The translations under genes were made by a program, and so were the position numbers. This document shows positions 1 through 64,000 of a stretch of 64,000 nt of DNA, in pieces (position 1 is the stretch's first letter; every line of letters begins with the position of its first letter). This DNA is from an uncultured bacterium (GTDB taxonomy: Bacteria; Acidobacteriota; Thermoanaerobaculia; Multivoradales; JAHZIX01), in contig CBDUPA010000002.1 of NCBI GenBank assembly GCA_965368975.1, positions 64,001-128,000 of the forward strand, written 5' to 3'. The notes under the pieces are model-generated. The model was not told the origin of the DNA. It was given only the letters and a program-made list of their open reading frames with translations, and did no database searches.

Positions 1-637
1 CACGGCTCTGCCGCTCCGGCACCTTGATCTCGAAGTCGTCGGCGGTCAACACGGCGCTCTCGACCGCCTCGCCGATCCCTGGCAGCGGTCGCAACTCCAG
101 CTTCAGCATGCGCTGCAGCGCGTCGACATCCAGCGGCTCGGGAAAGACCAGCGTCACGCTCTCGACCGGCCCGAGGCCACTCGCGCCCTGCTGCGGCAAC
201 GTCTCGACCGGTGCCGCCATCAACGTGGTCAAGCGCGTCCGCGAGCCGTCGACGGTCCAGGTGAAGCGCGCCAGCGGCGGCCACGGCTCGGCGGGGCGGA
301 ACTGCAGCGTGCGAGTGTCGAGCCAGGTGAAGGCACCGGGGTGCGCCGGTTCGACGTCGACGTAGCGACGCGCATTGTCCTCGGGCACTCCGCCTTGCGC
401 CGAGGCCCCTGCTTGGGCGGGACCGGTGTCCTGGGCGAAGAAGATGGTCACGGGATCCCAGCGGCGCAGGAAGTGGTCCGGTACGACGACGGTACCGCGG
501 GCAGCGGCCGGACGCTGCACCGTGCCGGCTGGCGGCACCTGCGCCGAGGCAGGCAGCGTCAGCGAGGACAGCAAGGGCAGCAGCAGAGCGGCGCCGGCAA
601 CGGCGAGCGACGAGCGGACAGGCGACGGGCGGTTCAT
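1..637 (-). CDS. Secreted protein, probable alpha-2-macroglobulin-family N-terminus (partial, runs off left edge)
   Basis: ATG at 637 overlaps the upstream stop (ATGA). Open to the window edge: MNRPSPVRSSLAVAGAALLLPLLSSLTLPASAQ (signal peptide) ...VVPDHFLRRWDPVTIFF...GAFTWLDTRTLQFRPAEPW, typical of bacterial A2M N-terminal Ig-like regions. Thioester motif lies outside the window. Confidence 0.65.
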   Translation of the reverse strand, partial: MNRPSPVRSSLAVAGAALLLPLLSSLTLPASAQVPPAGTVQRPAAARGTVVVPDHFLRRWDPVTIFFAQDTGPAQAGASAQGGVPEDNARRYVDVEPAHPGAFTWLDTRTLQFRPAEPWPPLARFTWTVDGSRTRLTTLMAAPVETLPQQGASGLGPVESVTLVFPEPLDVDALQRMLKLELRPLPGIGEAVESAVLTADDFEIKVPERQSR

Positions 638-3600
638 CGGGAAGCTCCTTCGGAAGCGTCTTCGGCCAGGTCCAGGTACTGACGGATCACGTCCGGTGGC
701 GGTCCTGTCGACGGGCGATCGAGACCGACGATAGCGGGGCGAGCTCGCGCCGGCGCGGCATCGGCGGGCAGGGTCAATGCGAGCAGGTATGTTCCGGGCG
801 CCAAGCGCGGCATCAGCACGACGCCCTGGCCTGGCTGGTTGCGACCCAGCTGATCTCGTCCCAACTCGCTGCCGGCGGCGTCCAGCACGCGGACCTCGAC
901 ACGGTCGGAGTCTGCACGCACGCCGACTCCCACCTGGACGTCCTCCTCGGTGCCACTGGCGGAGACCGGCACGGTGAACAGGAAGGCCCTACTGCCGCCG
1001 GCCGGCAACAGGACCTCTGGCCCTAGCCCCTCGCCGATCTCACTCACCGAGGTGACGGTCAGCTCCGCCGGGGCGGTCAAGGTGCCGTCCAGGGCACGCA
1101 GCCACAGCTCGTGGACGCCGGCAGCGAGGTACGCATCGACGGCGATCCCCTGGGGATGCAGGGCGAGGCGCTCTCCCGAGCTGGAGACGGAATCGGCTGC
1201 AGACCCTACGCGCATGATTGTCAGACCAGGTTGGTCGGAACGCACGTGGATCAGCGAAGCCTGAGGCAGATCGAGGAGCAGGCGCCGCGCGATGCCATCC
1301 AGGGGTACGACAGCCGGCGCCTGGACTGCGACCGACGGCGGCGGACCGTCCGGGAACCAGCTGCCGCGACTCGGCGGGACGCCATCGCGCTCGATCCAGG
1401 CGACGACGCGGCCCGGACCGTGCGGCAGAGACAAGCGCGCCGGCACGCCGTGCAGTGCCAGCTCGGTGCCGCGCTGCACACGGCCGCTCTGGTCCACGAG
1501 CTGAGGGGCGTCCAGCAGTTGGGTGGCGCCGCTGGTGCCCAGGATGTGCAGCACGCCCTCGGCCGCGGGTACGTCGAGTTCGCGCGTGCCCCGGCGTGTG
1601 AAAGCTTCGCTGAAGGGGGCATCCACCGTCAGCCGTGCTTCCACCCTCGAAACGTGGGTACCGGAGGCTGAGTCCGTGAGCGCCAGCGGGAAGACCTCGA
1701 TGTCGTAGCGATGGGCGCCTTCGGCGGTGTGCAGCAGGGTCAGACGGTCGGCCGGGCTGTCGACGGTCGCTTCGAACGGCGCGCCACCGGCCCAGTGGAC
1801 GCTGAGCACGTCGTCGCCGCGCGACAGCACCGCCAGCAGCTCACGACCGAGAGCCAGACGCAGCTGCTTGGTGCCGTCCGGCAAGGCAAAGCCGCGCGCG
1901 GCGACGCCCGCCAGGCCACCTTCGAGACGACCCAGGAACGGCGGCTCGTAGACCACGTCGCGGTAGCGCAGTTGGTGCAGGCGGACGTCGGTCAGCTCGC
2001 TGTCGCCCGCGGCCCACCCAGCCACGGGACGCGGTGCGCCCTGGAGTTGGACGGCGAGAGCACTGCCGGCGCTGCTGCCACCTCCATGGGCGGCCACCGC
2101 ACGTGGCGGCTCACTGCCGAAGGTGAGCACGGGCTGACCTATGACGGAGCGAGCCAGCGCCACGACGGGGCCGCCTCGGCCGTCCTGCGCGGCCAGGTCG
2201 AGCACCATCGGCGCCTCTGGACGGCCGTCCTCGCCAGCTGCGGGCAGACGCACGACGCGCGTCGATGCGGCACCGGCAGGCAGGCGTAAGCGCTCGACGG
2301 TGACTCCTCCAGAAGTAACCCCTCCAGCGGTACCCGTGCTACTCCACTGCACCAGGTGCACATGTTCACCCGACGCCGGCACCAACGTCTCGCCATCGAC
2401 CGGCACACACGGACGGTGCACTTCGGTGCACGTTAGCAACTCACTGCCTGTGACGCGGAAGCTACCTGGACGCTGCAGGACGAGGCTGGCGACGCGCGCG
2501 GACGGTGCCCCGGCCCCCATGCCTTCGACTGCTTCGAGCGTCACTCGGTCCTGCTCACCGCGAGCCTGCTCCCTGCGTCCCCGCGGCTTGACCGCCGAGG
2601 CGGTCAGGTCGACGTTGCCGGGGCGGCGATCGAGCGACCACAGGCGCAGGCGGTAGGTGGCCGAGGAGTCTTCGGGCAAGGCAACCGCGACGCGTGGCGT
2701 GCGGCCCTGGTCTTGGGCCAGCGTGCGCCAGGTACCGTCCTGCTGCGCTTCGAGCGCCAGGCCGAGCGTCTGGTCGGCACCGGCAGCGGCCAGCAACAGG
2801 GAGGCCGAGCGCGGCAGCTGCAACGGCAGCAACCACATCTGCTCGTCGAGCGCGACGCGGGTCGAGGCCGGCAGGGTCAGGGGATTGGCCTCGTGCTCGC
2901 TCGGCCGGCTGACGCTGACACGGGTCTTGGCCGTGGCGGTGCCGACCGGATCCAGACGCAAGCCGTAGCGGCCGGGCTGCAGTGTCGCGGCGAGCTGGAA
3001 GTTCCAATCCTCGGGGTGGTCGTCATAACTGGCGATCAGACGGCTGCCCTGGTAGAGACGGGCACGGACGTCGGCCGCACCGAAGGAGCGCACCTCGATC
3101 AAGCCGGCCTCACCGATCACCAGCGGCATGTCGACCGGTGCCTGCAACTCGCGGGTAATCCCCTCGGTCAGCTCGTAGGGGCTTACACGCACCCAGTACG
3201 GCACGCGGTTGTTGCGCCGCACGCAGGTCACGGCCAGGCGGTAGCGACCGGCTTCCAGTTCACCAGACCAGCCGCGCTCGGGCGGCACGATCAGCTGCGC
3301 TCGCCAGGTACCGTCCACCCAGCGCTGCAGCTCGCCGGTCATCTCGTCGGTGAGGGAAATCTGGATCGTCAGGTCGGCCGGGATCTCGACCTCCCACACG
3401 TCCGGTGTGCGCTCCGATTGCTCGGGCTCCTGCCACAGGTGGCGCACCGGTACGTCGAAGGGCAGCGCGTGCGGGCCGTGACCGCTGAACTCGGGTGGAT
3501 CGGGCACCTCTTCCAGCAACGTCACGGCACGGTTGTCGACCGACTCCGGCAGCACGACCAGGCGGTAGTCACCGGCGTCGAACAAGCGGTTCCACTCGGT

Positions 3601-6192
3601 GGGCTGGTTCGGCGCCAGAATCGGCCAGCCATCGCCGTCCTCCAGGCGGCCGCGGAAGACCCGCTGCAAGCCGTAGGACAAGAGGCGGTAGCGGCCATCC
3701 TCCGGAATTTGGAAGCGATAGACCACTGCTTCGCCAGCCGGTAGGCGCAGGCGCGCTGGCACACCGGGCACCAGCTGACCGCCGTCGATCAGCGGCGACT
3801 GACGCAGGTGCAGTCCCAGGTGGCCCTCGGAAGCACCGACCGTCGAGACGGATAGCTGGTAGTCGCCCTCGCTGAGGAACTGCTGTACCAGGAAGTTGCG
3901 GCCGACTCCGTTCGAGCCCTGACGATCGAGCGACGTCACGACACGGCTGCGCAGGTTCCCCTCGGTGGCCAGCAGGCCGCTGCTCTCCAGGCGGTAGAGG
4001 GCCGGCTCGTTCGCCCGCACCAGGAAGGTTGCGCGCTCAGCGCCGAAGAGGTCGAAGAACTGGGGCTGCGCATCGACCAGCCGCGGAAAGTCGGGCAGCG
4101 ACGCCAGCGCGTCGCCGGGTAGCGGCGGTAGCGGCGATGTCGCCAGTAGCCGTTCGGGTACCAGCTCGAGGTTGTAGAGCTGCGTCTGGGTCAAGCCCTG
4201 CTCTAATGGGTCGCGCACCTGCACGGTGTGGGTACCCACCGGCACCTCGAGCACATCGCCCCAGGCCGTGCCGTCGAGCGACACCTGGAGTCGGGTCCCG
4301 GTCTCGGTCAGCGCCGTCAAACGACCCGGCTCGGCGGCACGGAACGGCACCTCGACGCTCTCGCCCGGGCGCTGTGCCAGCGGCAGCGCTCGCGCCAGAT
4401 CGAGCGGCAGACAGCGTAGCACCAGGCCGGAGTGGACCTCCGGCTGGTGATTGGGAAAGAGGGTGTAGGAGTGGTTGGGGTTCAGCCGTATGCGCCCAAA
4501 GCGCACCGCCGCACGCACCGGCTCCGCTTCGACCGTTCCCCGCGCGCCGACCAGGTCGAGCAGGGATGCCACCATGCCGGCGGGACGGACGGCAATGTCG
4601 AGGATGCCCTTCTTCTTCGGCCGCACCGTCAGCACGTAGTAGCCGGCGTCCAGATCCCAGGCGGCACCGGCAGCCCGGAACGGCGGCGGCTCGTACTCGC
4701 GCGGCGGATCGACCAGGAAAGGCTCGAAGCGGAACTCGGCCTCGACGCCGTCCGACAACACCTCGTAGCGACCGGTCTGGCGAACGCGTAGGTGCACCGT
4801 GAGGTCGTCCAGCAGGTTGCAGCGCCGCGCCCACGCTTGGTCGCCGCCGAGGTCGATGGCCTGTGCCAAGAAGGGCTCGCGGTCGAGGCCCTTGCCCGGT
4901 ATCCAGCGCGCGACGATCGCCGTAGCGTCGATCGCGTCACCGACCGGACCAGAGTGCACGGTCGACAGCCAGTACTCACCGCCGCGCCAGAAGCGATAGC
5001 GATCTCGCTGCTCGAAGTGCTGCAGCACGTAGGGCTGCCCCGCCGCCGCGCGCACGCTGATCACGCGGGGCTCACCCTCACGGTCTTCGTCACCATCGGT
5101 GCTGCCGGCGAAGCGGTTCTCAGCCTCCAGAGCCGGTAAGCGCAGCTCGGCCACCGGCGGTACCGAGTTCTTCTGAACTCGAGCGGCATCGGCATAGTCG
5201 GGCTCGTAGTACGGCCCGGAAGACTCGAAGTCGTAGATCTTGAGGCTGGCGTCGATCGCCTCGGGCACTTCGATGCGGAAGAAGTTGGTACGCCGCGGCA
5301 CCAAGAAGCGGTCAATCCCAAAGGGGGACACCTCCAGGCTGCGCCGGCCCGCCTCGGCCAGGCGTGGGATGCCAGCGCGCAGATGGAACGGGCGGCTGCC
5401 GTCGTCCTCGGCCCAGGGCTGACCGACGCCGCCGTAGGCACTGAGCAGATACAGGCCGGGCTGCAGGAAAGTCGTGATCCGATGCACGGCCAGCGGCTGG
5501 CCCGGCTTCGGCATCACCACCTCGAGATCGCTGTCCGTGTCGAGCAGCCAACTGCCGTCCTGCCACAGACGCAGGTCCTCCAGATGACGACCCGCCGCTT
5601 CCAGGTAGACCCACCTCGCCCGCTCCACCGCCAACCAGTAGGAACGGTACTCGAAGTCGTCCAGGCTGCTCGAGAGCAGCTTGAGGTCAAGCAATCGCGG
5701 CGGCCCGCCACCGGTAGCCGCGCCGGCGGCATTGGCCTCCACGAACTCGTGAACGCGCAGCGTCGCCTGCTCCTGCGACGGACCGTCGACGACGCTTCTC
5801 TCCCCAGGCGACTCGGGGCCAAAGACAATGACCTTGTAGCTACCCCGGTCGAGGAACAGATCGAGCCGGCCGTCCTGCTCCCCCGCAACACCCACGACCT
5901 CTCCGGGGCCGGCCATCCGGTCGATCAGCTGCAGCGCCGCGCCGCGCGGGCTCTCGACGGTCAGTGCGTAGCGGCCGAAACGCTCGATGTGCAGCAGCAC
6001 CTCCCGGCGGCCCCAGGCCGAGACCTGCGCAGGCTCCAGCCGCGCCTCGGCCATCACCTCGGTGCCGGCCGCCGTCGAGCCAGTGCCCATCGAGCCAGTG
6101 TCCATCGAGCCTGGAAAGTACTGCGCCGACACCGGGTTGGGCACCAGCCAGAGCATGCAAGCAGCAGCCGTCAAGATTCGAGTCGCGCGCAT
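634..6192 (-). CDS. Giant secreted hypothetical protein (~1852 aa) with repeated PPC-like beta-sandwich modules
   Basis: AGGAGG RBS before ATG 6192; signal peptide MRATRILTAAACMLWLVPNPVSA; recurring L-x-x-G-x-Y-x-L motifs (LDRGSYKV, LQPGLYLL, LDAGYYVL, LSEGDYQL, FDAGDYRL, LEAGRYRL, LQPGRYGL, LAPGTYLL). Confidence 0.8.
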   Translation of the reverse strand: MRATRILTAAACMLWLVPNPVSAQYFPGSMDTGSMGTGSTAAGTEVMAEARLEPAQVSAWGRREVLLHIERFGRYALTVESPRGAALQLIDRMAGPGEVVGVAGEQDGRLDLFLDRGSYKVIVFGPESPGERSVVDGPSQEQATLRVHEFVEANAAGAATGGGPPRLLDLKLLSSSLDDFEYRSYWLAVERARWVYLEAAGRHLEDLRLWQDGSWLLDTDSDLEVVMPKPGQPLAVHRITTFLQPGLYLLSAYGGVGQPWAEDDGSRPFHLRAGIPRLAEAGRRSLEVSPFGIDRFLVPRRTNFFRIEVPEAIDASLKIYDFESSGPYYEPDYADAARVQKNSVPPVAELRLPALEAENRFAGSTDGDEDREGEPRVISVRAAAGQPYVLQHFEQRDRYRFWRGGEYWLSTVHSGPVGDAIDATAIVARWIPGKGLDREPFLAQAIDLGGDQAWARRCNLLDDLTVHLRVRQTGRYEVLSDGVEAEFRFEPFLVDPPREYEPPPFRAAGAAWDLDAGYYVLTVRPKKKGILDIAVRPAGMVASLLDLVGARGTVEAEPVRAAVRFGRIRLNPNHSYTLFPNHQPEVHSGLVLRCLPLDLARALPLAQRPGESVEVPFRAAEPGRLTALTETGTRLQVSLDGTAWGDVLEVPVGTHTVQVRDPLEQGLTQTQLYNLELVPERLLATSPLPPLPGDALASLPDFPRLVDAQPQFFDLFGAERATFLVRANEPALYRLESSGLLATEGNLRSRVVTSLDRQGSNGVGRNFLVQQFLSEGDYQLSVSTVGASEGHLGLHLRQSPLIDGGQLVPGVPARLRLPAGEAVVYRFQIPEDGRYRLLSYGLQRVFRGRLEDGDGWPILAPNQPTEWNRLFDAGDYRLVVLPESVDNRAVTLLEEVPDPPEFSGHGPHALPFDVPVRHLWQEPEQSERTPDVWEVEIPADLTIQISLTDEMTGELQRWVDGTWRAQLIVPPERGWSGELEAGRYRLAVTCVRRNNRVPYWVRVSPYELTEGITRELQAPVDMPLVIGEAGLIEVRSFGAADVRARLYQGSRLIASYDDHPEDWNFQLAATLQPGRYGLRLDPVGTATAKTRVSVSRPSEHEANPLTLPASTRVALDEQMWLLPLQLPRSASLLLAAAGADQTLGLALEAQQDGTWRTLAQDQGRTPRVAVALPEDSSATYRLRLWSLDRRPGNVDLTASAVKPRGRREQARGEQDRVTLEAVEGMGAGAPSARVASLVLQRPGSFRVTGSELLTCTEVHRPCVPVDGETLVPASGEHVHLVQWSSTGTAGGVTSGGVTVERLRLPAGAASTRVVRLPAAGEDGRPEAPMVLDLAAQDGRGGPVVALARSVIGQPVLTFGSEPPRAVAAHGGGSSAGSALAVQLQGAPRPVAGWAAGDSELTDVRLHQLRYRDVVYEPPFLGRLEGGLAGVAARGFALPDGTKQLRLALGRELLAVLSRGDDVLSVHWAGGAPFEATVDSPADRLTLLHTAEGAHRYDIEVFPLALTDSASGTHVSRVEARLTVDAPFSEAFTRRGTRELDVPAAEGVLHILGTSGATQLLDAPQLVDQSGRVQRGTELALHGVPARLSLPHGPGRVVAWIERDGVPPSRGSWFPDGPPPSVAVQAPAVVPLDGIARRLLLDLPQASLIHVRSDQPGLTIMRVGSAADSVSSSGERLALHPQGIAVDAYLAAGVHELWLRALDGTLTAPAELTVTSVSEIGEGLGPEVLLPAGGSRAFLFTVPVSASGTEEDVQVGVGVRADSDRVEVRVLDAAGSELGRDQLGRNQPGQGVVLMPRLAPGTYLLALTLPADAAPARARPAIVGLDRPSTGPPPDVIRQYLDLAEDASEGASR

Positions 6193-6351
6193 CGGAGACC
6201 TCCTGCCGAGCTCTCTGTCACCTGCCGAGAGCCGTCCTTCAGTGGGTGTATCACTGCCACACAGGATAACGCACTCCGGCTCGCCGGAATGCCCTGCGAG
6301 AGGTCCGAATTCACAGCGCAGGATCCCGTGCCACCGAGGGTTGCTTACAAT

Positions 6352-6987
6352 GTGGTGGTGGTTGCCGAAGCTCCGACGAGACACGCTCCAGAACCGGCCT
6401 CGCAAGAGGATCCGGACCGCGCCCTGCTGGCCAGAACGGCGCAAGGGGACGACGGAGCTTTCGGTGAGTTCGTCGAGCGCCACCAGCGCCGACTGCTGCG
6501 CCTGTGTGAGCGCATGCTGGGAGACGCCGAGGAGGCGCGCGACGCGGCGCAGGAGATCTTCCTCAAGGTCTACCGCAAGGCCGGCAGCTTCCAGCCGAAG
6601 GGCAAGGTGTTCACCTGGCTCTACCGCATCGCCACCAACCACTGCCTCAACAAGCTACGGCGGCGTAAGATCGTGCGCTTCATCGGCCTCGAAACAACCC
6701 GTGCCGGTAACAGCCACGGCAACGAGGACGACACCTATACCCTCGACCCCGCCGATGCCGGCCCCGATCCAGAAGCGGCCCTCGAAAGCCGGCGGCGCTG
6801 GCAGCGAGTGCGGCGGGCACTGGCCAAGCTGCCCGAGAGCCAACGCACGGTGGTAGTGCTCATCCGCTTTGAAGGTCTGTCCTACCGGCAAGCCGCTGAA
6901 GTGTTGGGTACCACCGAAGGCGCCGTCGACAGCCGCCTGGTGCGTGCCATGCGCAGCTTGCAGGCAGAATTGGAGCCCGAAACGTGA
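6352..6987 (+). CDS. ECF RNA polymerase sigma factor
   Basis: Region 2 EARDAAQEIFLKVY...FTWLYRIATNHCLNKLRRRK; region 4 LPESQR...LSYRQAAEVLGTTEGAVDSRLVRA. Start is one of the GTGs at 6352-6358. Confidence 0.9.
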   Translation: MVVVAEAPTRHAPEPASQEDPDRALLARTAQGDDGAFGEFVERHQRRLLRLCERMLGDAEEARDAAQEIFLKVYRKAGSFQPKGKVFTWLYRIATNHCLNKLRRRKIVRFIGLETTRAGNSHGNEDDTYTLDPADAGPDPEAALESRRRWQRVRRALAKLPESQRTVVVLIRFEGLSYRQAAEVLGTTEGAVDSRLVRAMRSLQAELEPET

Positions 6988-7170
6988 GCCCTGCCATGAA
7001 CCGGGATGATCCTGACCCGAGAGCGCAGGAAAGCGACGAGTCGAGGGTTGCAAAGATAGGAGAAGGGATCAGGACGTGTGCCAGAAGGCGATAGAGTTAC
7101 TGACGCACCCACACCGGTGCTTCTATAGAGACACTCCAGAATGGGGCGGCACCACCGATCGGAAACTGCG

Positions 7171-7668
7171 ATGAACAACTCCTCACCACAACCACAAGAC
7201 GCCGAGTTGCTGCGCCTGACCCTGCGCCAAGCGCACGGAGAGGCTACCGCCGAAGAGCTGGGCCAGCTCGACGCCTGGATGAAGGCGGACCCCGAGCTGA
7301 TAGCTGCCGTGCAGCGGCTGCAAGCCAGCTGGCAGCAGCTCGAACCGCCGCCCGCAAGTCCAGTGCCGGTCGGCTTCAGCACACGCGTCGTGGCGCGGGC
7401 CCGCGCCCTGCGACGCGGCGAAGACGGTTTCTCCTGGAAGCTGGCACCGACGTGGCTGCGCGCCGCCACCGCCGCGGCCCTGGTTACCGGCGTGGCGCTC
7501 GGTGCTGGCGTCGGAACGCTGGTCGCTGTACCGAGCCAGCCCGAGAGCTGGGGCCTGGAACAGCCGATGCAGCTCTCCACCACGCTGTGGACCTCGGACG
7601 CCGACGACGAAACCCCGTTACCGTGGGAGACAGAGGCGAGCACTGGCGGCGAGGAGACCCCGCAGTGA
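7171..7668 (+). CDS. Putative membrane anti-sigma factor
   Basis: Directly after the ECF gene; N-terminal 'GEATAEELGQLDAWMKADPE' anti-sigma-like helices and one TM segment (AATAAALVTGVALGAGVGTLVAV). Confidence 0.7.
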   Translation: MNNSSPQPQDAELLRLTLRQAHGEATAEELGQLDAWMKADPELIAAVQRLQASWQQLEPPPASPVPVGFSTRVVARARALRRGEDGFSWKLAPTWLRAATAAALVTGVALGAGVGTLVAVPSQPESWGLEQPMQLSTTLWTSDADDETPLPWETEASTGGEETPQ

Positions 7669-8342
7669 AACGCTGGGGGCTGACCCTGGCCCTGGTCCTG
7701 TCTCTAGGCATGAACGCCGGCATCCTGGCGATGATCGCCGTCCACCGGCTGGGTTCAACGACCGCGGAGCCGCCCCAGATGCAAGGCACGCCGCAGCAGC
7801 ACCTCGAGCAGCTGGCCGACTGGCTGCGCCTTGACGGCGACGAGCGCCAGGACTTCCTGGAACTACAACAGCGCTTCTTCCGCGGCATGCAGGAGAATGG
7901 TCAGGAGATTCGTCGTCTGCACGATCGCCTGCGCCGGGAAGTGACTTCACGGCAGCCGGACCGCAGCCAGGTCGACGAGATCGTCCAACAGCTGGGCACC
8001 CGCTTCGAAGCGCGTGAGCGCTTGATGGTCGACACGGTTCTCGATTCGCGCCAGTTGCTCAATCGGCGCCAGCAGCTGCAGTACCAAATGTTCTTCGCGC
8101 GCGCCCTGCGCCGCATGATGGCTGGCGACGGCCAGCGTCCTGAGGGCGAGTTCGGGCCGGGCAGGTTCGGCCCCGGGGGCCGGCGACCGGGCGCCATGGG
8201 ACCTCCACGCCGCGGCTTCGACGAGCCCGAAGGTAACGGCCGCTTCCGGGATCGCCCATTCGCCGGTCCCTCCCGACCCGAAGAGGGGCCACCCCCACCC
8301 CTCGTCGAGCCGCCCACGTCTTCGGAGCCACCCGTCTTCTGA
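7665..8342 (+). CDS. Spy/CpxP-like periplasmic heavy-metal-sensor family protein
   Basis: GTGA overlap; LVLSLGMNAGIL N-terminal anchor; LRLDGDERQ and QLLNRRQQ (LTxEQ-like) helical repeats; Gly/Pro-rich tail. Confidence 0.75.
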   Translation: MKRWGLTLALVLSLGMNAGILAMIAVHRLGSTTAEPPQMQGTPQQHLEQLADWLRLDGDERQDFLELQQRFFRGMQENGQEIRRLHDRLRREVTSRQPDRSQVDEIVQQLGTRFEARERLMVDTVLDSRQLLNRRQQLQYQMFFARALRRMMAGDGQRPEGEFGPGRFGPGGRRPGAMGPPRRGFDEPEGNGRFRDRPFAGPSRPEEGPPPPLVEPPTSSEPPVF

Positions 8343-8393
8343 CCTGGCTCCCCTAGCGCCCAGGCCAGCTGCGATAGACTCGGTCGTCTTCGT

Positions 8394-8436
8394 TCGACAT
8401 CTTCCGACAGGGATCAACGATGTCGAAGGATGTCGA
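8394..8436. promoter_or_regulatory. Putative enhancer (UAS) for a sigma54 activator
   Basis: TCGACATCTTCCGACA-N11-TGTCGAAGGATGTCGA: 16-bp inverted repeat (14/16 match), each arm with two CGACA units; about 100 bp upstream of a -24/-12 element. Confidence 0.65.
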
Positions 8437-8508
8437 GAAGCTACCGAACCAACGCACAAGAGCAGCTCAGCAACCTGCATCTGGCTTGCCCGCGGTGGAT
8501 TCGAAACC

Positions 8509-8524
8509 TGGTATGGCCCTTGCT
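8509..8524 (+). promoter_or_regulatory. Sigma54 (-24/-12) promoter
   Basis: TGGTATGGCCCTTGCT matches TGGCAC-N5-TTGCW with exact GG-N10-GC spacing; ~60 bp before ATG 8583. Confidence 0.75.
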
Positions 8525-8582
8525 CTACATGTTCGACGTCTGCAACGAACGTCCAAACATTCTTAGAGAGAGGGTCTAGACA

Positions 8583-9098
8583 ATGCAGAACCTTCTGACC
8601 ATGACAGCCCCGTCCACCAAGACTCCAACCACCGAGAACCTGCCCGGTCGCCCAGCGACCTTCCGCCGTCAAGACATCATCGTCCGCTTCAGTCTGCGGG
8701 ACGGCGAAGGCCACTTCGAGTTTCTCACCAACGGGCAGCCGCCGACAGAGCAGTTGATCCTGGACATCGAAAGCGACCAAGAGACCCTCGTCTTCTACCT
8801 CGAAGGCGTGGATGGCCCCGTGGCCTTCCTCAGCAACCCGTTTGTCTGGGTCGATTGGCAGGAAGGCACCAACGAGCCCGGCTTACGACCAATCGCGCAA
8901 CCGGTGAACTTCACCTGCTTCGCTCAGGGGGTCTGCTGCGTCATCCAGGACACCAATCCCCTGCCGCCCCGGGGCTCGGTAGCGTGGGAACCCGAGCAGC
9001 GATTCCACTTCTTCCTGCAGGTTCTCGCCGACGACCGGATCTATACGTCGAAGGATCCGTCGGTGGTCAACAAGGAGCCCCCGCCTGGCGGTCCTTGA
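8583..9098 (+). CDS. Small beta-rich protein with C-terminal DP motif (DP-EP/DUF1888-like)
   Basis: 171 aa, no signal peptide, ends RFHFFLQVLADDRIYTSKDPSVVNKEPPPGGP; preceded by GAGAGGG RBS and a sigma54 promoter. Confidence 0.6.
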   Translation: MQNLLTMTAPSTKTPTTENLPGRPATFRRQDIIVRFSLRDGEGHFEFLTNGQPPTEQLILDIESDQETLVFYLEGVDGPVAFLSNPFVWVDWQEGTNEPGLRPIAQPVNFTCFAQGVCCVIQDTNPLPPRGSVAWEPEQRFHFFLQVLADDRIYTSKDPSVVNKEPPPGGP

Positions 9099-9117
9099 CC
9101 GTGATCCCGCGCTGGCT

Positions 9118-11781
9118 CTAATTCTCGGCCTGCAGCGTCTCGATACCCTGCTCGCGCAGCGGATCGAACCAGGGTAGGGAAAACCAGCGAACGTCGAAGT
9201 CCTCGAGAGCACGCTGAGCGTGCTCTCGGGCGAGTTCGTATTCGCCGACCAGGGTGTAGACCAAGGCCGCCTCGAACGCTACCTGCGTCGCTCGCGGGGC
9301 TCGCTGCAGCGCCAGCTCTACAGCCGCACGCGCCTCGGAGCCACGGCCCAAATGAGCCAAGGCTTGTGCCTTCACCGTCAGCATTTGCCAGTGGGACGCG
9401 GCCGGATCTCGAGCCACCGAGGTCACGACCCTCTCGTAGAACAGCCTGGCCTCCGGATGTCGCCCCAGGTGCTCGAGGGTATCAGCGAGGTTGAGTGCCA
9501 CCATCGGGTTGTTGGGCTCCCGAGCCAGCGCACGGCGCGCCACTTGCTCGGCTTCCTGCCATCGATCGAGCAGCATGAAGGTGATGCTCAGGTTGGTCAG
9601 CTCGGTCATCTGAGGCGAACTCTCGACCAGCTGTTGGTACAGTTCGAGTGCCCGTTCCAGAGATCCGAAGGTCATCTCCAGCTGTGCCAGCAAGGACTGC
9701 GCCGCGTAGTATCCAGGAGACCGCCGGAGCAACTCGTCGAGATGAGCGCGCGCGGCGGCATATTCACCCAGGGCCATCTCCAGCTGAGCGAGCTTGAACA
9801 GGTGGTGGCGCGAGGGCTGCTGCTGAACCGCCTGCCGCATCCACCGGATGGCTTGCGCTGAACGACCTTGGTGCTGGTAGAGGCTGGCCCGACGCATCAG
9901 TGTCTGGCTGTCTCCAGGTTGCAGCCGCGCGAGCTGTTCCAAGCTCTGCTCCGCTACCGCTGTTTGCTCAGCCTTGAGCCCGACATCGAACCGGACCATC
10001 AGCGGCCGAGGATCACCAGGAGCCAGCTCCTCGGCCTGCTCGAGAAGCTCGAGCGCAACGTCCAGGTCGCTCGCGTCGCGCCGCTCGTTGAAGCGATAGA
10101 GACGCAACTGGGCATCCAGCAAATAGGCTTCCACGAAACGCGGCGAGCGACGGCGGATACCTGCCAGGCGCTCGAGAACGCGATCGATCGACAAGGCCGA
10201 GCCTTCGAGTTCCGTGAAGCGGGTATAGAGCTCGAGAAACTCTTCGTAGTCGGGTTCGGACACCAGCAAGCCTGGCTGCCGGGTGCGCGCTGGATGCGAC
10301 GGATAGGCAAGCTGCAAGTAGCTTTCCAGCACCTCGGGCAAGGCTCGGGGACGCTCACGCAACACCGCCAGCCGCTCCGTCCACAGAAGACTTCCGTCAT
10401 ATCCGGAAATACGGCGCAAGACCAGGTTGCAGGACGCTGTCGGGCAGTGCAGCTGTGATGTAAAGACCTCGTCCGCGGCGGTCGAGCGAGCGATCTCCAG
10501 GGGCGTGCCCTCGAGGTCGCCCATTTGCTCCGGGGGAAGCACCGCCAGGCCTTCTCGGCCGAGCAGGTTGCGTAGCAAGGCCAGCTCCAAGCTCGACGCC
10601 AGTTGCGCCTCTTCGCCGAGCGTCGCCTGCGTCGTCACTTCAGGCGGCAGAACCGCGACGTAGAGCGGCGGCGGTGCTTCTCGATGCAACCACCAGGCGC
10701 CAGTACCCGTCAGCAGCGCGGCCAGCAAGGCGGCCAACATCCAGACCACCGGACGCTTCCACGCCGGGCGCTCCTGGCGTGGCTCCGTCTTCGAGTGGAA
10801 GATGACGGTCGTCGACGACGGCGAGCCGGCACCGACGAGCGTCGCCTGGTTCGCGTCCCAGGTCGGCTGATCGATCGCCCACCGCTGCGCATCGTCCGCG
10901 ATGGCTTCGAGAGCACGGATGCCCGAGTCGCTCTCGTCGCTCGATAGCGGCGTCAGCGAGCTGATTCGCTGCAGCTCGGCGAGCACCGCATGAGCGCTCT
11001 CGGGTCGCCGCGGCGGGTCCTTCTCCAGCATGTGGTCGAGCAATGCGGACAGGTCGCGCGGCAAGTCGGACACGACATCGCTCGCCGATATCTGCTGCTG
11101 CGTGCAGATCCGGGTCAACATGTCCACCGGATTGCCGGCAGCGAAAGGATGGTGGCCGGTGACCATGCGGTAGAGCAAGATGCCGAGGGCGAAGAGATCC
11201 GAGCGGACATCGAGATCCTGGCCACGTGCCTGCTCGGGGGACATGGCAGCGTAGGTCCCGAGCACGCCACCGCCGTGCGACAAGGGCTCCGTGTCATCGC
11301 GCGGATCGAGACTCTTGGCCAGACCGAAATCCAGGATCTTGGCGTGCCCGACCTCGGTGACCATCACGTTCTCGGGCTTCAGGTCGCGGTGCAGAATGCC
11401 ACGCGCATGGGCGGCGGCCAAGCCGGAGGTGATCTCACGTCCCAGGCGCAGTGCGCGGCGTAGCGGCAACCGTTTCCGGTGCAGCAGCACCGCCAGCGTC
11501 TCGCCCTCGATGAACTCCATGACGATGGCGTCGCCTCCCGCCGTCTCCAGGACGTGGAAGATTTGCACCGTCGCGGGATGGCTGAGCGCGGCCGCCGCCT
11601 TGGCTTCACGACGGAACCGTTGGCGCGCTTCGGGACGGCCGGCGGCCTCCGGCCGAATGTACTTGACGGCGACTCGACGCTCGAGTTGCTCGTCGTACGC
11701 CAGGTAGACTTCGCCCATACCACCGGCGCCCAGCCGGCGTTCGAGGCGGTAGGGGCCGATACGGTCCGGATCGGGCGGCAC
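9118..11781 (-). CDS. Transmembrane Ser/Thr protein kinase with TolB-like and TPR C-terminal region
   Basis: LGAGGMGEVY, VAVK, HRDLKPEN, DFG, MSPEQ; TM WMLAALLAALLTGTGAWWL; YVAVLPP followed by many TPR helices. Confidence 0.95.
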   Translation of the reverse strand: MPPDPDRIGPYRLERRLGAGGMGEVYLAYDEQLERRVAVKYIRPEAAGRPEARQRFRREAKAAAALSHPATVQIFHVLETAGGDAIVMEFIEGETLAVLLHRKRLPLRRALRLGREITSGLAAAHARGILHRDLKPENVMVTEVGHAKILDFGLAKSLDPRDDTEPLSHGGGVLGTYAAMSPEQARGQDLDVRSDLFALGILLYRMVTGHHPFAAGNPVDMLTRICTQQQISASDVVSDLPRDLSALLDHMLEKDPPRRPESAHAVLAELQRISSLTPLSSDESDSGIRALEAIADDAQRWAIDQPTWDANQATLVGAGSPSSTTVIFHSKTEPRQERPAWKRPVVWMLAALLAALLTGTGAWWLHREAPPPLYVAVLPPEVTTQATLGEEAQLASSLELALLRNLLGREGLAVLPPEQMGDLEGTPLEIARSTAADEVFTSQLHCPTASCNLVLRRISGYDGSLLWTERLAVLRERPRALPEVLESYLQLAYPSHPARTRQPGLLVSEPDYEEFLELYTRFTELEGSALSIDRVLERLAGIRRRSPRFVEAYLLDAQLRLYRFNERRDASDLDVALELLEQAEELAPGDPRPLMVRFDVGLKAEQTAVAEQSLEQLARLQPGDSQTLMRRASLYQHQGRSAQAIRWMRQAVQQQPSRHHLFKLAQLEMALGEYAAARAHLDELLRRSPGYYAAQSLLAQLEMTFGSLERALELYQQLVESSPQMTELTNLSITFMLLDRWQEAEQVARRALAREPNNPMVALNLADTLEHLGRHPEARLFYERVVTSVARDPAASHWQMLTVKAQALAHLGRGSEARAAVELALQRAPRATQVAFEAALVYTLVGEYELAREHAQRALEDFDVRWFSLPWFDPLREQGIETLQAEN

Positions 11782-11791
11782 CGGATGCGCT

Positions 11792-13516
11792 CTACTTCCG
11801 CGTCCGCGGTGTGTCCGCCGGGGCTTGGCCCAGATCTAGCGAGAGGCCAAAGTGCTTCATACGGCGTCTCAAACCTTGCTTGGAAACTTCCAGCTCGTCG
11901 ACCATGGCGTCGAGGTTGCCGCGGCAGCGAGCCAGGCTCTGCTCGATTTCGTCTCGATCGAGATCCGCAGCTTTGCGAATGCCAGGAATCTGATGGATCA
12001 GATCATACAGCGACGGACGCGGGATCCCCAGCTGACGCGCCGCGTCCTGGATCCGCCAGCGCTGCTCACGCAGTGCGGCGAGCACCTCTTCCTGGCGCAG
12101 GTCCGAAGGCCGGCGCGTGGGCGCGGATGCAGTGGCGGGCGTGGGCCTCGACGGCCGGAGCGGCGACACCCCTGACCCATGCTCGGCTCTTGACCGGCGC
12201 TCCGCAGTACGGCCGCAAGCCGGCACGTCGATTTCGGCCAGCAGGTTCTCCAACTGCGACGACGGACGCAAGCGCGACTCGCCACGGCCGGCGATCACCA
12301 ACTGGCGCACGACGTTGCGCAGCTGCCGGACGTTGCCCGGCCAGTGGCAGACGGCCAAGCGCGCCACCAGTTCGGCAGGCAACCACGGCGATCCCCCAGG
12401 TGTCGTTTCCAGCTTGTGCGTCTCGTGCAGCACTTCCAGTTCGAGACGCAGGAAGTGGCGCAGCAGGCGCCCGAAATCCTCGCGCCGGGCGCGCAGCGGC
12501 GGGATGCGGATCTCGTAGCCCTGCAATCGATGCAGCAACGGCGCGCGGAACCTCTGCCCTGCCACCGCCGCTTCTAGGTCGGCATCGGTAGCGGCGAGCA
12601 GCCGTACATCGGCCTGGAAGGCCTCGGCGGCGCCCAGTGGCTGCACCTCGCCGGTCTCCAGCGTACGCAGCAGCATCGCCTGCACTTCCTCCGGCGTCTC
12701 GCCGACCTCGTCCAGGAACAAGGTGCCTTGACGCGCCTTGCGGAAGTAGCCGTCGCGCGCCCGATCGGCGCCGGTGAAGGCCCCTTTGCCCGCACCGAAG
12801 AGTTCGGCGGCGGCCAGCGCCGGCGGTAGCGAAGCCATGTTGAGCGCGACAAACGGCCGGTCCCGGCGCGGGCTCGCCGCGTGCAGTGCGCTCGCCACCA
12901 CTTCCTTGCCGGTCCCGGTCTCACCGCGCAGCAAGACGGGAACCACCAGATCGGCCAGGCGCTGAATGTCCTGGCGCACCTGGCGCATGGCCGGACTCTC
13001 TCCAATCAGTCCGTGCCGTGGCAACAGCTGCGAGCTGACCGGGTCGACCGTGTGTAGTAGCAGGACAACGCGACCGGCGAGCAGCAACACCACGCCGTCG
13101 AGTAGAGCCGCAGTATCGAAGACCCTGGTCTCGCGCACGACTTCGTCGTCGACGTGCACCTCGGTTCGACTCGAGCGGGTGTTCAGCTCGATTCCCGCTG
13201 GGGTGGCGCGCAGCAGCAATGGTGAGCGACTGATCCGCGGGTCGGCCAGCGGCCTCACTTCGCCACTGCCCGGAGGAGCAAACAGCGGCTCCAGCCGCGA
13301 CAAGCGCACCTCGCGGTCCTCCGTGCCGCGGGCCCCACCCGCCGTACTAGCCCTTTGGAGCTGCGGCAGCGCGACGCGCTCACCGATCCGGTGCAAGTCG
13401 GGATGATAGAGAACAGTCAGCCCGGGGACACGGAGATCCCGGTGACTTTCCCAACCGCTCTGACGAGTGTGTGTCCGCGATTGTGTTTCACCATTCCACG
13501 TGGCGATGTGAGACAT
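11792..13516 (-). CDS. Sigma54-dependent enhancer-binding protein with FHA-like N-terminus and two C-terminal HTHs
   Basis: GETGTGKE, GAFTGA, LFLDEVGE, FRAPLLHRL, WPGNVRQL; HTH1 QDAARQLGIPRPSLY, HTH2 DAMVDELEVSKQGLRRR; N-terminal LSR...DPRISRSP degenerate FHA-like segment. Confidence 0.92.
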   Translation of the reverse strand: MSHIATWNGETQSRTHTRQSGWESHRDLRVPGLTVLYHPDLHRIGERVALPQLQRASTAGGARGTEDREVRLSRLEPLFAPPGSGEVRPLADPRISRSPLLLRATPAGIELNTRSSRTEVHVDDEVVRETRVFDTAALLDGVVLLLAGRVVLLLHTVDPVSSQLLPRHGLIGESPAMRQVRQDIQRLADLVVPVLLRGETGTGKEVVASALHAASPRRDRPFVALNMASLPPALAAAELFGAGKGAFTGADRARDGYFRKARQGTLFLDEVGETPEEVQAMLLRTLETGEVQPLGAAEAFQADVRLLAATDADLEAAVAGQRFRAPLLHRLQGYEIRIPPLRARREDFGRLLRHFLRLELEVLHETHKLETTPGGSPWLPAELVARLAVCHWPGNVRQLRNVVRQLVIAGRGESRLRPSSQLENLLAEIDVPACGRTAERRSRAEHGSGVSPLRPSRPTPATASAPTRRPSDLRQEEVLAALREQRWRIQDAARQLGIPRPSLYDLIHQIPGIRKAADLDRDEIEQSLARCRGNLDAMVDELEVSKQGLRRRMKHFGLSLDLGQAPADTPRTRK

Positions 13517-13598
13517 ACGTTGCAGTTTAGAGCCAGCGATGAAGGATGGGCAACCTCCGTGGCACTTGCCCACGCTGGGTTTGTGGTAGAAAGCGCTC

Positions 13599-14264
13599 AT
13601 GTCGAATCGTTCGACCCCCTCTCGCCCGGCTTCGGAAGCAGATCCCCTGCGTGCCTTGATCGGTCAGGCTCTGGACGATGTCCTGGCCGCGACCCAACGG
13701 GCACCCGAGGGAGCCGCGACGGCGTCCGCTGCAGCTGGATCTGTTACCGCTGGGGCCATGGTCGCCGACAGAGTCTCGGGGAGCTCCGTCTCGACGATGT
13801 CCGCTGCACCGGCGGTCGCCATCGGTGCCGACCACGGCGGTTTCGCGCTCAAGGAGCGCCTGATGGTCCTGCTGCGCCAGCGCGGCTGCACGGTCACCGA
13901 CTGTGGCACCTACTCGACCGACAGCTGCGACTACCCCGACTTCGCGCACGAAGTCGCGCGCCGTGTCGCGGACGGCAGCTGCCGCTGGGGGATCATCGTC
14001 GACGGCGCCGGTATCGGCTCGTCGATGGTCGCCAACAAGGTGCCGGGCGTGCGCGCCGCGCTGTGCTACGACGTCTCGAGCGCGCGCAACAGCCGCGAGC
14101 ACAACCACGCCAACGTGCTGACGCTGGGCGCCAGCCTGATCGGCGCGGGCCTGGCCGAACAGATCGTCACAACATGGCTCGATGCCCCCTGGGGCGAGGG
14201 ACGCCATGCCCGCCGAGTCGATAAGATCACCGACGTGGAACGCCGCTACCTGGTCTCCAGGTGA
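13599..14264 (+). CDS. rpiB: Ribose-5-phosphate isomerase B with N-terminal encapsulation-peptide-like extension
   Basis: IGADHGGFALKE, DYPDFA, DGAGIGSSMVANKVPGVRAA, REHNHANVL, EGRHARRVDKI; N-terminal amphipathic helix PLRALIGQALDDVLA. Confidence 0.92.
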   Translation: MSNRSTPSRPASEADPLRALIGQALDDVLAATQRAPEGAATASAAAGSVTAGAMVADRVSGSSVSTMSAAPAVAIGADHGGFALKERLMVLLRQRGCTVTDCGTYSTDSCDYPDFAHEVARRVADGSCRWGIIVDGAGIGSSMVANKVPGVRAALCYDVSSARNSREHNHANVLTLGASLIGAGLAEQIVTTWLDAPWGEGRHARRVDKITDVERRYLVSR

Positions 14265-14275
14265 GGAACTAGACC

Positions 14276-15137
14276 ATGGACCGCGAAGCTCTGATCGATG
14301 CCGTGACCGCGCGCGTACTGTCAGCGGTCGGCTGTAGCACCAAGGACGCCTCCGCCGCTGACCGCTGCACCGACTGCACCGGCGGCTGTGCCGCCAGCTG
14401 CGCTTCCAAGGTGCGCGCCGTGATGGGCGCCGGCGCCGGCCGCGTCAGCTTCCGCGGCAGCGGCGGCGACGTCCCCTCCGACCTCGCCCGCACCATCGAC
14501 CACACCCTGCTCAAGCCCGACACCACCCCGGCACAGATCGACAAGCTGTGCTACGAAGCCCGCGAGTACCGATTCGCGGCGGTGTGCGTCAATCCCGTCT
14601 GGGTCAAGCGCGCCGTCTCGCGCCTGCGCGGCAGCAGCGTCACCGTGGCTTCGGTGGTCGGCTTCCCGCTCGGCGCCAGCACGCCCGAGATCAAGGCCAT
14701 GGAGGCACGCCGAGCCCTGCGCGACGGCGCGCGCGAGATCGACATGGTGCTCAACGTCGGCGCCCTGAAGGCCGGCGACTACGACCTGGTCGAACGCGAC
14801 ATCGCCAAGGTCACCGACGCCTGCAACGAAGTCGGGGCGCTCAACAAGGTGATCCTCGAGACCGCTTTGCTGAGCGACGAAGAGAAAGTCATCGCGTGCC
14901 GGCTGGCGGTCGCCGGCGGTGCGCACTACGTCAAGACCTCCACCGGCTTCGGCGGCGGCGGTGCGACCGTCTTCGATATCGCCCTGATGCGCGAGGCAGT
15001 GGGTCCCAAGCTCGGTGTCAAAGCCTCGGGCGGCGTCAAAAACCGCGGCGATGCCATCGCCATGATCGACGCCGGTGCCACCCGCATCGGCGCTTCGGCC
15101 GGAATTCAAATCGTCAGCGGATCCAAGGGAGGAGCCA

Positions 15138-15151
<14 letters not shown>
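14276..15151 (+). CDS. deoC: Deoxyribose-phosphate aldolase with encapsulation peptide and Cys-rich linker
   Basis: [45 protein letters not shown]; N-terminal [14 protein letters not shown]. Confidence 0.95.
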
Positions 15152-15809
<658 letters not shown>

Positions 15810-15905
15810 CAGCTGAAGACTGCTAGCTGAAGACTGAACGAACACCCGAAGTGCAATCTTCGAACTGCGACATATCCGAGAGCGACTACCTGAGGAGTAA
15901 GAACG

Positions 15906-16196
15906 ATGGCCGAAGCACTAGGCATGATTGAAACCCGCGGCTTCACCGCGATGGTCGAAGCGTCCGACGCCATGGTCAAGGCGGCGAAGGTCGAGTTGGT
16001 GGGCTACGAGCGCATCGGCGGCGGCTACGTCACCGCCATCGTGCGCGGCGACGTGGCGGCGGTCAAGGCTGCCGTCGAGGCTGGCGTACGTGGCGCCGAG
16101 AAGGTCGGCGAAGTGGTTTCCACCCACGTCATCGCTCGTCCGCACAGCAACGTCGACAGCGTCCTGCCCCTCGGCCGTCCGTCCGAGGAGAGCTGA
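15906..16196 (+). CDS. BMC shell hexamer (BMC-H, EutM/PduA/CcmK family)
   Basis: ALGMIETRG...[13 protein letters not shown]...[20 protein letters not shown]...HVIARPH. Confidence 0.97.
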
Positions 16197-16201
16197 GACC
16201 C

Positions 16202-16492
16202 ATGCATCTGGCACGGGTGGTCGGCACCCTGGTCGCCAGCCGCAAGGAAGAGCGCCTGGAAGGACTGAAATTCCTGGTGCTGCGCCAGCTCGACGTCGAC
16301 GGCCAAGAAACCGGCGGCTCGTTGATCGCCAACGACGCCGTCGGCGCCGGGGTCGGTGAGGTCGTACTCTACGCCAGCGGCAGTTCCGCGCGGCAGACCG
16401 AGGCGACCCACGAGCGACCGTGCGACGCCGTCGTCATGGCGATCGTCGATACCTGGGAAGTCGGCGGCACCGAGGTCTACCGCAAGGACTGA
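16202..16492 (+). CDS. BMC vertex pentamer (BMC-P, EutN/CcmL family)
   Basis: [15 protein letters not shown]...[12 protein letters not shown]...GSSAR...DAVVMAIVD. Confidence 0.95.
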
Positions 16493-18123
16493 GATACGGC
16501 GCAAGCCTCCGCTGCGCCGTCCAGCACTCCTTCCTCTAGCACTCCCTCGACCCACAGAGCTTGGTAGATCAGCTGCGCCATCTTGCCGGCGCCGCGGTGG
16601 GTAAAGTGGCAATTGTCGACCGTGTCCAGCGGCGCGAAGGCATCGGGCGCTAGCACCGCGTCGACGAACGGCAGCCCGAACTCTGCCGCGACCTGACGGC
16701 CGACTTCGTTGTGCTCGCGCACACCGACCGCGAAGCTCTCGTCGCTCGGCGTGCGCGGGGTGAAGTACTGCGGCACGATCACCACCCGCGTGCCGCGAGC
16801 CTGCGCCAGGCGCACCAGGTCTTCCAGCAGACTGCGATAGAGCGTCGGCGGCGTTTCCTCGAGGCGGGCGGACCACTCCCGCGCCGGAGGCAACGCTTCC
16901 GCTCGCGCTTCGCGGCCGATCTGCCGGTGGCGTCCCGGCAGCGCGACGCGGCGCAGGTAATAGAAACGATAGGGTGTGAAGTGCCGCAGCCACGGATGCG
17001 GCGCCGGCAGCACTGCCCCCTCCTCACGCCAGGGCGCACGATAGTGCCCGTAGTCCACCTTCTGCGGTGCCCCGAGCAGGCGCGGTTGTACGTCGTTGAT
17101 GCCAGCGAAAATCAGCAGCACGTCGGCGTCCAGGTGACGCAAATGGCTCACGTAATGCAGCAAGTTCTCGTACAGCGAGTAACCACCCACGCCGCCGTTG
17201 ATCACCTCGACCTCCGGTCCGCACACTCCGCGTAAGTGTTGCTCCAAACGGTAGACCCAGGTGTCCTGCGCGCGCAGGATCGCGTTGTCGTAGGTCGTAC
17301 TGCCGCCCAGCACTAGCAAGCGCAAAGCCCCCTCGTCCCGCGCCTGTGCGCTCAGAAGTTGGGTACGGCGAATCAAGTAAGTCGCGTCGTGCTGCCGCTC
17401 GCCGGCTCGCTCCTGGAGCGGGTTGAGCGCGTAGTTCAGCGTGTGGTGCGGCGTGAAGCGGAACTGCGGCGACGTCAAATCTGGATCGAAGGCGGATCGA
17501 TAGAGCCGCTGCTCGAAGGCACCACGATCAGCTAGATCGTTCTCGATCACCGTCCACACCGCGACCTGGACCGCGACGAGCAACAACACCACCTGCGCGA
17601 CGCTCAGCCAGCGTCCACGACCGAGCAGCCGGTAAAGCAAGAAGGCCGTCAGGATCTGCAGCAGCACCACCACTGGCACATGCGTAATCGCTGGTAGCGC
17701 CCGCGGTCCGCGCCAGCTGTAGGCACGACCGTTGGAGTTGGGATTTGAGCCGTCTGAGGCCGAAACGAAGAGGCCATACTGCAGGTGGGCAAAGGAGCCG
17801 TCGCAGCGCTCCCCCACGTCCGAGAGGTGCGTATGAAACGCCCCATCCAGAGATGGGCCCAGCGGCCGCCCGTCCTCCAGAATCTCCAGCCGCGAATCGA
17901 CCAGCGTGCCGTTGCCGTCGGTGGGCACATCGGCGAGCCCCGCATCCCGTAAGTCGAGGCGGTAGACGCAACCCTCGAACGGTTCAAACGGCCCGTCCAA
18001 GGGCTGCTCGACCAACCAGGTCATCCCCGGCGGAAAGAGTAGGAAGACGAGCAGTCCCAGGGCGACGATGAAGAGCGCCAGGTAGCCGTCCTGGCGAGTC
18101 CAGCGGAAGAATCTCTCAGCCAT
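16477..18123 (-). CDS. Membrane-anchored SGNH/GDSL hydrolase
   Basis: Blocks [26 protein letters not shown]; three TM segments; TATACT-N7-ATG suggests start at 18123. Confidence 0.85.
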
Positions 18124-18140
18124 GCCGCGCAGTATACGAG

Positions 18141-18614
18141 CTACCAGGCGCGCCACGTATCCTTACGCGTCCCCTTGGCCGACTTCGCCCCGCCGTCTGC
18201 CACGGATTGGCGATCTTGCTGAGCGGTGTCCTCCGTCGGCTCGGCTGCCGGAGCCTCCTTGGGTGCCAGCGTAGCTTGCAGAATCTTCATCTGCCGCCAG
18301 TAGTCGTCAATCGCCTGCTGGCCGTCTTGGGTCAGGCGTACGGTGGTGTGCGGCTTGCGGCCGACGAAGTCCTTGATGATCAGCACCAAGTCTCCGGCCT
18401 CCAACTTGCTCAAGTGCGCGGACAGGTTGCCTTTGGTGAGGCCGGTGACGTTCTGCAAGAAGAGAAAGTCCGCCTCGGCGCAGTTGGCCAACGTCGTCAG
18501 GATCGCCAATCGTGCCGGCTCATGGACCAGCTTGTCTAGTTCCGCCAGTTCTCGGACGGCTTCCGGGTCTGGCAGAGAAATCGCTACCGAACTATGCAAA
18601 TCAGTCTTCATCAC
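18141..18614 (-). CDS. Winged-helix transcriptional regulator (HTH_34/ArsR-MarR-like)
   Basis: LDKLVHEPARLAILTTL...ADFLFLQNVTGLTKGNLSAHLSKLEAGDLV...FVGRKPHT...LTQDG. Confidence 0.9.
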   Translation of the reverse strand: MMKTDLHSSVAISLPDPEAVRELAELDKLVHEPARLAILTTLANCAEADFLFLQNVTGLTKGNLSAHLSKLEAGDLVLIIKDFVGRKPHTTVRLTQDGQQAIDDYWRQMKILQATLAPKEAPAAEPTEDTAQQDRQSVADGGAKSAKGTRKDTWRAW

Positions 18615-18708
18615 AAACCAGTATGGCGAAATCTAGAAACTCGAGATCTCGGGTAGATCTTCCTTACGGCTGGTCCGCGGGTGGCTCATAGTGCATCTCT
18701 TTGATATC

Positions 18709-18744
18709 AGTTTGCAACATAAACCAGTCTGAGATCATTGTCAA
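18709..18744 (-). promoter_or_regulatory. Sigma70 promoter with overlapping palindromic operator for the winged-helix regulator
   Basis: Minus strand TTGACA (18744-18739)-17 bp-TATGTT (18721-18716); imperfect palindrome GTTTGCAACATAAAC (18710-18724) overlaps the -10. Confidence 0.6.
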
Positions 18745-18827
18745 CCAGCGTCATGCTACCTCGACCAAGCCGGCGCAGCAGAATCCTATCTGCCCCTGAG
18801 ACGCCAACCTGTGGTAAGAACTGACGC

Positions 18828-20312
18828 ATGCAGCGCTTCGACCCCCAAGAGATCGCCGGTGTCATCGACCGCGTTCGGCGGCGTATTCCGCGGCAGGATT
18901 CGCCAGCGCCGACTGCGGTAGTGAGCGAGCCCCCTGCATCGGCGCCCCCGACTCAGAGCGCCAGCTGGCCCGACACGCCACCGAAGCTAGGCGTCTTTGA
19001 CTCCGTCGACGCCGCGGTGACTGCCGCGCGCACGGCTTTCGAGGCGTATCGCGACGCCGGCCTCGAGCGCCGACACCAGGTGGTCGATGGCATCCGCAAG
19101 CTGATGCGCGAGCAGGCCGCTCGACTGGGCGCGCTAGCGCACGAGGAAACGGGGCTGGGGCGTGCCGAAGACAAACGGCTAAAGAACCTGCTGGTGACCA
19201 ACCAGACACCGGGGCCGGAAGACCTGGAGCCGCACACCTGGACGGGTGACAAGGGCATGACGGTGGTCGAGTACGCACCCTACGGCGTCATCGGCTCGAT
19301 CACCCCGACTACCAACCCAACGGCGACGCTGATCAACAACACCATCGCCATGGTGTCCGCCGGCAACGCGGTGGCCTTCAACGTTCACCCCAACGCACGC
19401 CGCGTCTCGGCACTGACCATCGACCTGCTCAACCGCGCGATCCTCGAAGGCGGTGGCCCCGAGAATCTGGTGACGACGGTCGATCCACCGACGCTCGACA
19501 GCGCGCGGGAGCTGATGCGCCATCCCAAGGTGCGCATTCTGCTGGTCACCGGCGGTCCGGGCGTGGTGCGCGAGGCGCTGAAGTCGGACAAGCGAGCGAT
19601 CACCGCCGGCCCCGGCAACCCACCCGTGGTGGTCGACGAAACCGCCGACATCGAGCTGGCGGCGCGCGAGATCGTGCGCGGCGCGTCGTTCGACAACAAC
19701 GTCATCTGCACGGACGAGAAGGAAGTGATCGCTGTCGCCTCGGTGGCCGACGAACTGCTACGACGCATGGAGCAGAACGGCGCACGCATCCTCAAAGAGC
19801 ACGAACTGCGCAAGCTAGAGCGCGTGATCTTTCGACAGATGGGCCCGGGGAAGGGCAACAAGGGCAAGATCAACGCCCAATGGATCGGCAAGGACGCCGG
19901 ACGTATCCTGGCCGAGATCGGCATTCAGGAGGGCCCCGAGCTGCGCTTGGCGCTGGCCGACGTACCACCGGAACATCCGCTGATCTGGACGGAGCAGATG
20001 ATGCCCATCATGCCCGTGACGCGCGTGCGCGACGTCGGCACGGCAATCGACCTGGCGGTCAAGGCCGAGCACGGCTATGGCCACACGGCGTCGATCTTCT
20101 CGCAACGCGTCGACACCATTACCCGCTTCGCCCGCCGCATCGACTGCAGCATCTTCGTCGCCAACGGCCCGACGCTCGCCGGCCTCGGCCACGGTGGCGA
20201 AGGCTACACCTCGTTCTCGATCGCCAGCCCCACCGGCGAGGGCCTCACGCGTCCGCGCACCTTCTCACGCCTGCGCCGCATCGCGCTCGCCGGCTCGCTG
20301 CGGATCGTGTGA
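18828..20312 (+). CDS. CoA-acylating aldehyde dehydrogenase (EutE/PduP family) with encapsulation peptide
   Basis: ETGLGR, TPGPEDL, ITPTTNP, VTGGPGVV, AGPGNPPVVVDETAD, FDNNVICTDEKE (catalytic Cys), EQMMP, SPTGEG; N-terminal DPQEIAGVIDRVRRRI plus Pro-rich linker. Confidence 0.95.
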   Translation: MQRFDPQEIAGVIDRVRRRIPRQDSPAPTAVVSEPPASAPPTQSASWPDTPPKLGVFDSVDAAVTAARTAFEAYRDAGLERRHQVVDGIRKLMREQAARLGALAHEETGLGRAEDKRLKNLLVTNQTPGPEDLEPHTWTGDKGMTVVEYAPYGVIGSITPTTNPTATLINNTIAMVSAGNAVAFNVHPNARRVSALTIDLLNRAILEGGGPENLVTTVDPPTLDSARELMRHPKVRILLVTGGPGVVREALKSDKRAITAGPGNPPVVVDETADIELAAREIVRGASFDNNVICTDEKEVIAVASVADELLRRMEQNGARILKEHELRKLERVIFRQMGPGKGNKGKINAQWIGKDAGRILAEIGIQEGPELRLALADVPPEHPLIWTEQMMPIMPVTRVRDVGTAIDLAVKAEHGYGHTASIFSQRVDTITRFARRIDCSIFVANGPTLAGLGHGGEGYTSFSIASPTGEGLTRPRTFSRLRRIALAGSLRIV

Positions 20313-20349
20313 GCGCAGCTATGCGACCAACCCCAATGCAACCAGCCCC

Positions 20350-20976
20350 ATGAGACCAGCACTGGCCCTGCTCGAATTCGACCGCATCGTCGACGGCATC
20401 CGTGCCGGCGATGCGATGGTCAAGCGCTCCCCGCTACAGACACTGCGCACCGGCACCGTGCACCCGGGTCGCTACCTGGTGCTGGCGGCTGGCGAGGTGG
20501 CGGATGTCGAGGAAGGCTTGGAAGCCGCGCACGAGGTTTCCCCGGCACCGGCGCCGCGCGCCAAGATCTTCCTGCCCGCCGTGCATCCCGACATCGTCGA
20601 GGCACTCACCGGACGTCGCTGGCCCGAGGCGGTAGACGTGGACAGCCAGGAAGCGCTGGGAGTCGTCGAGACCGTTACCGTTCCTGCGATCCTGGGCGCC
20701 GTCGACGCCGCGCTCAAGGGCGCCGAGGTCGAGCTGCTCGAGCTGCGCCTGGCGGATGGCCTGGGCGGTAAGGGCTATGCGCTCTTCGCCGGCAGTGTCA
20801 CCGACGTACGCGCCGCTATCGAGATTGCCAGCGAACGCACGCCCAGTGGCCAGCTGATCGCCACCGACGTCATCGCGCAGCTGCACCCCGAGATGCGTGC
20901 CGAACTGGCCGCCGGCGCAACGTTCGCATCCAGAGTCTCGGCACGCCTGCGCGGCCCGAACGGCGAGGAGACCTGA
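20350..20976 (+). CDS. BMC shell protein, tandem-domain (BMC-T, PduT-like)
   Basis: ALALLEFDRIVDGIRAGDAMVK...VHPGRYL...GEVADVEE; second domain ALGVVET...VDAALKGAEV...RLADGLGGKG. Confidence 0.9.
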   Translation: MRPALALLEFDRIVDGIRAGDAMVKRSPLQTLRTGTVHPGRYLVLAAGEVADVEEGLEAAHEVSPAPAPRAKIFLPAVHPDIVEALTGRRWPEAVDVDSQEALGVVETVTVPAILGAVDAALKGAEVELLELRLADGLGGKGYALFAGSVTDVRAAIEIASERTPSGQLIATDVIAQLHPEMRAELAAGATFASRVSARLRGPNGEET

Positions 20977-20977
20977 C

Positions 20978-21253
20978 GTGCACCTGGGGCGAGTCACCGG
21001 CACCGTCGTGGCAACGATCAAGACACCGAACCTCGACGGCATCAAACTGCTGATCGTGCAACCGCTGGACCGGCAGCAACGGCCCAAGGGCTGTGCCGTC
21101 GTCGCCGCGGACGCCGTCGCCATGGCCGGCCCCGGCGAACTCGTCTACTTCGTCGCCAGCCGCGAGGCCGCGCTTGCCATGCCCGAGACCTTCGTGCCCA
21201 TCGACCACGCGATCGTCGGTATCGTCGACGCCGTCGCGGACCTGACGATATGA
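20978..21253 (+). CDS. BMC vertex pentamer (BMC-P)
   Basis: GTG start; HLGRVTGTVVATIK...AADAVAMAGPGELV...SREAA...DHAIVGIVD. Confidence 0.93.
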   Translation: MHLGRVTGTVVATIKTPNLDGIKLLIVQPLDRQQRPKGCAVVAADAVAMAGPGELVYFVASREAALAMPETFVPIDHAIVGIVDAVADLTI

Positions 21254-21263
21254 GAGAAGCGTC

Positions 21264-21539
21264 ATGAAGCTGGCCCGCGTCACCGGCACCGTCGTCTCGA
21301 CCATCCAGGCCCCCGCCTTCGACGGTCGCAAGCTCTTGCTGTGCGATCTGCTCGACCTTGCAGGCCAACCTACCGGCGACTATCAGCTGGCGGTCGACAG
21401 CGTGGGAGCCGGAGCCGGCGAGACGGTGATCCTGCTCGACGAAGGCAATGGCGCGCGCCAGGTATTGGGAGATCCGTCGGCGCCGGTGCGAACAGTCGTG
21501 GCGGGGGTCGTGGACGAGATCGACATCGCGGAGCCGTAG
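21264..21539 (+). CDS. BMC vertex pentamer (BMC-P)
   Basis: MKLARVTGTVVSTI...AVDSVGAGAGETV...EGNGAR...VVAGVVD. Confidence 0.93.
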   Translation: MKLARVTGTVVSTIQAPAFDGRKLLLCDLLDLAGQPTGDYQLAVDSVGAGAGETVILLDEGNGARQVLGDPSAPVRTVVAGVVDEIDIAEP

Positions 21540-21568
21540 CCGAGAAGACTCGGATGCGGCTTCGCCGC

Positions 21569-21647
21569 AGGGCACCCACACGGGGGTGCCCCTACCCAGA
21601 GCGGGGTGAAGAAATTCTGGGTAGGGGCAGGCCCATGTGCCTGCCCT
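21569..21647. repeat. GTAG-type REP doublet
   Basis: AGGGCACCCACACGGGGGTGCCCCTAC ... GTAGGGGCAGGCCCATGTGCCTGCCCT: two inverted REP hairpins each carrying a GTAG tetranucleotide. Confidence 0.75.
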
Positions 21648-21785
21648 GCGCCGAAAGGCGTATCCGTTTTCCATCCGCCTCGGACGGCATTGTCAAGACA
21701 CCGCCTCCAGGTTACCATCTAGCCCGTATGCGCCTCTCGGCACCCAGCCCCAACAAGCGAGCCCCCCAAGTAAGCGAGACACGCC

Positions 21786-22976
21786 ATGACCGCGATTCCA
21801 AGTACCCCTGACAGCGAGCGCTCCCTCAGCTTCCAGCTCAACGACGACCAACAGGCCATCCGCGACGCCGCCCGCGAGTTCGCCCTCGGCGAGGTCGACC
21901 CGATCGTCGAAGAGATCGACGAGGCGCAGCGCTTCCCCAAGGAAGTGGTGATGAAGGCCGGCGAGTTGGGCTTCCTCGGCGTCATCTTCCCTGAGGAGTA
22001 CGGCGGCTCCGGCCTGAGCTATATCGACTACGTCAGCGTCATCACCGAGCTGTCGCGCATCGACCCCTCGGTCGGCATCACCATCGCGGCGCACAACTCG
22101 CTGGGCACCAACCACATCTACAAGTTCGGCACCGAAGAGCAGCGCCAGCGCTGGGTCACACCGCTAGCCTCGGGCAAGAAGATCGCCGCCTGGAGCCTCA
22201 CCGAACCCGACGCCGGCTCCGACGCCGCGGGCACTCGTACCACCGCCAAGAAGGTCGACGGCGGCTGGGTCCTCAACGGCTCCAAGACCTTCACCACGCA
22301 CGGCTCCGTGGGTGACATCTGCGTCGTCATGGCGGTCACCGACCCTGACGGCCGACGTCATCACAACATCTCCGCCTTCGTGCTCGAGAAGGGCATGGAC
22401 GGCTTCCGGCCCGGCAAGAAAGAGAACAAGCTCGGCATCCGCGCTTCCGATACCTCGGAAGTGATCATGGAAGACTGCTTCGCGCCCGATGATCACCTGC
22501 TCGGCGAACGCGGCGAGGGCTTCATTCAGGCGCTGCAGATCCTCGACGGCGGCCGTATCTCGATCGCCGCTCTCGGCTTGGGCACCGCCATTGGTGCCTT
22601 CGACACCGCGCGCGACTACGCCAAGCAGCGCGAGCAGTTCGGCAAGCCGATCGCCAAGTTCCAGGCAATCCAGTTCCACCTCGCCGAAATGGCCACCAAG
22701 ATCGCGGCCGCCGAAGCTCTCACCTACGCCGCTGCCGACGCCATGGACCGCCAGACCGGGCACCTCAGCCGCCTGGCTTCCGAAGCCAAGCTGTACGCAG
22801 GCGAGGCGTCCGTCTTCTGCGCTGAGCGCGGCGTCCAGATCCACGGCGGGTACGGTTTCATCAAGGACTACCGGGCCGAGAAGTTCTTCCGCGACTGCAA
22901 GATCTGCACGATCGGCGAAGGCACCAGCGAAATCCAGCGCATGGTGATCGCGCGTAACCTGCTGCAGGGCCGCTGA
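21786..22976 (+). CDS. Acyl-CoA dehydrogenase
   Basis: PEEYGGSG, AAHNSLG, LTEPDAGSD, LNGSKTF, KLGIRASDT, REQFGKPI, QIHGGYG, IGEGTSEIQR. Confidence 0.95.
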   Translation: MTAIPSTPDSERSLSFQLNDDQQAIRDAAREFALGEVDPIVEEIDEAQRFPKEVVMKAGELGFLGVIFPEEYGGSGLSYIDYVSVITELSRIDPSVGITIAAHNSLGTNHIYKFGTEEQRQRWVTPLASGKKIAAWSLTEPDAGSDAAGTRTTAKKVDGGWVLNGSKTFTTHGSVGDICVVMAVTDPDGRRHHNISAFVLEKGMDGFRPGKKENKLGIRASDTSEVIMEDCFAPDDHLLGERGEGFIQALQILDGGRISIAALGLGTAIGAFDTARDYAKQREQFGKPIAKFQAIQFHLAEMATKIAAAEALTYAAADAMDRQTGHLSRLASEAKLYAGEASVFCAERGVQIHGGYGFIKDYRAEKFFRDCKICTIGEGTSEIQRMVIARNLLQGR

Positions 22977-22978
22977 AC

Positions 22979-23428
22979 ATGATCAAGAGCATCGACCACA
23001 TCGCCATCGCCGTGCCGTCGATCGCGGAGGCGCGTAAGTTCTACGAGAACATGGGCCTGGAAGTGGCGCACATCGAAGACGTGCCGCAAGAAGGCGTCAA
23101 GGTCGCCATGATCTGGGTAGGCCCGACCCGCATCGAGCTGATCGAGCCCCTGGGCGAGGATTCCCCCGTCCACGGCTTCCTGGCCAAGCGCGGCCCCGGC
23201 ATGCACCACCTGTGCTTCGCCAGCGACGCCATCCACGACGACAACACCAAGCTCCAGGGCGACGGCTACCGCACCCTGCGTCCCGAACCGACGCCGGGCG
23301 CCGAAGAGTGCTGGGTGCAGTTCGTCCACCCCAAGAGCGCGGGCGGCGTACTCGTCGAGCTGAACCAGAAAATGACCGCCGACGAACTCGAGCAAGCGCG
23401 CGCCGAGCTGGCCAACTCCAACCCCTAG
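22979..23428 (+). CDS. mce: Methylmalonyl-CoA epimerase (VOC family)
   Basis: IDHIAIAV, IELIEP, FLAKRGPGMHHLCF, FVHPKSAGGVLVEL. Confidence 0.88.
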   Translation: MIKSIDHIAIAVPSIAEARKFYENMGLEVAHIEDVPQEGVKVAMIWVGPTRIELIEPLGEDSPVHGFLAKRGPGMHHLCFASDAIHDDNTKLQGDGYRTLRPEPTPGAEECWVQFVHPKSAGGVLVELNQKMTADELEQARAELANSNP

Positions 23429-23583
23429 CCTCCGTACTTCCTCTTCTCCGGCAACCTTTGCCGGCAACCTTCGCCGCCGCCAGCCGTACCTCTCTCCCCG
23501 TATGCACAAGCGACGCTTCCCTCTCGGGACGATTCGTTCGTCTCGAGCGTCGCTTTTCCGTGAACGACCAAGGAGAGATCCTC

Positions 23584-24747
23584 ATGCATAGCCGTACCCT
23601 CTCGTCCGCGACCCGCGCCGCGCTGTTGACCCTGGCGCTCACCGCCCTCACCGTCGCACCGGTCTTGGCCCAGCAAGTCACCCTGCCCCCCGGCGGGGGC
23701 AACCAGCGTTCTGTGGTCACTCAGTACATCGGCCTTGTCAGCGTCACCGTCGACTACAACAGCCCCGACGTCACCGGCCCCAACGGCCAGAGCCGCGAAG
23801 GAGCGATCTGGGGCCAGCTCGTGCCCTACGGCATGTCGCCGCCGATCAACTTCGGCAACGGCAAGCCCTTCCCCTGGCGTGTTGGTGCCAACGAGAACAC
23901 CACGTTCACCGTCAGCCACGATGTGCTGGTGCAGGATCAGCCTCTTGCCGCCGGCACTTATGGCCTGCACATGATCCCCGGTGAAGAGGAGTGGACGGTC
24001 ATCTTCTCGAACAACTCTAGTTCCTGGGGTAGCTATTTCTACGAAGAGTCCGAAGATGCCCTGCGCGTCACCACCAAGGCGCAAGAGAACGAGTTCACCG
24101 AGTGGCTGAACTTCGAGTTCATCGACCGCCAGCCAGACCATGCCACCGTCGCGCTGCAGTGGGAGAGGCTGGAAGTTCCGTTCACCATCAAGGTACCGAA
24201 CCTGAGTGACCTCTACGTCCAGAGCCTGAACGACGAACTTCGCGGTCGCGGCGGCTTCGGCTGGCAGGGCTTCGCCAATGCCGCCAATTGGACCGCCGGC
24301 ATTGGTGAGCACCTGGAGCAGGGCCTAGAGTGGGCCGAGACCGCGATCAACAGCCCGTCTGTCGGCCAACGTAACTTCCAGACCCTGAGCGCCAAGGCTG
24401 CGGTGCTGAACGCCATGGAGCGCAGCGAGGAAGCCATGGCGATCATGGACGAAGCCATCCACGATCCAGCCGCCAACGTCGGCCAGATCTACACCTACGG
24501 CCGGCAGCTGATCACGCTGGGGCTGAATGAGAAGTCCCTGGAGGTCGCGCTCTACAATGCCGAGCGCAACCCGGACACCTGGCCGGTCGATTGGGGCCTG
24601 ACGCGCGCGTACTCGGCACTGGGCCAGTTCGACAAGGCCCTGGAGCACGCCAAGATTTCGCTGGAGCGGGCGCCGGTGCAGGGTACCAAGAACTTCATCA
24701 CGGCGCAGATTGTGCGGCTGGAGAACGGCGAGGACATCAACAACTGA
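23584..24747 (+). CDS. Secreted DUF2911-domain protein with TPR C-terminus (copy 1)
   Basis: Signal peptide; VTQYIGL...VDYNSP...IWGQLVPYG...WRVGANENT...AGTYGL...WTVIFS...WGSY; TPR helices. Confidence 0.85.
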   Translation: MHSRTLSSATRAALLTLALTALTVAPVLAQQVTLPPGGGNQRSVVTQYIGLVSVTVDYNSPDVTGPNGQSREGAIWGQLVPYGMSPPINFGNGKPFPWRVGANENTTFTVSHDVLVQDQPLAAGTYGLHMIPGEEEWTVIFSNNSSSWGSYFYEESEDALRVTTKAQENEFTEWLNFEFIDRQPDHATVALQWERLEVPFTIKVPNLSDLYVQSLNDELRGRGGFGWQGFANAANWTAGIGEHLEQGLEWAETAINSPSVGQRNFQTLSAKAAVLNAMERSEEAMAIMDEAIHDPAANVGQIYTYGRQLITLGLNEKSLEVALYNAERNPDTWPVDWGLTRAYSALGQFDKALEHAKISLERAPVQGTKNFITAQIVRLENGEDINN

Positions 24748-24790
24748 CGGTTGGTTCGTTGATGTTGTCCGGGCTTGGCTCGGAGGGAGG

Positions 24791-24818
24791 AGCCCCTGCA
24801 TTGGCGGGGGCTTTTCTT
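24791..24818 (+). terminator. Rho-independent terminator
   Basis: AGCCCCTGC-ATTG-GCGGGGGCT followed by TTTCTT. Confidence 0.7.
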
Positions 24819-24893
24819 GTTGGGAGGCAGGGCCCAGGTTCTCGAATGGCCTCGTCTCTGAAGCAGCTCGCCAAAGAACTTGCCGCACAACCC

Positions 24894-25220
24894 TCAAGCC
24901 TCCGCCGCCCCCGCCTCCAGCTGCGCCAGCACGCTCTCTGTGACGTCTTTGCCACCCTTGAAGTTCGTGATGAACGACCCGATCGTGTAAATCGGCCCCC
25001 ACGGGATGCCCCACCAGCCGAGGAACAGCGAGATCAGCGAGAAGCCAAGCCCTCTGCCGATACCTGAATCTCCCGCCCTGACGAAATAGACGCTACTCGG
25101 CCGGCGGAAGGTGATGATGATGATCGAGATGCAGTACTCGTAGTAGACGAACTTGCCACCATTTTCGAGATCTCGGTTGATTTGCTGCGCACTGAGCCCT
25201 TCCAAACCTTTGATGGACAT
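24894..25220 (-). CDS. Small conserved hypothetical membrane protein
   Basis: MSIKGLEG...GGKFVYYEYCISIIIITFRRPS...LFLGWWGIPWGPIYTI...NFKGGKDVT; GAGGG RBS. Confidence 0.8.
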   Translation of the reverse strand: MSIKGLEGLSAQQINRDLENGGKFVYYEYCISIIIITFRRPSSVYFVRAGDSGIGRGLGFSLISLFLGWWGIPWGPIYTIGSFITNFKGGKDVTESVLAQLEAGAAEA

Positions 25221-25448
25221 ACTGCATCCCTCATAGAAGTTGCGAACACTCTCCAGTGAGTGCCCGAGAGTTGAGACAGTTCCAGAAGACGGAATTCCGG
25301 GAGAAAGACAGTATACGCTGGTGGTCACCCTCCTAGTCTCGACCGATACAGAAGGACGTTTGCATGGATCTCCCTTGAAAATTAAGCTCTCCCGACGTCG
25401 CACTCCCGTTCGAGCAGAGCACACTCCATGAACAGTAGGAGATCTCCC

Positions 25449-26612
25449 ATGCACAAGCGTCCTTCCACCTCCACTCCAAGCGCGGCGCTTCTGGCTCTGA
25501 TGCTCAGCGCTGTCACGGTCGTCCCCATCCTCGCGCAGCAAGTGACTCTGCCGCCCAGCGGCGGGAACCAGCGCTCGATCGTTACACAGTACATCGGCCT
25601 GGTGAGCGTCACCGTCGACTACAACAGTCCCGACGTCACCGGTCCCAACGGTCAGAGCCGTGAAGGAGCAGTCTGGGGGCGCTTGGTGCCTTATGGGCTG
25701 TCACAGCCGATCGGTCTGGGCAACGGAAAGCCTTACCCCTGGCGTGTCGGCTCCAACGAGAATACGACCTTCTCCGTCAGCCACGATGTGTTGGTCCAGG
25801 ATCAGCCCTTGGCTGCCGGCACGTATGGCCTGCACATGATTCCAGGTGAAGAGGCGTGGACGATCATCTTCTCGAACAACTCGACGTCCTGGGGTAGTTA
25901 CTTCTACGAGGAGTCCGAAGACGCCCTCCGTGTCAGCGCCAAGCCTCGCGGGCATGCCTTCAACGAGTGGCTGACCTTCGACTTCATCGACCGCCAACCC
26001 GACCACGCCACCGTGGCCCTGCGGTGGGAGAACCTGGAACTCCCCTTCACCATCAAAGTGCCGAACTCGAACGAGCTGTACATCGCCAACCTGAAGAACG
26101 AGCTACGCAGTCGCGCCGGTTTCACGTGGCAAGGTTACACGCAGGCCGCCAACTTCACCGTCCAGATTGGCGAGCACCTGGAGCAGGGCCTGGACTGGGC
26201 TGACACCGCCCTGAACAGCCCAGCCGTCGGGCAGCGGAACTACCAGACCTTGAGTGCCAAGGCGAGCGTGCTGAACGCGATGGGCCAGACGGAAGAAGCC
26301 GCAGCACTGATGGCCGAAGCCATCAAAGAACCCACCGCCACTGCTGGCCTGCTCTACGGCTACACGCTTCAGCTGATCGCCCAGGGCGCGAAAGACAAGG
26401 CACTGGAGGTGGCACTGTACAGCGTCGAGCGCTTTGCGGGTTCCTGGCTGGCTGACTGGAGCGCGACGCTTGCCTACTCAGCGCTGGGCCAGTTCGAGAA
26501 AGCCCTGGAGCACGCCCAAGCCTCACACCGCCGGGCGCCGCACTCGAGAATGGCAAACTTCATCGAAGTGCAGATGAAGCGACTGGAGAATGGAGAGGAC
26601 ATCAACAGCTGA
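25449..26612 (+). CDS. Secreted DUF2911-domain protein with TPR C-terminus (copy 2)
   Basis: Colinear paralog of 23584..24747 from QQVTLPP to RLENGEDIN; AGGAG RBS. Confidence 0.85.
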   Translation: MHKRPSTSTPSAALLALMLSAVTVVPILAQQVTLPPSGGNQRSIVTQYIGLVSVTVDYNSPDVTGPNGQSREGAVWGRLVPYGLSQPIGLGNGKPYPWRVGSNENTTFSVSHDVLVQDQPLAAGTYGLHMIPGEEAWTIIFSNNSTSWGSYFYEESEDALRVSAKPRGHAFNEWLTFDFIDRQPDHATVALRWENLELPFTIKVPNSNELYIANLKNELRSRAGFTWQGYTQAANFTVQIGEHLEQGLDWADTALNSPAVGQRNYQTLSAKASVLNAMGQTEEAAALMAEAIKEPTATAGLLYGYTLQLIAQGAKDKALEVALYSVERFAGSWLADWSATLAYSALGQFEKALEHAQASHRRAPHSRMANFIEVQMKRLENGEDINS

Positions 26613-26779
26613 CGTGACTCCTTCTTTCTCGATGCCAACCTAGATACCAGCGCCAGAACTCGGAACTCACCGGAGCTATCAACGTAAGAAGAAGTATGCA
26701 CAAGCCCGGCCAAGAACCCGCACTAGAGGACTTCAAGGTCGAGAATGCCTGGCCACCTCAATCCAACTTCGAAATCGAA

Positions 26780-26826
26780 GCTGAGAAGCAGACCTTCTGG
26801 AGGAGCATCGGGGTCTGGTTCTCAGC
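26780..26826. terminator. Long hairpin between convergent genes
   Basis: GCTGAGAAGCAGACC-N17-GGTCTGGTTCTCAGC, 15-bp arms with one mismatch; no U-tract. Confidence 0.4.
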
Positions 26827-26907
26827 ACTTCGGCGACTATTGGACGTCTTCACCTAACCAGGTTGCACGGCTCGTGCGTGTGTTGGCGAACAAGTCAGCC
26901 CGCGAAT

Positions 26908-27975
26908 TCAGTCTCCGCGCACGATCTCCTCGTCCGTCCGCTCGACGCCCTCGAGACCGAGGATGAAGTCGGCGCCGTAGGCGGTCGAGGGCGTCTGGTA
27001 GCCAGCCGGGGCGTCGCCGTCCAGGACGCGCTGTAGAACCGCGACGGCGGTCATGGCGGTGAGGGTGTAGCCTTCCGGGGTCTCCAGCCTCGACACGGCC
27101 TTGCGACCGTCCGGCGCTGTTGCTTCGGCCCACAGGTAGCAGCGCGAGCGTTCCCTTTGTTCCTCAGTGGGGCCAGGCTTGCGGCTCCGGATCTTGCCCT
27201 TGAGCCAACCCTTCACCAGACGCAGCCCCAGCAGCGGCGCCAGGAAGCGAGTGAGCTTCATCTTGCGCAGACGGCCGCGGTCGATGGCCATGTAGACCTC
27301 GATGTTGGGGATCCGGGTCGACCGCCAGGCGGTAGCGACGTCACCCCAGGGGATGGTAACGCCGAGGGTCTCACCGTTGCCGAAGTCGATCTTGCGTGTC
27401 TTGTAGGCTGTTGGAACGTTGACCAGGCGGCCGTCTCGCCGCACCAGGCCGCCGCGATCGATGTTCTCGACCATGGTGGTAGCAGTACCGCGGGACAGGC
27501 GGCCGAGGGCCTGGAAGCCGAGGGTCAGGTGGGTGGCTTCGGGTAAGCGGCCCGCGACGTGCTTGGCCAGGCAGTCACTGGGAACGACATCGAAGCCGAC
27601 GCCGGGCATGACCATCACACCGGCCTCTTCGGCATCCTCGCGCGTCGCCGCGATGGATTCGAAGACGGCCGCTTCGCCGGTGATGTCGAGATAGTGGGTG
27701 CCGGTGGCGATGCAGGCGTTCACCATCGGGCGGAAGGTGTGGACGAACGGGCCGGCGCAGTGCAGGACGGCGTCGACACCTTCCAGGGACTGCTCGACGA
27801 CCTGCTGCACTTCGAGCTGAAAGACGCGGTACTCGAGGTCGTACTTGTCGCAGATCGGCCGCAGACGATCATAGTTGCGGCCGGCGAGGACGGGTTGTAG
27901 ACCCACGTCGAGGGCACGTTCGACGATCAATTCACCACTATAACCATAGGCGCCGTAGATCAGGGCGGTGGGCAT
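26908..27975 (-). CDS. Saccharopine dehydrogenase-like NAD(P)-binding oxidoreductase
   Basis: LIYGAYGYSG, LAGRN, HCAGPF, YLDITGE, GVGFDVVPSD, SRGTA, IPWGDV; CCAGGAG RBS. Confidence 0.9.
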   Translation of the reverse strand: MPTALIYGAYGYSGELIVERALDVGLQPVLAGRNYDRLRPICDKYDLEYRVFQLEVQQVVEQSLEGVDAVLHCAGPFVHTFRPMVNACIATGTHYLDITGEAAVFESIAATREDAEEAGVMVMPGVGFDVVPSDCLAKHVAGRLPEATHLTLGFQALGRLSRGTATTMVENIDRGGLVRRDGRLVNVPTAYKTRKIDFGNGETLGVTIPWGDVATAWRSTRIPNIEVYMAIDRGRLRKMKLTRFLAPLLGLRLVKGWLKGKIRSRKPGPTEEQRERSRCYLWAEATAPDGRKAVSRLETPEGYTLTAMTAVAVLQRVLDGDAPAGYQTPSTAYGADFILGLEGVERTDEEIVRGD

Positions 27976-28111
27976 GGTTCGCGTCTCCTGGTAGGACTGT
28001 GTTGCGTGTGAGGTCGGGCGTGAGCCACTGCGAGCAACAATACCAGAGCCGGCCGAGGGTCGCGGGTTGCCTAGCCGTGAACGGGGGCGCGGACTGGGAT
28101 AGCCTTGGACG

Positions 28112-31100
28112 GTGAGTGCAGCAACGAACCCTCCCACAGCGTACCCTTCGCGGCCCGCGCGGACGGTGCTGCATCTGTGCCCTGGACCGAGGGCCGCGGA
28201 GAGCGCGCTGCTGCGCGACCTCGATGCGCTGCTCAGACCCGATGGCGAGGCCGGCGATCTCGAGCGTCGACTGCAGGACTTGCGCCGGCCGGTGCACGTG
28301 CTGGTGCCGTCGCGGCACCTACGCCACCACATCGTGACGCGGCTCGTCGCGGGACGTGCTGGAGCAGGCTGTACTGGAAGGCCAGGCAGAGCCGTGGCAG
28401 GCGTCGCGGTGCATACGCTGCGTGGCCTGGCACTCGAAGTGCTGGGACGCGCTGGCGAACCGGGACTCTACGGCGCTGAGCTGTTCGATCTGTGGACACA
28501 GCGCGTGGCGCGGCGGCTGCCGGCGTTGAAAGCGTCGCTGGGCGGGCTGGTGGACGGCTACAGCTCGGTGCCGGGGACGGTGCGTGACCTGCTGGAGGCC
28601 GGCTTCGAGCCCGTGCACTTGCCGGCGGCGACGGAGGCGCTGCGCGCGGAAGTGGACGAGGGCCGGGCGGCGCGGGCGGCAGTCGAGCGGGGTGTCGCGT
28701 TGCTGCAGGTGGCAGCCTTGGTGAGCCAGGAGCTAGAGCGCGAAGGTCTGTGCACCGACTGGACCCTACTGCGACGGGCGAGCCAGCTGCTGGAAGAAGC
28801 CGCGAAGACTGAGACGGTGGAGCACTGGTTGCCTTGCCGTGCAGTGCTGATCACAGGCTTTGCCGACGCGACCGGCGTCGCGCTGGACTGGATGGAGACG
28901 TTGCTGCGCTGCTACGGCGGTCGTGTCTACCTGGAACAGCCACCGGATCCGGGCCGGCCGGCGGTTGCCAAGGCGCAAGACGGCGAGCAGTTGGCGCTCT
29001 TCGGTACGCCGGACGGGACGCCGCCACCTGAGGACCAACCCACTACCAGCCACGAGACCGCCTTTTCGGCCCGCCTGGCGGAACGCTGGTCCAGCGTACT
29101 GGACGCGGTGGAGCAGGAAGACGACGTCTGGCAGCAGGACGGCGCGCGGCAGGAGGAGTGCAGTGCGCCGCGCCAGGCATCTGCTCTACTGGCATCTGCG
29201 TTACAGGAACCTGCGCTACAGGCAATCGTGGCCCCCGGGCCGGAAGCCGAAGTTGCGGAGGTGGTGCGCCGGGTGCGCAGCTGCCTGGAGGGGTCGGTGT
29301 CGAGCGAGCCGGTGAGGCCGGAACGGGTGGCAGTGGTGGTGCGCGACCTCACCCCCTACGGCCGCTTGCTCGCGCGTCACCTGCACCGTCTGGGCGTGCC
29401 GTTCTCAGCCGGTCCGTCGACCACGCACAGCGCCGGCAGCCGGACGCCCGCCGGACGTCTCGCACGCGGGCTGCTCGAGCTGCTGACGCGTGGCGAGCTG
29501 CTGGCGGTGGATCGCTGGCTGGAGCTGCAGCACGGGCTCGACGAAGCCCACAAGGGACGCTTGCGGCGGGCGCTGTTCGGCCTCGGAATGGTGCGACTGC
29601 GCGACTTGCGACGGGAGCAAGAAGAGGAACTCGACGAGCTGGGCGTCGACGAGACCCCGGTGAGCGGTGAGGGTGTCGAGCTACTGCCCTGGCTGGAGCG
29701 AGGCCGTGCCGTACTGGACGCTCTCGAAGACTGGCCGGCAGCGGCCCCCCTGGGCTACCACCTCGACCTCCTGCTGCGACTGTTGCGCCAGCTGCGCTGG
29801 CCCGCGCAGGAAGCGGCTTCCGGAGAGGCGGCGGCGGTGCTGATGCAGTCGCTGCTGGAGGCGCGCGAGCAGCTACCCTTGGCGGTGCCCGTCGTGCGTG
29901 AGGAGCTGCGGGCACTGCTCAGCGGCTGGTGGGAACCCTTGAGCCGCGCCGACTTGGCGGAAGGGACCGGGGTACAAGCAGCGAGCTGGGGCGGGGGGGT
30001 GCAGGTGCTGAGTGTCATGGAGGCGCGGTCGCTGACCTTCGAGCGCCTGTTCGTGCTCGGCCTCGGCGCACACCAGTTCCCGCGTCGGGTACGCGAGGAC
30101 CCGCTGCTGCCCGATTCCTTGCGGCTGGCGCTGACGCGAGTCCTGCCAGACCTGGCGGTCAAGCGTCGCGGTTTCGAGGAGGAGCGTCACCTGTTCGCGC
30201 AGCTGCTGGCATCCGCCCCGGAAGTGACGCTGAGCTGGGCATCAATGGACGAGGACGGACGCGCACTCCCGATCTCACCGCTGGTCGAGCGCCTGCGCTA
30301 CCGGCCGGCAGGTGCCCCCCTGATTCCACAAGTGGCCCGACCGTTGGCACCCGGAGGGCTGCAGGGCTCGACCCCAACCTCGGCTTCGATGGCGACCTCA
30401 CCGCTTTGGGATCATCTCCTGGCTGCTGGTACGAGCGGCCGGCGCAACGACTTCCAGCGCCTGCTGGTGCCGGCGTGGCGGGAGGGACTGGAGCTGTATC
30501 CGCCGCGCGGTAACGGCCTGAGAGCCGCGCTCGAAGATGCGGCCGCGGGTCCCACCACAGCCTGGTTGCAGACGCTGGCCGAAATGGCCCCGGATCGCTC
30601 GATACCGCAGGGTCGATGGGGACCGTTCCTCGGCTTGACGGGCTCCGGCACCGATGGCGATCGACGGATACATGTGACCACGCTCGAGCAGCTGGCGGCC
30701 TGCCCATGGCAGACGTTCGTGCAACGAGTGCTGCGCGTCGAGCCCCCCCACGATCCACTGCAGCGCCTGCCTGCTTTGACACCACCGATGGTGGGTCGCG
30801 CGGTGCATGCCGCGCTGGAGCAGTTGGCGGCACGCATCACGCCGCCAGCGAGCCGGCGCGAGAACCACTTGGCAGCCGTACGACAGCGGCCGGGCTGGGA
30901 CTGGACGTGGCCGGAGGGGGCGGAGCTCGACGCCCTGCTCGAGACGGCCGCCACCGAAACGCTGGCGGACAGCGGCATCCGTTCCGCCGGTCTGGCGCGT
31001 GCGCTAGCCGCGCGGGCGCGGCCCTTCGTCGACGAGGCGCGCAAGCTGGACGCACGACTGTCTCCACCAAGGGTACAGGCCCAGAGGGCTCAGATCCTGG

Positions 31101-31738
31101 GAGCGGAGGTCTCGGGACGATTCTTCCTGAATCCGGCGCCAGATCGGAACGCACGAGCAGGAAGTACCCAGCTCCACTTCCAGGCTGACCGGGTCGATCG
31201 CCTACCGGGCGGGGCCTTGCGCCTCACCGACTACAAGACTGGCAAACCACCGGACCTAGGCGACGGTCGCGGCGCGCACCACCAGGCGTTGCTCAAAGCT
31301 GTGCGCCGAGGCCGGCAGCTGCAGGCCGCCGTCTATGCGCTTGCTGCCTCGACGCCTGAGCAGCCAGCCGAGGGCCGCTACGTGTACCTACGTCCTGCCG
31401 ATCCCCCGGAGACGGGAGGTGACTCCGAGCAGCACGCAACCAGCCGGCAGCTGTCGACGGCGGGCATCGAACCGCAGCTCCAGGCCGAACTTCCGCCCAC
31501 CCTGCATCGGCTGCTGCGCCTGTGGCAAGCGGGCGTGTTCTTCCCGCGCCTAGTCGAGCCCCGCGAAGACCGCGAGCCCCGGCGCTGCGCCAGCTGCGCG
31601 GTCGCCGAGGCCTGCGTGCGCGGGGACTCCGGCACCCGCCGCCGCCTGCTCCGGGCCGTCGAGCAGGCGCGCGACGCGGGCCGGAGGCCGGAGTGGCTGG
31701 ACGCGCTCTTGGAGGTCTGGGACCTGCCGGTGCGCTGA
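28112..31738 (+). CDS. AddB/RexB-like protein: degenerate helicase scaffold plus PD-(D/E)XK nuclease with Fe-S staple
   Basis: VQVLSVMEARSLTFERLFVLGL, EERHLF, LAACPWQ, GRAVHAALE, ADRVD, DYKTG, QLQAAVY, CASCAVAEAC. Confidence 0.85.
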   Translation: MSAATNPPTAYPSRPARTVLHLCPGPRAAESALLRDLDALLRPDGEAGDLERRLQDLRRPVHVLVPSRHLRHHIVTRLVAGRAGAGCTGRPGRAVAGVAVHTLRGLALEVLGRAGEPGLYGAELFDLWTQRVARRLPALKASLGGLVDGYSSVPGTVRDLLEAGFEPVHLPAATEALRAEVDEGRAARAAVERGVALLQVAALVSQELEREGLCTDWTLLRRASQLLEEAAKTETVEHWLPCRAVLITGFADATGVALDWMETLLRCYGGRVYLEQPPDPGRPAVAKAQDGEQLALFGTPDGTPPPEDQPTTSHETAFSARLAERWSSVLDAVEQEDDVWQQDGARQEECSAPRQASALLASALQEPALQAIVAPGPEAEVAEVVRRVRSCLEGSVSSEPVRPERVAVVVRDLTPYGRLLARHLHRLGVPFSAGPSTTHSAGSRTPAGRLARGLLELLTRGELLAVDRWLELQHGLDEAHKGRLRRALFGLGMVRLRDLRREQEEELDELGVDETPVSGEGVELLPWLERGRAVLDALEDWPAAAPLGYHLDLLLRLLRQLRWPAQEAASGEAAAVLMQSLLEAREQLPLAVPVVREELRALLSGWWEPLSRADLAEGTGVQAASWGGGVQVLSVMEARSLTFERLFVLGLGAHQFPRRVREDPLLPDSLRLALTRVLPDLAVKRRGFEEERHLFAQLLASAPEVTLSWASMDEDGRALPISPLVERLRYRPAGAPLIPQVARPLAPGGLQGSTPTSASMATSPLWDHLLAAGTSGRRNDFQRLLVPAWREGLELYPPRGNGLRAALEDAAAGPTTAWLQTLAEMAPDRSIPQGRWGPFLGLTGSGTDGDRRIHVTTLEQLAACPWQTFVQRVLRVEPPHDPLQRLPALTPPMVGRAVHAALEQLAARITPPASRRENHLAAVRQRPGWDWTWPEGAELDALLETAATETLADSGIRSAGLARALAARARPFVDEARKLDARLSPPRVQAQRAQILGAEVSGRFFLNPAPDRNARAGSTQLHFQADRVDRLPGGALRLTDYKTGKPPDLGDGRGAHHQALLKAVRRGRQLQAAVYALAASTPEQPAEGRYVYLRPADPPETGGDSEQHATSRQLSTAGIEPQLQAELPPTLHRLLRLWQAGVFFPRLVEPREDREPRRCASCAVAEACVRGDSGTRRRLLRAVEQARDAGRRPEWLDALLEVWDLPVR

Positions 31739-31767
31739 GAGAGCCGGACACCGTGGCCTTTCCAACC

Positions 31768-31870
31768 CTCTGTGTAGGAGCAAGCTCATGTGCCTGCCCT
31801 GGGCGGGGGGCGGGAATTCCGGATGCGCGCGCGGCGCAGGGCGGCCACATGGGGCCGCCCCTACACAGAG
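31768..31870. repeat. GTAG-type REP doublet (REPIN-like)
   Basis: CTCTGTGTAGGAGCAAGCTCATGTGCCTGCCCT ... AGGGCGGCCACATGGGGCCGCCCCTACACAGAG; same family as 21569..21647. Confidence 0.75.
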
Positions 31871-31887
31871 CGCACAGCGGCACTTCC

Positions 31888-32358
31888 TCAGAGTTCTAGA
31901 CCGGATACCTCGCGCAACATCCGCTCGGCGTGGCCCTTGGCCTTGACGTTGTAGAACACCTTGCGCACCGTGCCATCGATGTCGACGATCAGCGTGCTGC
32001 GCAGGATGCCCTCGTAGACCTTGCCGTAGTTCTTCTTCTCACCGTAGGCACCGATCTGCTTCAAGTACTCGGCGTCGGCATCGGTGAGCAGGGGAAAGTT
32101 CAGGTCTTCCTTCTCGATGAAGTTGCAGTGGCTGGCCGCCGAGTCGCGGGACAGTCCAGCGATGTGGTACCCGTGGGCTTCGAATTCCTCCAGGCGATCG
32201 CGGAAGTCCGTTGCCTCGACGGTGCAGCCAGGGGTGTTGTCCTTGGGATAGATATAGAGCACCACGCCGCGGTCGCCGGACAGGTCGCGCAGGGTGCGCG
32301 TGTCGCCGTTTTCGTCGGGTAGCGACAGCTTGGGTAGTTGGCTTCCTTCTTCGAGCAT
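31888..32358 (-). CDS. bcp: Peroxiredoxin BCP/PrxQ
   Basis: YIYPKDNTPGCTVEA...GLSRD...SHCNF...FPLLTD...GILRST. Confidence 0.92.
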   Translation of the reverse strand: MLEEGSQLPKLSLPDENGDTRTLRDLSGDRGVVLYIYPKDNTPGCTVEATDFRDRLEEFEAHGYHIAGLSRDSAASHCNFIEKEDLNFPLLTDADAEYLKQIGAYGEKKNYGKVYEGILRSTLIVDIDGTVRKVFYNVKAKGHAERMLREVSGLEL

Positions 32359-32639
32359 GATTCGGTTCCCTTCCTAGGAATCGTGATGGCTTGGAGTGGT
32401 GAGGTTGTGGCAGGAGTTCCGCGGGGTGAGTATCCGTACGAGTAGCAGTGGCGCCCGCGGATGACCTGCCTGTCATCTTCCCGAAGTGCCGAGGCGAAAG
32501 TCAAGGAAATAGCTCCGACGGTTGACGGGCGGCGTACTTTTGCCCCATCCTCTTATGGCTTCGGCAGGTGCTCCGCACCCGCGACTCATTTTCACCACGC
32601 CTCCGCGCAGGCACCCATTGGATAGGGAAGCCCACTTTC

Positions 32640-35315
32640 ATGTCATCTCTCGTCATTGTCGAATCTCCCGCCAAGGCCAAGACCATCGGCCGCATTCTCG
32701 GGCCCCAGTACACCGTCGAGGCCAGCTATGGACACGTGCGCGATCTGCCGGAGAGAGCCGACCAGATTCCGAAGCGGGTCAAGAAAGAGCCGTGGGCACG
32801 GCTGGGCGTCAATGTGCAGAACGACTTCGAGCCCCTGTACATCGTGCCGTCGGACAAGAAGAAGTACCTCGACCGCCTCAAGGAAGCCATGGAAGGCGTC
32901 GACGAAGTCCTGCTCGCGACCGATGAAGACCGCGAAGGTGAGAGCATCAGCTGGCACGTGATCAACGTGCTGAAACCAAAGGTGCCAGTGCGCCGCATTG
33001 CCTTTCATGAGATTACCGACGAGGCGATCCGGGAGGCGCTGTCGAATCCGCGCGCCATCGACGAGAACCTGGTGCGGGCGCAGGAGAGTCGGCGTATCCT
33101 CGACCGGCTTTTCGGCTACCAACTGTCTCCGGTGCTGTGGAAGAAGGTGCGTACCGGCCTGTCCGCCGGCCGCGTGCAGAGTGTCTGTGTCCGGCTGTGC
33201 GTGGAGCGCGAGCGCGAGCGCCAGCGTTTCCACTCCGCCCGCTTCTGGGACGCTGAGGCGACCTTCCAGGAGAAAGGCGTCCACTTCACGGCTCGCCTGA
33301 ATCGTCTCGGTGACCAGAAGGTCGCTTCCGGTGCCGACTTCGATGCCGCGACCGGCGAGCTGCAGAAGAGCAGCAAAGCCCGCTGGCTGCGCACCGAAGA
33401 AGACGTGCAGGAGCGCCTGCAGGCGTGGCGCCGTCCGTGGCAGGTGACCAGCGTCACCGAGAAACCGTTCACCCGCCGCCCCGCTCCGCCCTTCATCACC
33501 GCCACCCTGCAGCAAGAAGCCAACCGCAAGCTGGGCTTCGCAGCCCGCCAGACGATGCGCGTGGCGCAGCGGCTGTACGAGGGCGTCGACATGGGCGGCG
33601 AACGCGTCGGTCTCATCACCTACATGCGTACCGATTCGGTGACCCTGTCCAACAAGGCCTTGGGCGACGCACAGTCGTTGATCCGCCAGCAGTACGGCGA
33701 CGACTACACCAACGGTCCGCGCGCCTACTCGACCAAGAGCAAGGGAGCGCAGGAGGCACACGAGGCGATCCGACCAACCGAGATCGCCCGCACGCCCGAG
33801 AAGGTGAGCCGCTACCTGCAGCGCGACGAGCAGCGCCTGTACGAACTGATCTGGAAGCGCACCGTGGCCAGCCAGATGACCGACGCCAAGTTGCGTCGCA
33901 CCGCGATCGAGATCACCGCCAGTGATCCGGCAGGCGGCCCCGCGGGCATCTTCACTGCCAACGGCAAGAGCGTCGAGTTCCCGGGCTTCCTGCGTGCCTA
34001 CGTCGAAGGCTCGGACGATCCGGAAGCGGACCTGGCCGATCGCGAAGTCCTGTTGCCGAACCTGCGTCAGGGCGACGCATGCGATCCGAACAAGGCCGAG
34101 GCACGCAGCCACGAGACGCAGCCGCCAGCGCGTTACACCGAAGCCAGCCTGGTCAAGAAGCTCGAGGCCGAGGGCATCGGCCGGCCGTCCACCTACGCCA
34201 CGATCATCGACACGATCCAGAATCGCGGCTACATCGACAAGCAGGGCAACGCCCTGGTGCCGACCTTCACCGCCTTCGCCGTCACCGACCTGCTGGAGCA
34301 ACACTTCGCCGACTACGTCGATCTGGGCTTCACTGCACGCATGGAGCAGCAGTTGGACGAGATCGCGACCGGCGAGCTGGACTGGAAGGCACACCTGCAC
34401 CAGTTCTACTTTGGTGAGGCCGAAGAACCGGGTCTGGAGCGACGCATTCAGACCGCCGAGCCCAACATCGACTACCCGCAAATCGAAATCGGTATGCACC
34501 CCGAGAACCAAAGCGCGGTCGTGGCCAAGGTGGGCCGCTATGGGCCGTACCTGCAGTGGGAGAAAGCGGAAGGCGAACGCATCTCGGCGTCCTTGCCGGA
34601 CGGCCTCGCCCCTGCCGACCTGACGCTGGACGAAGCCGTCACGATGCTGCAGGCGGCACAGGAAGGCGCGCGCGAGCTGGGCACGGATCCCGAGACCGAC
34701 CTGATCGTCTACCTGGATCGCGGCCGCTTTGGACCGTACGTCCAACTGGGTGAAACGCCCGAGGACAAGAAGGCGCCCAAGCCCAAGCGGGCCTCGGTGC
34801 CCAAGGGCCTGGATGTCGGTCGCGTGACGCTCGAAGCCGCGCTCAAGTGGCTCTCCCTGCCGCGCACGCTGGGGCAACATCCGGAGAACGGTGAGGACGT
34901 CGTCGCGGCTTCGGGCCGCTTCGGACCCTTCATCAAGTGCGACAAGGAAACCCGCTCACTGACCGCCGACGACGACGTCTACAACGTCACCCTCGAGCGC
35001 GCCCTGGAATTGCTCGCACAGCCCAAACGCCGTGGTCGTGCCGCCACGCGCACCGTGCTCAAGGAGTTCGGCGAGGACAAGGACGGCAACAAGGTACAGC
35101 TGCTCGACGGCCGCTACGGCCCCTACCTCACCAACGGCGAACTCAACGCATCGCTGCCGCAAGGCACGAGCGCGGACAGCTTGACGCCCGAGTCTGCTGC
35201 TGAACTGCTCGCCACCCGGGGCAAGGCTCCCAAGCGCGGACGCAAGCACACCACGACCAAGGCGGCGGGGGCGAAGAAGAAGACAACGCGCAAGAAGACG
35301 CCTGCGAAGAAATAG
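32640..35315 (+). CDS. topA: DNA topoisomerase I with C-terminal Topo_C repeats and Lys-rich tail
   Basis: LVIVESPAKAKTI, ATDEDREGESI, SAGRVQS, ITYMRTDS, QEAHEAIRPT, GIGRPSTY; four GR(Y/F)GP(Y/F) repeats instead of zinc ribbons. Confidence 0.97.
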   Translation: MSSLVIVESPAKAKTIGRILGPQYTVEASYGHVRDLPERADQIPKRVKKEPWARLGVNVQNDFEPLYIVPSDKKKYLDRLKEAMEGVDEVLLATDEDREGESISWHVINVLKPKVPVRRIAFHEITDEAIREALSNPRAIDENLVRAQESRRILDRLFGYQLSPVLWKKVRTGLSAGRVQSVCVRLCVERERERQRFHSARFWDAEATFQEKGVHFTARLNRLGDQKVASGADFDAATGELQKSSKARWLRTEEDVQERLQAWRRPWQVTSVTEKPFTRRPAPPFITATLQQEANRKLGFAARQTMRVAQRLYEGVDMGGERVGLITYMRTDSVTLSNKALGDAQSLIRQQYGDDYTNGPRAYSTKSKGAQEAHEAIRPTEIARTPEKVSRYLQRDEQRLYELIWKRTVASQMTDAKLRRTAIEITASDPAGGPAGIFTANGKSVEFPGFLRAYVEGSDDPEADLADREVLLPNLRQGDACDPNKAEARSHETQPPARYTEASLVKKLEAEGIGRPSTYATIIDTIQNRGYIDKQGNALVPTFTAFAVTDLLEQHFADYVDLGFTARMEQQLDEIATGELDWKAHLHQFYFGEAEEPGLERRIQTAEPNIDYPQIEIGMHPENQSAVVAKVGRYGPYLQWEKAEGERISASLPDGLAPADLTLDEAVTMLQAAQEGARELGTDPETDLIVYLDRGRFGPYVQLGETPEDKKAPKPKRASVPKGLDVGRVTLEAALKWLSLPRTLGQHPENGEDVVAASGRFGPFIKCDKETRSLTADDDVYNVTLERALELLAQPKRRGRAATRTVLKEFGEDKDGNKVQLLDGRYGPYLTNGELNASLPQGTSADSLTPESAAELLATRGKAPKRGRKHTTTKAAGAKKKTTRKKTPAKK

Positions 35316-35403
35316 TCGTCAAGAAGAAGCAGCCAAGAAGGTAGTAGGAGGGGCGCTATACTGGAAGGGTCGGTCACCGACACTCCAGGTAAGGAGGGAT
35401 GCC

Positions 35404-36105
35404 GTGAGTTCCCAAGGCGCCTCGCAAACAGGGATCCGTCGAGTTCTGCGTTCGCACCACGACGCGCGCAGAGCCTACGATCGCTTGAGCCGTTGGTACG
35501 ACTGGCTCGAAGGCAAGTGGGAGGAGACGCCGCGCCACCTGGGTGTCGAGATGCTGGGCCTCGGTGCGGGTGAGCACGTGCTCGAAGTCGGCTTCGGCAC
35601 CGGTCATGGCCTGGTCGAACTCGCCGGCTTGGTAGGCCACAGTGGCCGTGTCTACGGTCTGGACCTGTCCCTGGGCATGGCCCGCGAAACGCGTCGACGC
35701 CTACGTAAGCAGGGTGTCGACAACGTGCAGCTGCTCAGCGGCGACACTCTGCACGTACCGCTCAGCGACGGCACCATGGACGCCGTCTTCCTCAGCTTCA
35801 CCCTCGAATTGCTCGACACCCCGGAAATCCCACTCGCCCTCGCCGAGTTCCGCCGCGTCCTACGTCGCGGCGGCGCTGACAAGCAGCCGGGACGGGTAGG
35901 GATCGTGGCCCTGTCGAAGGAAGGCAAGCCGAGCCTGCCGACACGCCTCTACGAGTGGGGCCACGATCACTTCCCGAGCGCCCTCGACTGTCGCCCCATC
36001 TACGCCCGCCGGGCCCTGGAAGAGGCCGGCTTCGAGATCGACGCGTTCGAGATGACCGCGATCGGGAACCTCAAAGCCGAAGTCGTCGTGGGTTCGAGCC
36101 TCTAG
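35404..36105 (+). CDS. Class I SAM-dependent methyltransferase (UbiE-like)
   Basis: VLEVGFGTG, GLDLS, GD...DAVFLSFTLEL; TAAGGAGG RBS. Confidence 0.88.
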   Translation: MSSQGASQTGIRRVLRSHHDARRAYDRLSRWYDWLEGKWEETPRHLGVEMLGLGAGEHVLEVGFGTGHGLVELAGLVGHSGRVYGLDLSLGMARETRRRLRKQGVDNVQLLSGDTLHVPLSDGTMDAVFLSFTLELLDTPEIPLALAEFRRVLRRGGADKQPGRVGIVALSKEGKPSLPTRLYEWGHDHFPSALDCRPIYARRALEEAGFEIDAFEMTAIGNLKAEVVVGSSL

Positions 36106-38270
36106 AACGTAACCGCGACGCCGCCATGGGCTTCGAAGCCGGGTGCAGGCAGCACCGACGTGTTGCCGAAGCCGCGAGTGAAGTACTCCTCGTCGGTCAG
36201 GTTACGCAGGTTCACCTGCAGCTCCCACGGGCCGAAGTCGTACGCCAGGCTGGCGTCCAGCAGGACGTAGTCGTCCAGCTCGAAACCGTTGTCCTCGTCG
36301 ATGAACTGCTCACCGACGTAGCGCACACCACCGGCCAGCGTGAAGCCACCATCGAAGCGCTGGCTCACCCACAGGTTCAGCAGGTGCTCAGGCGTGAAGG
36401 CCGGCGTGTTGCCGGTGTAGTCGGCGACGAAGAACTGCGGCGGCTGGACCGGCAGGAAGACGATCTCGGCGAAGTTGGTCAGCTCGGCGTCGGTGTAGGC
36501 GTAGGCCAGCGACGCGCGCAGACCGGGCGCCAGCTCACCACCGATCTCGAACTCCAAGCCCTCGGCACGCTGGTCGCCGTTCTGGCGCGTGATGCCGAAA
36601 GCGTCCGGGATCGCGATATTCAGCCGGTCGACGCGGAAGGCGGCGAGTGACATCTGGACACGGCCGTCGAGCAGCTCAGCCTTGACCCCGGCCTCGATCT
36701 GTTCGCTCTCCTCCGGCTCCAGGTTGGCCGCGATACCGAAGGTCGACGGCGGCGCGAAAGCTTCGCTGTAGTTGGCGTACAACGACACCGCCTCCGACGG
36801 CGAGACGACGACACCAATCATCGGGCTGACCTCGTCGTAGTTCTTGGCGAAACGCTGCGCGTCGTCCTGGAAGTCGAGGTTGTCCCAGCGCGCGCCGAGC
36901 AACAACTGGAAGTGCTCCGAGAAGGTGATCTGATCGACGATGTAGGGCGCAATCACGTCCTGCTTGGCATCGGCACCGAGCGCCTGGCCGGGAATGGGGA
37001 ACAGCGGCTGTTGCGCCGTCTCGAACGGCGTGTTCAGGTCGAGTGGCGGCAGGTTGAAGACGTTGAAGGTGAACTCGTCGGTCAGGCGCGAGATCTCGAC
37101 GCCGAGCAGCAGGTTGTGCGTCACCGAGCCGGTCTCCAGGCGCCACAGGCCTTCGAGCTGGTTGCCATACAAGGTCTGGTCGTCGTCCAGGCTGAGCAGG
37201 CTGCGGAACAGTAGCTGCTGGCTGAACACCGGGAAGACCCCGTTGAAGATCGTGCCGCGGGACTCCCAGTCGAGGCTGCGGTACCAGGTCTTGTTGCGCA
37301 GAGTGAAGGTGTCCGAGACGTCGCTCTGGATGTCGATCTGGACACGGTCTAGCTGCTGGTCCGAGATATCGAACGGCGACTGGTAGCTGCGCGTGCGCGG
37401 CACGTCGGCGATCTGCTGTGGGCCGCCGAACGGGTTGGCACTGAACACCGGCAGGCCAGCGTCGGTCTTGTACTCGCTGTCGACGGTCTCCAGGTTGACG
37501 GTCACGGAAGTTCGCTCGCTGGGACGCCAGGTGAAGGACGGGTTGATGGCGAAGATCTCACTATCCTTGTCGTCGCGGTAGCCGTCGGAGCTGCGGAACA
37601 AGCCGTTGAGACGGAAGCTGAAGTCGCCGTCGTCGTTGACGAAGTTGGTGTCCAGGGTACCTTCGTAGGTGCCGAAGCTGCCGCCGCGCAGGCTCAGGCG
37701 AGTGAAGTCCCCCCCGGCGAGAGGTTGCTTGCGTACCAGATTCACCGTGCCACCGAGTGGGCTGCCGCCGTAGAGAAACGCGGACGGCCCCTTGAGCACC
37801 TCGACACGTTCAACGTTGTAGAGCTGGTAGAAGGTGGTCTCCGGCTCGGGCGCGCCATCGGTGAGGATCAAGCCACTCGACACCGAGTCGAGACCGCGCA
37901 CGACGAAGAAGTCCGAGACACCGTTGACGCTTTGCACGTTGACGCCGCTGACATTGCGCAGCGCGTCCCCCATCACCTGAGCGTCTTGTTGCTCGAGCAA
38001 CTCGGCGTCCACCACGCTGACGCTGGCAGGCGTTTCCCGCAGCGACAGCGGCAACTTGGCCGCTACGGTGTTGGAACTCGGGATGTCCGGCGGGCTGCCC
38101 TGCACGAACACTTCGTCTTCGATCACGGTCTTCGGACGCTCGTCGTCGTCCTGAGCCCAGGCCGGTACGGTCAAGGCGGAAAGCAGGAGCAGGGCGGCCA
38201 AGAACATTCGAGCGGCTGCCGAGACTTGGCGGCCAACCCACCGGCGGTAGGACTGGAGTGGGGAGTTCAC
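36102..38270 (-). CDS. TonB-dependent outer-membrane receptor (siderophore-type)
   Basis: Signal peptide; plug ETPASVSVV...DALRNVSG...VERVEVLKGPSAFLYG...GGTVN; NLRNLTDEEY; terminal Phe; GAGGAG RBS before GTG. Confidence 0.93.
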   Translation of the reverse strand: MNSPLQSYRRWVGRQVSAAARMFLAALLLLSALTVPAWAQDDDERPKTVIEDEVFVQGSPPDIPSSNTVAAKLPLSLRETPASVSVVDAELLEQQDAQVMGDALRNVSGVNVQSVNGVSDFFVVRGLDSVSSGLILTDGAPEPETTFYQLYNVERVEVLKGPSAFLYGGSPLGGTVNLVRKQPLAGGDFTRLSLRGGSFGTYEGTLDTNFVNDDGDFSFRLNGLFRSSDGYRDDKDSEIFAINPSFTWRPSERTSVTVNLETVDSEYKTDAGLPVFSANPFGGPQQIADVPRTRSYQSPFDISDQQLDRVQIDIQSDVSDTFTLRNKTWYRSLDWESRGTIFNGVFPVFSQQLLFRSLLSLDDDQTLYGNQLEGLWRLETGSVTHNLLLGVEISRLTDEFTFNVFNLPPLDLNTPFETAQQPLFPIPGQALGADAKQDVIAPYIVDQITFSEHFQLLLGARWDNLDFQDDAQRFAKNYDEVSPMIGVVVSPSEAVSLYANYSEAFAPPSTFGIAANLEPEESEQIEAGVKAELLDGRVQMSLAAFRVDRLNIAIPDAFGITRQNGDQRAEGLEFEIGGELAPGLRASLAYAYTDAELTNFAEIVFLPVQPPQFFVADYTGNTPAFTPEHLLNLWVSQRFDGGFTLAGGVRYVGEQFIDEDNGFELDDYVLLDASLAYDFGPWELQVNLRNLTDEEYFTRGFGNTSVLPAPGFEAHGGVAVTF

Positions 38271-38520
38271 GGGAGGGTCTCCTCGAAGGGGTTGAGCCGG
38301 CACGGCGAGCAGGGGCCGTGCGGCGTGACTGGAAAGGGAAGGTGCCAGGCCGTGATGCCTGAGCGCCTTCGAATTCTGTCATGGATGAGGACGGTCCGGC
38401 CACGGCGCGAAGCCACCGACGCAGGGCGTCCGTACCTTGGTACGGTAGCTCGGCGGAAAGAGTTGCCTGTCCGCCAGAGCCGCCCATCTGGGAGCATCCT
38501 TGAGAACCTATCGGAGGACA

Positions 38521-39327
38521 ATGAGCATGAACGCAGTAGAAGAGAAGAACCGCTACCGCGCCGTAAGAGCCTGGTGGCTGCCGGCGATGTGGATCACGCT
38601 ACTCGTCGGGGGTGGCCTCGGTGACGGGACCGCCGCGGCACAGTCGAGCCAGCAGCTTCCCGAGATCGTCGAACGCTCGATCGCCTTTCACGGCGGCGAG
38701 AGCTACGCCGACTTCCAGGCCGAGCTGCAGTTGTGCTCACGCTCTGGCTGCTTCGACCTGCAGGTGAGGGAGCAGGGCGGCGTCTACGACTACACGGCCG
38801 CCGGAGCCAGCAGCGGGGGTCACTTGAAGGTGCGGGTGACCAACGACAGCGTCGAGCGCTGGCTCGACGGCGAATCCCAGGCGGTAGACACCGAGGACGA
38901 GCAGCGCTGGCGCGACTGGGTGTCGTCCAAGCTCTACTTCTGCTTCCTGCCTTACCGCCTGGCAGATCCCAGCGTCTACTTCCAGGATCTGAGCTTAGAG
39001 GACTGGAACGGCCGTCAGTTGCACAAGGTCAAGGTCACCTTCGCACCGGAGAGCAGCACCGATGCCAGCGACGAGTACCTCTACTGGTTCGACCCCGAGA
39101 GCGCCCGCCTGGAGCAATTCGCCTACAGCTTCGAGGGCAACCCGGGCGGCCTACGCTTCCGCCAGGGGCACAACTACCGGCGCGCCGGGGAGTTGCTCTT
39201 CTTCGACCAGCACAACCTGGGCGTCGAAGGTGACCAGCTGCACGTCGACGACCTGACGCCAGAGATGGTGGCCGACATGCGCACCGTGTCGGAAGTCGAA
39301 TGCCGCGATCCCAAGCTCGTGCGCTGA
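38521..39327 (+). CDS. Secreted hypothetical protein (DUF6503-like)
   Basis: Signal peptide; IVERSIAFHGG, YFCFLPYRLADP, VKVTF, DEYLYWFD. Confidence 0.7.
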   Translation: MSMNAVEEKNRYRAVRAWWLPAMWITLLVGGGLGDGTAAAQSSQQLPEIVERSIAFHGGESYADFQAELQLCSRSGCFDLQVREQGGVYDYTAAGASSGGHLKVRVTNDSVERWLDGESQAVDTEDEQRWRDWVSSKLYFCFLPYRLADPSVYFQDLSLEDWNGRQLHKVKVTFAPESSTDASDEYLYWFDPESARLEQFAYSFEGNPGGLRFRQGHNYRRAGELLFFDQHNLGVEGDQLHVDDLTPEMVADMRTVSEVECRDPKLVR

Positions 39328-39365
39328 GCGGACGACAGAACTCGAAGGACCAACGAGAAAACGGT

Positions 39366-39404
39366 CAAAAATCAAACAGGGCCCGGATCCCTGGATCCGA
39401 GCCC
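39366..39404 (-). terminator. Rho-independent terminator (minus strand)
   Basis: Minus strand GGGCTCGGATCC-AG-GGATCCGGGCCC then TGTTTGATTTTT. Confidence 0.7.
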
Positions 39405-39524
39405 ATCAAACTCCTTCTCCTCCTCCTGAGGCCCCTTTTGGGCTCGGGTCGCTTCCATGAGTGGCGACTCGAGAGTCCTGTCTAACCTCAGTCGGGTACG
39501 GAGCTGATTCGTCTCCAGCACCCG
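39366..39524 (-). ncRNA. Candidate structured non-coding RNA (~160 nt), possibly derived from an IS110 non-coding end
   Basis: TAAGCT (-10-like, 39535-39530); 5' hairpin CGGGTGC..GTACCCG; long stem CTGAGG/CCTCAG with large internal loop; purine run; terminator. Confidence 0.45.
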
Positions 39525-39586
39525 GTTTCAGCTTAGGAGTGCAGTTGCCCCCCTGAAGCGTGACACCGGTAGGAGGTTTTTTCTCA

Positions 39587-39763
39587 TCAGTCTTCGCTAT
39601 CGCGGCTGAATCGGGGCGGCCAGCGCCCCGCTCGACGCAGTGCCTGGACGAGCAAGTACTCGATCTGACCGTTGACACTGCGCAGTTCGTCATCCGACCA
39701 ACGCTGTAGAGCGTCGAACAGACGCGGATCCACGCGCATCAGGAAAGCTTTTCGCTTGGCCAC
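39587..39763 (-). CDS. Arc/CopG-like ribbon-helix-helix DNA-binding protein (58 aa, absent from ORF track)
   Basis: GAGGAG RBS, GTG; [40 protein letters not shown]; directly after the SPFH gene. Confidence 0.85.
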
Positions 39764-39789
39764 AGAGCGGCTCCTCGCTCGCGCTCGAC

Positions 39790-40731
39790 TCAGTTGTGCA
39801 GGGTACCGGTGTTGATCACCGGCTGCGTGTGGCGGTCACTGCACAGGACGACGAGCAGATTGCTGACCATCGCCGCCTTGCGCTCTTCGTCCAACTCGAT
39901 CACCTTCTGCTGCGACAGCATCTCGAGCGCGTGCTCGACCATGCCGACGGCACCTTCGACGATCTTCTGACGCGCAGCGACGACCGCGCTCGCCTGCTGC
40001 CGCTGCAACATGGCGGCGGCGATCTCCGGCGCGTAGGCGAGGTGACTGATACGCGCTTCCATGACTTCGACACCCGCCGCCCGCAAACGCGCCTGTACCT
40101 GCTTTCGGAGCTGCTTGGAGATCTCTTGCGTGTTGCCGCTGAGCGAGATCTCCTCGCCCTCGTTGCGATCGTAGGGATAGGCAGTGGCCAGGTTGCGCAG
40201 CGCGGCTTCGCTCTGCACACGCACGTAGTCGTTGTAGTCGTCGACGTTGAACATGGCCTCGGCGGTATCGAACACCCGCCACACGACGACGGCACCGATC
40301 TGCACCGGGTTGCCGCTGCTGTCGTTCACCTTCAGCTTGTCGGTTTCGAAGTTGCGGGTGCGCACCGATACTGCCGTCTTGGTGAAGAACGGATTGGCCC
40401 AGCGCAGCCCGGCATCGTGCACCGTGCCGCGGTAGTCACCGAACAACTGCAGCACTTTGGCCTCGTTCGGATTGACAACGAAGAGGCCGACCAGCCCCAG
40501 GATGCCCGTGAACATGGTCAGAAAGGCCGGAAGCAGGATGATCGGCTGGCCGGCTCGTGCGGCGACAACGATCAGAGCGATACCGCCGAGCAGCACCAGG
40601 AGCGACAAGAAAAGCATCGGCAAGCCGGCACGCGCCTGTACCTCGAACTCTTCGACATTCGTGCGTAGCGTCGGGACCATCTCGTCATGGTTGCCTCCAG
40701 GTGACACGGATTGAACTTCCTTCTCAGCCAT
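39790..40731 (-). CDS. SPFH/band-7 domain membrane protein
   Basis: Two TM helices; [67 protein letters not shown]. Confidence 0.93.
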
Positions 40732-40903
40732 CACGTTCTCCTTTGTTCCAAGATCCGGGAACGCGCCCGGACCGGTCACGAGTCAATTTGGGATCCGGTA
40801 CCGCGAAGGGACCGCTCGTCACGAACTTCGCTGATCGGGGGTCTTCCGGCGAGATGTACGGTCAACCAGGGAGTCAGAAGAACCCCGGGCGAGCCACCCA
40901 GGA

Positions 40904-40931
40904 CGATACCGAAACGATATCACTTCGATAT
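40904..40931. promoter_or_regulatory. Three CGATA direct repeats at 11-bp period (putative RHH operator)
   Basis: CGATACCGAAA CGATATCACTT CGATAT, upstream of the SPFH-Arc operon. Confidence 0.5.
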
Positions 40932-41382
40932 ACGCCCGCGAAAGGCCAGAGTTGCACAGAGGAAGCAATTGAGCCTCGCTAGCCACATCTCACGGAATTC
41001 TTCGTACCCGGAACCCCCCGCAGATCAACCACTAGCGACATGTCGTCGCACTCCACGGTCTTTTTTCTTATTAAGGCGCTGAAAACAAGATCAGAATGTT
41101 GTACAATTCAGGCGCCCTGAGGGAGGAGAGGTGGTAGAGGACCCAAGCAACTGGGCCACCGGATTCCTGTGGGACCGATGAAATCATCCCGTTGATATCC
41201 AGTGACTACGGAAGCTTGGTTTCCTAGGTGGCTCATCAGAGCCACGTACATGTGCTCCAGTGCAGGAATAACCGGTGTTGCCTGCCCGTGAGCGTTTCAA
41301 GGCTAAACCCTGGCTGGGTGATGCCGATCGGCTGAGTTGCACCAAGGACACCGTTGACTTGATCTGTAAGGAGTAGAAGACC

Positions 41383-41721
41383 ATGGAAGCTAGTGTTACT
41401 TCCCAAGACATCGCTCGGATCCGCGAGGACCTCGCCTACGCCCCGGATATCGAGGAAGCTGCCGAACTCATGAGCCTGGCCGGCAACGCAACCCGGCTGA
41501 AGTTGCTCTTTCTGCTAGAGAACCACGAAGAGATCTGCGTGTGCGACCTCGCCGAAATGCTCGGCGTGTCCGTGTCGGCAGTCTCCCAGCACTTGGCAAA
41601 GCTGAAGGCACGTGGCCTCGTGGCGCCTCGCCGTGATGCTCAGACCATCTACTATCGCTTGACCGACCACGCCTTCAACCAGAAGCTTCGCGAGAGCTTC
41701 CTGAAAGAGCTGAAGGGCTGA
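41383..41721 (+). CDS. ArsR/SmtB family transcriptional regulator
   Basis: GNATRLKLL, EICVCDLAEMLGVSVSAVSQHLAKLK, RRDAQTIYYRL; TAAGGAG RBS. Confidence 0.92.
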   Translation: MEASVTSQDIARIREDLAYAPDIEEAAELMSLAGNATRLKLLFLLENHEEICVCDLAEMLGVSVSAVSQHLAKLKARGLVAPRRDAQTIYYRLTDHAFNQKLRESFLKELKG

Positions 41722-41952
41722 CCCCGGCGGGCAGGCGCCCGCCCCCGTGCCTTGCTCCAACGCCCGTCGACATCGACCACAGCGGCTCTCGGCCCCGGTT
41801 GCGATCTCGGCGGGTGTTGTACGTCTGGGGCATCCTCGGCGAAGCCGTCGGCTCTTCGGACTGGACACGCGGCATCGGTTGGATAAACTTGCCGACGAAG
41901 CCGCACCGAGAGCGTAACCGAGCCGTCAATCCCTTCGGGGTAGGAGATCTCC

Positions 41953-42669
41953 ATGAGCCAGAGCCCGCGTCCCAAATTCACCTTTCTCGGCCACGCCACA
42001 GTGCGCTGCGACCTGCCGAGTGGGGAGGTCGTGCTGATCGACCCGTGGGTGAGCGGTAACCCGAGCTGCCCCGATGCCAACAAGGACTTCGACCGCATTG
42101 ATGCGATGCTGATCACCCACTCGCACGCCGATCACATGGCAGATGCCGTCGAGTTGGCCAAGCGGTTCAAGCCCAAGAAGGTCGTGGCTACCTACGAGCT
42201 GTGCCAGTGGCTCAGCAGCAAGGGAGTCGAGAACTGCTCCGGCATGAACCTGGGCGGCAGTCAGGAGGTGCTGGGCCTGCGCGTCAGCATGGTGCGAGCT
42301 GACCATTCGAGCAGCTTGGAAGAGGACGGCATGCTGCTGGACGGTGGCGTCGCCAGTGGCTTCGTGGTCAAGATGAGCACCGGCTACACCTTCTACCACG
42401 CGGGCGACACCGCACTGTTCTCGGACATGAACCTGATCGGAGAACTGTACCGGCCCGAACTCGCCTTCCTACCGATCGGCGACCTGTTCACCATGGATCC
42501 GCACCAGGCTGCCCGGGCCTGCCGTTTCCTCGGTGTCAGCCGCGTCGTACCGATCCACTGGGGAACGTTCCCCTTGCTCACCGGCACGCCGGAGCAGCTG
42601 AAGCAAGAGCTGCGGGATCTCGGCGCCAACTGCGAGGTGATCCGCCTCGAGCCCGGGGATAGCCACTGA
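41953..42669 (+). CDS. Metallo-beta-lactamase-fold hydrolase (UPF0173)
   Basis: FLGHA, LIDPW, THSHADH, ADHSS, YHAGDT, PIGD, PIHWGTF. Confidence 0.9.
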   Translation: MSQSPRPKFTFLGHATVRCDLPSGEVVLIDPWVSGNPSCPDANKDFDRIDAMLITHSHADHMADAVELAKRFKPKKVVATYELCQWLSSKGVENCSGMNLGGSQEVLGLRVSMVRADHSSSLEEDGMLLDGGVASGFVVKMSTGYTFYHAGDTALFSDMNLIGELYRPELAFLPIGDLFTMDPHQAARACRFLGVSRVVPIHWGTFPLLTGTPEQLKQELRDLGANCEVIRLEPGDSH

Positions 42670-42818
42670 TCAAGCCAGTCGAGCCTCCCTCCTGGCCACC
42701 ATCCGCGCAGCGGCGCAATCGGGAATTTTGCAGTGACGATCCGTCCAAACCTTTGAAAGGCGTGGAGATTCTTCGCTTCTAAAGCTCAGGTATCCAGAGT
42801 GTAGAGAGGAGCACCGAC

Positions 42819-44789
42819 GTGCACGGACGATTTCGATTTGCCTTCAGCGCCCCATCCATTCTCCTGCTCAGTTCGGTGCTTTCGCTGCCAGCGCCGCCGG
42901 CACATGCGTCCTGCCCGGGCTCTGCCGCCGACGACTCTCCCGCCTTCGGTGCCGATCGCCAGTTGTGGGGCGAGCTGCGCCCGATGGATCCCGGACAGCT
43001 ACCCGCGGAGCGGGACAACTCTGACTTCAACCAGTTCGGCAGCTGGCTGAGCAACCCGTACTTCCAGTCGCTGGACATCGAGAACGGCTGGCTCTTCACC
43101 GCGGCCAGTCAACGCTTCCAGGTCTGGAACACCACACCAGACCCTGGGCAGCCCCAGCTCACCGCTGACATCGGCATCGACCGGATGGACCTCCTGTGGG
43201 GAGCCGACGCACACGCCTTCCTCATCTTCCAGGACGTCGATGCACCACCAGGCCGCGACGATATCGTCGCCCTGGTGGGCCACTTCGGCACTGGCTTGGT
43301 GGTCTTCGATACCGCGGACAAGGCTGACCCCAGAGTCATCTACCAGGACTCCGGCCCAGGCAATCCGCCGGTACGGAAGACCCCCCAGGTTTACAGCACC
43401 GAGATCGGCGGCCGAGCCTACGCTTTCGTCGCCGCTAAGAGTTCCTCGGGCGGCCTGCTGGTCTACGACCTCGACGCCGCCCGCGAGTTCTATGCCAACA
43501 ATCAGACCCGCTGCGTAGAGCAACATCCGCAACAGGATTGTGCCGGTGTCTTCCTGGGGCGTATCGGAAGCGACGAGGCTGCCGAGTTCGTCGACGGTAC
43601 GGGTTCCTACGTAGCCGTCTCCTCGATCGCCAACCCTTACGGGGTCAAGATCTGGGACGTCAGCAACCCGAACTCCCCTTCGTTGCTGCTGGATGACCTG
43701 CCTGACGATCTGGTCTGGGGGGTTGCCCTTTGGCAGGATGGAGGTAGCTACTACCTGGCACTACGCACTATCTTCGAACTGCGCATCTACGACGTCACCT
43801 GTATAGCCCAGGGGCCGTGCCAGCTGGGAAGCGCCATCTGGAGTCAAGCCGCGGACTTCCCGTCACAAGCTGGCCTGGGCACAGTGACCCATAGCTGGTC
43901 CGAAGAAACCCCCATCCTCTACTGGGGAGGCAGCAGGAATTGTCCGCTGTTCCCGCAAGACGAGTGGCTGCAAGACGTCAGCAATCCAGCGGCCCCACGC
44001 GAGATCTCGCCACCGGACCAGGTCATGGTTGGCGAGGATACCGTCACCTATTGGTCCTGGTACTACCCGTCACACAACTACTCCGGCTATTTCCAAGTCA
44101 AGCCGCTGGCCGGTAAGTTCCACGGCCCCTACTTCTATCGCGCCGCCTTCAGCCTCCTCGACGTGCACCAATGGACCACGATGCTTCCCCCGGTCGCCGA
44201 GTTCACGGTGTCGTCAAATCCAGCCTTCGTGGGCCGCGACCTCGACCTGACCGATATCTCGATCGGCCTGCCGCAGAACTGGGACTGGACCTTTGCACCG
44301 GACGCAACCCCAACCTCCTCGACCAACCAGCATCCGAGCACGGTGTTCAGCACGCCTGGCGTCAAGACGATCTCACTCGAAGTGCAGAACGCCGTTGGCA
44401 CCGACACCACGAGCCTGCAGCTCGAGGTGCAGAACCCGGAGCCGGCAAGCAGCGGTATCGCCGCCTCGACCACGGCGGCGCAGGTGTGCCAGACGCTGAT
44501 CTTCACGGCCCAAGACGTCACCGGCGAGCCGCCGCTCACAGTCACCTGGAAGGTTCTGGACGACCAAGACCTGACCGTCACCACCGGCACAGGCAACCCC
44601 TTCATCTGGAAAACACCGACCACGACAACGGCCGGCACCTACAGCGCCGAGGTCACCGTCGGCAATGCACTCGGTGAAGCCGTCCAGACGATCGAACTTC
44701 ACCTCGCGAACCCGGCCCATGGCCTGACGGCTCTGCACTGCGACGCATTCGAGCTGGGTGACCTGGGCGCCTGGAGCAGCACCCTGTAA
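42819..44789 (+). CDS. Secreted LVIVD-like repeat and PKD-domain protein
   Basis: Signal peptide; GLVVFDT, GLLVYDL, GVKIWDVSNP repeats; PKD PVAEFT...WDWTF...PG...LEVQNAVG; C-terminal LHCDAFELGDLGAWSS. Confidence 0.8.
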   Translation: MHGRFRFAFSAPSILLLSSVLSLPAPPAHASCPGSAADDSPAFGADRQLWGELRPMDPGQLPAERDNSDFNQFGSWLSNPYFQSLDIENGWLFTAASQRFQVWNTTPDPGQPQLTADIGIDRMDLLWGADAHAFLIFQDVDAPPGRDDIVALVGHFGTGLVVFDTADKADPRVIYQDSGPGNPPVRKTPQVYSTEIGGRAYAFVAAKSSSGGLLVYDLDAAREFYANNQTRCVEQHPQQDCAGVFLGRIGSDEAAEFVDGTGSYVAVSSIANPYGVKIWDVSNPNSPSLLLDDLPDDLVWGVALWQDGGSYYLALRTIFELRIYDVTCIAQGPCQLGSAIWSQAADFPSQAGLGTVTHSWSEETPILYWGGSRNCPLFPQDEWLQDVSNPAAPREISPPDQVMVGEDTVTYWSWYYPSHNYSGYFQVKPLAGKFHGPYFYRAAFSLLDVHQWTTMLPPVAEFTVSSNPAFVGRDLDLTDISIGLPQNWDWTFAPDATPTSSTNQHPSTVFSTPGVKTISLEVQNAVGTDTTSLQLEVQNPEPASSGIAASTTAAQVCQTLIFTAQDVTGEPPLTVTWKVLDDQDLTVTTGTGNPFIWKTPTTTTAGTYSAEVTVGNALGEAVQTIELHLANPAHGLTALHCDAFELGDLGAWSSTL

Positions 44790-44864
44790 CCCTCGGCGAC
44801 GGCGGGACCGCCGAAACCGATGCAGTGGTCTGTGGGTGGGACAGTCTGCTAGCATCGGAGCTGT

Positions 44865-45935
44865 ATGCTGAAACAACTGAGCCTCGCCGTACTACTGCTC
44901 GTCCCCGTGTGGACCGCTCCTTTGCCAGCGGCGGAGGGATCGATCTCCGGCACCGTTCGCGACGCTGACGGTAACCCCTTGGAAGGGGTCAAGGTGACCG
45001 TGCAGGCTGTGACCGGCGCAGAAGTGCAGATGGCGGTGAAGACCAACAGTCACGGAAAGTATCGGGCTGTTCTGCCCTACTTCAGCCGCGCTTTCCACTT
45101 CAGCCTGGAAAAAGACGGCTTCTTCACCCTTTCCGAGACCATCGAGCTAAATTTCACGCGGTCCAACGAGGTATTCAATGAGCGCCAGGACTTCGTCCTG
45201 CAGCCGCTACCGGAAGGCTTCGAGAGTTCCGCCGTGGTACGAGACGATGACGCCGCGCTCTACGAGTACCACCCGGCCAACGCACGGTACAACAGGGCCG
45301 CAGACTACCTGACGAAGGGCCGCCTGGCGGATGCTCGCGACCGCTTCCAAGCCATCGTCGATGAGTTTCCAGACTACGGCCGCGGCTTTACTGGTCTGGC
45401 CATGACCCACTTGCAGCTCGAAGACTACGTCGCCGCCAGCGAGGCCGCCGAGCGTGCTCTGAAGGTCTACGACCGCGACCTGCGCGCGATGCAGGTGAGA
45501 CACCAAGCCTATGCCGCCCTGGGCGACGAGCGGGCGGCGGCGACACTCGATGCCTTGCTGGCAGTGAAACCAGCGCCCGAGTTCGCGGCACTGGTCTACA
45601 ACGAGGGTGTCCGGCTACTCGAAGACGAGCACCTCGACGCCGCCGGCGCGCGATTCGAACAGGCCCTGCGCCTGGACCCCGGCAGACTCGACGCGCGGCG
45701 CGGTCACATTGACATCCTCTTCCAGCAGCAGGACTATGAGGCCGCCATCGAGGCGGCGGAAGAGTTCTTGCAGAAACAGGCATCGGACTTGCATATACTT
45801 CAGTTGCGCTACGAAGCCTACCGCGCCCTCGGCGACACTCGGAAGGCCCGCAGAGCCCGCAAGGATCTGGACGATGCACTCCAGCCCGAGGCTTCCGATA
45901 GCGACGATCCCTTCGACGACTACAACCCAGGATGA
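44865..45935 (+). CDS. Secreted carboxypeptidase-regulatory-like domain plus TPR protein
   Basis: Signal peptide; ISGTVRDADGNPLEGVKV...EKDGF; TPR helices (YNEGV). Confidence 0.85.
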   Translation: MLKQLSLAVLLLVPVWTAPLPAAEGSISGTVRDADGNPLEGVKVTVQAVTGAEVQMAVKTNSHGKYRAVLPYFSRAFHFSLEKDGFFTLSETIELNFTRSNEVFNERQDFVLQPLPEGFESSAVVRDDDAALYEYHPANARYNRAADYLTKGRLADARDRFQAIVDEFPDYGRGFTGLAMTHLQLEDYVAASEAAERALKVYDRDLRAMQVRHQAYAALGDERAAATLDALLAVKPAPEFAALVYNEGVRLLEDEHLDAAGARFEQALRLDPGRLDARRGHIDILFQQQDYEAAIEAAEEFLQKQASDLHILQLRYEAYRALGDTRKARRARKDLDDALQPEASDSDDPFDDYNPG

Positions 45936-46077
45936 CCTCACCCAGAGACGGGTACACTTTCACCTGGAGACAAATCTACCCCGAGGACGCTCCCGCGTAC
46001 GGGAGCCCTATGGTGACTCCAGACCATCTGGAAGACCGCTCCGGAGCCAAGCTCCGGGAGACATATCAGGAGGAACG

Positions 46078-47364
46078 ATGAGACGCACAATCATCACCGT
46101 ATTCGCGCTGGCCCTGGTGCTGGCTCTGGGCATTCCGAGCGACCTGTGGGCCGCCGGTGAAGGCCGCATGTTCGGCACCGTCGTGGACGAGAACCAGGAG
46201 CCGATCGAAGGCGTCAAGGTAACCGTCACCTCGCCTGACTTCCCCGACTTTCGCGAAGAGCGGCTGACCAAGCGCCGCGGCACCTTCTCGATCGTCTTCG
46301 CCCGCGCCTACCTGTCCTACAACTACCGCTTTGAGAAGGACGGCTACCAGACGCTCGAGACCTCGGTGAAGACCAATCTGGGCGGTACGACGCGCAACAC
46401 CTTCGTGCTGGCGACGGAAAACACCATCCAGGTGCCGTCTGCCGACGCTGCCGCCGGCGGCGACGCCAACGCCCTGACCGTCGCTGTCTCCGAAAGCGCA
46501 CTCGCCCGCTTCAACGAAGGCGTGACCGCCTTCCAGGCCGGCGATCACGCCACCGCCGAGGCCGCCTTCAAGGAAGCGCTAGAGAAGGATCCCAACTTCT
46601 ACCAGGCCCACACCGCCCTGGCCGAGCTGTTCCTGAGCATCGATCGTCTGGAAGAAGCAGCCGCGCAGGCCGAGATGGCGCTGGGCGAGAACGCTACCGA
46701 CGCCGCTGCTCTGCGCATCCGCTACGACGCCTACCAAAAGGCTGGTAACGCCGAGAAGGCCGCCGAGGCCGCCGAGGCCTTGAAGGCCGCGGGCAACAAC
46801 ACTGAAGCCGCCAAGGCGATCTACAACGAGGGCGTCGACCTGAGCCATGCCGGCGACACCGCCGGGGCGGTGGCCAAGTTCCAGCAGGCAGTGCAGATGG
46901 ACTCGAACCTGATCCCGGCATTCAACGCCCTTGCGACGCTGTACATGCAGCAAGAGAACTGGGAAGAGGCCGCCAAGGCCGCCGAACAGCTGGTCACCCT
47001 GGAGCCCAACCACCCGCAGGCCCTACGCATCCGTGTCGACGCCTACGGCAGGCTCAGCGAGGCCGACAAGCTGCGCGATGCCCTGGTCGACCTCGGCACC
47101 GTAGACCCACAGGTCGCCGTCGAGAACCTCTACAACATGGGGATCAACCTCTACAACGAGAGCAAGACCGACGAGGCCGCGGCGATGTTCGAGAGCGCGC
47201 TGACCGTCAGCCCGGACTACCCGAAGGCGCACTACTACCTGGGTCTCGCGTACGTCAACTCGGGCAAGAACGACCTGGCCAAGCAGCACCTGGCGCGCTT
47301 CATCGAGCTGGCCCCAGAGGACAGCGAAGCGCCCCTGGCCAAGGAGATGATGAGCTACCTGTAA
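46078..47364 (+). CDS. Secreted carboxypeptidase-regulatory-like domain plus TPR protein (paralog)
   Basis: AGGAGG RBS; GTVVDENQEPIEGVKV...EKDGYQT; TPRs ending AHYYLGLAYVNSG...FIELAP. Confidence 0.88.
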   Translation: MRRTIITVFALALVLALGIPSDLWAAGEGRMFGTVVDENQEPIEGVKVTVTSPDFPDFREERLTKRRGTFSIVFARAYLSYNYRFEKDGYQTLETSVKTNLGGTTRNTFVLATENTIQVPSADAAAGGDANALTVAVSESALARFNEGVTAFQAGDHATAEAAFKEALEKDPNFYQAHTALAELFLSIDRLEEAAAQAEMALGENATDAAALRIRYDAYQKAGNAEKAAEAAEALKAAGNNTEAAKAIYNEGVDLSHAGDTAGAVAKFQQAVQMDSNLIPAFNALATLYMQQENWEEAAKAAEQLVTLEPNHPQALRIRVDAYGRLSEADKLRDALVDLGTVDPQVAVENLYNMGINLYNESKTDEAAAMFESALTVSPDYPKAHYYLGLAYVNSGKNDLAKQHLARFIELAPEDSEAPLAKEMMSYL

Positions 47365-47540
47365 GCTCACCCCTCCCCTGAGGCAGAGTCTCCTCTGAAC
47401 GGGCGACTCGCACCTTGCGCCCCCGTGCCGGCTCGACCGCGCGGGGGCGTTCTGCGTCCGGCCGCCGCGGCTGCACCGCTCTGCGCGTAACAACTGTCTC
47501 GGCCCCTGCGTAGAAGACGCTAGATGGAGAGGAGACCGTC

Positions 47541-49997
47541 ATGAAGCAGCTGTTCCAAGATCTCGTCTACGCCACCCGCATGCTGCGCAAGCGGCCCTGG
47601 GCCACCACTGTCGCCGTGCTGACGCTGGCCTTGGGCATCGGCGCCAACACCGCTATCTTCAGCGTCATCAGCGGCATCTTCCTGGAACCGATGCCGTTCC
47701 CCGAAGCTGAGCGTATCGTGGCCCTGGAGCGCGGCTACCCACAGGGCCGGGGTCCGAGCGTCTCCGAGCACAAGTACTTCTACTGGCGCCAGCAGAGCTC
47801 GTCTTTCCGCCACGTGGCGGTCTACGACTCGCTCGGCTCCGGCTTCAACCTGATCGGCGACGGCCGTCCCGAGCGTATCGCCGGCTCTCGTGTCAGCCAC
47901 GAATTCTTCGATGTCCTGGGCATTCGGCCCGCCCTCGGCCGCACCTTCCAAGCGACCGAGGATCTACCCGGCGGCCCACTGACCGTCATTCTCAGCGATG
48001 CCCTATGGAAGCGCCGTTTCGGCGCCGACACCGGCATCCTCGACCAGTCGATCGTACTCAACAACCGCTCGTACCAAGTCGTCGGCATCATGCCGCCGGG
48101 CCTGGAATACCCCGAGGGTGTCGAGTTGTGGACACCGCTGCAACTAAATCCCAACAGCGAAGAGTCCGGCCACTACCTGCTGTGCGCCGCTCGACTGGAA
48201 GACGGCGTGACGCTGGAACAAGCGCGCGCCGAGTTGGACGTCATCGGCCAGCGTTTCATCCACGAAGTCCTGGGCGAGACGGAGAGCCGGGAAAGCGTCG
48301 CCCTGACGCCACTGGTCGAGCAGCTCTATGGTGAACTACGCACGCCGTTCCTGGTCCTGATGGGTGTGGTGGTGCTGGTCCTACTGCTGGCCTGCGTCAA
48401 CGTCGCCAACTTGCAACTGGCGCGCGCCGCGGCACGCCGGCGCGAGATCGCCATCCGTACCACCCTCGGCGCTACTAGTAGTCGCATCACGCGTCAAATG
48501 CTCACCGAGAGTCTGCTGCTGGCCCTGCTCGGGGGCGGCGGCGGCCTGGTTCTGTGCGCGCTCAGCCTGCAGCCACTTCTGGCCTTGAGCCCGCAGCCCA
48601 TCCCGCGCGCCGACCAGATCGGCCTCGACCCGCGCGTCCTGCTCTTCACGCTCGTCATCGCCCTGGTCACGGGCTTGCTCTTCGGCCTGGCCCCAGCCCT
48701 GCAAACCCGCAAGCTGGATCTCAATGAGACGGTCAAGGAAGCCTCCACTGGATCCGGAGTCGGCGGTGGCAAGCGTAGCGGCCGTGGGCGCATGGCGCTG
48801 GTGGTCGCCGAGATCGCTTTGGCGCTCTTACCCATGCTCGGGGCTGGCTTGTTGATCAAGAGCTTCCTCGGTCTGCGCAACACCGATCCCGGTTTCGAGA
48901 CCGCCAGTGCCGTGCGCATGGCGCTATCGCTGTCCGAGAAGGACTACGCACACCCGCGTGCTCTCGACCAACTGCAGCGTGAGCTGATCCCGCAGCTCGA
49001 AGCCCTGCCCGGAGTCGACAGCGCCACGCTGGCGGTCGCCCTGCCGAATCAGATCGGCATGGACCTCCCCTTCAGCATCGACGGCCGCGATGGGGACGAC
49101 GCGGTCGTCGGCGGTCCGCAGTACCGACCGGTATCGCCGCACTACTTGGAAGCCATGGGCATCGAGTTGCTCCAGGGCCGTCCTTTCGACTTCCGCGACG
49201 GTGCCGACGCACCCCCCGTAGCACTGATCAACCAGCAGCTGGCCGACCTCGCCTGGCCCGAAGGCGACGCCATTGGAGCCCGCATCCGTATCGGTGCTGG
49301 CATGGGTAACACCCAGATGGGGGACACCAAAGGCCGCGAGATCGTCGGCATCGTCAGCGACGTGCGCGAGACCGGCCTGCAACGTCCTGTCCCGCCGGTA
49401 CTCTACGTGCCGCTACCGCAGATGTCGGAACGCCTGACCGCGATGGCGATCAGCATGCTACCGATGCAGCTGGCCGTGCGTGGCCAGGGCGCCCTGATGC
49501 CCTTGGCACGCAGCGTCCAGGAAGAAATCTGGGTCTACGATCCCGACCAGCCGGTCACCGACATCCAGACCCTCGACGCCTTGGTCTCTGACTCGATCGG
49601 CAACGAGCAGTTCCACATGACCCTACTCGGCATCCTCGCCGGCCTCGCGCTGTTGCTCGCCGGCGTCGGCATCTACAGCGTGCTCGCCTACCTGGTCGGC
49701 CAGCGCACGCGCGAGATCGGCATCCGCATGGCCCTCGGCGCCAGCACCCGTCGTGTCTCCCAGATGGTACTGCGCCAGGGACTGTGGGCGGTCGCCCTCG
49801 GCCTCGCCCTCGGCCTCGGTGGTGCCATCGTCGCCACCCGCGTGCTAGCCAGTCTGGTGGTCGGGGTCAGCACGACGGATCCGTTGATCTTCAGCGGCGT
49901 CTCACTGGTCCTCCTGGTCATCGCCCTGCTGGCCATGATCCTGCCGGCTCGCCGAGCGTCGAAGGTCGATCCGCTAGTCGCGCTCCGCTTCGAGTAA
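47541..49997 (+). CDS. ADOP-type duplicated ABC permease (MacB/FtsX)
   Basis: QDLVYATRMLRKRP, TLALGIGANTAIFS, LLACVNVANL, REIAIR, RTREIGIRMALGA, PARRASKVDPLVALRFE; no ATPase gene adjacent. Confidence 0.93.
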   Translation: MKQLFQDLVYATRMLRKRPWATTVAVLTLALGIGANTAIFSVISGIFLEPMPFPEAERIVALERGYPQGRGPSVSEHKYFYWRQQSSSFRHVAVYDSLGSGFNLIGDGRPERIAGSRVSHEFFDVLGIRPALGRTFQATEDLPGGPLTVILSDALWKRRFGADTGILDQSIVLNNRSYQVVGIMPPGLEYPEGVELWTPLQLNPNSEESGHYLLCAARLEDGVTLEQARAELDVIGQRFIHEVLGETESRESVALTPLVEQLYGELRTPFLVLMGVVVLVLLLACVNVANLQLARAAARRREIAIRTTLGATSSRITRQMLTESLLLALLGGGGGLVLCALSLQPLLALSPQPIPRADQIGLDPRVLLFTLVIALVTGLLFGLAPALQTRKLDLNETVKEASTGSGVGGGKRSGRGRMALVVAEIALALLPMLGAGLLIKSFLGLRNTDPGFETASAVRMALSLSEKDYAHPRALDQLQRELIPQLEALPGVDSATLAVALPNQIGMDLPFSIDGRDGDDAVVGGPQYRPVSPHYLEAMGIELLQGRPFDFRDGADAPPVALINQQLADLAWPEGDAIGARIRIGAGMGNTQMGDTKGREIVGIVSDVRETGLQRPVPPVLYVPLPQMSERLTAMAISMLPMQLAVRGQGALMPLARSVQEEIWVYDPDQPVTDIQTLDALVSDSIGNEQFHMTLLGILAGLALLLAGVGIYSVLAYLVGQRTREIGIRMALGASTRRVSQMVLRQGLWAVALGLALGLGGAIVATRVLASLVVGVSTTDPLIFSGVSLVLLVIALLAMILPARRASKVDPLVALRFE

Positions 49998-50051
49998 GAG
50001 CCTGGCTTCGAGTACGAGGCCAGAGATTTGGAGGACAGCAGGAACAACTCG

Positions 50052-51878
50052 TCAGCGCGGCTCGAGAACCTCCGCATGCCCCGGACCGCGACGATCACGC
50101 GCTCCCTCCAGGCTACCGTCAGCATGACGCCGGGCGGCCTGGATCTTGGGCACATGCTCGGACGGCACCAGCTCGTGACCACGACGCGCGAGTTCGGCTT
50201 GGGCCTCGGCGTCGAGGGTTCCCTCTTCGAACTCGACGCGATCAGGCAACCATTGGTGGTGCAGACGGGGACGGCTCACAGCCTCCTGGAGCGACAAGTC
50301 GTCGATCAACACGCCGAGCAATACTTGCAGCGTGCCCGTCGGGATACGCGAGCCACCGCGGCCTCCGATGACGATGAGTTCGTCCTGCTTGACTCCTTCG
50401 TTCGCACTCTCGACGGGGCGCCAAGCGACCGTCGGGCTCATCGATGACAGCATGCGCTTGCCGGGGCGAACCATGTTCGCCTCACCCTGGATCAGACCGT
50501 AGAAGTTGGGACGGCCCGGAGCGGTGGCGAAGTCGTCCATCTGGTTGTTCAGAAAGCCAACCTCGGGCACGTAGAGACCGCTGCCGAAGTAGTCGTTGAG
50601 GGTGGTCGTGAGCGCCACCGCATTGCCCTCGGCATCGATGACCGAAAGGTGCGTTGTCTCTGTCGACTCCTGCTGGGCAGATGCACCCAGGCTTTCCTCC
50701 CCCGGCCACCACGGCACGGCGGTCGACTCAGTGGCTGTGGATCGCGAGATCGACGCCTGACGACGCTGCAACCACTCGGCAGCAAGGAGCTGGTCGGGTT
50801 GGGCACCAGTCGTATCCGGATCACCGAGCAGGTAGCGGTCGGCAAAGCTGACGCGGAGCACTTCGCTGAGCACGTGCGCACGTTCGACGCTGCCGACCGG
50901 CAGCGATTCCCAATCCAGTGCATCGAGCAGTTGCAAGCTCTGGCCCAGAATGACGCCACCTGACGACGGCAGCGACATCGACGCAAAGTGCCAGCCAAAG
51001 GCTTCGAACTGCACTGGTTCGCGCCAGACAGCACGGTAGTTCTTCAAGTCGTCGAGCGTCAAGATGCCGCCATACCTCTGCGACGCCGCGACAATGGCCT
51101 CACCCGCTGGACCAGCGGTGATGCCTTCGGGACCGTGCTCGGCGTAAGCGTCGAGAGTCGGGATCATGCGCCGCTGCGCGACACGCTGGCCGAGCTTCAG
51201 AGGGCCACCACCCCACAGCCATGGATCCTCGTTCTCAGGGAAGCGAGCCAGCGTCTCGTGCTTCTTGGTCAGTCGCTCGTGCAGGTTGCCATCGACAATG
51301 AAGCCATGGTGCGCGATGTAGCGAGCGGGAGCGATGACATCCGGCCAGGGAAGGCGCCCGAAGCGCTCGTGCAGACGATAGAGCCCGTCCGGTGTGCCGG
51401 GAACTCCCGTAGCCAGCGGACCAACGCGCGAAGCCTTTGTGATCGGCTCACCGTCGGCGTCGAGGTACATCGTCGCCGACGCACCGGCGGGTGCGACCTC
51501 GCGAAAATCGAGGCTGTAGAGCACACCGTCGACGCGTAGCACCGCGAAGCCGCCACCTGCGAGGTTGCCGGCCTCGGGAAAGACGACCGCCAGCGCCAGC
51601 GCCGTGCCTACTGCCGCATCGATGGCATTGCCGCCCTGGCGCAGCAGCTGTAAGCCAGCGTCGGTGGCCATCAGGTGCTCTGAGGCGACCACACCGCCCA
51701 GCCTCGTTTGCTCGGCGGCGGGCACCTCCGGTGCCGGAGCTACGTCACCCCGCACCGGTGCTTGGGGTGTCACCGGCGGATCTGCCCACGTCGGCCCCCA
51801 CGTCGAAGCGCCCGCCAGCAGCAAGAGCGTCCACAGAAGAACTCCCGGTACCCGAGAAACGCGCGACATCCAGCTCAT
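50052..51878 (-). CDS. ggt: Gamma-glutamyltransferase
   Basis: GGNAIDAAV, DFREVAP, GVPG, PSSGG, ETTHLSVID, LNNQMDDF, PGKRMLSSMSP, GGRGGSRI, PRLHHQW. Confidence 0.95.
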   Translation of the reverse strand: MSWMSRVSRVPGVLLWTLLLLAGASTWGPTWADPPVTPQAPVRGDVAPAPEVPAAEQTRLGGVVASEHLMATDAGLQLLRQGGNAIDAAVGTALALAVVFPEAGNLAGGGFAVLRVDGVLYSLDFREVAPAGASATMYLDADGEPITKASRVGPLATGVPGTPDGLYRLHERFGRLPWPDVIAPARYIAHHGFIVDGNLHERLTKKHETLARFPENEDPWLWGGGPLKLGQRVAQRRMIPTLDAYAEHGPEGITAGPAGEAIVAASQRYGGILTLDDLKNYRAVWREPVQFEAFGWHFASMSLPSSGGVILGQSLQLLDALDWESLPVGSVERAHVLSEVLRVSFADRYLLGDPDTTGAQPDQLLAAEWLQRRQASISRSTATESTAVPWWPGEESLGASAQQESTETTHLSVIDAEGNAVALTTTLNDYFGSGLYVPEVGFLNNQMDDFATAPGRPNFYGLIQGEANMVRPGKRMLSSMSPTVAWRPVESANEGVKQDELIVIGGRGGSRIPTGTLQVLLGVLIDDLSLQEAVSRPRLHHQWLPDRVEFEEGTLDAEAQAELARRGHELVPSEHVPKIQAARRHADGSLEGARDRRGPGHAEVLEPR

Positions 51879-52005
51879 CTTCAATCTCCTCAATCTCAGC
51901 TTCGACCTGCTCGGGTCAATCGACCCGTCTACATACCGTCAGCATTCTACAGCTGCCGTACAATGCTCGTCGCCACACCTACCCGACGCTGCCGAGGAGA
52001 CACTC

Positions 52006-52803
52006 ATGCTACGAACACTCGCTACTCTCACGCTATCGATTCTCGCCACCACCGCGGTGTTACCGGTACAGGATGCCACCGCATCCAGCAGCGCGCTTCC
52101 CAGCGCCGACGAAGTCCTACAGCGCTCGATCGCCTACCACGACCCGGACGGTCTGTGGTTCGAGTCGACCTGGCGCCTGACGCTGCGCGAGACACGTCCG
52201 AGCGGTCCTGACCGGCATTCCACCGTCGTCATCGACTATCCCGACAACCGCTTCGAGCTCGAGCAGCGGGTAACAGTCGAGGAGATCGAGTACAACCTTG
52301 AACAGCGGGTGGACTCCGACGGCAGCTGCACCTTTCGCGTCGACGGCTCGACGGATATCTCGGACGCCCAGCGAGAGAAGCTGCGCTTGAACTGCGAGCG
52401 CCTGAGCCTGCTGCGTAACTACTACACCTACCTGTGGGGCCTGCCGATGAAGCTGCGCGACCCGGGAACGCGCATCGACCCCGAGGTGAAGGCCCAGGGC
52501 TTCGAAGACGTGCCGGTCTACTCACTACGCGTCACCTATGACGAAGCCGTCGGCAGCGACATCTGGTATTTCTACTTCCGGCGTGACGACTACGCTCTGA
52601 TCGGCTACCGCTTCTACCACGACGAAGCCGCCAACGACGGCGAGGTGATCCAGCTGGCGCACGAACTCGACGCCCGGAGTGAGGCAGGTTTGTGCCTGCC
52701 CAAGGAACGCGCCTGGTTCACCCACGGCGAGGGTCGCTTCCTGGGCACCGACATCCTGGTCGACATCGAGCGACTGAACACCGCTGCGGGCGGAGGCGAG
52801 TAA
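52006..52803 (+). CDS. Secreted DUF6503-like protein
   Basis: Signal peptide; LQRSIAYHDPDGLW, RNYYTYLWGLPMKLRDPG, VTYDEAVGSDIWYFYF. Confidence 0.75.
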   Translation: MLRTLATLTLSILATTAVLPVQDATASSSALPSADEVLQRSIAYHDPDGLWFESTWRLTLRETRPSGPDRHSTVVIDYPDNRFELEQRVTVEEIEYNLEQRVDSDGSCTFRVDGSTDISDAQREKLRLNCERLSLLRNYYTYLWGLPMKLRDPGTRIDPEVKAQGFEDVPVYSLRVTYDEAVGSDIWYFYFRRDDYALIGYRFYHDEAANDGEVIQLAHELDARSEAGLCLPKERAWFTHGEGRFLGTDILVDIERLNTAAGGGE

Positions 52804-53243
52804 TGCGCGACCTGTACACCATCTTCGTCGAGATCCCCGTGCAGTGGGGCGACATGGACTCTGTCGGTCACGTCAACAACGCTCGCTACTTCACCTATTG
52901 CGAGAGCGCCCGCATCCGGTTCTTCGAAGAGGTAGGACTGCCTGAGCACTGGAGTCAGCAGCAGGGGCCGGCCCTGGTGTCCGCAAGCTGCAACTTCTAT
53001 CGCCAGGTCCACTACCCAGCGCAGCTGGAAGTCGGCGTGCGTGCGATCAAGGTCGGCAAGAGTAGCTTCACCCTGGAGTATGCATTGTTTCGGGTCGACG
53101 AGAAGGCAGCGAAGAGGTCGAACGCGACGGAAGACCTCGTTGCGCAGGGCGAGTCGGTTGTGGTGTGGGTCGACTTTGAAGAGGGGAAGTCCAAGCCGCT
53201 GCCGGAGGAGCTGCGGGGGAGGATCGAGGCGGGGTGCTCCTAG
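52803..53243 (+). CDS. Acyl-CoA thioesterase (4HBT/hotdog)
   Basis: VQWGDMDSVGHVNNARYFTYCESAR; TAATG overlap with upstream stop. Confidence 0.9.
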   Translation: MRDLYTIFVEIPVQWGDMDSVGHVNNARYFTYCESARIRFFEEVGLPEHWSQQQGPALVSASCNFYRQVHYPAQLEVGVRAIKVGKSSFTLEYALFRVDEKAAKRSNATEDLVAQGESVVVWVDFEEGKSKPLPEELRGRIEAGCS

Positions 53244-53316
53244 CGCGTCCGATCTGCGACCAGAACGCGGGGCTCGACACTCCGCCGGCCCCGCGATCCT
53301 GGTCCGCACCGCCGGC

Positions 53317-53634
53317 CTACGACTTCGTGAAGACACTGGCTCCAAAGCCCGAGCCCCTCGCGTCAGACTTGGTCAGCGTCTTGCCGTCATTGCTGATCTC
53401 GAGATTGAATGTGCCCGAGCCCTGATTCTGCACGTTCGGCAGATCGGCCCACGTCACCTTGATCTGGTTGCCACTGACGGTGCCGTAGGCCACGTTGCCC
53501 CAGGTGTCGTCGTCCTTCGGGGGTTCGCCGTGCCAGAGAATGACGTTCTCTGCGCCGATCGTCACCTCGCGGATGTAGTAGTTGCCGGTCGTCGTCGATC
53601 CGTTGGACGTGGTCCAGGTTCCTGAGAGGCTCAT
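53317..53634 (-). CDS. Small all-beta hypothetical protein
   Basis: AAGGAG RBS; LSGTW...GNYYIRE...WHGE...WGNVAYGTV...TWADLP...GFGASVF. Confidence 0.75.
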   Translation of the reverse strand: MSLSGTWTTSNGSTTTGNYYIREVTIGAENVILWHGEPPKDDDTWGNVAYGTVSGNQIKVTWADLPNVQNQGSGTFNLEISNDGKTLTKSDARGSGFGASVFTKS

Positions 53635-53846
53635 GATGATTCTCCTTCTGAAGATCGTTGTGAGTGTTCGATGGCGCGATGACGCCGTCGCTGTCCTTCA
53701 CTCACACCATCGGGAACCACTGCCAGTAGGAGACATGCGAAATCGAAGTTTTTTCGCGCCCCGTTTCCTTGGCTTCGATCCAACGAGAAATGCCGCCTCG
53801 CGGCGGCATTGGTACCCAAGATCGAGCCGACGGCTGAGGCAGCCTG

Positions 53847-54305
53847 TCACCCCGGAGGATCGGTGACCGGATCGTTGTAGATCCTGGGATCGTCGTGCAC
53901 GACCTCACCGCTGGCGAGCCGGACGAAAATCCGATACCGAGCGTACGACGACGTGGCGCCGTCGGCGGCACCGTAGGAGAGAGCCAGCTTCACCGAGTTG
54001 GCGACCGCGTCGGAGTCCGTGGGCCAAGGCTTCGGAGACAGCGCCTCGAGGTTGCAAGCTCGGAGCTTCGACTTCGATGCCCAGTGACTCTCCGAGAGTT
54101 CCTGGTTCCCTGGACACACGTCGAAGCCGGCGAACTGCTGGTCCCCTTTGACTAGTTTGACCTCGAAAGTTCCACTACCCTGGCTCATGGGAGGCGTGAT
54201 CGAGCCATCCGTGCTCAAAGCCCAGTCCCCGGTGGCACCCGGGGCGGAGCTGTAGGTGAAGGTACCGTTGGCATCGACATCGACCATGATGATCAGTTCA
54301 GACAT
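53847..54305 (-). CDS. Small beta-rich protein with C-terminal DP motif (DP-EP-like)
   Basis: AAAGGAG RBS; 152 aa; ends RYRIFVRLASGEVVHDDPRIYNDPVTDPPG. Confidence 0.65.
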   Translation of the reverse strand: MSELIIMVDVDANGTFTYSSAPGATGDWALSTDGSITPPMSQGSGTFEVKLVKGDQQFAGFDVCPGNQELSESHWASKSKLRACNLEALSPKPWPTDSDAVANSVKLALSYGAADGATSSYARYRIFVRLASGEVVHDDPRIYNDPVTDPPG

Positions 54306-54404
54306 GGGATTCTCCTTTCCTGGTTCTCGACTCTCTGCTTCTACAGGCGTGTACCACTGTCACCTACTACATCGTGGAACGCCGGGAGGCGGAGACACCG
54401 AGGC

Positions 54405-57068
54405 TCAACTTCCGGTACGCCAAGGACACAGGGCTTCGAGTCCTGGCTCGTTATAGGCCAGCGCCGCCAGCCGAGCACGGGCCGGCTCGGCGCCGTCGAG
54501 CCGGCCGAGGCAGCTGCAGGCCGCTACCCACGGCGCCACCAACCGCGGGTCCCGACTCTCTCGGGCAAATGCGGCGATGGAGGATTCAGCGCGCTCGAAG
54601 GCGGACTCGGCGGCAGCGCTCTCGCCTTCGAAGCTGCCGAGCAGAAGCAGGCTCTTGCTCAGCCAGCGATGGACCAAGCGATGCCTCGGTTGCTGTGCGG
54701 CGACACCTTCGAGGATCCGCACTGCCTCGAGCGCCGTGCCACGCGCCCCGGCATCGCCACGTCGTCGCTGCAGCAGAGCCCGATGATGCAGGCACACGGC
54801 CCGCGTCCAGCGCCACTTGGGTAGCAGCGGGTCCAGGTCGAGCAAGGAGTCGATCTCCCAGCAGCCGTTCTGTAAGGCCGCGGTCGCTGACGCCTGGTCG
54901 TCCTGGGCCAGGGCGGTCCGGGTGAGTTCCAGGTGACTCCAGGTCAACTTGAAGCGCCAGCTGGTGTTCGCCTGATCGTACGCCACCAGGTCGGTGAAGA
55001 TGTCTCGCTGCGACAGGAAGTGTTCCCGCGCGGCGGACCAGTCTCCCAGCATGGAGGAGTGGATACCCACCTGTCCGTGACTGGCGCCGAGGAAGTCTCT
55101 GCTGCGGGGGTCCTCGGAAGTCTCCTCGACGAGCGCGCGTCGGATCCCGAGTTCCGCGTGCAAGTGCTCACCGGCCTCTTCGAGACGCCCCAGGCTCAGC
55201 AGCAGGACGCCCACGGTATTGTGCGCTGCCGCCAGGTCCGCGCGCGCATCGGGCGCCGGATCGGAAGCTACCAGCTGCTGATCGAGCGTTAGAGTGGTGC
55301 GGAACTCCTCCAGTGCTCCTTCAAGGTCGCCCTCGGCTTCGAGCAGCGAGCCGAGATTGCTGTGGGCATGTGCCAGTTCGCGCTGCCAGTCCTGGTTGCT
55401 CGGCTCTCGTGCCACGACCTGCTTCGAAATTTCCAGGTACGCTTCCAGGGGACTGCGTGCCGCCGCCAGGTCTCCGCGCTGCCAGGCCACGTAGCCGACC
55501 CAGAAGTACGCCTGCCCCAGCTCGAACAAACGCTCGTTGTCGTCCGGCCACAGCTTTGACAGGCGCTCGGCGAGCGCCAACGACTCGGCCATCGGTCCGG
55601 CCGCGCCGTCGACATCGCCCTGGGTGATACGCACCTGACCGATCTGGCACAGCATGCGAGAGCGCCGCAGCAGTTCATCTTCGCTCAACTCTTCCGGTGG
55701 AACCGCGGCGAAGTACTTGACGGCTGCGTCCCCGACGTCGTCCAGGATGTCCAGACGTCGCAGGTCGTCCAGCTTGTCGTGCAGGTCCACCACCATGAAG
55801 CGGATCAACTCCTCGGCTTGCTGCTGGCGCGCCTCCGCGCGTTGCCGCGCCACGTCCACTCGCCAGGCCAGCACCGCGATCACCACGGACGAGACCACCA
55901 GCACCGCCAGCGCCAGCGCCCCCATGCCCACCAGCAGCCGGTGGCGCACCGCGAAGCGCGTCAGGCGATACGCCAGCCCGGCGGTGTAGGCCTCCACGAT
56001 CTCGCCGTCCAGATACCGCTGCAGGTCGGCCGCCACTGCCCGGGCCGACGTATACCGCTGCTCGGGCGCGCGCGCTATGCAGCACAGGATGATCGCTTCC
56101 AGCTCGGAGGGTAGAGTCGATATCACCTGGCGTGGCGGCGGTGGCTCACTCTCGACGACCTGGCGCAAGACCTGGAGCGTATTCTGTGCCGGAAACGGAA
56201 GTCGACCGGTCAACAGCCGGTACAGCATCATGCCCAAGCTGTAGACGTCCGCCCGACGATCGATCACGGAGTGCTCCGTCGAGCCCCCAACCACAAGTCG
56301 CTCCGGGGCGATGTACTGTGGCGTTCCGCCAGCCGAATCGGTGGTCGCGCCACCTTCACGGTTCAGCTCGACGGCGAGCCCGAAGTCGGTCACCAGCGCC
56401 TTGAGCTCCCCATCCGCCGTGCGGTCCACCAGGACGTTCGACGGCTTGACGTCGCCGTGCAACAAACCTTCCCGATGGGCGGCATGCAACCCTTCCGCGG
56501 CCTGGATCAACAACCTCACCTTGGCTTCCAGCGATAGCTCGGCCTCGATGTCCTCGAGCGTGCCGGCAGTCACCCGCTGCATGGAGATGAACGGGTGACC
56601 GTCGAGTTCCCCGTTGTCGTAGATCTCGAGCACATGCTCGTGCCGGATCCGCGCCTGCGCGCGCGCCTCGGCGAGAAAGGAGCGCACGATGTCCGGATCT
56701 TCGTGGGTCAGCAACTTCAGCGCCACCGTGCGTTCGAGCTGGCGGTCGAACGCCTCGAACACGCGGCCCATACCGCCCTTGCCCAGGCACGGCCCGAGGT
56801 CGTACCGCTCCTCGACCGGCATGGCGGCCGCCGACGCCAGCGTGGCGGGCTCCACCGAGTCCGACTGCAGCCGTGTCGCTGCGGGTGTCTCGAGAAACGA
56901 GTCCGTGAGGTCGCCGACAGCTTCGAGTCGCTGCCGCACCGCCTCGGCCAATTCCAGCTCCTCGAGCGCGAGATCCTGCAGATACGCCTCGCGTGGCTCC
57001 GACTCCAGCTCCGCCGCTGTCATTACAGCCTCGGTGAGCCGCAGCTCGGTTGCCGTCCCCGGCTTCAT
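54405..57068 (-). CDS. Transmembrane Ser/Thr kinase (non-RD) with TPR C-terminus
   Basis: ATGA overlap with ECF stop; LGKGGMG, VALK, HGDVKPSN, DFG, GTPQYIAPE; TM LLVGMGALALAVLVVSSVVIAVLAW; TPRs. Confidence 0.93.
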   Translation of the reverse strand: MKPGTATELRLTEAVMTAAELESEPREAYLQDLALEELELAEAVRQRLEAVGDLTDSFLETPAATRLQSDSVEPATLASAAAMPVEERYDLGPCLGKGGMGRVFEAFDRQLERTVALKLLTHEDPDIVRSFLAEARAQARIRHEHVLEIYDNGELDGHPFISMQRVTAGTLEDIEAELSLEAKVRLLIQAAEGLHAAHREGLLHGDVKPSNVLVDRTADGELKALVTDFGLAVELNREGGATTDSAGGTPQYIAPERLVVGGSTEHSVIDRRADVYSLGMMLYRLLTGRLPFPAQNTLQVLRQVVESEPPPPRQVISTLPSELEAIILCCIARAPEQRYTSARAVAADLQRYLDGEIVEAYTAGLAYRLTRFAVRHRLLVGMGALALAVLVVSSVVIAVLAWRVDVARQRAEARQQQAEELIRFMVVDLHDKLDDLRRLDILDDVGDAAVKYFAAVPPEELSEDELLRRSRMLCQIGQVRITQGDVDGAAGPMAESLALAERLSKLWPDDNERLFELGQAYFWVGYVAWQRGDLAAARSPLEAYLEISKQVVAREPSNQDWQRELAHAHSNLGSLLEAEGDLEGALEEFRTTLTLDQQLVASDPAPDARADLAAAHNTVGVLLLSLGRLEEAGEHLHAELGIRRALVEETSEDPRSRDFLGASHGQVGIHSSMLGDWSAAREHFLSQRDIFTDLVAYDQANTSWRFKLTWSHLELTRTALAQDDQASATAALQNGCWEIDSLLDLDPLLPKWRWTRAVCLHHRALLQRRRGDAGARGTALEAVRILEGVAAQQPRHRLVHRWLSKSLLLLGSFEGESAAAESAFERAESSIAAFARESRDPRLVAPWVAACSCLGRLDGAEPARARLAALAYNEPGLEALCPWRTGS

Positions 57069-57670
57069 CCCGCCTGCCGCAGTTCGCCGTGGAGCCAGAC
57101 GCGCACCGTCTTCCAGTCCCGCACCACCGTCCGCGTCGTGACGTCCAGAATCTCGGCCGCCTCCTCCACCGACAACCCCGCGAAGTAACGCAGCTCCACC
57201 AGCTTCGCGTGGCGCGGGCGTACTTCGCTCAGCTTGTTCAGGGCCTGGTGCACGCCCAGTACTTCTTCGGGTCGCAGCGTCAGTGGATCGGCCACCTCCG
57301 GCAGCGCTTCCCCCAAGCTCCTGACCTGCCCCGCCCCTCGTTTCCCCGCCAGCTGCCGCCGCGCCTCGTCCGCCAACACGAACCGCATCGCCCGCGCCGC
57401 CACGGCGAAGAAGTGACGCCGATCGTTCCACTCCACATCGTTGCCGAGCAGCCGCAAGTACGCTAGGTGCACCAAGCTGGTCACCTGCATACCCGACCGC
57501 CGACCGCGACTGCGCAGAATGCCGCCGGCCAACTTCTTCAGCTCACCGTAGAGCGCCGCCCAGAGGCGATCCGGAACCTCAGCGTCGCCGCCGCTGTGCC
57601 AAGCACGCAGTAGGCGCGTGATCTCACCCGGAGCCTGGGGAGCAGGGCTGTCACCTTCAGTAGATCGCAT
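57065..57670 (-). CDS. Kinase-associated ECF sigma factor (TIGR02999/ECF43-like)
   Basis: EITRLLRAW, YGELKKLA, QVTSLVHLAYLRL, DRRHFFAVAARAMR, KRG, VELRYFAGLSVEEAA, TVVRDW. Confidence 0.92.
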   Translation of the reverse strand: MRSTEGDSPAPQAPGEITRLLRAWHSGGDAEVPDRLWAALYGELKKLAGGILRSRGRRSGMQVTSLVHLAYLRLLGNDVEWNDRRHFFAVAARAMRFVLADEARRQLAGKRGAGQVRSLGEALPEVADPLTLRPEEVLGVHQALNKLSEVRPRHAKLVELRYFAGLSVEEAAEILDVTTRTVVRDWKTVRVWLHGELRQAG

Positions 57671-57865
57671 GAGCAAGAGTGATGCGCCAGAGCGCCTCGT
57701 GCCGGCGGTTGCAGGTCATCAGAAATAACGGGAGACGCATGAAAGCATAGCAGAGACAACGCCGCAGAGATTCGGAAGGCTGACCCGCGGCAATGCCCCT
57801 CAAGCCCGATGGCTCGAATTGGCTTCCTTCGTTGGGGGCTGGCCGTCGAACGTCGTCCCCAGTGG

Positions 57866-58261
57866 CTATAGCGCTGATGCGATGTCCGTGGCTGCGAAAT
57901 CCTGGCCTTTGAACAGCAGCGATTCTTCGAGCGAAGCCGCCAAGGCATAAGAGAAGCAGTCGCCGTAGTTCAACCCGGCTGGATGCCGCCCCTTGCCGAA
58001 CTGGCTGAAGGCACGGCGCGCCAGCCTGCCCTGGGCCGCATCCACACTGACCAGCTGGATCTGTGCTCGATCCAAGAAGTCGTCCAGCTCGCGGATTCCA
58101 GCTGCACCATAGCGCGCCTCGAGCACCATGGATACTTCGACGAAGCTGGCTACAGACAACTTGCGAGAGGCGGCAGCTTCGATCACTTCGTTGAACGAGC
58201 GGCGTTCCGGCTCGTCTTGCAGAATAGCCAGCAAAGCAGAGGTGTCAATGACCACCAGCAA
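57866..58261 (-). CDS. vapC: VapC PIN-domain toxin
   Basis: VIDTSALLAIL, FGKGRHPAGLNYGDCFSYALA, LLFKGQDF. Confidence 0.93.
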   Translation of the reverse strand: MLVVIDTSALLAILQDEPERRSFNEVIEAAASRKLSVASFVEVSMVLEARYGAAGIRELDDFLDRAQIQLVSVDAAQGRLARRAFSQFGKGRHPAGLNYGDCFSYALAASLEESLLFKGQDFAATDIASAL

Positions 58262-58267
58262 TCCTGT

Positions 58268-58522
58268 TCATCCGGGCAAGCCGTTTTCGTCATAGCCCAG
58301 GATCTCCTCGGCAGACCGTGTATCCAGCACGGGTAAGGAGGAGCATCGGATCGCGATCTGGTCCAGTTCATCTGCCAGGCTCCGCTGTCTTTGCTCTCTC
58401 TGCAATCGCTCCAGGCGATCGAGTAAGGCACGGCGGACGGCTTCTGTCTTGGTTTCACCGGTCAGAACTGCCAAGGTCTCGGCGAGCTTCTCGGTTGCGG
58501 GGTTTCTGATATTGAGCGCCAT
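58268..58522 (-). CDS. vapB: VapB antitoxin (Rv0623-like)
   Basis: MALNIRNPATEKLA...TGETKTEAVRRAL...EEILGYDENGLP, immediately upstream of vapC. Confidence 0.9.
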   Translation of the reverse strand: MALNIRNPATEKLAETLAVLTGETKTEAVRRALLDRLERLQREQRQRSLADELDQIAIRCSSLPVLDTRSAEEILGYDENGLPG

Positions 58523-58800
58523 GGTTTCTCCACGTACAGATCTATTCCCCATATGTAGTTCCCAATGTAGATCGTAGCACTCACGCTCAGGCTCTTTCCA
58601 CTCCTCGCCTCGTGCCGGCGGTTTGCAAGATTTGGATATGACTAGAATCGGCCGAAACATCACAGAGTCAGGACGGCATCACCCGGCACTGCGAAAGGCG
58701 AAACTCAACTGATACGCTGTCACCGATTTCACCAACTGGCTTCATAAAGGTCGGCGCCGCACCTGCTGCAGTGCCTTGAACTCGAGACGCCTCCTGATCA

Positions 58801-61512
58801 ATGCAGCACAAGACTCAGCTCTATTCGCCGTACCGGTCCTCCGACTTGGTGTCGCGACCTCGACTGCTGTCGAAATTGAACAACCACGACCGGCAGGTCG
58901 CACTGATCTCCGCAAGTGCCGGAGCAGGCAAGACGGCACTGTTGTCGCAGTGGCTCGCAGAGCATGGTGAGAGTATCGTTGTCTGGCTATCACTTTCCCG
59001 CCGAGACAATGACCTGCGACGCTTTGTCCGCAACCTCACCGGGGCAGTGGTCGATGGAATCTCCGGCGAGGTACCTGGTGAAGCAGGGCAGGAGAACCAG
59101 CGTGGACCGCAGGTAGCAGCTCCCGACCTGCAGGTAGTCCTGACCGAACTGCAGAAGCCCGAAATGCCTGTCACGCTGGTCTTGGACGACTACCACTTCG
59201 TCGAGAACACACGGGTGCACAAGTGGATGGGGCAGTTCACCAGGCAGTTGCCGGCGAACCTGCGCCTGGTCCTGAGCAGTCGTAACGACCCACCGTTTCC
59301 CCTCGGCCGTCTACGGGCCCAGAACCAGCTGCTCGAGATCCGCGACGACGACTTGAGATGGTCCGTCGACGAAGCCGACCAATTCTTCCACCACTTCGTG
59401 GGGAAGCGCCTGACCGGCCCTGAAGTCTCGCAGTTGTGGGCCAAGACGGAAGGCTGGATCACCGGCATGCAGCTAGCCGCCCTCGCGCTGCGACATCGGG
59501 ACCGAGTGGATGAACGTATCGCCTCCTTCGGCGGTGACCATCGGCACGTTGCGGATTTTCTGACCGACGAAGTCTTGTCGACGCTCGACCCCAGCCGGCG
59601 AACGTTCCTGCTCCAGACCTCGATCGCCGATAAGCTTTGCGCCCCGTTGTGTGCAACGTTGACCGGGAAGAGCCCTGAGCGGGCCCAGCAGCTATTGGAA
59701 GATGTGCACTCCCGGAATCTCTTCTTACAACCGCTGGATCCGCAGGGAAGTTGGTACCGCTACCACCACTTGTTCGCCGAGTTCCTGCGCTCGAAGCTGC
59801 GACAGAAGATAGACGGGCCAAAGATGGCGCGCCTCCAGCTGCGAGCCGCCAGATGGTTCCAAGCCCAAGGTGATGCAGAGTCCGGCATCGAGCTGGCTCT
59901 GGCGGCCATGCAAGAAGGGCAATCGCGTGAGGGCGAGGAAGCTCTGGACTACCTGGTTCACTGGCTCGAAGCGCACGGCCAGCAGCTGTTCACGCAGGGG
60001 CGGCGCTTCGAGGTCCAAGCCTGGCTCGACCAGATACCGGAAGCGAGAAAGTGTCAGAACCCCAAACTAGCACTGCTGGCGTGCAAGGTATTGAGCACGA
60101 ACCAACGCCCCGCGGAAGCTGCCCGCTTGCTGCAAGCAGCAGAACGAGCGCTCGACGGGATGGCAGCAACAGCTAGCGCGGCAACACGGCGAGCCCTGCA
60201 GGGTGAACTCCTGGTAGCGCGGGCGTCAATGGCCTTGCGCAAGTGGCAGATGGAGGACGTCGTCCATATCGCCGGGGCGGCCTGGACAGCACTCGGCATC
60301 GACGACTTGGCCCCTCGATGTCATGCCGCCTTGATGCTCGGCGTGGCTCAGCGCTGGCTGGGCCGAGACGCCCCCGCCTGGCAACATCTGCAGCATGCGG
60401 CCCGGCTGGCTGCACGATCCGAGAATGTGTTGATCTTCATCTGTGCCCGCGCCACCCAAGCTCGGGTGCGCCTGGACCAGGCCTGCCTGGTAGAAGCAGA
60501 GGCCTTGTGCCGCGACACGCTGCGGCAGCTGGACCAGAGAGGCTGGTCGCGCCTGCCGGCTGGAGCGTTTATACACACGACGCTCGGCGAGATCCTCTGG
60601 GAACGTGGAGATCCGGGGGCACAGACCGAGTTCGAACAGGCGCTGGCGCGCTTGCAGCAGATCGAGACTCCCCCCGAAGTTCGTCGGGAAGCGCTCGAAG
60701 TCTTGCAATGCTGGCTCCAGCTCATGGAGCTGGATAACTCCAGGCTCGGTGCTTCGGGCCACATTGCAGACATGGGGAAAGGCGTCGAGGGCGGAAGTGC
60801 GATGCCCGCCGATGTGCCCCCCGATGCCCGGACGATGCCGGTACTCGACTCCCTGGCCGTGCTGCAGGCACGACTGCAATTGCGGTTGGGAGGCCGTGAC
60901 GCTGTAGAACGGTGGTTGCAGCAGGAGAGCATCGCGCCCGACGCGGCGATGCAACCAGCCGACTTTCCCCGGTACGTGTTGCTGGCGACAGTACTGCTGG
61001 CGAACCAACCGAACCAGGCGCTGAGGGTGCTGGAACGGCTGATCGCACGAGCCAAGGAGGTCGGGCGCGAACGGTTCCTCATCGAAGCCTTGGTACTGCA
61101 GGCTGGCGCTGCACGCTGCCGCGACCAGGACCAGCTGGCGTCGGCATCCTTCCGCTCGGCAGTGGAGCTCGCTGCTCCCGAGGCGATCCTGCGCCCCTTC
61201 TTGGAGCATGGAGCCGAGCTGAGAGAGTTCCTGCCCGTGACAGCAGCTAAATATCCCGACATCGCCGAGCGCCTAGCTCGCCGCTGGTCCTCGGAAGCAT
61301 CCGCAGCGACGAATCTGGTCAAGCCCTTGAGTGCACGAGAGCGAGAAGTACTGCAGGTCCTCGCCCAAGGAGCGACGAATCGTGAGATCTCCGATCATTT
61401 CAACATCTCGCTCAACACCACCAAGACCCATCTGCGGAATCTGTACAGCAAACTCCGAGTCCAGCGTCGGAGCCAGGCGATTCTTCGCGCTCGCGAAATG
61501 GACCTCTTGTGA
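58801..61512 (+). CDS. MalT-like STAND ATPase, LuxR-family regulator
   Basis: RPRL, SAGAGKT, LVLDDYH, SSRNDPP, TEGWITG, YRYHHLF; C-terminal LSAREREVL...TNREI...TTKTHLRNLYSKL. Confidence 0.93.
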   Translation: MQHKTQLYSPYRSSDLVSRPRLLSKLNNHDRQVALISASAGAGKTALLSQWLAEHGESIVVWLSLSRRDNDLRRFVRNLTGAVVDGISGEVPGEAGQENQRGPQVAAPDLQVVLTELQKPEMPVTLVLDDYHFVENTRVHKWMGQFTRQLPANLRLVLSSRNDPPFPLGRLRAQNQLLEIRDDDLRWSVDEADQFFHHFVGKRLTGPEVSQLWAKTEGWITGMQLAALALRHRDRVDERIASFGGDHRHVADFLTDEVLSTLDPSRRTFLLQTSIADKLCAPLCATLTGKSPERAQQLLEDVHSRNLFLQPLDPQGSWYRYHHLFAEFLRSKLRQKIDGPKMARLQLRAARWFQAQGDAESGIELALAAMQEGQSREGEEALDYLVHWLEAHGQQLFTQGRRFEVQAWLDQIPEARKCQNPKLALLACKVLSTNQRPAEAARLLQAAERALDGMAATASAATRRALQGELLVARASMALRKWQMEDVVHIAGAAWTALGIDDLAPRCHAALMLGVAQRWLGRDAPAWQHLQHAARLAARSENVLIFICARATQARVRLDQACLVEAEALCRDTLRQLDQRGWSRLPAGAFIHTTLGEILWERGDPGAQTEFEQALARLQQIETPPEVRREALEVLQCWLQLMELDNSRLGASGHIADMGKGVEGGSAMPADVPPDARTMPVLDSLAVLQARLQLRLGGRDAVERWLQQESIAPDAAMQPADFPRYVLLATVLLANQPNQALRVLERLIARAKEVGRERFLIEALVLQAGAARCRDQDQLASASFRSAVELAAPEAILRPFLEHGAELREFLPVTAAKYPDIAERLARRWSSEASAATNLVKPLSAREREVLQVLAQGATNREISDHFNISLNTTKTHLRNLYSKLRVQRRSQAILRAREMDLL

Positions 61513-62804
61513 GCGAACCCCGATCTCATCCCGCCACGATCGGCCTGATGGCAGCCATCTTGGGGCTGCTGTTCTGTGACCATAGCCTCCTGTCTCCCAA
61601 CCTGACGGCCGCCGCAAGCGACCTCGGCTTGGACACCAGAGAGCGCGATCTTTTCCTGGGCGGAATCTTGACTTTCGTCGTCACCGGTACGGCGATGGTG
61701 TCGGCCTTGGTCTTCGGAACGCTTGCGGATCGATGGTCCCGGGTCGGATCTTTCGTACTCGCCGTCACCTTGGCCGAACTTGCCTGCCTCGGCATCCTGT
61801 GGGCTCGAGATTGGCCTCACGTCCTGGTGCTGCGCATGTGTACCGGAATAGGTCTGGGTGGTGCGCTGCCCGCAGCCTTCGCCATGGTCGCCGACCTTTC
61901 GTCACCACGCCGCAGAGCTTCTTCCGTAGCCCTGCTCTGGACAGCTCTCGGCGCCGGTATCATCGTGGGAGTCGTGGTCGCCGGACAGCTGGGTCCGGAC
62001 TTCGGTTGGCGCGTACCCTTTGCCGTGGTGGCGTTGCCGAATCTATTACTGGTAGGGCTCTTCGGCTGGCTCTTCCGCGACTGGGAGAGCAGATCGAGAG
62101 CGATCCCGGATTCTCTTGCCGACGCCAAGATCTCAACTCGCTTCCGGACGATCTTCGCCCAACCGGTCAACCGCTGGCTCTATCTGGAAGAGGTGTTCGA
62201 AGTCGTGCCGTTCGCGGTTCTGAGCACCTTCTTGCCGGACTTCTTGGCTCAGGATCGTGGCTTCTCCGTCGCGCAGGGCAGCAGCGTCCTAGCCGCCTTT
62301 GGTGCAGCTGCCATCCTCGGCAAGCTGGCGGGCGGCTGGCTCGGTGACAGGCTGTGCCCACACGGCCTGTGGACCTTGGCAAAGGTTGCCAGCCTGGCGC
62401 TGGCCACGGCGATCGTGCCGGCGCTGGGTATCCTCGCCTTGCCAGGGCTCACGGACGGTGGCAGCTTCGCTCTCGTCGTGAGCTTGGCTGGCCTGGTCGG
62501 ATTGCTGGCCCCCTTGCCGAAACCCCTCATGACGACTCTTCTCCTCGAGGTCAACCCAGCCTCGGTGCATGGCAGTGCCCTGGCTGGTCATCGACTGGCG
62601 GCCCATGTCGGCCAAGCCTCCGGCCCGCTGCTCGCCGGCCTGCTCATGCTGCTGTCGAGTCGCAGCCAGGCCCTGGGCATTCTGCTTTCGGCCTGGCTGG
62701 TCGCAGCAGTGCTCTGCTGGCCCGTGGCTCGAGCCTTGCACAACTCGCGCATGGTGAGCGACACGACTCCCGAAGCATCCTCGGGAAATCACCCTTTCGG
62801 GTGA
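61509..62804 (+). CDS. MFS transporter
   Basis: GTLADRWSR motif A; RMCTGIGLGG; FGWRVPF; GGWLGDR; about 12 hydrophobic segments. Confidence 0.88.
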   Translation: MSEPRSHPATIGLMAAILGLLFCDHSLLSPNLTAAASDLGLDTRERDLFLGGILTFVVTGTAMVSALVFGTLADRWSRVGSFVLAVTLAELACLGILWARDWPHVLVLRMCTGIGLGGALPAAFAMVADLSSPRRRASSVALLWTALGAGIIVGVVVAGQLGPDFGWRVPFAVVALPNLLLVGLFGWLFRDWESRSRAIPDSLADAKISTRFRTIFAQPVNRWLYLEEVFEVVPFAVLSTFLPDFLAQDRGFSVAQGSSVLAAFGAAAILGKLAGGWLGDRLCPHGLWTLAKVASLALATAIVPALGILALPGLTDGGSFALVVSLAGLVGLLAPLPKPLMTTLLLEVNPASVHGSALAGHRLAAHVGQASGPLLAGLLMLLSSRSQALGILLSAWLVAAVLCWPVARALHNSRMVSDTTPEASSGNHPFG

Positions 62805-62887
62805 TGGCACAGGGCCCCGTGGCGTCATAGCCTGAGTGTAGTCACACTCAAGCTGAAGCCCGCCCGACCTCGGGCGAACGCTCCTAG

Positions 62888-64000
<1,113 letters not shown>

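Follow-up and report, generated by a model that had tools for sequence, protein, structure and literature searches.

A compact unit of Ser/Thr kinase, FHA-type sigma54 activator and sigma54-promoted small gene, apparently an undescribed signalling pathway

In the window (the whole stretch of DNA analysed, 64,000 nt long), a small gene for a 171-aa protein, a Ser/Thr kinase gene and a sigma54 activator gene form a three-gene unit, in which the kinase, an FHA-bearing activator and a sigma54 promoter apparently make up a compact signalling pathway that has not been described before. Every element described for the unit was located at its coordinates, as given below: the activator and kinase genes, with ten bases between the activator stop codon and the kinase start codon, form an operon on the minus strand that converges on the small gene on the plus strand, and the genome contains a sigma54 gene. 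What sequence comparison and computation establish is the identity of the domains, the existence of the promoter and repeat motifs, and their conservation and co-location. The initial annotation had named this gene set, with an intact GAFTGA motif and no receiver domain in the activator, and Pfam domains and motif positions bear it out on each point. Its view that no such pathway had been described stands in part: our literature search found no paper on the kinase/FHA-activator cassette (type VI secretion and Myxococcus overviews surfaced instead), whereas FHA sigma54 activators (in Myxococcus) and kinase–FHA pairs were already known. To our knowledge, sigma54 activators have nearly always been described as fed by histidine kinases or small ligands, and although FHA-bearing ones have been known since 2005, we know of none for which kinase, binding site and target have been described together. 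In the present unit, kinase, activator, putative binding site and target fit into 5 kb, and they are met again in other genomes; since a candidate acceptor Thr and the pocket residues can also be named, a pathway from a Ser/Thr kinase to sigma54 becomes testable.

We consider it rather probable that the three genes work as one signalling unit, leading from the kinase through a Thr-tail/FHA switch and the activator ATPase to sigma54-dependent transcription of the small gene. Briefly, the kinase would keep its catalytic domain in the cytoplasm and hold a domain with a disulphide-type Cys pair, together with TPRs, outside; an extracytoplasmic cue would lead it to phosphorylate the co-transcribed activator, most likely on T39 of the tail. 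The FHA domain of the activator would then bind its own phosphothreonine, within the same chain or between subunits (as in GarA/OdhI and DgcB), and this binding would relieve or promote assembly of the ATPase ring. With its two HTH motifs occupying the four GACA/TGTC half-sites at 8394–8436, the activator would remodel sigma54 polymerase at the 8509–8524 promoter and switch on the 171-aa gene, whose product would be an SO1698-like, probably self-cleaving beta-sandwich. Phosphorylation, FHA–tail binding, DNA binding, sigma54 dependence and self-cleavage are steps that we infer from the features laid out below.

Within the same order, related genomes yielded 16 further loci at which small gene and kinase are paired, and at 13 of these the FHA activator is present as well; in a search of 100 related genomes, profile A2 recovered relatives of the small gene in 8. 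Each of the 11 loci of a first sample has a kinase gene as neighbour of the small gene (immediate and convergent in 10/11), with the same FHA activator upstream of the kinase in 8/11. A second sample covered 40 of the 142 other FHA-activator places, 12 kb each; a kinase domain lay inside the 12 kb in 24/40 (directly downstream and on the same strand in 12/40), no kinase domain was present within 12 kb in 16/40, and a small gene matching profile A4 occurred in 5/40, always beside a kinase. Furthermore, the arrangement is repeated in a Lysobacterales MAG, which has an FHA activator, a TPR kinase and two small genes; there, a methyltransferase gene separates small gene and kinase. The triplet of kinase, activator and DP-motif gene, for which a neighbourhood search had been proposed, is thus shared by related genomes and a single gammaproteobacterial MAG. 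In the phylum-wide and Lysobacterales-order samples, the cassette occurs rarely and patchily: of 400 other genomes drawn from the whole phylum, profile A4 detected the small gene in 2, which belong to the same order, and it detected none in 200 other genomes of the order of the Lysobacterales MAG; a locus search with the closer alignment A5 returned one locus, L030.

Diverged copies of the cassette are also present in the same genome, where each of three motif-bearing ORFs (C2:30200, C18:70196 and C1:814354) has a Ser/Thr kinase gene as its neighbour. The C2:30200 ORF matches A4 with an hhalign probability of 96%, and for the C18 small ORF (hhalign 1.9%) the sole ties to the family are its position and a DPTVVN motif at the C-terminus. 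ORFs on C7 and C24 that had been considered as family members were dropped for want of a family match, as were two of the six matches of a six-frame motif search (C1:149186 and C18:113237), which look like chance.

At three places, L014, L021 and C1:814354 on a contig of the same genome, the small gene sits beside a kinase and no activator was found, so that small gene and kinase are associated beyond the transcriptional circuit and the small protein may be a partner of the kinase, not only an output. We regard it as possible, if clearly less probable than the cascade outlined above, that the small protein is mainly such a partner (substrate, regulator or ligand), with the sigma54 circuit serving as a feedback arm in some lineages through which the kinase sets how much of its partner is made. 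The constancy of the kinase beside the small gene points this way (every locus of the first sample, the five of the second, the Lysobacterales locus and the three own-genome ORFs), as does an N-terminal signal-like hydrophobic segment in the small proteins of L020 and L021, which would bring them to the side of the membrane where the TPRs lie. Most family members, the 171-aa protein included, are however without a signal peptide and could not meet TPRs outside the cytoplasm, and neighbourhood alone is no proof that kinase and small protein bind; complex predictions with the small protein (27–171) as partner of kinase residues 1–300 or 366–887 scored 0.00, which is evidence neither way. A partner role would in any case be compatible with transcription of the small gene through the activator rather than exclusive of it.

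Turning to the components of the proposed cascade, the activator gene (11792–13516, minus strand) lies in a frame that is open to 13600; a start at Met29 (13516) is likelier than one at the frame start, and homologues align from about residue 41 on. Its sigma54-interaction AAA+ ATPase (12509–13009, minus strand; residues 198–364; Sigma54_activat, PF00158, E 6.6e-58) contains Walker A at 226–233, GAFTGA at 273–278 and Walker B at 294–301, and two Fis-type HTH motifs (residues 517–535 and 563–586; 11843–12052, minus strand) are matched by HTH_8 in two stretches (E 2.2e-13). No receiver domain was found, and residues 1–197 gave no Pfam match. Within them, about residues 58–187 (13040–13429, minus strand) form, by predicted fold, a cryptic FHA domain. 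In VIA-align searches with the model (pLDDT 83), all 50 matches listed were FHA domains (Z 12.8 to 9.5, rmsd about 2 Å for the best), among them ArnA at 12.8, DgcB at 12.7, and GarA and EmbR both at 11.9, and the top Foldseek matches were likewise all FHA domains (target-normalised TM-score 0.70–0.76), with PscD and YscD among the weaker ones. The modelled N-domain therefore has the eleven-stranded beta-sandwich of the FHA fold, and the ‘FHA-like’ N-terminus of the initial annotation has found its structural counterpart. At the level of sequence, the Pfam FHA model gave no match to the N-domain at E <= 0.01, none of the 120 activator homologues listed has a precomputed FHA match, and profile A3, which represents the N-domain, matches one solved FHA domain at E 0.005.

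FHA domains hold phosphothreonine in a pocket made up of the Arg of the GR loop, the Ser-Arg of SRxH and the Asn of NG. Among the activators, R102, which may be equivalent to the Arg of the GR loop, and S124-R125-x-P127 are invariant in 13/13 sequences (alignment A3), and the LSRxP motif aligns to ISRQH of the CT664 FHA domain; where the canonical motif has His, the activators have an invariant Pro, and Ser/Thr take the position of the NG-turn Asn. Ahead of the domain, the conserved Thr of E38-T39-Q40 (13481–13489, minus strand), in the disordered N-terminal tail, is a candidate phospho-acceptor by its conservation: an acidic residue followed by Thr occurs in the tails of 12/14 cassette activators, Thr is found at −22 to −18 from the first FHA strand in 86/101 activator homologues, and [DE]T appears in 64/103 tails compared with 16.5% of control windows.

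Given the lack of a Pfam match and the replacement of His by Pro and of Asn by Ser/Thr, phosphothreonine binding is not assured. It is conceivable, if unlikely, that the N-domain is a degenerate FHA domain that does not read phosphothreonine, similar to YscD/PscD, and that the kinase has other targets and the activator another cue; the presence of PscD and YscD among the weaker fold matches and the 16/40 sampled activator loci devoid of a nearby kinase domain would both agree with this. The best fold matches are nevertheless the phosphopeptide binders DgcB, GarA, OdhI and EmbR, the putative phosphate-pocket Arg and Ser-Arg are retained in 13/13 aligned sequences, and the conserved Thr stands in an otherwise variable tail. 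Kinase domains also accompany the sampled activators (24/40 within 12 kb, 12/40 directly downstream) against a chance estimate of roughly one in seven, derived from about 97 kinase-domain tblastn matches in the 7.1 Mb of the own genome.

An activator that is switched by a kinase through its own tail and FHA domain, as our preferred mechanism supposes, resembles several known systems. PknG–GarA and PknH–EmbR are well-known pairs of a kinase and an FHA protein, and PknG–GarA/OdhI of Actinobacteria shares with the present unit a TPR Ser/Thr kinase and a protein in which a disordered Thr motif is followed by an FHA domain. PknG is soluble, whereas the kinase here is predicted to span the membrane with its TPRs outside the cytoplasm; GarA is a stand-alone inhibitor of metabolic enzymes, whereas here tail and FHA domain are fused to sigma54 ATPase and DNA-binding domains. 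The GarA FHA domain and the modelled N-domain share 23% identity over aligned residues (Z 11.9). EmbR of Mycobacterium tuberculosis, encoded next to PknH, the kinase that phosphorylates it, is likewise an FHA-bearing transcription regulator that matches the model (Z 11.9), but it is of the SARP type, works with sigma70-type polymerase, carries its FHA domain C-terminally and is not an ATPase acting on sigma54. The FHA-bearing sigma54 enhancer-binding proteins of Myxococcus xanthus, reportedly described by Jelsbak, Givskov and Kaiser in 2005, combine FHA domain, sigma54 ATPase and HTH and are presumably fed by Ser/Thr kinases; in the present unit, by comparison, the FHA domain escapes Pfam, the kinase gene is paired with the activator gene, and target promoter and putative binding site lie in cis. 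According to PMC5448819, GarA has an ETTS motif in an unstructured extension ahead of its FHA domain (versus [DE]-T-[QR] in the tails here), and Thr phosphorylation switches GarA/OdhI via their own FHA domain (also PMC8546545). DgcB of Bdellovibrio bacteriovorus, among the best fold matches of the N-domain (Z 12.7), is described in PMC6733907 as having an FHA domain activated by a phosphopeptide from its own N-terminal region, the output being a GGDEF cyclase rather than a sigma54 activator.

The kinase gene (9118–11781, minus strand) encodes a Hanks-type Ser/Thr kinase of 887 aa, in which Pkinase (PF00069) is matched at E 9e-48 over residues 11–265 and the Gly loop, VAxK, HRDLKPEN and DFG motifs were all located and are invariant across 14 homologues. 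A Ser/Thr-rich linker leads from the catalytic domain to the sole hydrophobic span (345–365), which has basic residues on its N-terminal side, and the positive-inside rule predicts that the ~520 residues past this span lie outside the cytoplasm, giving a receptor-type topology. The C-terminal part holds TPR families at about 600–800 and a conserved Cys446/Cys451 pair; it is solely this predicted topology that suggests that the TPRs may sense something outside the cytoplasm.

On the side of the target, a predicted sigma54 −24/−12 promoter, TGGTATGGCCCTTGCT (8509–8524, plus strand), ends 59 nt before the ATG of the small gene, and a nested inverted repeat of four half-sites (8394–8436), located by repeat search, is a probable activator binding site. 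Both elements had been proposed in the initial annotation, and both hold: the former matches the strict consensus TGGYAYN5TTGCW (GG-N10-GC), and the latter, announced as a palindrome ~100 bp upstream, has its centre ~95 bp upstream of the −24 element. TGGTATGGCCCTTGCT is the sole match to the strict consensus in the window; shuffled windows gave a mean of 0.16 matches, with at least one match in 14 of 100 shuffles, and the significance of the match at the level of the window alone is weak. The five FHA-activator cassettes have a combined span of 26.4 kb, and 7 of the 32 strict matches in the genome lie no more than 500 bp from them, compared with 0.12 expected. No sigma70-like promoter was found in 8200–9300. 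A search for sequencing runs matching 8300–13600 listed no RNA run and one DNA run, in which the share of words found was 0.05. The arms of the repeat (8394–8409 and 8421–8436) are 88% complementary, with CGACA at 8395 and 8405 and TGTCG at 8421 and 8431, the half-sites standing 10 bp apart inside each arm.

Corresponding elements recur at other loci, in keeping with the earlier expectation of a −24/−12 element and a CGACA palindrome before the small genes; the repeats found there are of the CGACA/GGACA type. Clusters of TGTC[CG]/[CG]GACA half-sites precede orthologous small genes, and across 11 upstream regions the top enriched hexamers were GACA-type words and TGGCAC (CGGACA, 16 occurrences vs 2.5 expected, z about 9; CCGACA, 13 vs 2.7 expected, in 8/11 regions). 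A strict −24/−12 element precedes the small gene in 7/13 activator-bearing loci (L018, L022, L023, L024, L066, L069 and L077) versus 0/3 loci without the activator, L016 has a near match, and the remaining 5/13 activator-bearing loci, all outside the own genome, have neither a strict nor a near match before the small gene. Two of the activator-bearing loci, L017 and L019, show neither promoter nor repeats upstream of the small gene, and L015 shows repeats but no recognisable promoter. No strict element was found upstream of the small gene at L103 or L092, or at the Lysobacterales locus, and inspection by eye with a relaxed scan found no −24/−12 upstream of the small genes at L015, L017, L019, L030 and C2:30200.

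The genome contains about 25 sigma54-activator matches, and its paralogous cassettes have extra sigma54 promoters that face other genes (a DUF2589 pair, an Rv2525c-like protein and a STAND-like NTPase), both of which leave room for the promoter and repeats being real but used by another of these activators, while the neighbouring activator regulates elsewhere. We hold this to be improbable: promoter, repeats and activator travel together from genome to genome, with no promoter at loci that are devoid of the activator, the half-site word is common to orthologous loci, and a protein with two HTH motifs would suit four half-sites that stand in pairs 10 bp apart.

The small gene itself (8583–9098, plus strand) encodes a protein of 171 aa that has few homologues in sequence searches and that ORF, profile and predicted fold mark as an SO1698-like (DP-EP/DUF1888-like) beta-sandwich. 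PF08985 gave no match to it at E <= 10 and none genome-wide, and seven of its relatives scored 14.3–20.6 bits, below the cut-off of 25. Profile A4 nevertheless matches SO1698 of Shewanella oneidensis (3njh_A) along its full length (E 8e-6, positions 16–140 of 144 on residues 12–126 of 128), and the structure model (pLDDT 76.6) superimposes on SO1698 with a Foldseek E of 5.6e-7 and with Z 12.8 and rmsd 2.2 Å over 116/122 residues. By profile and modelled fold, the protein is a distant DP-EP/DUF1888 relative, much as the label ‘DP-EP-like’ had anticipated, with about 25 extra N-terminal residues and longer loops than SO1698. In the ESM Atlas, its recognition value fell under the usual mark and the nearest clusters carry PF08985 on 11–17% of their members, which serves as a lead only.

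The likeness extends to a predicted Asp-Pro self-cleavage site, S156-K-D-P-S-V-V-N163 (codons at 9048–9071, plus strand), which aligns to SPDPQIIN (S-x-D-P-x-I-I-N) of SO1698, with S114, D116 and P117 as equivalents, and in which S156, D158, P159 and N163 are invariant in 20/20 family sequences (alignment A4); model residue 158 pairs with residue 116, the last of the cleaved SO1698 chains. PDB titles name SO1698 an aspartic peptidase, and we take it, with the PDB records, to cleave itself at an Asp-Pro bond, the deposited chain lengths fitting a cut at Asp116–Pro117. Chains of 119 residues are deposited for the wild type, Y26F, K98A, P115A and Q118A and chains of 128 residues for D37A, S114A, D116A and P117A, consistent with cleavage that needs the S-x-D-P residues, which are invariant in the small-protein family. 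Asp37 seemingly is also needed in SO1698 (the D37A chain has uncleaved length), but its column is not conserved in the family, with D/E in a minority of the 20 sequences, and D61 of the 171-aa protein lies two residues away, so that the alignment at this column is uncertain. By analogy, the 171-aa protein probably cleaves itself between Asp158 and Pro159.

We know of no link of SO1698 to kinases or sigma54. Searches by title or abstract found no paper on the function of DP-EP/PF08985, and none was found on SO1698/DUF1888, MakD papers surfacing instead; the unit would give this fold, which is without an assigned function, its first regulatory context. The second-best fold match of the small protein is MakC/MakD of Vibrio cholerae (Z 9.4, but 7% identity over aligned residues), which PMC11484084 describes as small accessory proteins of the cytosol whose function is unknown and which influence how neighbouring genes are expressed and secreted; they belong to a toxin operon rather than to a kinase–activator neighbourhood.

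A bolder reading, which we rate as a long shot, goes beyond the proposed cascade. In it, the loop would be closed: the sigma54-induced protein would cleave itself at Asp158–Pro159 and a product would feed back on the TPR kinase. Candidates for this product are the C-terminal peptide of 13 residues and the larger fragment with its reactive aspartyl end, either of which would reach the kinase outside (by export or cell lysis) or from within the cytoplasm; with Ser/Thr kinase and sigma54 as its parts, the cassette would then act as a switch that amplifies itself or as a sensor of kin damage. In a wider version of this reading, pairs of kinase and FHA activator, in up to 21 copies per genome in this acidobacterial order, would represent a second two-gene phospho-signalling family parallel to histidine kinase/NtrC-type pairs. 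The activator family as such comprises at least 281 protein clusters in which the FHA domain is invisible to Pfam, and its members are often automatically named GlnG/NtrC response regulators; those that were aligned carry an FHA domain, not a receiver domain. The named homologues come from Acidobacteriota and Thermoanaerobaculia MAGs.

Three adjacent genes make up the cassette: a small gene of 171 aa (ORF 8583–9098, plus strand), a kinase gene of 887 aa that converges on it (ORF 9118–11781, minus strand), and an activator gene of 602 aa (ORF 11792–13600, minus strand), whose Met29 at 13516 was the start taken in the initial annotation and whose homologues can be aligned only from about residue 41 on. 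Because only 10 bases separate the activator stop from the kinase start, both on the minus strand, these two genes very likely form one operon. Pfam places a protein kinase domain at residues 11–265 of the 887-aa protein (E 9e-48) and several TPR families at ~600–800, confirming, together with a single hydrophobic span at 345–365, the proposed co-oriented transmembrane Ser/Thr kinase with TPRs; its catalytic motifs are complete. Given the basic residues N-terminal to this span, the C-terminal ~520 residues, which include the TPRs and the conserved pair Cys446/Cys451, should lie outside the cytoplasm. The reading of the 602-aa protein as a bEBP with intact GAFTGA also held, as it carries a sigma54-interaction domain (residues 198–364, E 6.6e-58) with intact Walker A, GAFTGA and Walker B motifs, followed by an AAA lid and two HTH_8 stretches, and a sigma54 gene is encoded in the same genome. 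Pfam returned no family match for activator residues 1–197 or for the 171-aa protein.

Judged by its modelled fold, the activator N-terminus is a hidden FHA domain. A model based on an alignment of 13 N-domains (own-genome paralogues and related genomes) reached pLDDT 83; its top Foldseek matches were every one FHA, as were all 50 matches listed by VIA-align, with Z scores of 12.8 (ArnA), 12.7 (DgcB), 11.9 (GarA) and 11.9 (EmbR) and superposition at an rmsd of ~2 Å over 92–107 residues, bearing out the FHA-like N-terminus first suggested. Pfam found no FHA family on this domain, and none among the 120 activator homologues listed carries an FHA annotation. The profile of the same alignment matched a single FHA domain of solved structure (E 0.005), with an invariant L-S-R-x-P opposite I-S-R-Q-H, so that the Ser-Arg of the phosphate pocket appears to be retained and the His replaced by Pro; the invariant R102, 22 residues upstream of Ser-Arg, may correspond to the GR arginine of the pocket. 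Many homologues (P0018–P0133) are automatically named [quoted passage not shown] (also NtrC); in the window's activator and the homologues aligned to it, an FHA domain takes the place of the receiver, and systematic mis-annotation probably explains the name.

The activator tail before the first FHA strand is modelled as disordered, and its sequence varies save for one Thr, which in the window's activator lies within E38-T39-Q40. In 12 of 14 cassette activators the tail has a Thr directly after an acidic residue. Of the 101 database homologues whose tail is long enough, 86 have a Thr at −22 to −18, and [DE]T is found in 64/103 tails, compared with 16.5% of control windows taken elsewhere in these proteins. 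This layout resembles that of GarA, whose ETTS motif lies in an unstructured extension followed by the FHA domain (PMC5448819), as well as that of DgcB, whose FHA domain is switched on by a phosphopeptide of the protein's own N-terminus (PMC6733907). PknG, the kinase of GarA, also uses a TPR domain (PMC8546545). Control of the activator by the kinase, acting via this Thr and the FHA domain, appears fairly likely.

Upstream of the small gene, TGGTATGGCCCTTGCT at 8509–8524 is the sole match to TGGYAYN5TTGCW within the window, and the −24/−12 element claimed there is thus present. Shuffling the window gave 0.16 expected matches and at least one match in 14 of 100 shuffles; taken alone, the match is only mildly unusual. 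It is convincing because 7 of the 32 matches genome-wide fall no more than 500 bp from the five FHA-activator cassettes, which total 26.4 kb and in which 0.12 matches would be expected when coding and intergenic composition are treated alike. We consider it highly probable that the promoter is real; no sigma70-like promoter was found within 8200–9300. The palindromic site placed ~100 bp upstream was also recovered, as a nested inverted repeat (8394–8409 versus 8421–8436, together 8394–8436) with arms 88% complementary, ~95 bp from the −24 element, in which two CGACA 10 bp apart stand opposite two TGTCG 10 bp apart. Each activator chain holds two HTH motifs, which could engage one half-site of an arm each, and the neighbouring activator is a good candidate for serving this promoter, an assignment we regard as likely.

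In thirteen loci outside the own genome the activator occurs together with the small gene, and a strict −24/−12 motif lies just upstream of the latter in seven (L018, L022, L023, L024, L066, L069 and L077), with a near match in L016; none of the three loci lacking the activator has a strict motif there. Hexamer enrichment across 11 upstream regions of activator-bearing loci ranked CGGACA/TGTCCG first (16 versus 2.5 expected), then CGACAT-type words, with CCGACA at 13 versus 2.7 expected (in 8/11 regions) and TGGCAC at 9 versus 1.5; half-site clusters fall 36–130 bp upstream of the −24 element. The expectation that both elements would recur upstream of the small genes is supported by the strict motifs in 7/13 and by the enriched GACA words, with exceptions: L017 and L019 have neither −24/−12 nor half-sites, L015 has palindromes without a recognisable promoter, and L103, L092 and L030 have no strict −24/−12 motif upstream. 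By their sequence distribution, the promoter element and half-sites appear to travel with the activator, with these exceptions.

Five activators in the own genome share the N-domain, and a Ser/Thr kinase gene adjoins four of them. At C2:25752–30715 the layout of the window recurs (activator, kinase and convergent small ORF), the small ORF matching the profile of the small-protein family (A4) at 96% and E 1.8e-9 in hhalign. On contig C18 the order is kinase, small ORF, activator; a strict −24/−12 motif precedes this small ORF, which is tied to the family solely via a C-terminal DPTVVN motif. A fourth motif-bearing ORF, at C1:814354, comes after a kinase gene and has no activator in its vicinity. 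Two outward strict −24/−12 motifs flank the C2 cassette (4146–5692 and 10600–11517 of C2:20001–40000), one before two DUF2589 genes and the other before an Rv2525c-like glycoside-hydrolase-like gene; beside this second motif, a 14-bp unit with TGTCCGGA stands in three tandem copies. On C18 (13730–17674 of C18:60001–80000), a strict motif pointing away from the kinase stands before the gene of a 1215-aa P-loop protein that AAA_16 and nSTAND1 match weakly, and one more strict motif follows the activator gene. The fifth FHA activator (C38:15001–29745) is without an adjacent kinase; one flank holds a repeat-built open frame of >3,500 aa, the other a −24/−12 motif directed toward a stretch without a convincing ORF, with a transposase-like ORF close to where the contig stops, and this locus may be an eroded cassette.

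The small protein has very few relatives: one shares 82% identity with it and a handful share ~30%, and a profile search raises the total to 14. Seven relatives scored 14.3–20.6 bits against PF08985 (DP-EP; cut-off 25), some full-length; the window's 171-aa protein gave no match to this family even at E 10. The A4 profile (20 sequences; W89, S156, D158, P159 and N163 invariant) aligned full-length with Shewanella SO1698 at E 8e-6, setting Y-T-S-x-D-P-x-I-I-N opposite L-S-P-D-P-Q-I-I-N, and the model of the small protein (pLDDT 76.6) superposed on SO1698 with Z 12.8 and an rmsd of 2.2 Å over 116 of 122 residues (Foldseek E 5.6e-7), ahead of MakC/MakD (Z 9.4), PixA (Z 8.1) and further matches at ~5.5. 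The DP-EP-like character first assigned to the gene is borne out by both profile and fold.

SO1698 is labelled "aspartic peptidase" in PDB titles and reportedly undergoes Asp-Pro self-cleavage. Its PDB chains comprise 119 residues in the wild type, Y26F, K98A, P115A and Q118A and 128 residues in D37A, S114A, D116A and P117A, which fits self-cleavage at Asp116-Pro117 requiring Ser114, Asp116, Pro117 and Asp37. Residue 158 of our model lies opposite residue 116, the last of the cleaved chains; S-x-D-P is retained in the family, the Asp37 equivalent not clearly so. Self-cleavage of the 171-aa product at Asp158-Pro159 is accordingly a tentative proposal, to which we give slightly less than an even chance. 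Relatives in L069 (7147–8037, minus strand), L077 (7136–8185, minus) and L092 (9119–9976, plus) are about twice as long, with an additional N-terminal part before the SO1698-like module and, in L092, a Gly-Ser repeat tail at the end.

A second small-protein profile (A2) matched eight of 100 same-order genomes, and all 11 places were fetched. In 11/11 the small gene has a kinase gene next to it, convergent and directly adjacent in ten (a 1.9 kb gap intervenes in L014), and kinase similarity extends through the TPR part in nine. The FHA activator is just upstream of the kinase in eight; it was not found in L014 or L021, and in L020 the contig ends and its presence cannot be judged. The activator N-domain profile matched 42 of the same 100 genomes (147 places including the own five, at most 21 per genome) and was not found in the other 58; expansion was greatest in the related genomes G010 (21 places), G038 (19) and G081 (13). 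Forty of the 142 other places, mostly upper ranking and with previously seen places left out, were fetched as 12 kb: a kinase domain occurs in 24, of which 12 have it directly downstream in the same orientation, and an A4-matching small gene in five, always beside the kinase. On a contig of a Lysobacterales MAG (L030), the same relative order is seen with two small genes in tandem, followed by genes for a methyltransferase, a TPR kinase and an FHA activator. The kinase, bEBP and small DP-motif gene triplet thus recurs, as predicted, in same-order genomes and in this MAG. Named activator homologues come from Acidobacteriota and Thermoanaerobaculia MAGs; as the window is probably acidobacterial, the L030 triplet would be cross-phylum. 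Elsewhere the small gene is rare: a sample of 400 other genomes across the phylum gave two carriers, both of the window's order, and 200 further genomes from the order of the MAG gave none.

Since the small gene accompanies the kinase also at loci without the activator, and the small proteins of L020 and L021 have a signal-like hydrophobic N-terminus, the small protein may act as a kinase partner in addition to being an output. As an account of the whole, we moderately favor the originally proposed chain from kinase to activator to sigma54 output, with a sharpened mechanism, as the best-supported explanation. An outside cue would act on the kinase, which would phosphorylate the tail Thr of the activator; the FHA domain would capture that phosphothreonine, the ATPase ring would turn active at the GACA sites, and the gene of an SO1698-like protein, which may cleave itself, would then be transcribed in a sigma54-dependent manner.

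The initial annotation did not recognise this as a described pathway, a view that needs some qualification. Literature searches found no paper describing the kinase/FHA-activator/small-gene cassette, a GarA-like tail and FHA unit fused to a sigma54 ATPase, or a regulatory context for the DP-EP/SO1698 fold; the logic has precedents in PknG-GarA, PknH-EmbR, DgcB and Myxococcus, in which FHA-bearing sigma54 activators have reportedly been studied.

Around the cassette, a 2002-aa ORF (634–6642, minus strand) matched no Pfam family at E ≤ 0.01. An operon directly upstream of the small-gene promoter (6289–8342, plus strand) encodes an ECF-type sigma factor (6289–6987; Sigma70_r2/r4), a putative anti-sigma (7141–7668; weak match) and a Metal_resist-like protein (7452–8342; sub-threshold at 28.5 bits against a cut-off of 29.2). 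Divergent from the activator gene, a run at 13599–16492 encodes RpiB (13599–14264), a DeoC-family aldolase (14276–15151), BMC-domain shell proteins (15075–15809, weak, and 15906–16196) and EutN/CcmL (16202–16492), and looks like a bacterial microcompartment locus, presumably of sugar-phosphate type.
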